This document shows positions 1 to 39,375 of a stretch of 39,375 nt of DNA, in pieces. The first letter of the stretch is position 1, and every line of letters starts with the position of its first letter. Origin of the DNA: an uncultured Nitrospinaceae bacterium. GTDB lineage: Bacteria > Nitrospinota > Nitrospinia > Nitrospinales > VA-1. Under the pieces are notes generated by a model. The model was given only the letters and a program-made list of their open reading frames with translations. It made no database searches and had not been told where the DNA came from. The translations under genes were made by a program, and so were the position numbers. The DNA is taken from the NCBI GenBank assembly GCA_938073925.1, contig CALJGH010000125.1, positions 1 through 39,375 of the forward strand, written 5' to 3'.

Positions 1-12
1 GAGGTGATTAAT

Positions 13-465
13 ATGAAAACGACTTTAAATAACGCTGTAGGTCGAGCCGTTATGTTCACAATAGATGCGGGTGAAACTCACCGAATATTTGTAGTGAACC
101 AAAGTCATCCTACATTAAATAATATAAACCCTATCTTTTTAGCGAATCCAAATATGCATTTAATCCAGACTGTTGATTCAGCTCAATTTGGACAAGTAAG
201 AGCAACGACAGTGAGCGAACGTCCAGGTCTGCCTGCAGGTTCTAGGTCGGTTAGAGTTGGAGACACTTACAAGTTTGATAGTTTATCGCAGCTTTCAATG
301 TGGGGTACTATCTATATGGAGTCGACCGGCAGAGGATTTTCTATGGAGTTTATTGGGGATATGCACGATTCAACATTAGGAGGTGCTGCAAATTCAAATT
401 CTACTTTAGGCGAGAATTTCCGTTCTGGCCAAGAACTGCCTAGGCCAGCACGTGGTCTTAACTAA
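13..465 (+). CDS. hypothetical protein (no recognisable family)
   Basis: The open frame is 4..465. The ATG at 13 lies 5 nt after GAGGTGA (1-7), so I prefer it to the GTG at 4. I recognise no catalytic or structural motif; the tail is Asn/Ser/Gly-rich. It may be the last gene of an operon that starts upstream of the window. Confidence 0.45.
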   Translation: MKTTLNNAVGRAVMFTIDAGETHRIFVVNQSHPTLNNINPIFLANPNMHLIQTVDSAQFGQVRATTVSERPGLPAGSRSVRVGDTYKFDSLSQLSMWGTIYMESTGRGFSMEFIGDMHDSTLGGAANSNSTLGENFRSGQELPRPARGLN

Positions 466-735
466 TACCTCAATACTAGTAACTTATATACCGTGAGCAT
501 TGCCATAAGCAATCATCACTCCTCATCATGAGCTTCCCGTTCATCTATCTCCCAATTGCATTCAACAAGAGTTAATCCAGCATTCACATCAGCATGAATT
601 TCCCTTGGCATTAAACTTATCAGCATTTTATAAAATCAGTTATGATAATTTAAAATCATACCTACTCTAATTTTCTCTCTGATTTTCCCATTAATTCCTT
701 TAACATAGACAATCTTTATCATTGGAATCGTATAT

Positions 736-2124
736 ATGAGTACTAAAAAATTAGTCGTATTGGGAGGTGGGCCTGGCGGTTATGCTGCAGCCTTCCTTGC
801 CGCTGATAAGGGGATGGATGTCACCCTCATTGATGCGGGCAAAAAACCCGGCGGCGTTTGCTTGCACCGGGGGTGCATTCCTTCTAAAGCTCTGCTACAC
901 ATCGCACATCTTATAAATGAAACCAAAGAAGCAAAAGCCTGGGGTGTTGATTTTGGTGATCCCAAGATTGACCTTGATGCTGTTCGCAACTGGAAGGATC
1001 AGGTCATCGACAAAATGGCTACGGGTCTCGTCCAACTTTGCAAACAACGAAACGTGGAATTCGTTTCTGGAAAAGGGATGTTCAAAGATTCTCAAACTAT
1101 CGAAGTTGATGGTAAGTCCTTCTCCTTCGATCATTGCGTTCTCGCTACAGGATCGCGCCCTATTCAACCTTTTCAAAACAATTCACACCTCATCGATTCC
1201 ACTGACGCGCTCGATTTAGAAAGTATTCCTGAGAAACTACTGATTGTCGGTGGAGGTTATATTGGACTAGAAATGGGCAGTGTTTATGCCACACTCGGCA
1301 GTCAGGTCACCATCGTGGAAATGATGGATGGACTTTTAACCGGGGTCGATCGCGATCTTGTAAGGCCTTTACAACACAGAATCAAAAACCAGTTTAAAGC
1401 TATTCTTTTAAATACTAGAGTTACCGAGATCAAGCAGGCAGAATCGAAGACTCATGTAACACTTGAAAATGAATCCGGAACGGAGAAAAAGGTTTTTAAC
1501 CGGGTACTAGTTTCGGTAGGTCGTGCACCCAACACTGATGGGCTTGGACTCGAAAACACTAAAGTCAAATTGAACGAGAAAGGTTTTGTGATTGCTGACT
1601 CTCAACAGAAAACAGATGATTCCCAAATATCCGCTATTGGAGATGTGATCGGCGGTGCCATGTTAGCGCATAAAGCAGCCCACGAGGCAAAGGTAGCAGT
1701 GGAAGTTATAGATGGAGAGAGTTCTGATTTCAACAATCGAATAATCCCTGCGGTAGTGTTCACCGATCCTGAAATTGCCTGGGCCGGATTGACGGAAACG
1801 GAAGCTCTGGCTCAAGGTAGAAAAGTTTCAATAGCCAAATTCCCTTGGGGCGCATCTGGAAGAGCACAGACACTGGGGCGCGGTGAGGGAATGACCAAAT
1901 TGATAATTGATCCTGAATCTGAGAAAATTGTCGGTGTAGGATTAACTGGCGCAGGAGCTGGTGAGTTGATTGCTGAGGGGGTTTTAGCTATCGAAACTGG
2001 GACGAAAGCTAAAGATCTGGCCCTATCAATTCATGCACATCCCACCTTATCCGAAACCCTGATGGAAGCGGCAGATGTGTTTTATGGAACTGCAACCCAT
2101 ATTCACAAAAGAAAAAGAAATTAA
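736..2124 (+). CDS. lpdA: dihydrolipoyl (lipoamide) dehydrogenase, E3 component
   Basis: 462 aa. Motifs seen: N-terminal FAD fold GGGPGGY, redox-active disulfide CLHRGCIPSK, second dinucleotide fold VGGGYIGLE, and C-terminal HAHPTLSE interface motif. No E1 or E2 genes are adjacent. Confidence 0.9.
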   Translation: MSTKKLVVLGGGPGGYAAAFLAADKGMDVTLIDAGKKPGGVCLHRGCIPSKALLHIAHLINETKEAKAWGVDFGDPKIDLDAVRNWKDQVIDKMATGLVQLCKQRNVEFVSGKGMFKDSQTIEVDGKSFSFDHCVLATGSRPIQPFQNNSHLIDSTDALDLESIPEKLLIVGGGYIGLEMGSVYATLGSQVTIVEMMDGLLTGVDRDLVRPLQHRIKNQFKAILLNTRVTEIKQAESKTHVTLENESGTEKKVFNRVLVSVGRAPNTDGLGLENTKVKLNEKGFVIADSQQKTDDSQISAIGDVIGGAMLAHKAAHEAKVAVEVIDGESSDFNNRIIPAVVFTDPEIAWAGLTETEALAQGRKVSIAKFPWGASGRAQTLGRGEGMTKLIIDPESEKIVGVGLTGAGAGELIAEGVLAIETGTKAKDLALSIHAHPTLSETLMEAADVFYGTATHIHKRKRN

Positions 2125-2529
2125 TAAGCCTATTGAATGAATAATCCTGACAACTCCAAAAAAAACCACCTCATTTCTCCAAGAGCCTCCGCGAACCACT
2201 TTACCTCCGATTTCATGCTCCGATAAAGTCGATTCCCAAAAGTTACCAGCCATATCGTAAATCCCTAAAACATTTGTTTTTTTGAAACCTATAGGGTGAG
2301 TTCCTATCGGCATTGCCTTTATGCCAGGAATAGGCATCAGAGTTTTCATTCCCCCAATAAAATGACGATGAACTTCCCGCGCGTGCCGCTTTTTTCCACT
2401 CTCCTTCCATCGGCAATAGCTTAACCGTTTTTTTTTAATAATATTTTTGCATCGTACAATGTTACTTTTTCTACGGGATGATCCTCTCCTTAAAAAAACG
2501 AAAAGACATAATTTTGACAGGAAACACAT
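2047..2529 (-). pseudogene. degraded fragment of a formylglycine-generating-enzyme (FGE/SUMF1-type) domain gene
   Basis: Residues ~35-125 of the 160-aa frame read RLSYCRW ... GIYDMAGNFWES ... VVRGGSW. This is the C-terminal half of the FGE-sulfatase fold (canonical AYCxW / GLYDMxGNVWEW / RGGSW). The N-terminal half of the domain is absent and WEW has decayed to WES. The frame contains long A/T homopolymers, and its last 78 nt overlap the 3' end of convergent lpdA. Confidence 0.45.
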
Positions 2530-2636
2530 AAAACCCGACGGCTCAGGGAGACAAAAGCGACCAAAATAGAGGCCACAAAAAAAGTTAGGCCTTATTTTAT
2601 ATAAGCTTTACAACTAATTCGTTTGCAAATCAAGTT

Positions 2637-2651
2637 TGGCACAAAACTTGC
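2637..2651 (+). promoter_or_regulatory. sigma-54 (RpoN) -24/-12 promoter
   Basis: TGGCAC-aaaac-TTGC is an exact match to the TGGCAC-N5-TTGC consensus with correct spacing. It lies in an intergenic region 65 nt upstream of the ATG at 2717. Confidence 0.5.
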
Positions 2652-2716
2652 CGTTAAGAAGAAATAAGATAAGGAAGTTATTTGGTAAATCTATTTAACA
2701 GGAAGGTCAAACTACC

Positions 2717-2866
2717 ATGGAAAAGGTAAATGTCGCTTATCCCGCTGCTGATGAATTGATCGATTCAACAGAATCGTCTAATCAAGAATCATTTATTTTA
2801 AAAAGTATTGCTGCATCCTTTGCCGGCGCATCCATTCCCGCCACCATTTTTTATTTTCTGATGTAA
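2717..2866 (+). CDS. 49-aa small protein with acidic N-terminus and hydrophobic C-terminal tail (hypothetical)
   Basis: The ATG at 2717 follows GGAAGG (2701-2706). The translation is MEKVNVAYPAADELIDSTESSNQESFILKSIAASFAGASIPATIFYFLM, ending at TAA. It is the only ORF downstream of the sigma-54 promoter and falls below the ORF-track length cut-off. Coding status is unproven. Confidence 0.3.
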   Translation: MEKVNVAYPAADELIDSTESSNQESFILKSIAASFAGASIPATIFYFLM

Positions 2867-3041
2867 ATCAGGAGATGCAGGCCACCCGAAATTAAGGATA
2901 ATCTACTTAAAAAAATACTTTTCGTGACTCGGCATTATGGGTTGCTGTGCGATTCCTTATTAACGCATCCGACCCCTTGCGTTTCTGAGCCCCCTCCTAC
3001 TCCATCCACTCTCCAATTCGGCCTCTGATCACGGTATTAAT

Positions 3042-3254
3042 TTAGAAGATTTCAATGGACTGCCCGTTTAATCTCAATTTTTGTGGAGGTATTTCTAGAG
3101 TTACCTGATCGCCATTTAGTTTCGGCAACACCATCAACACGTTACCCACACCTTTAAAATGGATCGACTCAATCTTTGTGATTTGATTTCCTAACCCTAT
3201 ACTTCGGACTTCCATGATAGGGATTGATTGCGTTATATTAATCGATCTATCCAC
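3042..3254 (-). CDS. hypothetical 70-aa protein
   Basis: ORF only. It has a GTG start at 3254 (alternative ATG at 3215), no clear Shine-Dalgarno and no recognisable motif. It is divergent from the DnaJ-like gene. Confidence 0.3.
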   Translation of the reverse strand: MDRSINITQSIPIMEVRSIGLGNQITKIESIHFKGVGNVLMVLPKLNGDQVTLEIPPQKLRLNGQSIEIF

Positions 3255-3445
3255 GCAAATATCAAATGTCTAAGCCCAGAACCTCTATGAGTCGATGGGC
3301 TATACAAAAAACGAGTAATTTTTTCACTACAGCCTGCCGATAAAAATCTAGAATATGTCTTAAGTTATTTGAACGGATGCCTTCAAAAAGTTAGAATGAA
3401 CCCACGCCAATATACTAATATCTAAAAGACTCAAAACCTCTCCCA

Positions 3446-4375
3446 ATGGCCCAACCCACAAACCGCGACTATTACAAGATTTTAGGCATCACCGCTAAAA
3501 CTCCTAAAAAAGATATTAAGAAAAAATATCGGGAACTGGCAAAGAAATACCATCCCGATACCAACCAGGGAAGTAAAGAGGCTGAAGATAAATTCAAAAT
3601 AGTTTCCGAGGCCTATGAAGTTTTAAGCAATGCATTAAAACGTAAAGAATATGACCGCCAAAGAAGCTATAAAACTCAATCGCGTGCCCAGCCATCAGGA
3701 GGCAGACCTGCCTGGGACCGAGAACCGCCTGGTGGGTTTGGTCGACGTCCCCCTCCAGGGGGTAATGAACAATATTATCAGGAACCCTTCGCAGCAGAAC
3801 CGGAACCCGTTGATCCGAACATGCCAACAAGCGGTTTCGACTTACAGTTCATAATAGATGTCCCCCTCCCCATTGTTGCTCTTGGAGGAGTCATCCCCTA
3901 CTCTTATGAAAAATATGTCAAATGTCAGGATTGTGATGGATCAGGTATGCAGGGAGATGACGAGTGCCCTGTCTGTCAAGGGAAACAACTTATAGTGCGG
4001 TCGGTTACCCTTAATGTCAAAATCCCACCGGGTGTAGCAAACCAATACACTCTGGCGATAATAAAAGAAGGTGGCGAAGGTAAAAACGGCGGCCCACCTG
4101 GGGAATTGTTTCTTAAAATCAACACATTGCCACATCCAAAATTTAAACGAATTAAAAACGACATCATCAGCGAAGTTATAATTTCAAGGAAACTTGCCGA
4201 CGAAGGTGGAACTTTAGTAGCCGAAACCTTGAACGGAAGCAAAACGATTCAAGTTGAGGAAGGAACACTGATAGGCGAAGAGTTGCTCATTCCGGGAGAA
4301 GGTGCCGCAATCAGTTGGGGGAAAAAGAGAGGTGCCCTGATCATCAAATTCAATATTGAGGAAGACGATTCATGA
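3446..4375 (+). CDS. DnaJ-class J-domain co-chaperone, reduced form with a single zinc centre
   Basis: J-domain DYYKILG ... YHPD. A Gly/Pro-rich linker follows. Only two CxxCxG motifs are present (CQDCDGSG, CPVCQGKQ), where canonical DnaJ has four. One C-terminal substrate-binding beta domain is present. 309 aa. Confidence 0.88.
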   Translation: MAQPTNRDYYKILGITAKTPKKDIKKKYRELAKKYHPDTNQGSKEAEDKFKIVSEAYEVLSNALKRKEYDRQRSYKTQSRAQPSGGRPAWDREPPGGFGRRPPPGGNEQYYQEPFAAEPEPVDPNMPTSGFDLQFIIDVPLPIVALGGVIPYSYEKYVKCQDCDGSGMQGDDECPVCQGKQLIVRSVTLNVKIPPGVANQYTLAIIKEGGEGKNGGPPGELFLKINTLPHPKFKRIKNDIISEVIISRKLADEGGTLVAETLNGSKTIQVEEGTLIGEELLIPGEGAAISWGKKRGALIIKFNIEEDDS

Positions 4376-4641
4376 CTTCGACCTTCCTCGTACTCTCTTT
4401 CGCGGCAATCGTTATATATATTTTCTGGGTTCTTTTAAACCCGCGAAAAAAAACATCACAAAAAAAAACAGCTAAAAAACAAATTAGCAAAAAAAACCGC
4501 CCCGCACTTAAAGGAAAAGAGAATAAACAACAAGCCGCCCTTTCAAGAGCATATAAAATCCGCAAAGAAAAAATCAATCAAATGAAAAAAGACCCTGAGC
4601 TAATCGGACATGTTATTCGACATTGGTTAAGAGAAAAGTGA
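4372..4641 (+). CDS. small membrane-anchored Lys-rich protein (hypothetical), translationally coupled to the DnaJ-like gene
   Basis: An ATGA start/stop overlap with the upstream gene at 4372-4375. One N-terminal TM helix (FLVLSFAAIVIYIFWVLL), then a Lys-rich stretch and the C-terminal segment KDPELIGHVIRHWLREK. Confidence 0.55.
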   Translation: MTSTFLVLSFAAIVIYIFWVLLNPRKKTSQKKTAKKQISKKNRPALKGKENKQQAALSRAYKIRKEKINQMKKDPELIGHVIRHWLREK

Positions 4642-4666
4642 ACTGCGGACTACCAACGAATAAAGT

Positions 4667-5410
4667 CTAACCTTTGCGGGCTTTAACTTCAGCGGCGTGA
4701 GCTCTGGCGCGCTTCAACATGGCAGATTTTTCTGCATCAGAAAAATCCTTTCGGGGAGTAGGTCCAGGAACAACGTTTCCTGATGATTTTTTTGGAGCTG
4801 CTGCTGGCGGAGCTTCTGAAGCTCCTTCATCAACGGCTGGAGCCGCAGTCGCTTCAGCAACAGGCGCTGAAGACTTTGCCGCGGCCTCGCCTTCTTTCCT
4901 TACAAGACGCATTGAAGACCATACATCGTTGTTTGGATAAGGGGTGTCCAATCCGATTTTCAAATCCATTCGAATTATTTTTTCATCTGAACATTCGCTG
5001 ATCCACGTATTGGATGCGCCGCCAGGTGCGAAGATAGAATCGATTGGATAATAAGTTCCATTTTTATCCATCAATTGCTTAACCCCTGTTTTGTCAAAAA
5101 GCGTTAAGGACTCTGCTTTCGTGGGAATTCTCCAATTGTTATAACCACCGAATTGATCTTTATTCTGATTAACCCAATCCACATACTCTTGGTGGTCTTG
5201 CCAAGTATAAAAAAGTTTTTTATCCAGCCATGCATCCGTTTTTTTCCATGTCAAACCGGAGTTCGGATCCGTGATGCTACCATCACCGTTATCGACAAAA
5301 GGGTCACTCACAGGTGCGGCCTTTTTAGCCGCCTCTGCCTTTTTTTTAGCTGCTAATTTAGCCTTCTCAGCGGGTGACAACTTCTGTTCATCTGTAGATG
5401 CTTCTGCCAT
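4667..5410 (-). CDS. DUF1566 (Lcl C-terminal-like) domain protein with Ala/Lys/Pro-rich termini
   Basis: The core reads GLTWKK ... YTWQDHQEYVDWVN ... GGYNNWRIPTKAESLTLFD ... MRLVR, matching the DUF1566 pattern (GLxW ... W.eA..y ... G..dWRLPt..EL). No signal peptide or lipobox is visible. Both ends are low-complexity AKP-type sequence. Confidence 0.75.
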   Translation of the reverse strand: MAEASTDEQKLSPAEKAKLAAKKKAEAAKKAAPVSDPFVDNGDGSITDPNSGLTWKKTDAWLDKKLFYTWQDHQEYVDWVNQNKDQFGGYNNWRIPTKAESLTLFDKTGVKQLMDKNGTYYPIDSIFAPGGASNTWISECSDEKIIRMDLKIGLDTPYPNNDVWSSMRLVRKEGEAAAKSSAPVAEATAAPAVDEGASEAPPAAAPKKSSGNVVPGPTPRKDFSDAEKSAMLKRARAHAAEVKARKG

Positions 5411-5416
5411 ATTTTT

Positions 5417-5692
5417 TTACCGAGCCGTCGAAGGTTCAAGCCCTTCTAATATATCGTTCAAATCTTTTCCAGAATTGGAAAGAGTTTTTAATATTTCTCC
5501 CAGCTTTGAGGCTGAAAAAACCTTCAAACGTGATTGGAAATCTGTACGGTAATCCGCAGCATTTTGGCGAACCCAATCCACCGCAATCTGCTCTTGCGCT
5601 TCAAAATTCATATCAGCACATTTTTTATCCAGCAGGTTTGTCTGGGATAACCGTATAATTTCACAAATCAAATCTTCTTTGACTTGGCTCAT
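5417..5692 (-). CDS. hypothetical 91-aa protein, co-oriented 6 nt upstream of the DUF1566 gene
   Basis: A clean ORF that ends 6 nt before the DUF1566 start codon. A TTGACA-17-TAGAGT promoter candidate lies upstream. I recognise no family. Confidence 0.5.
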   Translation of the reverse strand: MSQVKEDLICEIIRLSQTNLLDKKCADMNFEAQEQIAVDWVRQNAADYRTDFQSRLKVFSASKLGEILKTLSNSGKDLNDILEGLEPSTAR

Positions 5693-5750
5693 ACTTTAAA
5701 TTTTAACACGAAATTGTTGAAGGGCTAAGCCGAAAGCCACAAAAAAAGCC

Positions 5751-5779
5751 ACTCTATAATGGATTTTCCAGCTTGTCAA
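5751..5779 (-). promoter_or_regulatory. sigma-70-type promoter candidate for the 5692..4667 gene pair
   Basis: On the - strand: TTGACA (5779-5774), a 17-nt spacer, then TAGAGT (5756-5751). This sits ~58 nt upstream of the ATG at 5692. Confidence 0.35.
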
Positions 5780-5856
5780 CGCGATTATTTTTCCTGTCAA
5801 TAAATCTATATAAAACAAGTGATTAAGGTATTTTTTAAGGAAGAAAATTCTTCCTT

Positions 5857-6666
5857 TTAGCTGCCCTTTGCAGATCGAGGATCCAGAAACTCCCGCAATC
5901 CTTCTCCCAGAAAATTAAACGACAAAATTGTAAAAAATATAGCCAGTGAGGGAAACAAAATCAAATGCGGATAAAATTTAATCGCTGTCCATCCATCGCT
6001 GGCAAGGGTTCCCCAACTGCTGGCGGGGGGTGCAATGCCTAAACCCACAAAACTCAAGGTCGATTCCGCAAGAATCGCAACGGGTACCCGAAAACTAAGA
6101 GTCACAACAAGAATTCCTAAAATATTGGGAAAAATTTCCTTCAACATGATTCGATAATGACTCGCTCCTAACGCTCTGGCCGCCAAAATATAAGGATACT
6201 CCTTTATTCGTAAAACCTCCCCCCGCACCAACCGTGCAATGGTCACCCAACTGACTAGAGTCAAGGCAATAAAAACGCCAACAACCCCACGGCCCATCAA
6301 CACGGTGATCAAAATTATCATCAAAAGATCGGGTAAAGCAAAAACCACATCGACCACTCGCATCATCAGGTTATCCATTCGACCACCAACATAAGCAGAA
6401 AGGGTTCCATATATCGTGCCAATGAATAAAGCAAGCACTGTGGAGAAAACCCCGACGAACAAAGAAACCCGGGCACCATAAATCATACGCGATAGAAGGT
6501 CTCGACCCAATCGATCCGTTCCCAGCCAATGTTCTGCCCCAGGAAAAGCAAGAATATTTAACGTGTCCTGCTCTTGATAAGAATACGGCGCTATCCAAGG
6601 TGCCAATACCGCGGTTAACAAAAGAATAAAAAGAAAGCCGCTGCTAATTTTAGTAGATGTGTTCAT
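5857..6666 (-). CDS. ABC transporter permease, OppC/DppC family (peptide/nickel type)
   Basis: 269 aa and polytopic. It has the N-terminal OppC-type segment and the EAA-loop region ARALGASHYRIMLKEIFPN. It starts 4 nt downstream of the OppB-like gene. Confidence 0.9.
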   Translation of the reverse strand: MNTSTKISSGFLFILLLTAVLAPWIAPYSYQEQDTLNILAFPGAEHWLGTDRLGRDLLSRMIYGARVSLFVGVFSTVLALFIGTIYGTLSAYVGGRMDNLMMRVVDVVFALPDLLMIILITVLMGRGVVGVFIALTLVSWVTIARLVRGEVLRIKEYPYILAARALGASHYRIMLKEIFPNILGILVVTLSFRVPVAILAESTLSFVGLGIAPPASSWGTLASDGWTAIKFYPHLILFPSLAIFFTILSFNFLGEGLREFLDPRSAKGS

Positions 6667-6670
6667 TACC

Positions 6671-7594
6671 CTATTTCACCGATACTCTGGGGTCCAGCCA
6701 TCCATAAATCATATCAACCACAATATTGGCGATAACGATCAATACCGCATAGACCAACGTCACCCCCATGATCAAGGGATAATCACGATTGGTCACAGCA
6801 GTGATGAAAAACCGCCCCATACCGGGAATAGAAAAAATAAACTCGATCACAAAAGATCCGGTGATCAATCCCGCTGTTAAAGGTCCCATCACCGAAACGA
6901 TCGGATACATTGAGTTTTTCAAAACATGCCGAAGCAAGATAGAAAATTCAGACAGTCCTTTAGCACGGGCGGTACGAATATAATCAGAGCCCAGCACATC
7001 AAGAACAGTGGTGCGCGTCAACCGGGCGATATAACCCGCAAACCCAGCACCTAATGCAAATGCGGGGAGGATCATATACCGCGGCCCCTCCCACAATGCA
7101 GGCGGCAACAAATGCCATTGATGAGAAAATATCCAGACGGATACCGCTCCCAACACAAAACTGGGAACAGAAATTCCCATAGCCGCGAATAACAATATTG
7201 ATCTGTCCAGCAAAGAGTTTTTCCAATAAGCAGAGATCACCCCGGCAGGCACTCCTAGACCCAGAACAATTAAAACCGCACACATACCCAATGTAAAAGA
7301 AACCGGAAAAGTGTCGCGTAAGATATCAGAAACATCGCGACCAATATATTTGTAGGAGGGACCCAAGTCACCTTGTAATAACTGCTTCATATAAAGCAGG
7401 TATTGTATTTCTATAGGTTCATCGAGGTGATACTTGGCTTCGATATTGGCAATGATTTCTGGAGGAAGAATTTTATCGCTATCAAACGGCCCTCCAGGCA
7501 CAAGATGCATGATGAGAAAGGTCAGCGTAGCAACAGTAATCAGAACCGGTATCCCTAACAACACCCGCCTGAGAAAAAATCGTAACATAAACAT
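6671..7594 (-). CDS. ABC transporter permease, OppB/DppB family (peptide/nickel type)
   Basis: 307 aa. The N-terminus MLRFFLRRVLLGIPVL, the QLLQGDLGPSY motif and the EAA loop DYIRTARAKGLSE are all typical of OppB/DppB. Confidence 0.9.
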   Translation of the reverse strand: MFMLRFFLRRVLLGIPVLITVATLTFLIMHLVPGGPFDSDKILPPEIIANIEAKYHLDEPIEIQYLLYMKQLLQGDLGPSYKYIGRDVSDILRDTFPVSFTLGMCAVLIVLGLGVPAGVISAYWKNSLLDRSILLFAAMGISVPSFVLGAVSVWIFSHQWHLLPPALWEGPRYMILPAFALGAGFAGYIARLTRTTVLDVLGSDYIRTARAKGLSEFSILLRHVLKNSMYPIVSVMGPLTAGLITGSFVIEFIFSIPGMGRFFITAVTNRDYPLIMGVTLVYAVLIVIANIVVDMIYGWLDPRVSVK

Positions 7595-8084
7595 ATATTA
7601 GCATAAGACAAAAGAGGGTTTAGAACATTGCATGGAACTTCACCAAAATTTAAATTTGCCAAACGCTTATTAGAAAGAGAAAACAAAATTATTGTGTTCC
7701 ATCTAATTTTTAAGCCTTGCCTCCTTGCTTTATGCAGCGATATATTTTAATGGGATTGAAACCAAGACCGGTCCTAGGAACTCCTTCAAAGTCGTTTTCG
7801 TATCTTCTCAGCTGCAAAAAGGAAATCTTCTAAAAAAATACCATTACCAAGTCGAAGCTTTCAATAAAACATTTGACCAAAAACTGGACTATCTTGAGGT
7901 CCATTTCCATTTGTCAACTTACCACAACAAGCTAGGCAACAATATTAAGGCTGACCAGCACCTAAAAATATGGAATTCTAGAAACATTAAAAAGTCACCT
8001 TAACTCCTATTTCAAAAAAATTCCTATTACCTAGCTTGACTGATATATAATAAACTTTCGCCTTAAACCTATTCACACATATCA

Positions 8085-9911
8085 ATGAACTATCCTTCTT
8101 TAAGAGAATTTATCGACCGGCTTGAATTCGAAAACGAACTCATTCGAATTCGAGAACAGGTGTCTCCCATTCTTGAAATCTCTGAAATCACTGACCGAGT
8201 CTCAAAGCAACACGGTGGCGGAAAAGCACTGCTTTTTGAAAATGTAGAAGGTAGTACCATGCCCGTTCTAATCAACGCTTTCGGCAGTCAAAAAAGAATG
8301 AACGCCGCTCTTGGGGTGAACGATATTGAAGAGATAGCTAAAAGAATCGAACGCTATTTAAAAATACAGCCGCCCACAACCTTGTTGGACAAAGCAAAAC
8401 TTTTACCCATGCTGTTGCAAGCGGCACAGTTTCCTCCAACGCGGGTCGGAGCCACCAAAGCTTCCTGTCAAGAAGTGGTGCATCTCAATGAAGATGTCAA
8501 TCTCGATCAAATTCCCATCCTGCAATGCTGGCCTCATGATGCAGGACGATTCATAACTCTTCCTATTGTTATCAACCGAAGTGTCGACCGCAAAGTCAAG
8601 AACGTTGGGCTCTACCGAATGCAAGTGTACGATTCAAAAACAACAGGCATGCATTGGCATATTCATAAAGACGGCGCCCACTTCTTTCATGAATATCAAA
8701 AACAGAATAAAGTGATGGAGGTTGCTGTTGCGATTGGCGCTGACCCGGCTTCCTGTTACGCGGCATCCGCTCCCCTGCCCTACGGCATTGATGAGTTCCT
8801 GTTAGCGGGTTTCATCAGAAAGAAGAGCGTGCCTCTCGTAAAATGTAAAACCGTCGATCTAGAAGTCCCGGCTAATTCTGAAATTATTCTCGAAGGGTTT
8901 ATCGATCCATCCGAAATGCGACTGGAAGGTCCTTTCGGAGATCACACGGGTTACTACTCACAGGATGGCGATTACCCGGTCTTTCATCTTACAGCTATCA
9001 CACATAGGAAAGACCCTATTTATCTGACAACGATAGTGGGCAAGCCACCGCAGGAAGATTTTTACCTCGGCCGCGCCACCGAGCGCATCTTCCTTCCTCT
9101 CATGCGCACCCAGCTTCCTGAAATCGTCAATATAAATATGCCCGTTGAAGGTGTCTTCCACAACTGTGTCATCGTCTCAATTGACAAACGCTATCCCATG
9201 CAGTCGCGTCGCTTGATGAGTGGTCTTTGGGGACTGGGACAAATGAGTTTCGTAAAAACCATCATTACCGTTGACAGCAAAATCGATGTTCACAATTACG
9301 ATGAATTGATCAAACTACTATTGGACGAGATTAACTTTGAACGCGACCTATTTTTCTCAGAAGGCGTGCTTGATGTGCTCAACCACGGTTCCGACAACAT
9401 GCTTTATGGCTCTAAGCTTGGTATCGATCTAACAGAAAAAATAGAAGGCGAACCGGGCTATGGAGAAAACAAATCACCTGCATCGAAGAATTCCCCACTA
9501 CCTTCTAAAGAAGAAGTTAAGAGTCGGTTGCCTGATCTAAAAGATTGTAGAATCTTAGACATTAATGCACATCGATCCGTCATGTATGCCGCCTTAGATA
9601 AAACCCGTCCTCACCAAGCGGAAGAATTCATTAAAGCCTATTTCAATGCCCCCGAGTTCTCGTCCATCGACATCCTAATCGTACTCGAAGGTCATGTAAA
9701 ACTCGATAACGATTCGATAGTAATGTGGAAATTCTTTAACAATCTCGACCCTAAACGCGATTTCTATTTCGAGGGTGATCAGCTTGCAATCGATGTAACA
9801 CAAAAAATGAAAGAAGAAGGCTACCGGCAAAGCTGGCCCGAAGAAATTGAGATGTCCGAAGAAATCAAAACGCGAGTCGATACAAAATGGAACTCGCTGT
9901 TCAATAAATAG
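8085..9911 (+). CDS. UbiD-family prenyl-FMN-dependent decarboxylase, long (~600 aa) menaquinone-biosynthesis-type form
   Basis: The N-terminus is [24 protein letters not shown]. The core contains GLYRMQVYD ... HWHIHKDGA and [12 protein letters not shown]. It is 608 aa versus roughly 500 aa for classical UbiD. Confidence 0.88.
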
Positions 9912-9920
9912 AAAGTTTTA

Positions 9921-12734
9921 ATGGCACTGGAATTTATAAATATAAAAGGCGCAAGAGAACACAACCTCAAAGACCTCCACCTAACTCTACCCCGCGAAAA
10001 ACTAGTGGTTATTACCGGATTGAGCGGTTCAGGAAAGTCTTCTCTTGCCTTCGACACCATATACGCAGAAGGTCAGCGGAGGTATGTGGAATCACTTTCC
10101 GCATACGCACGGCAATTTCTGGAACTGATGGAAAAGCCGGATATCGATTCCATCGATGGACTCTCGCCTGCTATTTCCATTGAGCAAAAAACATCGAGCC
10201 GCAATCCACGCTCCACCGTTGGTACCGTAACCGAAATCTACGACTATCTAAGACTGCTTTATGCACGTATCGGACGCGTATATTGCTATAGCTGCGGTAG
10301 AGAAATTTCCTCACAAACCGTCCAGCATATCGTCGACCAGGTACAATCCATTCCTGTCGGGAAAAAAATAATGATCTTGTCGCCGGTTGCGCGAGGGCGT
10401 AAAGGAGAATTTAAAAAAGAACTTCTCGATATGAGGCGAAAAGGATTCGTCCGCGCTCGAATTGACGGTGAAGTACGATCTCTCGATGAAGAAATCGCTC
10501 TCGATAAGAAGTTCAAGCACACCCTGGAAATCGTTGTCGACCGACTGGTCATCAAGGAAAAGATGGGGAAACGTTTGGCCGACTCGGTTGAAACAGCCCT
10601 CACCCATGGCGAAGGCAGTATCGTTGTTTCCATTATTGAAGAAGAGGAGTTATTGTTCAGCGAGAAATTCGCCTGTAGTTATTGCAACATCAGCTACCCA
10701 GAACTCGAGCCCCGACTCTTTTCTTTCAATAATCCGCAAGGAGCCTGCTCGAAATGTGATGGGTTGGGAATAAAAATGGTGATCGACCCCGAACTGGTGG
10801 TGCCAGACGACAGCCTTTCCATTCGAGACGGCGCATTAAAACCCTGGGAAAAACGCAGTTCTATTTATTACCATCAAATGCTGGATACGATCTCTGCCCA
10901 TTTCAAGTTTAAGCTCAGCGCTCCCTTTAAAAACCTCACTAAAAAAACTCAAAAAATTCTTTTATACGGTTCTGGAGATGAACAAATAAAATATTTTTTT
11001 GAAAAAGACGGACGCCAACAACATTACAAAGACACCTTTGATGGCGTAATTCCTGATCTCGAAAGACGTTATCTTGAAACGGATTCCACATGGTCGCGGG
11101 AAGAAATCGCTCGTTTCATGCGCGCCCTCCCCTGCCAACAATGTGATGGCAAGCGGTTGAGAAAAGAAGCTGTCTCAGTAAAAGTTACAGATTTAAATAT
11201 TGTTGAACTCACCTCTTTCTCCATTGGCAAAGCCTTCAAGTTTTTCAAAGACCTGAAACTGACAAAACAGGAAAACAATATTGCCCGTCGAATTGTAAAA
11301 GAAATTAAGGAAAGACTCGGATTCTTAACCAATGTCGGACTGGAATATCTGTCGCTCGATCGCACATCGGCAACCTTGTCAGGGGGTGAAAGCCAACGCA
11401 TTCGATTGGCAACACAAATCGGCTCCAGCCTGATGGGGGTTCTCTATGTTCTCGATGAACCTAGTATTGGACTGCATCAACGAGACAACGATCGTTTATT
11501 GGCAACCCTGATCCGATTACGTGATTTAGGAAACACCGTTATCGTAGTGGAGCATGACGAAGCCACCATCCGCTCCGCCGACTATGTTGTAGACCTTGGT
11601 CCCGGCGCAGGAGTTCATGGTGGAAAAGTAACCTTTGCAGGCACCCCTAAAGCCCTGTTGAAGTCAAAGAGTTCATTAACAGGACAATATTTATCTGGCA
11701 AAAAAGAAATTGCGACACCAGAGCAAAGAAGAAAAGGCAATGGCGAGTTCCTTGAAGTGCTGGGAGCAAGTGAAAATAACCTGAAAAATGTGAATGTAAA
11801 ATTTCCATTAGGTTGCTTTATTTGCGTGACCGGTGTTTCTGGTTCTGGCAAAAGCACACTGACTCTGGATATTCTTTATAAATCGTTGGCCAAACATTTT
11901 TACAGATCGGTAGACAAACCCGGAGCTTTCGACAAAATCGAAGGGATTCATTATCTAGACAAAGTGATCGACATCGATCAATCCCCCATCGGCCGAACTC
12001 CCCGGTCGAACCCCGCTACCTACACCGGCGTGTTCACCCTCATCCGGGAATTATTCAGTCAGGTTCCTGAAGCCCGAGCGCGTGGATATAAACCTGGTCG
12101 TTTCAGTTTCAATGTTAAAGGGGGGCGTTGCGAAGCCTGTCAGGGAGATGGGCTCATTAAAATTGAAATGCATTTTCTACCCGACGTGTTCGTGACTTGC
12201 GAGGTCTGCCAAGGAAAAAGATTCAACCGTGAAACATTGGAAATTTTATACAAGGGTAAAAGCATCGCCGATGTTCTCAATATGACAGCGGAAGAAGGCA
12301 ACGAGTTTTTTATAAATATCCCTGCAATAAAAAACAAATTACAAACAATCAAAGATGTAGGCCTCGACTATATCCGCCTAGGTCAACAGGCCACGACCTT
12401 ATCTGGCGGCGAAGCCCAACGCGTAAAACTATCAAAAGAACTCAGCAAACGAAGTACAGGTAGAACCCTTTATATTCTAGATGAACCGACCACCGGATTG
12501 CATTTCGCCGATATCGAGCATTTGCTGAAAGTGTTGCAGAAACTAGTGGATTCCGGAAACACCGTAGTCATCATCGAACATAATATGGATGTTATCAAAA
12601 CAGCAGATCATCTTATCGATCTCGGCCCCGAAGGCGGCGACGGTGGAGGATGCATACTTGCTGAAGGTACTCCCGAGGAAATCGCAAAATCTAAAACCTC
12701 GTACACGGGGAAATATTTAAAAGATTATCTCTAG
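9921..12734 (+). CDS. uvrA: excinuclease ABC subunit A
   Basis: 937 aa. Two ABC modules are present: Walker [10 protein letters not shown] and GVSGSGKST, signatures LSGGESQR and LSGGEAQR. Zinc-module CxxC pairs are present (CSYC/CSKC, CQQC, CEAC/CEVC). Confidence 0.97.
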
Positions 12735-12754
12735 TCTATCTAACACAACCGAAC

Positions 12755-12973
12755 CTATCCATTTATATCCATTAATGGAATATTGTATTCATCTAAAAAG
12801 AGGGTTAACACTTTAAGAATACTTATTTTAGCTTCTAAAGGTTTGATATAGAGATATCTCTGTTCTTGTAGATCAGCGATAGGCTTGACGGCCACGGGGT
12901 GTTTAGTAGGCACGAATCCGGATGCCAGAGATTGCAACGGATTATTGAAAAGTTTCATTGAGATCTGACACAT
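12755..12973 (-). CDS. hypothetical 72-aa ORF (weak)
   Basis: This is the only ORF in the 333-nt gap between convergent uvrA and atpC. It has an ATG start, no convincing RBS and no recognisable motif. The support is the ORF alone. Confidence 0.2.
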   Translation of the reverse strand: MCQISMKLFNNPLQSLASGFVPTKHPVAVKPIADLQEQRYLYIKPLEAKISILKVLTLFLDEYNIPLMDING

Positions 12974-13067
12974 CTCTTCTGAATACCTTTGTCGATAATA
13001 ATCGCCAGCTTCTTTTTAAGGTATCACTTCCAAATGAAGGGGGAATTAAAAAAGGGGTGTTGGGAGT

Positions 13068-14887
<1,820 letters not shown>

Positions 14888-14924
14888 TCATTCCCCTCCA
14901 CTAATTTCAGTATCTTTCACGCCA

Positions 14925-15791
14925 TTAACCCTTCAAGGCTTCGGCGCCATTTACGATTTCTATTAATTCTTTTGTAATATAAGCCTGTCGGGCTTGATTA
15001 TAAGTCAACGTCAAGGCACCAATCATTTCACCCGCATTGCGTGTAGCACTATCCATCGCCGTCATACGTGCACCATGCTCACTGGCACTTGATTCAAGAA
15101 ATGCCCGATAAACTTGAACTGTCATATAACGCTTAAGAAGTTCGTCCAGAATAGCTTCTTCATCCGGCTCGTAGATATAATCCACTGCAAAGGATTCTTC
15201 TTTATGTTCCAGATTTTCTGGCACCACCGGCAACAATTGCTCAACAATAACCTCTTGAGCCATTACCGATTTAAACTCGTTATAAATCATGAAAACCTTG
15301 TCGACTTTTTTCTCTGAAAACAAAGTGGCCAGATTTTCACCAATCGTCTGCGCCTTGAGATAATTAAAATCTTTCGTCCAGCCAATATGGTCCTCAATAA
15401 TATTCACAGGGCGATTACGGAAAATATCATTTCCTTTTTTCCCGGCGATAATTAGCGAGTTTTCATTTTGTGGATTATTTTTCAGGTATTCGGCTGTTTT
15501 ACGAATGATGCTTCCGTTGAACCCTCCACATAAACCTTTGTCGGCAGTAATGATAAGGAACAAATGCCTATTTCCATCTCGCACATCCAACAAAGGGTGT
15601 AAGTCGCCATTGCACCGTGCTGCCAAATGGTTGAGAACATCCATCATCTTAACCGCATATGGCCTAGCATCAAGGATAGCTTGCTGTGCTTTTCGCAATT
15701 TCGACGCCGCAACCAGTTTCATGGCTTTGGTGATTTGTTGCGTATTTTTTACGCTTCGGATGCGCCTTTTTATATCTTTTAAGTTAGGCAT
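14925..15791 (-). CDS. atpG: F1 ATP synthase gamma subunit
   Basis: 288 aa. The N-terminus is IKRRIRSVKNTQQITKAMKLVAASKLRKAQ and the C-terminus is ITKELIEIVNGAEAL. It sits between atpA and atpD. Confidence 0.96.
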   Translation of the reverse strand: MPNLKDIKRRIRSVKNTQQITKAMKLVAASKLRKAQQAILDARPYAVKMMDVLNHLAARCNGDLHPLLDVRDGNRHLFLIITADKGLCGGFNGSIIRKTAEYLKNNPQNENSLIIAGKKGNDIFRNRPVNIIEDHIGWTKDFNYLKAQTIGENLATLFSEKKVDKVFMIYNEFKSVMAQEVIVEQLLPVVPENLEHKEESFAVDYIYEPDEEAILDELLKRYMTVQVYRAFLESSASEHGARMTAMDSATRNAGEMIGALTLTYNQARQAYITKELIEIVNGAEALKG

Positions 15792-15794
15792 AAA

Positions 15795-17303
15795 TTAGTT
15801 CTGAAAAAGACCTTTGAATTCTTCGATAGCCGCCTTCAACTGGCTTTCACTGTCATCATCCAGTTTTTTAGCTTCTGCAATTTTATTCATCAAAGCCTGA
15901 TGTTTCTCTTCCATAAAGTTGATCAAACCGCTCTCAAATTTTTGGATACTAGCGACAGGGACATCATCCACAAGACCTCGCACACCTGAAAAGATCGAAA
16001 CGATCTGCTGAACTACGGTCAAAGGTTTGTACTGACCTTGTTTAAGCAGTTCCACCAATCGTTCGCCACGATGAAGCTGGGCTTGAGTAGCCGCATCCAG
16101 ATCACTACCGAACTGGGCAAAAGCAGCCATTTCACGATATTGCGCCAAGTCTAATCGAAGCTGACCAGCCACCTGTTTCATTCCTTTAATTTGCGCTGAA
16201 CCACCCACTCGGGATACAGAAAGCCCAACGTTGATCGCAGGGCGAACTCCAGAATAAAACAGATCGGTTTCTAGAAATATCTGACCATCCGTAATAGATA
16301 TCACGTTGGTCGGAATATATGCGGAAACATCACCCGCCTGGGTTTCAATGATCGGCAGAGCCGTCATGGAACCTGCTCCTAATTCATCACTGACTTTTGC
16401 AGATCTCTCTAACAATCGAGAATGCAAAAAGAATACATCACCCGGATACGCTTCACGTCCCGGCGGTCTCCTAAGCAGAAGAGAAAGCTGACGATAAGCT
16501 GCAGCCTGTTTACTGAGATCATCATAAACGATCAGACAATGCTGACCATTGTCACGGAAGTATTCTCCCATTGCGCAACCCGCATACGGAGCAATGAACT
16601 GCATAGGCGCAGGGTCGCTGGCTGACGCAGAAACAACAATGGTATACTTCATTGCACCGTGCTCTTCGAGCGTTTTCACAACTCGTGCAACAGTAGATCG
16701 TTTTTGCCCAACTGCAACATAGATACAAAACATGTTCTGGCCTTTTTGATTGATGATCGCATCAATCGCAACTGCCGTCTTACCTGTTTGTCTGTCACCA
16801 ATAATGAGTTCGCGTTGACCACGACCAACAGGAATCATTCCATCAATTGCCTTGATACCTGTTTGCATAGGTTCGTGAACAGATTTTCGGTCAATTACGC
16901 CTGGAGCAGTTCTTTCAATAGGACCAAACTTGTCTGTTTTAATAGGGCCTTTGCCATCAATTGGCGCACCCAGACCGTCTACAACCCGACCGACCATTTC
17001 AGGTCCGATAGGCACTTGCATGATCTTTCCTGTGCGCTTAACCTCATCACCTTCTTTAATATTGTCATCGCGTCCGAGAAGCACCGCACCCACATTATCT
17101 TCTTCGAGGTTCAGCACCATTCCAGACAATCCACCAGGGAATTCCAAAAGTTCACCGGCCATAGCATTTCCAAGGCCGTAAATACGCGCAATTCCATCTC
17201 CTACTGAAATCACCCGACCGGTTTCCTTGAGCTCGATCCCTTCCTCAAATCCTTCGATTTGCTTTTGAATCAGGGAGCTGATTTCGTCGGCTCGTAAATT
17301 CAC
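15795..17303 (-). CDS. atpA: F1 ATP synthase alpha subunit
   Basis: 502 aa with Walker A GDRQTGKT. Its GTG start directly abuts the atpH stop codon (17304-17306). Confidence 0.98.
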
Positions 17304-17855
17304 TTAGGCTACCTCCTCTTTCTCTATTGTTCGTTTCAAGATATCCAAGCGGTTACGAATAGTATCATCCGCTACCTGGTCTCCAATGCGCAACATTACG
17401 CCGCCAATCAGTGACTCATCCACTTCGGTATCGATCAATATGGTTTTATCTAAAATTTTATTCAGCGCTGTTTGAAGGCGATCCATATTCGCATCTGACA
17501 AAGAATACGCCGAGGTCACCTGAACTCTTGTTTGACCCAACCTACGGTCTACAACCCGCGCGAAATATTCAATAATTTTATCTAGAAAAATAATTTTTCC
17601 GCGCTCGTTGAGCATAACAAGCAGATTGCCAACCTTATCTCCAGTCTGCAAACGGCTGCAAAGCTCCTCAACAACATTCTGTTTCTTTTCTGTGGAAATA
17701 GAAGGATGCTCAAAAAAACGCAACAATTGTTTTTCCGTTTTCATAGCTTCGCCAAAAGCTTCCAAACTTTGCAATGCATTCCCCAATTGGGAATCATCTT
17801 CAATATTCCCAGAAAGTGCTTCGGCGTACCTTTTCCCTACCTGATTTTCCAACAT
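17304..17855 (-). CDS. atpH: F1 ATP synthase delta (OSCP) subunit
   Basis: 183 aa. It has the typical start RYAEAL and the C-terminal IGGVMLRIGDQVADDTIRNRL. It sits between atpF and atpA. Confidence 0.92.
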   Translation of the reverse strand: MLENQVGKRYAEALSGNIEDDSQLGNALQSLEAFGEAMKTEKQLLRFFEHPSISTEKKQNVVEELCSRLQTGDKVGNLLVMLNERGKIIFLDKIIEYFARVVDRRLGQTRVQVTSAYSLSDANMDRLQTALNKILDKTILIDTEVDESLIGGVMLRIGDQVADDTIRNRLDILKRTIEKEEVA

Positions 17856-17881
17856 CGCAATTTATTCTTCTTTAAGAGACG

Positions 17882-18403
17882 TTAATTCTGCTGATTTTTT
17901 TCTAGTTCCTGAATCACCTGTTCAATAGATTCATCCACCAGCCGTTTTTTATCTGAATCATCCAATGCCTTCTTAAGAAATTTCTCCGTAGAAGCAATGG
18001 TCAACGCTGCGGTGTAGCTTCGAATCTCCTGCAAAAGTTTGCTTCGAGAGCTATTAATTTCCTGCTCCGCTTCGCGCTGCACCTGTTTGACTTTGGCTTC
18101 GGTTTCTTGAACGGTTTTCTCTTGAAGTTTTTTAGCTTCATCCTGCGCCAGTTGGACAATCGTTTCAGCTTTTCCGTGCGCGGCTGCTAGCTTCTCTTCC
18201 AGATCTATCTTTATCTTTTCTACATCCTGTTTCAGCTGTTCCGATGCTTCAATATCACCGCGAATCTTTTTCTCACGGTCATCAAGAGCAGCGAGAATCG
18301 GCGGAAAAGCAAACTTCTTCAGCATGAAAAACAAAATAGCAAAAGAAATCACTGACCAGAAAATCAGCGAACCAAAAACAGAAACTTGTTCAAATTGAGG
18401 CAT
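17882..18403 (-). CDS. atpF: Fo ATP synthase b subunit
   Basis: 173 aa with a single N-terminal TM helix followed by a long charged coiled coil. Only one b-type gene is present, with no b' copy. Confidence 0.9.
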   Translation of the reverse strand: MPQFEQVSVFGSLIFWSVISFAILFFMLKKFAFPPILAALDDREKKIRGDIEASEQLKQDVEKIKIDLEEKLAAAHGKAETIVQLAQDEAKKLQEKTVQETEAKVKQVQREAEQEINSSRSKLLQEIRSYTAALTIASTEKFLKKALDDSDKKRLVDESIEQVIQELEKNQQN

Positions 18404-18527
18404 AATTGATCCTTATAAAATTTTCATCCACTCCCATGAAAGGGAATGTTAGCGAACCTTTAGCAAAGGATTTGACGGCCTCATTAGCTCTTAGCCGTCT
18501 GACCCTATTACCTGGGGCGGTTTGCCG

Positions 18528-18749
18528 CTATGGCATAATGATGAAAGCAATAACTAGAGCGTAGAGAGCAATAGCTTCTACTAACGCAAAACCGATCCAG
18601 CAATACTTAGCAACTTTCGCTTCACAATTAGGCTGACGACCAACGGTTTCGATGGTTTTCGCAAAAATATATGCGATACCCAATGCAGCACCAAAAAAAC
18701 CGGCGGCGCACAAACCCATTCCAATCAATGCAGCAGCTTCTGAACCCAT
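18528..18749 (-). CDS. atpE: Fo ATP synthase c subunit
   Basis: A 73-aa helical hairpin with a GRQP loop and the ion-binding carboxylate in helix 2 (FALVEAIALY). Confidence 0.95.
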   Translation of the reverse strand: MGSEAAALIGMGLCAAGFFGAALGIAYIFAKTIETVGRQPNCEAKVAKYCWIGFALVEAIALYALVIAFIIMP

Positions 18750-18775
18750 TCTTTCCTCCTATTGTTAACTAATAA

Positions 18776-19507
18776 TTAATGTAACTTGATCACATCGCCA
18801 ATGTAAACACAGGTCAGCGTTGTGAATATATATGCTTGAATAAAAGCGATAGCAATTTCCAATCCATTAATGACTACCGTAAAACCAAACGGCAACCAAC
18901 CCAGCCATAAAGGCCCTGTCATCGCTAGACCAAATAGAACTGCCAAAACAGTATGTCCTGCCGTCATATTGGCAAACAGGCGCACCGCAAGGGATATCGG
19001 CCGAGCCAGCATGCTGATGATTTCAATGGGGATCATTATGGGAATCAACACTTTGGGAATTCCCGGTGGCACAAGGATCCCAAGAAAGTGCATACCATGT
19101 TTTGAAAAACCAATCACCAACGTCAAAATAAAAATTCCGGTGGCAAAAACTCCAGTCACTACCAATTGACTAGTGATCGTATAAGACCCTGGCAACAAAC
19201 CAATCAAGTTGCAGGCAAGAATAAACAAAAACAAACTGGCAATAAATGGGACATACTTCCTCCCCTCTTCTTCGCCAATGAATTCGTAAACCAGATTACG
19301 GATAAACTCCACCGCAATTTCCAGCACACTCTGCAATTTTCCAGGTACAAGGGACAATCCTTTTCTGGTAGGCAATAAAAACATACTGCCAATAACAACC
19401 AACCCCACCCACATGGCAACCACCGCATTATTTATAGAAAGGTCTAACCCACCAATGTGGATTGGAATAATCGTGTGGACTTCAAAATGGTGCAAAGGAC
19501 TTTCCAT
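18776..19507 (-). CDS. atpB: Fo ATP synthase a subunit
   Basis: 243 aa and polytopic. It carries the conserved stator arginine motif VRLFANMTAGH. Confidence 0.95.
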   Translation of the reverse strand: MESPLHHFEVHTIIPIHIGGLDLSINNAVVAMWVGLVVIGSMFLLPTRKGLSLVPGKLQSVLEIAVEFIRNLVYEFIGEEEGRKYVPFIASLFLFILACNLIGLLPGSYTITSQLVVTGVFATGIFILTLVIGFSKHGMHFLGILVPPGIPKVLIPIMIPIEIISMLARPISLAVRLFANMTAGHTVLAVLFGLAMTGPLWLGWLPFGFTVVINGLEIAIAFIQAYIFTTLTCVYIGDVIKLH

Positions 19508-19517
19508 AATTTACTTA

Positions 19518-19760
19518 TTATTCCAAATCGTTATTTGTATCATCTTCTTCTAAAGTCAGGGTCATCGCAACTCGGTAAACAGCAAGACAACCCGCCGCAG
19601 AACCAAGTACAATCCCTGCCACCAAGCCCCAAGGCTTTGTGCCGAAAAAATTATCCAGCGCATACCCTAGTAAACCACCGATGCTCGTTGCTACCGTCAG
19701 CTCAGTTCCCAACCTGAACGCAACCTGCATACCTTGACGGAAGCCGCTGTTTTTACTCAT
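19518..19760 (-). CDS. AtpZ/AtpI-like small membrane protein at the head of the atp operon
   Basis: 80 aa with two TM helices. The N-terminal segment AFRLGTELTVATSIGGLLGYALD is typical of the ATPase_gene1 (AtpZ) family. It ends 10 nt upstream of atpB. Confidence 0.75.
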   Translation of the reverse strand: MSKNSGFRQGMQVAFRLGTELTVATSIGGLLGYALDNFFGTKPWGLVAGIVLGSAAGCLAVYRVAMTLTLEEDDTNNDLE

Positions 19761-19800
19761 TTATTTGTTACTTGGGGGGATTACCCAGAAAACCGGGGAT

Positions 19801-19830
19801 ATCATACCTCAACGTTTCTATGTTGTCCAA
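19801..19830 (-). promoter_or_regulatory. sigma-70-type promoter candidate for the atp operon
   Basis: On the - strand: TTGGAC (19830-19825), an 18-nt spacer, then TATGAT (19806-19801). This is ~40 nt upstream of the atpZ-like ATG. Confidence 0.35.
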
Positions 19831-19986
19831 AAATTTTTTCGTTGTTTTTCCCTATCTATAAGTCACTGAAAAAACTGGCAAATAAAGGCCGATATTACAA
19901 TGCGATAAACCTAGGCAACTCCTTGCCTGATCTATTTAAGAACCTAATTCAGCATACTGACTTTGAATTTTGAATTATTATCTATA

Positions 19987-20313
19987 CTAATAAGGAAGGG
20001 TTCCAAAATCTGCTTCATACTTATCAAGCGGTATCATATCAATTGCATCCCAAGGACAACCTTCCAAGAAAGTGTCCATTGGACCTTTAGTAATACATTT
20101 TTTACAACCTATGCATAACAAAGGATCAACAAATACCCGGTTGAACGCTGGAGCGTCTGGGTTTTCCACTTCGAACATGCAGTTGTCGACGGGGCATTCA
20201 GTGATACAAATTGGAGAACTGGCACACCCCGTGCAGGCATCATTGATAACAGCAAGTATTTTGGGTTTTCTTTTTCGCTGTACGTTTCTTTTGGCTTTCT
20301 CTATTGTCGCCAT
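19987..20313 (-). CDS. 2x[4Fe-4S] ferredoxin-type protein with a basic N-terminal extension
   Basis: 108 aa. Cluster motifs are CTGCASSPICITECP and CIGCKKC ... GCPWDAI. The N-terminus is KAKRNVQRKRKPK. It appears monocistronic. Confidence 0.85.
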   Translation of the reverse strand: MATIEKAKRNVQRKRKPKILAVINDACTGCASSPICITECPVDNCMFEVENPDAPAFNRVFVDPLLCIGCKKCITKGPMDTFLEGCPWDAIDMIPLDKYEADFGTLPY

Positions 20314-20362
20314 TACGTATTCCCTGAAAGTTAGCTCTTGTCTATCCTTAAAAACAGCGTTG

Positions 20363-20392
20363 ATTATAACCTTATTCCAAAACGATTTTCAA
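20363..20392 (-). promoter_or_regulatory. sigma-70-type promoter candidate for the ferredoxin gene
   Basis: On the - strand: TTGAAA (20392-20387), an 18-nt spacer, then a perfect TATAAT (20368-20363). This is ~50 nt upstream of the ATG at 20313. Confidence 0.45.
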
Positions 20393-20650
20393 TCATTGTG
20401 ATGTGATTAACAAAAAAATAAAGTAAGCGACCATTTCCTTTAACTACCTCGCTATATAATAAGGAAGCTCGCGCTTGTTTTATAAGTGACCCTGTATTAA
20501 AATAATAACGATTGCGGTGAATTTGATCCAATATATACAAGGATCTACTCCATCCTCTTTCCTAGCTGGAACTTAAGGAATTTAAATCTTCTAAACATCC
20601 TTAGTTTTTAGATTTTTATAAAAAAAAATTGGGGATACACTATTACTACC

Positions 20651-21664
20651 ATGTCGTTCGATCGGATTTTGGGTCAAGCAAAACCCAAACAAACCTTAAA
20701 AAATGCACTCCAAAACAACAGCGTGGCACACGCCTACCTGTTTTATGGGCAGGAAAGCATTGGCAAAAAATATACCGCTATTGAATTGGCAAAAGCCATG
20801 AATTGTTCGGAATCGACAGAAGGTGAGTCCTGCGACGAATGCTTGTCCTGCAAAAAAATCGAAAAAAGAACTCATCCCGATTTCTTTTTTATAGAACCCG
20901 TCAAAAGCACTCCAACAGCACGAGAAGCGACAATCAAAATTGAACCCATTCGCGAGTTGCAAAGAAAACTTGCTTTTCACCCATACGAAGGAAAAGTGAA
21001 AGTCGCAGTGATCGATGATGCAGAGCTCATGAACCCGCAAGCGGCCAATTCTTTTTTAAAAACGTTGGAAGAGCCTCCATCGGCAACGGTATTGATTCTG
21101 GTTTCATCGCATCCATTTAAATTATTGCCTACCCTAATATCAAGGTGTCAGGCAATTCAATTCCAACCGCTCACTCCAGAAAACATAAAAAAGATTTTAA
21201 AAGAAAATATGAGCGAAGAAGCGATGGAGGAAAACGACCTGAACTTTCGCACTCTTCGATCGCGAGGCAGCGTAAAAAAGGCCATGACAGAAGATATGAC
21301 TGATATCGCTAATATTCGCCAGGAAATTGTAAATCTTCTGGAAACGGTATCTTTTGATCGTATGGATATAGTATTCTCACATGCCAAGTCTTGGGCTCGA
21401 CAGTCCGATCAATGGGAAATGATTTTTAACGAGATGATGGAATTAGTACGTGATCTTGCATGTTTCCGGTCAGGGTGCTCTGAACCAGAAATTCGCAATC
21501 GTGACATTGCCAACAAATTAAAACCATTAGCCTCAAAAAGAAGTTTAAAGTCCTGGCTTGAAATTTTTAATACGATACATACAACCCAATTAGCTTTGTG
21601 CGGAAATGCCAACGCTCAGCTTTTTTTTGAAAACATGCTTATAGACTTTTGCGAAGCCGCTTAA
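20651..21664 (+). CDS. holB: DNA polymerase III delta-prime subunit
   Basis: 337 aa. It has a clamp-loader AAA+ fold (HAYLFYGQESIGKK), the Zn module CDECLSCKK, FLKTLEEPP, and the SRC motif LISRCQ. Confidence 0.9.
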   Translation: MSFDRILGQAKPKQTLKNALQNNSVAHAYLFYGQESIGKKYTAIELAKAMNCSESTEGESCDECLSCKKIEKRTHPDFFFIEPVKSTPTAREATIKIEPIRELQRKLAFHPYEGKVKVAVIDDAELMNPQAANSFLKTLEEPPSATVLILVSSHPFKLLPTLISRCQAIQFQPLTPENIKKILKENMSEEAMEENDLNFRTLRSRGSVKKAMTEDMTDIANIRQEIVNLLETVSFDRMDIVFSHAKSWARQSDQWEMIFNEMMELVRDLACFRSGCSEPEIRNRDIANKLKPLASKRSLKSWLEIFNTIHTTQLALCGNANAQLFFENMLIDFCEAA

Positions 21665-21669
21665 ACATT

Positions 21670-22521
21670 ATGAATTCGACAGCCGAAAAAACTAAAAAAA
21701 CCGAAGCCATTTCAACACCCCCAAAATTTTTAATTGGCGTTCGCATCAGCAACCAAGCCAAATCGCAACTCTACGACCCAAAAGAATTAAAACTGCGTGT
21801 GGGAATGACAGTAATGGTCAATTCGAACCAAGGGCTCAAGATGGGCCTTGTGGCTTCCAACAAAATCATTAATTTTCGCAAAGACAAAAACGAAAGCTTT
21901 TATAAAGTTCTTCGCGTTGCAAACGAAAATGACTTTGAAGCTGAAAATCGTCGGCTGAGTGTCGAACAAAAAGCCAAAACTTTATGCTCCGAAAAGATCA
22001 TCGAGCTAAAACTGCCGATGAGCTTGAGTCGGATTGTTCACCAGCCGCATATGAATAAAACCATTTTCTTTTTCACCGCAGAAGGAAGGGTAGACTTTCG
22101 CCAACTCATTCGCGACCTTGCATCCAACCTGCGGCACCGCATCGAAATGAAACAGGTCGGAGTAAGAGATGAAGCAAAGGTCATAGGCGGATTTGGAATA
22201 TGCGGCGAAACATTATGTTGCTCTTCGTGGTTACCTGATTTTACTCCCGTCACCATAAAAATGGCAAAGAACCAGGGACTGGCATTGAACCCAAGTAAAA
22301 TTTCCGGTGTGTGCGGCAGACTGATGTGTTGCCTCCAATACGAACATGACAATTATAAAGAAATGGTTAAAGGCATGCCAAGAGTCAATAGCCAGGTGCA
22401 AACTCCAGATGGTCCCGGCAAAGTTTTAAAAAATGAAATTCTCGCCCAGAGAGTTATGGTTCGCCTCGACGATGAAAGCATTAATACCTACCCCAAAGAA
22501 GAACTGAAAGTTAAACAGTAA
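21670..22521 (+). CDS. PSP1 domain protein (RicT/YaaT-like)
   Basis: The ATG at 21670 lies 5 nt after the holB stop; the ORF-track start at 21649 would overlap holB. It has the PSP1 C-terminal Cys-rich signature GGFGICGETLCCSSWL ... CGRLMCCLQYE. Confidence 0.88.
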   Translation: MNSTAEKTKKTEAISTPPKFLIGVRISNQAKSQLYDPKELKLRVGMTVMVNSNQGLKMGLVASNKIINFRKDKNESFYKVLRVANENDFEAENRRLSVEQKAKTLCSEKIIELKLPMSLSRIVHQPHMNKTIFFFTAEGRVDFRQLIRDLASNLRHRIEMKQVGVRDEAKVIGGFGICGETLCCSSWLPDFTPVTIKMAKNQGLALNPSKISGVCGRLMCCLQYEHDNYKEMVKGMPRVNSQVQTPDGPGKVLKNEILAQRVMVRLDDESINTYPKEELKVKQ

Positions 22522-22554
22522 AATCCAAAACCCTGAAACTCGAAAAACTGGAAA

Positions 22555-24471
22555 ATGAAAAATTTTTACATCACCACCCCTATTTATTATGTGAACGATA
22601 TTCCACATATCGGGCATGCATACACAACCATAGCTGCAGATGTCGCCGCTCGCTTTAAAAGACTAGAAGGATATAAAGTTTTCTTCCTGACGGGAACCGA
22701 TGAGCACGGACAAAAAGTCCAGCAAGCCGCAAAAGACCTGAATGTAACGCCGCAGCAGCACGTCGACAAACTTCATCAACGGTTTAAAGAGTTATGGGTG
22801 AAGCTTAATATTTCCAACAGCGATTTCATCCGCACAACAGAAGAACGTCATAAGCGACTGGTATGCGACATTCTGCAAACACTGCATGAGAAAGATGAAA
22901 TTTATCGCGACAGCTACGAAGGCTGGTATTGCACCCCCTGCGAAAGATTCTGGACAGAAAAGGATTTACAGGAAGGCAATTGTCCTGACTGCCAACGTAA
23001 AGTAGAAAAAATAAAAGAATATAATTATTTTTTTCGCATGGGGAAATATCAGGATTGGCTTATTGAAAAAATAAAAAGCGACCCGCATTTCATACTGCCT
23101 GCTTCACGGCGGAATGAAGTTTTGGGCTTCCTGGAAAAGCCACTGGAAGACCTTTGCATCTCGCGTCCAAAATCACGACTTCCTTGGGGCATCCCCCTTC
23201 CCTTCGATGAAGAATATGTCACCTACGTTTGGTTCGATGCCCTAATAAATTATATTTCCGTCCACGGTTCGCTTGATGATATACGTGCCAGTGGCTATTG
23301 GCCTTCAGACCACAACATGGTTGGAAAAGATATCCTGACCACGCACGCGGTTTACTGGTCAACTATGCTGAAGGCTATTGGACTGGAGCCCCCAAAAAAT
23401 ATTTTTGCCCATGGATGGTGGACCGTGAACGGACAGAAAATGTCCAAGTCCCTGCACAATGTCGTCGAACCAAACCAACTCGCAGACCAGTTTGGAGTTG
23501 ATGTGATCCGTTACTTTCTTTTAAGAGAAGTTCCGTTTGGACTTGATGGTGATTTTTCTCATAAGGCTTTGATCGGGCGACTCAATAGTGACTTGGCGAA
23601 CAACCTGGGCAATCTACTCAATCGTTCCGTGAATATGATGAAGAAATATTTCAACGGCACCATCCCGGAACCTGCGACAAAAGGTGAAGAAGACATAGCA
23701 CTGAAAAAAAAAGCACAAGAAGTGATTGATGAAGTGCGTAAACTTTACGACGAACTTGCCTTCAATAAAATTCTACAAAAAATCTGGGAGTTGGTAGACA
23801 CTACCAACCAATACATTGACAAAACCGGCCCCTGGAATCTCGCCAAAACAGATGAAGGCAAAGAACGACTGAAAACCGTTATGTATAATGCCGCAGAATC
23901 TTTACGCATTCTGGGAGTTCTACTCTTTCCCTTCATGCCAAAAAGCTGCGAATCGTTGATGCAGCAACTGGGAGTTGAAAAAAAAATAGAAGAACAAGCA
24001 ATGGCCTCGCTCGATAACTGGGGCGGCTTAACATCGGGAACACAAACACAAAAGGCCAAACAACTTTTCCCGCGAATCGAAGACAAGCAAGCCGCAAAAA
24101 TTCTCGAAGAGTTAGATGCTCCAAAAGAAACTGCAAAAGACGATACAGGGCAAATCACGATTGATGAGTTTATGAAAGTCGACCTACGCACCGGAAAAAT
24201 TCTTGAAGCGGAGAAAGTAAAAAAATCCAGAAAACTGGTTAAACTCAAAGTGGATATCGGCACTGAAACTCGACAGATTCTCGCAGGCATCGCAGAAAGT
24301 TTTGAACCGGAAGACCTAATCGGGCGCACCGTGATTATCGTAGCCAATCTCAAACCAGCAAAGCTGATGGGGATCGAGTCACAAGGCATGGTGTTAGCCG
24401 CCAACAACGATGGCTCTCTCCTAATAGCAGGATTCGACCAAGAACCCGGATTGGGAATACAAGTACGATGA
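22555..24471 (+). CDS. metG: methionine--tRNA ligase with C-terminal Trbp111/EMAP-type tRNA-binding domain
   Basis: 638 aa. Motifs seen: HIGH-type PHIGHAYT, KMSKS, and the zinc knuckle CTPC ... CPDC. The C-terminal segment is KVDLRTGKILEAEKV ... GMVLAA. Confidence 0.97.
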   Translation: MKNFYITTPIYYVNDIPHIGHAYTTIAADVAARFKRLEGYKVFFLTGTDEHGQKVQQAAKDLNVTPQQHVDKLHQRFKELWVKLNISNSDFIRTTEERHKRLVCDILQTLHEKDEIYRDSYEGWYCTPCERFWTEKDLQEGNCPDCQRKVEKIKEYNYFFRMGKYQDWLIEKIKSDPHFILPASRRNEVLGFLEKPLEDLCISRPKSRLPWGIPLPFDEEYVTYVWFDALINYISVHGSLDDIRASGYWPSDHNMVGKDILTTHAVYWSTMLKAIGLEPPKNIFAHGWWTVNGQKMSKSLHNVVEPNQLADQFGVDVIRYFLLREVPFGLDGDFSHKALIGRLNSDLANNLGNLLNRSVNMMKKYFNGTIPEPATKGEEDIALKKKAQEVIDEVRKLYDELAFNKILQKIWELVDTTNQYIDKTGPWNLAKTDEGKERLKTVMYNAAESLRILGVLLFPFMPKSCESLMQQLGVEKKIEEQAMASLDNWGGLTSGTQTQKAKQLFPRIEDKQAAKILEELDAPKETAKDDTGQITIDEFMKVDLRTGKILEAEKVKKSRKLVKLKVDIGTETRQILAGIAESFEPEDLIGRTVIIVANLKPAKLMGIESQGMVLAANNDGSLLIAGFDQEPGLGIQVR

Positions 24472-25859
24472 TTATAGACACACACGCGCATATCGATGTG
24501 GCCGATTACGAAGAAGACCGCGAAGCTGTAATAGAACGCGCCCGCGAAGCCGGAGTGCAATACATGCTGAATATTGGTTGCGATATCGAAAGCAGCTATC
24601 GGTCTATGGAACTTGCCGAACAATACGATTTCATTTACGCGACTGCAGGCATCCATCCGCATGAAGTGAAATCCATTGATGAAGATACTTACACCCACCT
24701 ACGGCAATTGCTGGCTCATCCAAAGGTCGTGGCTCTTGGAGAAATAGGTCTCGATTATTTTAAAAACTATTCTCCTCAGGATTTACAACGCACGCATTTT
24801 CGCAATCAAGTGCAACTAGCGCGTGACATGAACAAGCCCATTGTTATCCACAGTCGGGATGCGAAGGAAGACATCATTTCGATTTTGTCAGAGTTTTATC
24901 CCAAAGACCCAACCGCACATTCTGGGATATTCCATTGTTTTTCAGGGGACCAGGAACTGGCAGACGCCGCGTTGGAGATGGGATTCTATATTTCCTTTTC
25001 CGGTTCAGTTACATTTAAAAAAGCAGAAGATCTGCGCGAAGTGGCGAAAAATGTTCCTGCAGATCGTTTATTCGCAGAAACCGATTGCCCTTATCTAACA
25101 CCTGTTCCACATCGAGGCAAGCGTAACGAACCGGCTTATGTAAATTTCACTGCTGAAAAACTTGCAGAAATCCGCGGATTAAAAATTGAAGATGTGGAAC
25201 GCACCATGGCACTGAACTTTTTCGAACTGTTTGGCATTGGCGCGCAAGCAAAAACGGGAACTGTTTCGTATAAGATTCGCAACTCACTTTATCTCAACCT
25301 GACACAACGTTGTACCGCTGATTGTGTGTTCTGCACCCGGCTGACTAAACCTGTTGTCCAAGGCTACAATTTGGCATTAGACCGGGAACCCACAGCGACT
25401 GAAGTTTGGGAATCGATTGACGATGTAAAAAAATACGATGAGGTTGTTTTTTGCGGATTTGGTGAGCCCACTCTCAGGCTGGATGTCATCAAAGAAGTCG
25501 CTAAAAAAGTCAAAGACAATGGCGGCCGCGTGAGGCTCAACACCAACGGTCATGGAAACGTAATCAACAAACGCAATATCCTGCCAGAGTTATCGGGTCT
25601 GATCGATGAAGTTTCGGTGAGTCTCAATGCCGACTCTTCGGAAGCCTACGATCAAATTTGTCAGCCCCTGCCAAAATTCCGCAATGGCATTTATGAAAAA
25701 ATTAAAGAATTCATTGAAGAGGCCAAAAAATACATCCCCGATGTACAAGCTTCTATTGTCACCCACCAAAACGGGGTCGATGAATCGAACTGCGAAGAAA
25801 TCGTAAATAAAGAATTTGGAGTAAAATACCGGGCACGCAGGTACAACATCGTCGGCTAG
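24468..25859 (+). CDS. TatD-family metal-dependent hydrolase fused to a radical SAM domain
   Basis: An ATGA overlap with the metG stop. Residues 1-~256 are TatD (IDTHAHID, GEIGLDY, VIHSRDA, FHCFSG, ETDCPYL). A short linker is followed by an rSAM core with CTADCVFC (CxxxCxxC, nt 25311-25334). The frame is continuous for 463 aa. Confidence 0.85.
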   Translation: MIIDTHAHIDVADYEEDREAVIERAREAGVQYMLNIGCDIESSYRSMELAEQYDFIYATAGIHPHEVKSIDEDTYTHLRQLLAHPKVVALGEIGLDYFKNYSPQDLQRTHFRNQVQLARDMNKPIVIHSRDAKEDIISILSEFYPKDPTAHSGIFHCFSGDQELADAALEMGFYISFSGSVTFKKAEDLREVAKNVPADRLFAETDCPYLTPVPHRGKRNEPAYVNFTAEKLAEIRGLKIEDVERTMALNFFELFGIGAQAKTGTVSYKIRNSLYLNLTQRCTADCVFCTRLTKPVVQGYNLALDREPTATEVWESIDDVKKYDEVVFCGFGEPTLRLDVIKEVAKKVKDNGGRVRLNTNGHGNVINKRNILPELSGLIDEVSVSLNADSSEAYDQICQPLPKFRNGIYEKIKEFIEEAKKYIPDVQASIVTHQNGVDESNCEEIVNKEFGVKYRARRYNIVG

Positions 25860-26019
25860 CCCGACCATGCGGCCGAATGGCTACTGGCAAAAGCTTTTGA
25901 AGAATACAAGGAAGGCTTTAATTATCGTAATCATATTGAAGCACTTTAAATCTTATACTCCCTTTCAAGTTCGTGTATTATCCATATTTGCTTCTTGATA
26001 TAAAAAGGGAATATAAGAG

Positions 26020-26454
26020 ATGGAAGAAACCAATGAATCTGTTGAATCTCAAGAGAGCGTAAACCGAAAAGGACTCGGCTGGGCCTCGCTAGGTGCAGGG
26101 TTGGCCGGGTTAAGTGTCATGCTCGGCGCGTTTGGCGCACATTCCTTGAAAGCCCGTTTGACAGAAAAAAAACTCGCTACCTTCCACACTGCCACCGACT
26201 ACCTCGGTTACCATGCATTAGGCCTGATCTTGATCGGCATATTAATTTACTTGTTGCATCGGGATACCGCGCGCAAGCTGAACCGCTCTGCAACCTGGAT
26301 AAGTGTCGGGATGGTATTTTTCTGCGGAAGTCTTTACGGGCTGGTGTTTGACGGCCCTCGGTTTTTGGGCCCGATCACCCCTCTGGGAGGACTCTGCTTT
26401 ATGATTGGATGGTTTACAGTGACTACCACTCTATTTAAAAAATCAAAAGGTTAG
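26020..26454 (+). CDS. DUF423 family membrane protein
   Basis: 144 aa with four TM helices. The motif LGAFGAHSL in helix 1 is typical of DUF423 (YgdD-like). Confidence 0.8.
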   Translation: MEETNESVESQESVNRKGLGWASLGAGLAGLSVMLGAFGAHSLKARLTEKKLATFHTATDYLGYHALGLILIGILIYLLHRDTARKLNRSATWISVGMVFFCGSLYGLVFDGPRFLGPITPLGGLCFMIGWFTVTTTLFKKSKG

Positions 26455-26477
26455 CCTCCCTTCTTCAGTTTAAAGGA

Positions 26478-26624
26478 GTCTGGGAAATTTCCCAGAATAT
26501 CTCTGGTGTTTAAACCGCAGCGGAAGAAACCACACAAGGTTCCAGCCAGACCAAGGATGTAGCCAACGAGCTTTCAAAGCTTGCAGTTGATCTGCAAGAC
26601 TTGGTCAGTCGATTTAAAATTTAA
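26478..26624 (+). pseudogene. relic of the extreme C-terminus of a methyl-accepting chemotaxis protein
   Basis: One frame reads VWEISQNISGV*TAAEETTQGSSQTKDVANELSKLAVDLQDLVSRFKI*. This is the characteristic end of an MCP signalling domain (.. AAEE .. S .. L ..... L . LVSRFK .), with an internal TAA at 26511-26513. Nothing of the gene remains upstream, where DUF423 ends at 26454. Confidence 0.6.
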
Positions 26625-26634
26625 AAGATTCATA

Positions 26635-26663
26635 AGCCCCTGGAAAATCCAGGGGCTTTTTTT
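26635..26663 (+). terminator. Rho-independent terminator
   Basis: A 9-bp stem AGCCCCTGG / CCAGGGGCT with loop AAAAT, followed by a T7 run. It starts 11 nt after the relic's stop codon. Confidence 0.8.
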
Positions 26664-26673
26664 ATTAACGAGG

Positions 26674-27666
26674 TTATGGTAGATCTGGGAAAATAACCTC
26701 GATGGGTTCTCCATCAAGAGCTATTAGAAATTCAACTAGGTCTTTTTTCTCCTGCGCGGTCAACCCAAGAGGTGTGATAAAAGGGCTCAGGTTTTCTTTT
26801 ATATCCCCTCCCCGATCATAAAACTCTATCACATCTTTCAATGTAGCTTCTGTTCCATTATGCATATAAGGAGCAGACTGGGTAATACTGCGTAAACCCG
26901 GGGTTTTAAAAGCACCTTTGTCAAAATCGGATTTACTTTCATTATATCGACCCAAGTCAACCTTCAAAGGTCCTGCCGCCTTAACCCCAATATTATGAAA
27001 ACCACTATCGGTAAAAACCGGACCGTTGTGACAAATAGCACACTTGGCCTTCCCAAAAAACAGGTTCATGCCTTTCACCGCCGATGTAGACATAGCGGAT
27101 TTGTCGCCAGCCCAATATTTATCATAGGGGGCATTTTTTGAAACAACCGATCTTTCATAAGTTGCAATGGCCTTGGCAATGTTATCGATAGTCATGGAGT
27201 TTGTTCCAAATACAGAGGTGAATCGTTTGACATAACCCGGTAGAGCTTTTAGCTCGCGAATTAATTCATCAAAGTTCTGATTCATTTCACCTGTAGCTTC
27301 AATAGGACCTTTCGCCTGATCTTCCAGAGATTTTTTTCTTCCATCCCACATCTGGACTTCAAAATATCCACTGTTTATAACGGTGGGAGCATGGCGACCC
27401 AATTCCTTCTGACCATCCCCAATAGTGCGAGGAAGTCCATCCCCCCAACCCAATCCGGGGTTATGGCAGGTGGCGCAACTTATCCAATTGCTCCCCGACA
27501 ATCGCGGATCAAAATACAGCATCTTCCCCAACGCTTCTTTTTCTTTAGACCATTTATTGTCTGCCGGATGTTTCATTTCCGGGACTCGTTCGTAAACAGA
27601 CTCTTCTGCCCATGCAGTTGAAAATGAAACCATCCCAACCAAAACCGCAATAATCAGCTGTCGCAT
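26674..27666 (-). CDS. di-haem cytochrome c peroxidase (CCP/MauG family), periplasmic
   Basis: Two CxxCH haem sites (CATCH, CAICH). The signal peptide is MRQLIIAVLVGMVSFSTAWA. I prefer the ATG at 27666, which follows TAAGGAAG by 6 nt, over the TTG at 27693 used by the ORF track. Confidence 0.9.
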   Translation of the reverse strand: MRQLIIAVLVGMVSFSTAWAEESVYERVPEMKHPADNKWSKEKEALGKMLYFDPRLSGSNWISCATCHNPGLGWGDGLPRTIGDGQKELGRHAPTVINSGYFEVQMWDGRKKSLEDQAKGPIEATGEMNQNFDELIRELKALPGYVKRFTSVFGTNSMTIDNIAKAIATYERSVVSKNAPYDKYWAGDKSAMSTSAVKGMNLFFGKAKCAICHNGPVFTDSGFHNIGVKAAGPLKVDLGRYNESKSDFDKGAFKTPGLRSITQSAPYMHNGTEATLKDVIEFYDRGGDIKENLSPFITPLGLTAQEKKDLVEFLIALDGEPIEVIFPDLP

Positions 27667-27683
27667 AAACGTCTTCCTTACTT

Positions 27684-28145
27684 TTAGTGGCAATTTTCCA
27701 ATCCTCTTTTTGCTAGATACTGTTGATGATAGTCTTCAGCAATATAATATTTTGACTCGGCGGTGATTTCCGTAACGATAGGATTTGGAAATCGTCCTGA
27801 ATTTTGTTCTTTAGATTTTATCGCAGCCGCTTCCTGAGCCGGATCAGCAAAGAAAATTACAGACCGATACTGTGTGCCTCTATCTGGCCCCTGTCTATTT
27901 AATGTCGTCGGGTCGTGACACCCCCAAAAAACATCAAGCAATTCTTCATAAGAAACAGAAGAAGGGTCGAACTCAACCCAAACTACTTCTGCGTGGTTGG
28001 TTTTTCCCGTACATACTTGTTCATAGGTCGGATTATCTGTAGCCCCTCCTGTGTAGCCGACAGAAGTGGAAGTAACCCCTTTCACTTTACCGAAGGCGAC
28101 TTCGATACCCCAGAAACATCCTGCCCCGAAAATTGCGGTTGCCAT
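27684..28145 (-). CDS. msrA: peptide-methionine (S)-S-oxide reductase
   Basis: 153 aa with the active site GAGCFWG and a strong RBS AGGAGGAAG upstream. No signal peptide is visible. Confidence 0.95.
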   Translation of the reverse strand: MATAIFGAGCFWGIEVAFGKVKGVTSTSVGYTGGATDNPTYEQVCTGKTNHAEVVWVEFDPSSVSYEELLDVFWGCHDPTTLNRQGPDRGTQYRSVIFFADPAQEAAAIKSKEQNSGRFPNPIVTEITAESKYYIAEDYHQQYLAKRGLENCH

Positions 28146-28156
28146 ACTTCCTCCTA

Positions 28157-28435
28157 TTAGCTTCGGCTGGTGATCTCAATAAGATGGTATCCGAATTGAG
28201 TTTTAACCGGACCATGAACTTTTCCCACATCATCATTAAACACGACTGTATCAAACTCAGGAACCATTTGACCGGGACTGAATTCTCCCAAACCTCCGCC
28301 GTCATTTCCAGATGGACATTCTGAATGCTGTTTCGCCATATCGGCAAAATCTGCACCCCCTTCAATCTTACTTTTTAAATCTATACAGGCTTCTTCGGTT
28401 TTGACAAGAATATGTCGAGCACTTGCTTTAGGCAT
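28157..28435 (-). CDS. ppiC: parvulin-type peptidyl-prolyl cis-trans isomerase (PpiC-like, single domain)
   Basis: 92 aa. It aligns along its full length with my recollection of E. coli PpiC: ARHILV ... GADFA ... CPSG ... GG.LGEF ..GQMVPEFD ... TQFGYHLI. Confidence 0.9.
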   Translation of the reverse strand: MPKASARHILVKTEEACIDLKSKIEGGADFADMAKQHSECPSGNDGGGLGEFSPGQMVPEFDTVVFNDDVGKVHGPVKTQFGYHLIEITSRS

Positions 28436-29261
28436 TGGTATTTCCTTTGTTATTAAGTGGTGAATTATAAAATCTAAAATAGAACCCCATCCATATCAAC
28501 CCCATTACCACCAGGGCTGTAAAATGCGGAAAATACTTATCAGAATACCAGGAAGGAGAAAACTGCATGACTCCTTTTATCTCTCCCGAATAATGCTTTA
28601 GCATCTCCCCATATTCTACTATCAGCCGAACGGGAAAACGATCTTCATCCAAATCGCCCCCGCGTTTTACTGTTACGTCAAAGTTTTTCTTCTCATTGCT
28701 TCTTAGCGTGAACCCCATCATTCCATTAAACTTTTCCGCAACCATACCCGGTGGCAACAGCAACATCATTCTGACATTTTTTAATGAGTCCGAATGATTT
28801 TGAATCATGATCTTTAAATTAGATGATGCTGGCCCACCAGAAGATTGAATACTACCCCCGATTTGCGATTTGACAGGTTCTTCAAAGTAAAACGAATCTG
28901 TATGTAAAATCGTTTTACTTTCTCCTCCCTCAAAAAGCGTTTTATATCTTACCTTCGCGGAAATAGGATATGTGCCAACCCGAAGAACCGGAGGGTGCTT
29001 GTCATTCTCCAGGGTAATACTCTGCCCTGGACCAAGCTCTCGAATTGCAGTCATCATGGACATCGAGTGGTGAAAATGAAACATCGGCTGAATATGAAAA
29101 AGAGGTTTTGAGCCTGTATTTTTCATCGTCAAGGCCAAACCCACCTGACCATTTTGGTCCACATCACTATTAATGATAACCTGCAAAGGTTGCCCCAGCA
29201 ACGAATTGGGGAAAACAACAAATAAAATCAACACAAATAGATGGCACATATAAATTCCCAT
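28428..29261 (-). CDS. exported beta-sandwich protein with C-terminal membrane anchor and His/Met-rich motif (hypothetical)
   Basis: 277 aa. It has an N-terminal signal-like segment and two CARDB/DUF11-like repeats (LALTMKNTGSKPL ... LGPGQSITL; LKIMIQNHSDSLKNV ... FTLRSNEKKNFDV). The motif HIQPMFHFHHSMSMM is at nt 29052-29096 and a C-terminal TM helix is present. Its stop overlaps the ppiC start by 8 nt. Confidence 0.65.
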   Translation of the reverse strand: MGIYMCHLFVLILFVVFPNSLLGQPLQVIINSDVDQNGQVGLALTMKNTGSKPLFHIQPMFHFHHSMSMMTAIRELGPGQSITLENDKHPPVLRVGTYPISAKVRYKTLFEGGESKTILHTDSFYFEEPVKSQIGGSIQSSGGPASSNLKIMIQNHSDSLKNVRMMLLLPPGMVAEKFNGMMGFTLRSNEKKNFDVTVKRGGDLDEDRFPVRLIVEYGEMLKHYSGEIKGVMQFSPSWYSDKYFPHFTALVVMGLIWMGFYFRFYNSPLNNKGNTNA

Positions 29262-29309
29262 TATTTTCAGTCTTCAACTTCAAGTCATTTTAATTCAAAA
29301 ATACATTCA

Positions 29310-29325
29310 TGGCAACGAAATGGCC
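29310..29325. promoter_or_regulatory. palindromic sigma-54-like -24/-12 element in a divergent intergenic region
   Basis: The + strand reads TGGCAA-cgaaa-TGGC and the - strand reads (a)GGCCA-tttcg-TTGC. The invariant GG and GC are correctly spaced on both strands. It lies 79 nt upstream of the SPFH gene and ~50 nt upstream of the ATG at 29261. Confidence 0.3.
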
Positions 29326-29402
29326 TTCTATATTAATCGGATTTGACCCAAAAAAGTTGTTATTATTGAAGTAGAAATCGAATCCTATTAGGAGAATCGT
29401 TA

Positions 29403-30146
29403 ATGGATACTCTACTGACTATTTTTATATTACTAGGTCTGTTGTTGTTCAGCACATTCCGGGTATTGAGGGAATATGAACGAGGTGTTGTATTTCTGTT
29501 GGGAAGGTTCTGGAAAGTAAAGGGCCCCGGTATCGTTATTGTTTTTCCCGGAATACAGAAAATGGTCAAGGTTAGCTTGCGAACCGTGGTGATGGATGTT
29601 CCCCCACAAGACATCATCACGAAAGACAACGTAACCGTAAAGGTCAATGCGGTAATCTATTTTCGCGTCGTAGACTCGCAAAAAGCGATCATTGAAGTAG
29701 AGGACTTTTTATACGCCACCTCTCAGCTTGCGCAGACTACATTGCGAAGCATATTAGGACAAAGCACCCTGGACGATCTCTTGTCCAATCGCGAAGAGAT
29801 CAACGCTCACCTACAAAAGGTCATTGATGAACAAACCGAGCCTTGGGGTGTCAAGGTCGCAAACGTTGAAGTTAAAAACGTTGACCTGCCACAGGAAATG
29901 CAAAGAGCATTAGCAAAACAGGCGGAAGCAGAACGCGAGCGACGCGCAAAAGTTATCAATGCCCAGGGCGAGTTCGAAGCGGCTCAGAAAACCTGTGATG
30001 CGGCAGACTTGATTGGCAGCCACCCGCCCGCTTTGCAACTACGATTTTTCCAGACTTTGTTGGATCTCTCAAATAATGAGGGCAACCATACTTATATCCC
30101 TATTCCACTGGAGTTATTTGATTCCTTTAAAAATAAAAGAGAATAA
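29403..30146 (+). CDS. SPFH/band-7 (stomatin/slipin-like) membrane protein
   Basis: 247 aa. It has an N-terminal TM helix and the motif [16 protein letters not shown], then a band-7 core and a coiled coil [15 protein letters not shown] strong RBS AGGAGAA lies upstream. No NfeD gene is adjacent. Confidence 0.92.
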
Positions 30147-30206
30147 ATCATGATACCGTTTTATTATTTTTAGTCCCATCACAATAATATTTTCTCCCGT
30201 ATTTTC

Positions 30207-33200
30207 ATGGAAGCTTACTCTCAAATAAATCAGTTCCTGATTCGCGTCCAAAAAAGCTGCAATCGAATTCGGCTTATATTAGGAACCTATCTGTTTTTTG
30301 CCGCCCTTCTAGGAACTCTATTGTGCGTGGCACTGTTTTATTACCTACAACCCTCGTCAATCAGCTATTACGCATCCGCCCTGCTTTTTTTGATTTTAGG
30401 GAAGTATCTCTACTCCACGGTGCGTTCTAGTTCTTTAAAAAAAATCGATCGAGAGGGTGCAGCCTTACTTATAGAAAAGAAATACCCTGAACTAAATAAT
30501 TCACTCATAAATTCTGCGCAATTGGGTGACATTGTTTCCGACCCTGCCAGAGAGAAACTTTTCTCTTCCGCTTTTATTCACGAGTTAATAGCCCGAACCC
30601 AGAACCACATAACTAAACTAAATGCCGACTCGGTTATTGAAAAAAGCCGGACAACACATTCGAGAAATTTATTTCTAAGCACTTTGGCGATTGGCTTGGT
30701 CGTCACTTTCATCGTTCCTGACTTCTGGCAACAAGCACTCAAAAACAGCAATCCTTCAGCTGGCAACCCGTCAACAGTGACGGCAGAAAAAAACATTTCA
30801 AGCCCCGACTTAGCAGAACCCGTTTACAGCATTCATGATCTCGCGCTGATATTGAACTATCCCGCTTACACACGCTTGTCAGCAAAAAGGGTTAACCCTT
30901 CTGATGGTTCCGTAAAAGCATTGCCTGGAACTGAAGTCCTGATTAAAGGTAAAATCAATCAAGCTGTTCAAGCCGCCAGTCTTGTCATTAACGAGAAAGA
31001 CTCCTTCCTCATGGAATCAAAAAAGGACTCCACTCTATCGGGGTCTTTTATGGTTCGCGAAAAAGGCTTCTACCAATTCAGAGTTAAAGGGCCGTCAGGA
31101 ACCCGAACCGTGTTGCCGCAAAAATTTCCCATCAAGCTCGATAAAGATAAAAAGCCGCGCATCCTTTTATTTCCTGCCAATCCGAAGCCGGTTTACTTTG
31201 ACACCGATAAAATCCAGATATTTTATGAAGGAAGCGATGATTTTGGCATCCGTAGCATAGAGTTAGTCGCGCTGATTGACGACAGCACAACTCGAAAAAG
31301 TATTAAAAACTTAAAAAACGGAGAAAAAGCATCCCAGGGAAGATTTACTTGGAACCTGGCTCTTGAATCCTTAAAGCCTGGACAAGAAATTCAATATTAT
31401 CTGGAAATAAAGGACAACGATAATGTTTTTGGCCCCAACAAAAACCAGTCCGAAATAATTAGCTTTACCATTTTTGACACGAGCAAGGAGCAGGAAAACC
31501 TTGTCCGCCTTCAGGATGAATTGACAGAAAAAATGATCGCCCTGTTAGCAACCGGATTGGTAGAAGACAATATTCTAAAGACAACCACGAAGGATGCTCT
31601 TTACGGAAAAAAACTACTCGCCTCGAATGCCGATGCTCTGATTGATATTATTGGCCTCGCGCAGCATATAAAAAATCAGGCAGAAGAGCTTGGCAATTTC
31701 CCACAAGCTTACCTGACATTATTAAATAATATCATTTCGGGATTAAAAACAATCCGTCAGGAAAAAATTGACGCGATCGATAAAATTCAAGGAACAATAA
31801 TGAAACCCACCCCGGTGGACTACAATTTATTCTCTATCGAAGTTTTAAATGATCGCATGGTCACACATTTAGAGCGCGATATTCTTTACCTGATAAAAAT
31901 CACCAATCGCCAAAAAATGGATAGGGTAATGGATCTGGAAGATCAGCTATTAGAACTAACCGAGACTCTACAGGAGGAATTTGAAAATCTGAAAAACAAA
32001 AAGTCCCCTTTGAACTCGAACCAGCTCAAATCCAAACTCGACCAGATACAGCAAACATTAAAACAACTCATGGAGAAGTTGGCACAGCAAAACCAATCGA
32101 TGCCCGATGAATTCCTAAATTCCAAGTCCTACAAAAGCATGAATATGGAAGAAATGATGGCGTCGGTTGAAAAAATTCAAGACCTCGCGAATCAAGGGAA
32201 AATGGATGAAGCCATGGAGCAACTTAAAAAAATGGCTGAAGAGTTAAGAAAATTTGCTGAGCAATTAAATCAAGCTGAATCTTCGATGGAAGAAATGGTG
32301 GACACAGAAATGATGGAACAACTCAACGAGTCCACGCAAGAATTAAAAGACATGGAAAAGAAACAACGCGAGATCATTAAAAAAACTTCAGAAATAAACC
32401 AGGAACTGCGACAGAAGCAGTCCAAAAAATTTGAGTCTTTGGTTAAAAAGTTTTTTGAAGAACTCAAAAGAGATGTGGAGTCCATTCGTTCCATTCTTGA
32501 TGACGATAAAAACTACCTTAATGAGCATTCAGCCATGAAAAAGCTTAGCAAGCTCCTTGAAAAAGAATCCGCTCTAAATCAGGAAATACAATCGCTGGGG
32601 CAAGAGACCATAGACTCCAGCCTTAAAGATAGTCTCGCGAAGAACTTTGCAGAGTTGAAGGACCGCCAACGACAACTTTCTAGCACATTATCTGAGATGA
32701 ACTCTCTCAGAGCAATGGGGCTCCAGGAGTTCAAGGAGAAACTTCCAGAGCTACAGAAAAAATACGATTCTTTGAAAGAACTTGCCGAGTTAAATGAATT
32801 GAACGAATTTAATTTACTTTTCAAAAGCACTTATCCGGAAGTATTCCGCTGGCAAGGCAATATACAAGCATCACGGAACGAAAATATCACCGGAAAAATA
32901 AGCGATGATTTGAAGAAGGTGACCCGGTTGAACGGAGAGATATCCAAGAAACTCGGCTCATTGAAACGTTCGACCGAAGCCAGCAACGACTCGCTCCTTT
33001 CCAAAGAAGAGAAGAGCAAACTACAGAAAATGGCAGAGCAGGAAAAATCTATGCGAGGAAAAACGGAAGGAATGCAAAAACAGTTTTCTAAAATGAATCA
33101 GAAAAACCCATTACTCCCGCCCTCCCTCGCTCAAAATATGCAGATGGCAGGAAAAAACCTGCAACGTGCCGAATCTCGCTTACAAGGGAATCAAGTACAA

Positions 33201-33521
33201 AGGAGCATTGAGTCTGAGAACAAGGCCCTGAAACAAATTCAAGAAGCGCAGAGCATGTTAAGCGAAATGAAAAAATCCGGGTCGCAAATGTCCCAACAGG
33301 GCAAACAACAAAACCAGCTTCGACTTGGAACGGGAAGTCGCAGAGACTCAAGGCGTGGAGGTGCTGTTCGAATGCAGAAGGAAAAAGTTCTCTTGCCTTC
33401 GGACGATCAATACAAAGTACCCAGTGAGTTCCGCGAAGATATTCTCGATGCGATGAAAAAACAGACACCGAAGAACTACGAACAACTGGTCAACGAATAT
33501 TATAGAGAACTCGTGCAATGA
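30207..33521 (+). CDS. large membrane-anchored coiled-coil protein, DUF4175-like
   Basis: 1104 aa. An N-terminal TM hairpin is followed by AALLIEKKYPELNNSLINSAQL and a third TM near aa 155-175. A beta-rich region follows (YPAYTRL ... ALPGTEV ... DDFGIRSIEL ... LKPGQEIQYYLEIKDND). Then come ~550 aa of E/K/Q/M-rich coiled coil and the conserved-looking tail VPSEFREDILDAMKKQTPKNYEQLVNEYYRELVQ. The family call is from memory of the DUF4175 architecture. Confidence 0.7.
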   Translation: MEAYSQINQFLIRVQKSCNRIRLILGTYLFFAALLGTLLCVALFYYLQPSSISYYASALLFLILGKYLYSTVRSSSLKKIDREGAALLIEKKYPELNNSLINSAQLGDIVSDPAREKLFSSAFIHELIARTQNHITKLNADSVIEKSRTTHSRNLFLSTLAIGLVVTFIVPDFWQQALKNSNPSAGNPSTVTAEKNISSPDLAEPVYSIHDLALILNYPAYTRLSAKRVNPSDGSVKALPGTEVLIKGKINQAVQAASLVINEKDSFLMESKKDSTLSGSFMVREKGFYQFRVKGPSGTRTVLPQKFPIKLDKDKKPRILLFPANPKPVYFDTDKIQIFYEGSDDFGIRSIELVALIDDSTTRKSIKNLKNGEKASQGRFTWNLALESLKPGQEIQYYLEIKDNDNVFGPNKNQSEIISFTIFDTSKEQENLVRLQDELTEKMIALLATGLVEDNILKTTTKDALYGKKLLASNADALIDIIGLAQHIKNQAEELGNFPQAYLTLLNNIISGLKTIRQEKIDAIDKIQGTIMKPTPVDYNLFSIEVLNDRMVTHLERDILYLIKITNRQKMDRVMDLEDQLLELTETLQEEFENLKNKKSPLNSNQLKSKLDQIQQTLKQLMEKLAQQNQSMPDEFLNSKSYKSMNMEEMMASVEKIQDLANQGKMDEAMEQLKKMAEELRKFAEQLNQAESSMEEMVDTEMMEQLNESTQELKDMEKKQREIIKKTSEINQELRQKQSKKFESLVKKFFEELKRDVESIRSILDDDKNYLNEHSAMKKLSKLLEKESALNQEIQSLGQETIDSSLKDSLAKNFAELKDRQRQLSSTLSEMNSLRAMGLQEFKEKLPELQKKYDSLKELAELNELNEFNLLFKSTYPEVFRWQGNIQASRNENITGKISDDLKKVTRLNGEISKKLGSLKRSTEASNDSLLSKEEKSKLQKMAEQEKSMRGKTEGMQKQFSKMNQKNPLLPPSLAQNMQMAGKNLQRAESRLQGNQVQRSIESENKALKQIQEAQSMLSEMKKSGSQMSQQGKQQNQLRLGTGSRRDSRRGGAVRMQKEKVLLPSDDQYKVPSEFREDILDAMKKQTPKNYEQLVNEYYRELVQ

Positions 33522-35077
33522 TAAAAAAAGAGAATATTTTTTTTTCGTCCTTGCTTGTGGTACTCGCTCTTTCTATCACCACATCTGCCGCTCCGACATT
33601 CACCGACAAAGTACTCACGGGTTATGAACTCGCTCAAGATTGGGATTTGATTGCCGCCGAAGAACTTTCCAATTCCCTTCTTGAAAACCACCCCGAATCC
33701 GGTGATGCTCATTTTCTCAGCGCACGAATTGAATTTCTAAAAGGAAACTACAATCGTGCATTAGAGATTCTGGAAAGAGTAGGTGATTCCTACGAAGAAG
33801 TTTCCGATTTCAAGAATAGAGTTGAGGCTACCCGCAAGGCCACCCAGAATTTTGTTACCCGAGAAACGGCACATTTCCGCTTTCGTTATAAAGAAGGCCC
33901 CGATGAGGTTCTTCTAACTTACGCAGAGGAAGTACTGGAAAAATCTTACCTAGTGTTAGGGGAAATTTTAGATCATTATCCACAGGAAAAAGTTCTCATT
34001 GAATTTTACCCTGACAGACAACCATTTTCTAAAATTTCTCCACTGACCTTGCAAGACATCCTCACATCTGGAACCGTCGCGCTGTGTAAATACAATCGTA
34101 TTATGATGATTTCGCCAGGGTCACTGGTTCGTGGATTCAACTGGATGGATACTCTAAGCCATGAATACGTTCATTATCTACTTACAAAGAAAAGCCGCAA
34201 TCAGCTTCCACTGTGGACGCATGAAGGAATCGCAAAATTACTGGAAACAAGATGGCGTAACGACAAAAAATACTTATCTCCCATTATGGAAACCATTCTT
34301 TCTGGCGCGCTCAAAAATGATTACAGAATCGCATTGGAAGATATGATGCCGTCGCTTGCCAAACTGAAAACCGCCAAAGATGTTCAACTTGCTTACGCAG
34401 AAGTGTCAACAATGATGGAGTTCCTCGCAGAATCGAAGGGCATAGAAATTTTCACTCAACTTCTTGAAGATTTGGCCAAAGGTATACGCTTTGAAGAAAG
34501 TTTTCAAAACAGGGCCGGACACGATATTCTTTCCTTTCAGAACAACTGGGAGATATGGGCTAAAAATAAGGAGTTGAAATTTATTCCTGGCATTACCGCT
34601 TTGACCAAAGAATTCAAAAATCAAAACAAACTGGAACCAGAAAAAGATTATAAAGGATTAGGCACAAGGCGGGCGCAGGACCTAACCTTCTTAGGTGATA
34701 TCTTAAAGTCTCGCGATCATTACAACGCCGCCATCCTTGAGTATCAAAAGGCGAAAGAAGAATCTTCTACTCATTCACCAATACTGTTCAACAAACTAGC
34801 TGGCACCTATATTCAAACAGGGAAGTACGATGAAGCAGAGTTGCTTTTAAAAGAAAGCCTAGAGTATTATTCTGACTTTCATACGACACTCGCTAACCTT
34901 GGTGAGCTTTATTTTGTTAGCGAAAGGTTTTACAAAGCACAAAAATATCTCGAAAAAGCGGTTCGCATCAACCCATTCAACCCTTTCATTCACACCAGGT
35001 TGATAGAGTTATACGATCGCATGTCAATGACCGAAGAAAAGAAATTACAAACCCAGCTGTTCAGCTTAATAGATTGA
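33518..35077 (+). CDS. secreted peptidase-MA-like (HExxH) domain protein with flanking TPR repeats
   Basis: An ATGA overlap with the upstream stop. The signal peptide is MIKKENIFFSSLLVVLALSITTSAAP. The motif SHEYVHYLLTKKSRNQLPLWTHEGIAKLLE is HExxH with a downstream (H)EG, as in Peptidase_MA_2. TPR-like helices lie at the N-terminus and in the last ~130 aa. Confidence 0.75.
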   Translation: MIKKENIFFSSLLVVLALSITTSAAPTFTDKVLTGYELAQDWDLIAAEELSNSLLENHPESGDAHFLSARIEFLKGNYNRALEILERVGDSYEEVSDFKNRVEATRKATQNFVTRETAHFRFRYKEGPDEVLLTYAEEVLEKSYLVLGEILDHYPQEKVLIEFYPDRQPFSKISPLTLQDILTSGTVALCKYNRIMMISPGSLVRGFNWMDTLSHEYVHYLLTKKSRNQLPLWTHEGIAKLLETRWRNDKKYLSPIMETILSGALKNDYRIALEDMMPSLAKLKTAKDVQLAYAEVSTMMEFLAESKGIEIFTQLLEDLAKGIRFEESFQNRAGHDILSFQNNWEIWAKNKELKFIPGITALTKEFKNQNKLEPEKDYKGLGTRRAQDLTFLGDILKSRDHYNAAILEYQKAKEESSTHSPILFNKLAGTYIQTGKYDEAELLLKESLEYYSDFHTTLANLGELYFVSERFYKAQKYLEKAVRINPFNPFIHTRLIELYDRMSMTEEKKLQTQLFSLID

Positions 35078-35087
35078 GGTTTTCTGA

Positions 35088-36074
35088 ATGGAAGATTTAG
35101 AACTAGCCCAGGAACTACTAAAGGCCAAAAAAAATGTAGTCAATGAAATACAAAAAGTCATCATCGGCCAAGATGAAGTAATCGAAGACCTTTTGGTTGC
35201 GCTTTTTTCTAAGGGACACTGCCTTTTCGTGGGAGTACCCGGATTAGCGAAAACCCTTCTGGTCAGCACCCTTGCGCAAGTATTAAACCTCGGGTTCAGT
35301 CGAATTCAGTTCACCCCCGACCTCATGCCTTCAGATATAACGGGGACAGATATCTTGCACGAAGATACTACATCGGGGAAGAGAGTGTTCCAGTTCATTA
35401 AAGGTCCAATTTTCTCTAACATAATTTTAGCCGATGAGATCAATCGAACGCCTCCAAAAACCCAGGCGGCTCTATTGCAAGCAATGCAGGAAAAACAAGT
35501 TACAGTAGGGGGAAACACCTATCCACTTACCCCACCCTTTCTGGTTTTTGCTACGCAAAACCCCATTGAGCATGAAGGCACCTATCCGCTGCCAGAAGCA
35601 CAACTCGATAGGTTCATGTTTATGATCAACGTGACCTATCCCAGCAAAAAAGAAGAAATCAAAATCGCACTCTCCACCACTTCAGGTCAATTAACCGAGT
35701 TGCAACCTATCTTGAATGCCGAGCAGGTCTTAAAGTTTCAAGAACTGGTTCCACGAGTCCCTGTTTCCGAACACGTTGCCTCTTATGCTGTGGAACTGGT
35801 GCAAAATACACGACCACAGCAAAATAGTAATGCGCCGGATTTTGTTAAGGAATGGATTGATTGGGGGGCAGGCCCCAGAGCGTCTCAATATCTTATCTTG
35901 GGAGCCAAGGCAAAAGCGTTGATGGACAACCGTGTCGCGACGACAATTGAGGACGTCAAAGCGGTTTCCCGCCAGGTTCTAGAACACCGGATTATATTAA
36001 ACTTCAAAGCCGAAGCAGAGAATATAAAAGTCACCGATGTCATAGAAAAACTCCTGACAACAGTGAAAGCCTAA
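35088..36074 (+). CDS. MoxR-family AAA+ ATPase
   Basis: 328 aa. It has Walker A GVPGLAKT, Walker B and the MoxR signature ILADEINRTPPKTQAALLQAMQE, then FATQNPIEHEGTYPLPEAQLDRF. The RBS GAGG is 8 nt upstream. Confidence 0.95.
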   Translation: MEDLELAQELLKAKKNVVNEIQKVIIGQDEVIEDLLVALFSKGHCLFVGVPGLAKTLLVSTLAQVLNLGFSRIQFTPDLMPSDITGTDILHEDTTSGKRVFQFIKGPIFSNIILADEINRTPPKTQAALLQAMQEKQVTVGGNTYPLTPPFLVFATQNPIEHEGTYPLPEAQLDRFMFMINVTYPSKKEEIKIALSTTSGQLTELQPILNAEQVLKFQELVPRVPVSEHVASYAVELVQNTRPQQNSNAPDFVKEWIDWGAGPRASQYLILGAKAKALMDNRVATTIEDVKAVSRQVLEHRIILNFKAEAENIKVTDVIEKLLTTVKA

Positions 36075-36458
36075 CTACTTATTTTTGTAAAGGCTCCCAA
36101 CGCGGAAACCACCACGGTCCTCCTTATCGATACTCATCTGGCGAGTATCTTCTTCATCGAGTTTGCCTAACGCTTCGGAAACTTCTATCTGATAGTTTTT
36201 GACTTTCTGATACAGGGGATGTTTGATATCCAACTTCAGGTTGGTGAGAGCCGCGGTGAATTCGCCGGTACCATCCGGAGTCAATTTACATACCAGTTCA
36301 CCGGAATTGTCATCGCGGTAAATATCTGTTACTTCCAATGGCGTTTTATTTTTGACTTGAAACCCCATTTCACGCAACAGGGTCAACACCGCTCCACGTC
36401 CATAAACACGAAGTGGCAAACATTTTAGCAATTCATCCATCAAAGATTGTGCGCTCAA
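36075..36458 (-). CDS. hypothetical 127-aa protein
   Basis: A TTG start at 36458 follows GAGGA at 9-nt spacing; an alternative ATG is at 36440. Its stop codon (36075-36077) directly abuts the moxR stop (36072-36074). I recognise no family. Confidence 0.5.
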   Translation of the reverse strand: MSAQSLMDELLKCLPLRVYGRGAVLTLLREMGFQVKNKTPLEVTDIYRDDNSGELVCKLTPDGTGEFTAALTNLKLDIKHPLYQKVKNYQIEVSEALGKLDEEDTRQMSIDKEDRGGFRVGSLYKNK

Positions 36459-36489
36459 CTCAATATATCCTCAAAGTAGTAAAAAAGTA

Positions 36490-36519
36490 ATTATAGACAA
36501 AGTGCAAAAATAACTCCAA
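36490..36519 (-). promoter_or_regulatory. sigma-70-type promoter candidate for the 36458..36075 gene
   Basis: On the - strand: TTGGAG (36519-36514), an 18-nt spacer, then a perfect TATAAT (36495-36490). This is ~30 nt upstream of the TTG start. Confidence 0.4.
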
Positions 36520-36718
36520 ACAAACCGTCATTCACATTAAAAAACCACTTAAATTTTTCGCGCAACCATAATTGTTTAAAGCTCTTCATCGAATTTACCG
36601 AAAATAAAATAGGGACTAAACAAGGCAATCGGTCCATTTGAAATAGATTCACCCTTAGTAGAGTAAAACATTGCTTAAAATCTCACCTCAAATTAATCCG
36701 TCAAAATTTTGTAATACC

Positions 36719-36747
36719 TTGACAAAAGTCAATAAATTCATTAAGTT
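36719..36747 (+). promoter_or_regulatory. sigma-70-type promoter candidate for the secretion/pilus cluster
   Basis: TTGACA (36719-36724), a 17-nt spacer, then TAAGTT (36742-36747). This is ~27 nt upstream of the GTG at 36774. Confidence 0.4.
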
Positions 36748-36773
36748 AGATAGAGTGAACTTGAGGGTAATCT

Positions 36774-37538
36774 GTGCCCGTGAATAAATATTTACCAGCG
36801 ATCAATCTATTTTTTGTCCTCACCATCGCTGTTATTACAACATTGTCAGTCAAAATCTGGACACACCCCACTTATCCAACCCGAGTCGATGGGGCATCTG
36901 TGGTGGGATCGCCAAAATCCCTGAATAAATTGACAGTTAGCCGACTTGGAGGCAATGCAGGAACGGTATCTCAGGTGGTGCAAGGGAATATTTTTCGCAG
37001 GCAAAGAAGGGAGTATATTCCCCCTCCAACAGCCCGACCCATTGTACCATCCGTTGCCAGCAAGCCTGCCTTGCCACCGCCGAACCTGGTTTTGAAAGGC
37101 ATTCTGATGCTGGGCGGCACAAAAATTGCTATCTTAGAGGGTAATTACTGGACTTTTCAAGGAAACCAAAAGGTGAAAAAGAAAGTTAAGAAAAGGGGCT
37201 ATTCTTTGGGACAAATTGTAGGGGATTTTGAGTTGACCGAAATAGATAAAACCAGTGTCACCCTAAATGATAAAAATGGGCGTGGGGTTCGATTGCGTTT
37301 GGCTAAACGCTCTCCCGAAAAAATCATTCATAGAGAGGGGACTGTTTTTTTTCAAAAAAATAAAAAGTATGATCCGAGAAAATTCAAAGCCACTCCTGTC
37401 AAGAATCGCCCGACAAGAACCACTACGGCACAACCAAAAGCCAAGCCAACTGCACTTGCCCCGGCTCCAGCCCCTGTGTTCAGGATTTCGGGAGCAAAAA
37501 CACCTGCACCTGCTGCCGTTCATATTTCAGGAAGATAA
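36774..37538 (+). CDS. bitopic inner-membrane protein, GspC/PilP-like (putative secretion-system accessory protein)
   Basis: A GTG start lies 6 nt after GAGGG. An N-terminal TM helix is present. A small beta domain (LVLKGILMLGGTKIAILEGN ... YSLGQIVGDFELTEIDKTSVTL) resembles the GspC HR / PilP fold pattern. The tail is basic and Pro/Ala-rich, with no PDZ domain. It sits immediately upstream of the GspE/PilB gene. Confidence 0.4.
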   Translation: MPVNKYLPAINLFFVLTIAVITTLSVKIWTHPTYPTRVDGASVVGSPKSLNKLTVSRLGGNAGTVSQVVQGNIFRRQRREYIPPPTARPIVPSVASKPALPPPNLVLKGILMLGGTKIAILEGNYWTFQGNQKVKKKVKKRGYSLGQIVGDFELTEIDKTSVTLNDKNGRGVRLRLAKRSPEKIIHREGTVFFQKNKKYDPRKFKATPVKNRPTRTTTAQPKAKPTALAPAPAPVFRISGAKTPAPAAVHISGR

Positions 37539-37544
37539 ATTGTC

Positions 37545-39254
37545 ATGTTGAAAAAAGTTGATCCAGTTGAGCGAATTTTACTCCGCCATAAAAAGATTTC
37601 AGAAAAGGTTTTGCAGGAAGTCAAAACCAACAACCTGCATTCCCATAACTTTTTAGGAAAAACTTTGGTTGACCATGGTTATATCCATACCCAAACGTTA
37701 CTGGAAACCCTAGGTGCCGAGTTACGCTTGCCGTATATCAAAAAAGATCAATTTCCAAAGTCTGGCTTGCCTGTCGAGGGCCTGTCGATATCAGATACTT
37801 TTTTAAGAGAGAAAGTTATCCTTCCATTGCAACTCAAGGACGACACCTTGATCATTGCCGTTTTCGATCCATTCGACCAATACACGATTGAAGATTTAAA
37901 AGTTTCTCTTGGGAAAAACATCCGAGTTGTCTTAAGCGGCGAGCAGGATATTTTGGAATCTATCGAAGCGCACTATGGCGAAGGAGGCAGTTCGGCCATG
38001 GATCGCATGGTCGACAACATCAACGATGAAGATCTACATGGCTTAGATTCGCTTGATGAGAGCACGGAACATATTCGCGACATGGCTTCCGAGGCTCCTG
38101 TCATTAAACTGGTGAATCACATCATCAGTGAAGCGATTGAGTCGCGTGCCAGTGACATCCATTTGGAACCTTTTGATGACGAGCTTCTTTTAAGATATAG
38201 GATTGATGGCATTCTTCACGAATTTGATCATCCACCAAAACGCCTGAGTTCTGCAATCACGACCCGTATAAAAATTATGGCAAAGATGGATATTTCCGAA
38301 CGCCGACTACCTCAGGATGGGAGAATTAAACTAAAAATTCTGGGCAAAGATATCGACATGCGTGTTTCCACTCTGCCGACTTTATACGGTGAAAGTGTGG
38401 TCATGAGGATACTCGATCGCGGAAGCCTAGTACTGGACCTCAGCCAAATGGGGTTTCCCGAAAAGATACTCAGTCAACTCGAAGAGTTGATTCGTAAACC
38501 CTATGGCAAAATGCTGGTAACCGGTCCCACAGGTAGCGGCAAAACTACCACGCTTTATGCCGCCCTGAGCCAGATCAACACACCTGACAAAAAAATAATC
38601 ACCATTGAAGACCCCGTGGAATATCAAATGCGCGGGATCAACCAGATCCATGTAAAATCGCAGATCGGTCTAAACTTCGCTGGCGGGTTACGATCCATAG
38701 TGAGGCAGGATCCAGATGTGATCATGGTTGGTGAGATTCGTGACCCTGAAACAGCTGATATTTCGATTCAGGCCGCTCTGACAGGGCATCTTGTTTTTAG
38801 CACCGTTCACACCAACGATGCAGCAGGTGCAATCACGAGACTCCTCGATATGGGAATCGAAAATTTCCTAATTTCATCGGCACTATTAGGTGTGCTCGCT
38901 CAAAGACTGGTGCGCGTCATTTGCCCGGATTGCAAAGAAGAAACTACATTAACCCCAATCCTTCGTACAGAGATGGGGCAGTTGGGAAAAGAAGATATCA
39001 AAGTTTATCGTGGTAAAGGCTGTAAAGCCTGCAGTAACACAGGATTTCGAGGCAGATGTGGAATTTATGAACTGCTGGTTATTGATGATAATATTCGAGA
39101 ACTCGTATTAAAAAAATCAACCGCGCAAACTATCTGCGATCAAGCACGACAAACCGGCATGAGAACCTTGAGAGAAGACGGCTGGGACAAAGTGATAAAA
39201 GGCATCACTACCGTTGAAGAAATTCTCCGCGTCACCTTGAGTGATCGAAACTAG
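37545..39254 (+). CDS. type II secretion / type IV pilus assembly ATPase (GspE/PilB family)
   Basis: 569 aa. It has an N-terminal T2SSE_N-type domain, Walker A GPTGSGKTT, Walker B DPDVIMVGEIRD, the His box TGHLVFSTVHTN, and the tetracysteine motif CPDC ... CKAC. Confidence 0.95.
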   Translation: MLKKVDPVERILLRHKKISEKVLQEVKTNNLHSHNFLGKTLVDHGYIHTQTLLETLGAELRLPYIKKDQFPKSGLPVEGLSISDTFLREKVILPLQLKDDTLIIAVFDPFDQYTIEDLKVSLGKNIRVVLSGEQDILESIEAHYGEGGSSAMDRMVDNINDEDLHGLDSLDESTEHIRDMASEAPVIKLVNHIISEAIESRASDIHLEPFDDELLLRYRIDGILHEFDHPPKRLSSAITTRIKIMAKMDISERRLPQDGRIKLKILGKDIDMRVSTLPTLYGESVVMRILDRGSLVLDLSQMGFPEKILSQLEELIRKPYGKMLVTGPTGSGKTTTLYAALSQINTPDKKIITIEDPVEYQMRGINQIHVKSQIGLNFAGGLRSIVRQDPDVIMVGEIRDPETADISIQAALTGHLVFSTVHTNDAAGAITRLLDMGIENFLISSALLGVLAQRLVRVICPDCKEETTLTPILRTEMGQLGKEDIKVYRGKGCKACSNTGFRGRCGIYELLVIDDNIRELVLKKSTAQTICDQARQTGMRTLREDGWDKVIKGITTVEEILRVTLSDRN

Positions 39255-39310
39255 ACAAAAGAAAGTCATAGAACAAACGTAAAATCTAAAAAATCCTATA
39301 AAGGCAAACC

Positions 39311-39375
39311 ATGACGGTTTATACCTATAAAGCCACGGATAAAAACGGCACATATGTAGAAGGCAATATTAGCGC
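39311..39375 (+). CDS. GspF/PilC-family platform protein, 5' end only
   Basis: The ATG at 39311 follows AAAGG. MTVYTYKATDKNGTYVEGNIS matches the usual GspF/PilC N-terminus (Y.Y.A.d..G....G.i). It is truncated by the window edge. Confidence 0.7.
   Translation, partial: MTVYTYKATDKNGTYVEGNIS

Follow-up and report, generated by a model that had tools for sequence, protein, structure and literature searches.

The DUF4175-family, peptidase/TPR, and moxR genes at positions 30207-36074 are probably how a widespread MoxR/DUF58/VWA envelope system of the Bat-like kind, as yet uncharacterised, occurs in Nitrospinota. These three genes would make up the front part of a MoxR/DUF58/VWA cell-envelope operon, from which the SPFH gene immediately upstream is excluded. 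The conserved core is a gene pair encoding a DUF4175 membrane protein and an exported HExxH-TPR peptidase. Here, "the window" denotes the whole stretch of DNA analysed, 39,375 nucleotides (39 kb) from a Nitrospinota genome (Table 1).

Table 1. Genes of the locus and its immediate flanks.
Feature	Position	Strand	Length	Source or remark
277-aa protein gene	28428..29261	-	277 aa	Divergent to Band_7 gene; no Pfam match
Band_7 gene (SPFH, stomatin-like)	29403..30146	+	247 aa	ORF listing and Pfam
DUF4175-family gene (gene 2)	30207..33521	+	1104 aa	ORF listing and Pfam
Peptidase/TPR gene (gene 3)	33518..35077	+	519 aa	ORF listing and Pfam
moxR gene (gene 4)	35088..36074	+	328 aa	ORF listing and Pfam
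ORF abutting moxR stop	36075-36458	-		ORF listing

The sequence-only reading had described four co-oriented ORFs spaced by 60, -4, and 10 nt, followed by a convergent gene at zero spacing. The ORF listing confirms this layout, with the DUF4175 gene stop overlapping the peptidase gene start through ATGA and a minus-strand ORF abutting the moxR stop. Its proposal of a single transcript is supported for genes 2-4, which have a tight operon structure; the SPFH gene may or may not be co-transcribed with them. Pfam matched all of the expected families, namely Band_7, DUF4175 (weakly), Peptidase_MA_2 with TPR, and AAA_3, and the helices, signal-peptide-like N-terminus, and motifs read from the translations support the predicted locations of the proteins. 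DUF58, VWA, and NfeD, said to be missing locally, were indeed found in none of the ORFs of at least 100 aa scanned with Pfam across the window outside the ATP-synthase stretch at ~13.5-18.4 kb. Set against the gene content of Bat-like operons, the window holds only moxR, a TPR protein, and a large membrane protein.

A conserved DUF4175-peptidase gene pair

The DUF4175 and peptidase genes are adjacent in every one of the 16 Nitrospinota loci that extend far enough to be counted, and in 29 of 40 non-Nitrospinota loci, mostly from Brocadiales/Planctomycetota and delta-type MAGs; the other 11 have no adjacent peptidase gene. The two genes usually overlap, by 4 nt in many lineages. This conserved pairing appears not to have been described before.

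Gene 2 is predicted to encode a DUF4175-family inner-membrane protein. Its Pfam score of 30.5 bits makes it a family member by the gathering cut-off of 27.3 bits, a marginal result summed over weak stretches of which none is significant alone. Intermediate relatives strengthen the assignment, as eight of nine tested full-length homologues (E about 1e-90 to 1e-136) score 51-98 bits. A profile search with the protein returned 758 cluster representatives at E<1e-30, and its family is large, with members of about 1000-1150 aa that bridge to Pfam DUF4175 (PF13779). The N-terminal TM region and the beta-sandwich region of the window protein fit that model. However, the protein is a distant relative that barely passes the cut-off. 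Its subfamily is set apart by a conserved tail at the C-terminus (YKVPSEFREDILDAMK...EYYRELVQ in the window protein) and by a peptidase/TPR partner gene that looks obligate.

The three hydrophobic TM helices proposed for this protein are also seen in its translation. A K+R-rich N-terminus and TM2-TM3 loop support an N-in topology, in which a strongly conserved loop of about 80 aa (residues 72-150) is predicted to be cytoplasmic. The AF2 model places two periplasmic beta-sandwich domains at about 209-423, then long helical bundles (425-1036) and a disordered linker (1037-1072). Sequence motifs of the protein are kept across phyla, and a Foldseek search with the model returned generic Ig/MG-like matches and nothing specific.

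The product of gene 3 is a predicted secreted, gluzincin-like zinc metallopeptidase with TPR repeats. Its translation begins with a signal-peptide-like N-terminus and contains an HEYVH...HEG motif, and Pfam identifies Peptidase_MA_2 (41.1 bits, cut-off 32.4) at residues about 100-355 plus several TPR families, N-terminal at about 28-108 and C-terminal at about 384-518. The Peptidase_MA_2 match agrees with a gluzincin, as do the HExxH motif and a Glu further downstream that would supply the third zinc ligand. All 48 orthologues compared, which come from several phyla, keep H215, E216, H219, and E236; the earlier peptidase-MA assignment is thus upheld, and the domain is apparently active as predicted from these residues. 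Sequence searches gave no solved structural relative of the peptidase, and Foldseek with the AF2 model (pLDDT 84) gave no specific match, its matches being dominated by the TPR part. With its invariant active site, the peptidase gives the system a concrete and testable predicted activity, periplasmic proteolysis.

Linkage to MoxR, DUF58, and VWA genes

The proposed four-gene order recurs in part: DUF4175-peptidase-MoxR is found in 16/16 Nitrospinota loci and is not due to chance, given this recurrence, whereas the position of the SPFH gene is not kept. By its domains and motifs, the window MoxR is classed as an ordinary AAA_3 MoxR, with AAA_3 (207.5 bits), AAA_lid_2 (53.7 bits), and intact Walker A (GVPGLAKT) and Walker B (ILADEINR) motifs, the features of MoxR-type AAA+ proteins, in agreement with the original call. 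It is 57-67% identical to MoxRs encoded directly beside DUF58-BatA/VWA genes (63-65% for the DUF58-adjacent MoxRs of L037, L044, L071, and L072), although MoxR proteins are highly conserved and such identities without an outgroup are no proof of orthology.

One alternative treats the DUF4175-peptidase pair as a periplasmic unit that works by itself, and MoxR, with any DUF58/VWA partners, as part of a separate system that merely lies nearby. This would suit Brocadiales, where the pair stands alone, its neighbours being unrelated housekeeping genes and MoxR being absent within 10 kb, and the 22 loci, of 27 non-Nitrospinota loci long enough to tell, in which MoxR does not follow the pair. Yet moxR is attached to the pair in Nitrospinota and in certain delta-type lineages. 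It follows at -4 to 63 nt in 15 of the 16 Nitrospinota loci, the remaining one having a gap of 835 nt, and within the same range, directly downstream of the pair, in at least eight loci of other lineages (L004, L029, L037, L044, L050, L075, L077, and L078). Six of these (L037, L044, L050, L075, L077, and L078) are extended clusters of five to seven genes, in which DUF58 and BatA/VWA come right after the trio; three of the six (L037, L044, and L078) also have DUF4159 and GATase1_like next, and the pair is always immediately 5' of moxR. Without a functional connection, such close linkage would hardly be expected to recur in distant lineages, and we consider full autonomy unlikely. The extended clusters also match the link between DUF4175 and MoxR-DUF58 clusters that the sequence-only reading had pointed to, and their MoxRs have the VWA and DUF58 neighbours that the window MoxR does not have locally.

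That reading had further proposed a self-contained machine, in which an SPFH scaffold, the DUF4175-like protein, the peptidase, and MoxR are coupled directly rather than through a VWA/MIDAS partner or DUF58 cofactor. The co-orientation and short gaps of the four genes are consistent with this proposal, as is the failure to find a DUF58 or VWA gene in the scanned window or, for the 16 Nitrospinota loci, within 10 kb of the module. MoxR could dock directly on the DUF4175 protein, whose cytoplasmic loop is highly conserved, and no Nitrospinota-named DUF58 appears among the best 120 matches, which are mostly nameless entries and reach down to 339 bits, just below Brocadiales. However, the trio is contiguous with DUF58 and BatA/VWA in the six extended clusters, which speaks against a machine working in place of such partners, and the window MoxR is of the ordinary type and close in sequence to DUF58-linked MoxRs. 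In two assemblies with split clusters, the missing half lies elsewhere in the same assembly. In Brocadiales Bin_313, contig 93 (L020) carries the DUF4175 gene and contig 61 (L071) MoxR-DUF58-BatA/VWA. In the delta MAG CSMAG_2661, DUF4175-peptidase is on contig 96 (L003), and contig 25 (L076) has DUF58-VWA-DUF4159-GATase1_like but no MoxR; L004, the 77%-identical relative of this MAG, has the trio alone. These contiguous and split clusters argue against a novel VWA-free machine and come near to what its proponent had named as counting against it, a DUF58/VWA pair elsewhere in the genome that strictly co-occurs with this MoxR. Together with the behaviour of the SPFH gene, they lead us to regard a self-contained four-gene machine as improbable.

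The SPFH gene is a lineage-specific neighbour outside the conserved system and not the module member it had been taken for. Its product has a Band_7 domain (133.7 bits) and a hydrophobic N-terminus, as in membrane-anchored SPFH proteins. The gene lies upstream of the trio in Nitrospinota loci only and is absent from every non-Nitrospinota version; in L002 a 6.6-kb opposite-strand RND efflux operon separates it from the trio, and in the Nitrospinota locus L064 it is missing. Its distance to gene 2 varies from ~46 to 175 nt across loci, against gaps of -4 and about 10 nt within the trio. In L002, the divergent neighbour remains beside Band_7 and away from the trio; its 277-aa product combines a signal peptide and a beta-rich body with a TM helix at the C-terminus.

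That the locus is a biological-conflict (anti-phage) system of the MoxR-vWA type is by far the least probable reading. Ternary MoxR-vWA conflict systems are described in the literature, and the window MoxR has a weak Pfam bpMoxR match (41 bits), but AAA_3 scores far higher (207 bits) and the locus is syntenic, chromosomal, and housekeeping-flanked across the phylum. No effector, vWA-L, VMAP, iSTAND, or beta-propeller component was found in the scanned window ORFs, and PADLOC reported only DolB at 20 bits; we regard this candidate as effectively refuted.

A proposed envelope mechanism

The mechanism that we propose for the Bat-like system is inferred, and both structure predictions made here are of single chains. 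The DUF4175 protein would sit in the inner membrane, exposing its conserved ~80-aa loop to the cytoplasm and a very large beta-sandwich/helical-bundle domain to the periplasm. There it would act as a scaffold holding the peptidase, whose TPR domain may bind the linker-tethered, conserved C-terminal tail of the DUF4175 protein, and the peptidase so held would cleave envelope or periplasmic proteins. From the inside, a cytoplasmic MoxR hexamer may assemble or gate the DUF4175-peptidase complex. By analogy with the contiguous operons, MoxR would most likely act through DUF58/VWA adaptors encoded at another Nitrospinota locus.

A bolder scenario is that Nitrospinota may have lost DUF58 and every VWA partner, MoxR acting directly on the DUF4175 cytoplasmic loop to control the periplasmic peptidase. 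Independently of any VWA loss, the pair may be an unrecognised cross-phylum envelope protease system common to nitrite oxidisers and anammox bacteria. We find the two parts doubtful as a joint reading; the first, if true, would be a VWA-independent transmembrane coupling of MoxR to a protease that evolved by reduction of a Bat-like operon.

Comparison with known systems

The locus is not a categorically new machine and is instead probably a variant of Bat-like MoxR envelope systems. A likeness to SPFH-NfeD and HflK/C-FtsH arrangements is suggested by the stomatin-like Band_7 gene adjoining genes of a membrane-associated protease system. However, NfeD had no match in any neighbouring ORF, and the adjacency of Band_7 and trio is confined to Nitrospinota and broken in two lineages, which leaves a functional pairing unsupported. 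In RavA-ViaA and other MoxR-VWA pairs, MoxR is presumed to serve a dedicated client complex as the chaperone that assembles or remodels it. The window MoxR belongs to a different subfamily from RavA, the AAA_3/MRP type, no VWA gene adjoins it, and its predicted client is a transmembrane/periplasmic complex.

The RL3499-RL3502 operon of Rhizobium leguminosarum presumably consists of genes for MoxR, for a DUF58 protein, and for two membrane proteins, of which one may be of the DUF4175 type, and we know of no peptidase/TPR partner there. Its MoxR, RL3499, is reported to matter for the integrity of the membrane and the morphology of the cell (Vanderlinde et al. 2011). The operon, termed "broadly conserved", resembles the present locus as an MRP-type MoxR operon with membrane proteins, and its mutation causes envelope-integrity and morphology defects.

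The locus is also close to the Bat system, with which it shares MoxR, an exported TPR protein, and a large membrane-anchored beta-sandwich protein; DUF58 and BatA_N/VWA also occur in the same operon in its extended relatives. Bat (Bacteroides aerotolerance) operons have the order moxR-DUF58-batA-batB-batC(TPR)-batD-batE and occur also in Borrelia and Leptospira. In contrast to these, the place of BatD is taken by a DUF4175-family protein whose helical periplasmic domain spans about 600 aa, the TPR protein has a Peptidase_MA_2 domain that is conserved and predicted to be active, the peptidase and DUF4175 genes lie 5' of moxR, and the window itself is without DUF58 and VWA. The operon is modular and its breakpoints differ by phylum, falling between the pair and MoxR-DUF58-VWA in anammox bacteria and between the trio and DUF58-VWA-DUF4159-GATase1_like in a delta lineage, and comparing where it breaks can indicate which parts interact. 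To our knowledge, few bacterial gene clusters without a known mechanism are as widespread as Bat-like MoxR/DUF58/VWA operons. In one large branch of these systems, found in anammox bacteria and in marine nitrite oxidisers of ecological importance, the most conserved element is the pair of a DUF4175 scaffold and a predicted periplasmic zinc metallopeptidase.

Gene layout and surroundings in the window

The ORF listing gives four co-oriented genes separated by 60 nt, a 4-nt ATGA overlap and 10 nt. This bears out exactly the positions and spacings of the sequence-only reading, which had proposed a four-gene SPFH/DUF4175/peptidase/MoxR machine lacking DUF58 and VWA partners. Its domain calls held as well, as Pfam agrees for all four proteins in a profile-HMM check, with the DUF4175 score of protein 2 being a sum of weak stretches; NCBIfam added nothing specific for the four. 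Read from the translations, protein 3 has a signal peptide that looks cleavable and contains the motif HEYVH...HEG, and the Walker A and Walker B motifs of the MoxR are both intact. A promoter/terminator scan placed no terminator between the four genes, but its counts did not exceed those of shuffled sequence and the scan is uninformative.

The other scanned ORFs of the 39-kb window include no DUF58, VWA, BatA or NfeD gene. Two runs of ORFs considered as a second MoxR-DUF58-VWA operon were rejected: those at 20651-25859 (337, 290, 638 and 463 aa) are holB, a PSP1 protein, metG and a TatD-radical SAM protein, and those at 3446-12734, of sizes compatible with such an operon, are DnaJ-like, ABC permeases, UbiD and UvrA. 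The surroundings comprise housekeeping genes (lipoamide-dehydrogenase-like, DnaJ-like, UbiD, UvrA, ATP synthase, holB, metG, TatD-radical SAM, cytochrome c peroxidase, msrA, PPIase and GspE). The TatD-radical SAM fusion is also called in L001 and L002, two of the loci (L numbers) compared with the window, and the GspC_delta-like/GspE block (families F21, F22) lies 3' of the module in several Nitrospinota loci. The 127-aa ORF that abuts the moxR stop convergently and with zero spacing (family F15) keeps this position in nine Nitrospinota loci, and is thus probably a genuine small gene.

Features of the window and of three compared loci
Feature	Locus	Coordinates	Strand	Details
Protein 1, Band_7	window	29403-30146	+	Pfam 133.7 bits (cut-off 23.6)
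Protein 2, DUF4175	window	30207-33521	+	Pfam 30.5 bits (cut-off 27.3)
Protein 3, Peptidase_MA_2 and several TPR families	window	33518-35077	+	Pfam 41.1 bits (cut-off 32.4)
Protein 4, AAA_3 and AAA_lid_2 (MoxR)	window	35088-36074	+	Pfam 207.5 bits (cut-off 27)
TatD-type DNase/hydrolase fused to radical SAM	window	24468-25859	+	one 463-aa ORF; 305 and 62 bits
Di-haem cytochrome c peroxidase, MsrA, small PPIC-type PPIase	window	26674-28435	-	
277-aa protein	window	28428-29261	-	signal peptide, beta-rich body, C-terminal TM helix; no family match
127-aa ORF	window	36075-36458	-	no Pfam, NCBIfam or PADLOC match
Type II secretion/type IV pilus-like ATPase (GspE) with the ORF before it	window	36774-39254	+	GspE 677 bits; the ORF before it (254 aa) matches GspC_delta weakly
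ECF sigma factor gene	L075	2560-3788		zf-HC2 anti-sigma protein beside it
ECF sigma factor gene	L077	2947-3612		
DUF4175-family gene	L078	2-2706		called as two ORFs, of 512 and 408 aa, that overlap

Conservation of the trio and its proposed place in a larger cluster

Among the best 120 matches per search, all source-named homologues of proteins 2 and 3 are from Nitrospinota (Nitrospinales, Nitrospinaceae, Nitrospina, Nitromaritima), the lowest identity among the Nitrospinota homologues listed being 46% for protein 2 and 54% for protein 3. Relatives from other phyla were reached through a profile search of cluster representatives and a genome scan. Wherever a Nitrospinota locus is long enough (16 of 16), the genes for the DUF4175-like and peptidase/TPR proteins (the pair) overlap by 4 nt and moxR lies 3' of them, usually after a gap of 10 nt. 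Between Band_7 and gene 2 the spacing ranges from about 46 to about 175 nt. In the Nitrospinota locus L002 a 6.6-kb opposite-strand RND efflux operon separates the two, Band_7 remaining with a divergent 277-aa neighbour, and L064 lacks Band_7 and has the 277-aa gene immediately upstream of the DUF4175-like gene. Given this variable spacing, displacement and absence, the tight unit comprises three genes (the trio) and not four, which argues against the SPFH protein as a member of the proposed machine.

The 277-aa gene is divergently paired with Band_7 across Nitrospinota, and its product may be the true partner of the SPFH protein, in the place of NfeD. Adjoining these two genes in the window is a periplasmic oxidative-damage and folding set; this cytochrome c peroxidase/MsrA/PPIase run (families F12, F13) is kept in many Nitrospinota loci and is missing, along with Band_7, from L064. 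One of the compared loci, L066 (QJZQ01000094.1, titled 'Nitrospirae bacterium SZUA-350'), scores like the Nitrospinota orthologues (DUF4175 542, peptidase 622, MoxR 554 bits) and shares their gene order. The bin or contig is probably mislabelled, and in it an unusual gap of 835 nt precedes moxR.

The genome scan, covering one genome per GTDB species, yielded 68 loci whose ORFs were called and searched with the window proteins. Of 40 non-Nitrospinota loci with at least 2 kb of downstream sequence, 29 have the two genes of the pair side by side, and in five further loci the peptidase gene lies 1.3-7.9 kb from the DUF4175-like gene. Adjacent pairs come mainly from anammox Brocadiales and other Planctomycetota; several 'Deltaproteobacteria' MAGs and one Myxococcia MAG also have them. 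Outside Nitrospinota, moxR lies 3' of the pair in L004, L029, L037, L044, L050, L075, L077 and L078. The trio of L037 and L050 is followed by DUF58 (161-172 bits) and then a 720-730-aa BatA_N/VWA protein, and in L037 the cluster runs on through DUF4159 to a 770-aa GATase1_like protein. L044 likewise has DUF58, BatA/VWA, DUF4159 and GATase1_like after the trio, L075 and L077 continue into DUF58 and BatA/VWA, and L078 holds the full set of seven genes. Because these orthologous trios run into DUF58 and BatA/VWA genes, we propose that the window trio corresponds to the 5' portion of a canonical Bat-like MoxR/DUF58/VWA cluster. The relatives give no support to a VWA-independent machine with SPFH among its members, the trio being contiguous with DUF58-BatA/VWA in six loci.

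On the unrelated contigs L075 and L077, an ECF sigma factor gene lies divergent and just upstream of the DUF4175-peptidase-MoxR-DUF58-BatA cluster, which may point to regulation of the system by envelope stress. The split calling of the DUF4175-family gene in L078 suggests a frameshift or assembly error.

Split arrangements and the whereabouts of DUF58 and VWA

The cluster is modular and is broken differently in different lineages. The Brocadiales pair stands alone amid unrelated genes (acyltransferase, TPR protein, CutA1, ClpX, heptose-biosynthesis genes), with MoxR absent within 10 kb. One Brocadiales assembly (JAUQZZ01) has its DUF4175 gene on contig 93 (L020) and MoxR-DUF58-BatA/VWA on contig 61 (L071), a three-gene locus found also in L072, L073 and L079. 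The delta MAG CSMAG_2661 (JAUWWP01) carries DUF4175-peptidase on contig 96 (L003) and DUF58-VWA-DUF4159-GATase1_like, without MoxR, on contig 25 (L076); in L004, the complete chromosome of a 77%-identical relative, the trio is followed by a convergent DUF362 gene. The trio arrangement here is the Nitrospinota one, and the partner genes demonstrably lie elsewhere in the CSMAG_2661 assembly. In six Brocadiales loci (L005, L007, L008, L027, L035, L039) a conserved block for heptose (LPS core) biosynthesis lies about 3-6.4 kb upstream of the pair, comprising HldE-like PfkB+cytidylyltransferase, GmhA-like SIS and GmhB-like HAD proteins plus a response regulator; its proximity may be plain synteny.

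For Nitrospinota, we consider it reasonably likely that DUF58 and VWA partners are likewise encoded at another locus. Identity between the window MoxR and the MoxRs of the compared non-Nitrospinota loci is 57-67%, with L004 the closest; with no outgroup included, these values show only that the window protein is an ordinary MRP-type MoxR. True loss of the partners we regard as improbable. A DUF58 profile search gave no Nitrospinota-named protein among its best 120 matches, of which the lowest scored 339 bits and most carry no source name; Brocadiales DUF58 matches, at about 346 bits, stand just above that lowest listed score. Two low-GC-looking DUF58 matches, chosen by amino-acid composition, belong to other lineages (one full cluster, one MoxR-DUF58-BatA locus). 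What probability remains falls to MoxR and the pair having no functional link at all.

A putative envelope-maintenance system

A profile of protein 2 built from 19 Nitrospinota sequences retrieved, from 1.84 billion cluster representatives, 758 proteins with E<1e-30, most of them 1000-1150 aa long and matched from the N-terminus to about position 770 or the end. Since eight of nine such relatives score 51-98 bits on Pfam DUF4175 (the ninth falls below the cut-off), protein 2 is assigned to that family as a divergent member. Its three hydrophobic helices, with an N-terminus and TM2-TM3 loop rich in K+R, indicate a predicted N-in topology that places the C-terminal 930 residues in the periplasm. 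Conserved across phyla are the cytoplasmic loop, the beta-sandwich motifs GDxxLxYxYPxYTG, DDFGL and LEAxDND, and the C-terminal tail YKVPxEFRxDILxAMK...YYxxLV. In the AlphaFold2 model (mean pLDDT 74) the three TM helices are followed by a pair of beta-sandwich domains at residues 209-423 and by helical bundles spanning 425-1036, which a disordered linker (1037-1072) joins to two helices at the end of the chain. Foldseek on the full model returned generic Ig/macroglobulin-like beta-sandwich matches only, and a sequence search found no related solved structure.

H215, E216, H219 and E236 of protein 3 are unchanged in 48 of 48 full-length peptidase orthologues, and given this invariant zinc site the window peptidase is probably active. 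A sequence search with the isolated peptidase domain found no solved structure, and Foldseek on the full model returned TPR proteins only.

A model can be built around the gene linkage, predicted topology, export signal, conserved zinc site and conserved cytoplasmic loop and C-terminal tail, all of which the data show. The DUF4175 protein would serve as an inner-membrane scaffold on which the TPR-bearing peptidase docks in the periplasm, the linker-tethered, invariant tail being a plausible TPR ligand. The docked peptidase would process envelope proteins, and MoxR would assemble or gate the complex from the cytoplasm, probably via DUF58/VWA adaptors. A reading of the locus as a defence system was rejected. 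By analogy, a role in envelope maintenance is suggested: in Rhizobium leguminosarum, the MoxR protein RL3499 is reported to be important for keeping the membrane intact and for cell shape (Vanderlinde 2011).

In full-text literature searches DUF4175 turned up in only four papers, none dealing with this system, and there was nothing relevant on Nitrospina with MoxR or with von Willebrand. Within the literature searched, therefore, neither the cross-phylum pairing of DUF4175 with Peptidase_MA_2/TPR nor the attachment of this pair to MoxR clusters appears to have been described. The system itself probably belongs to the known Bat-like MoxR/DUF58/VWA envelope operons, and the Bat operons described from Bacteroides and spirochaetes combine the same protein classes.
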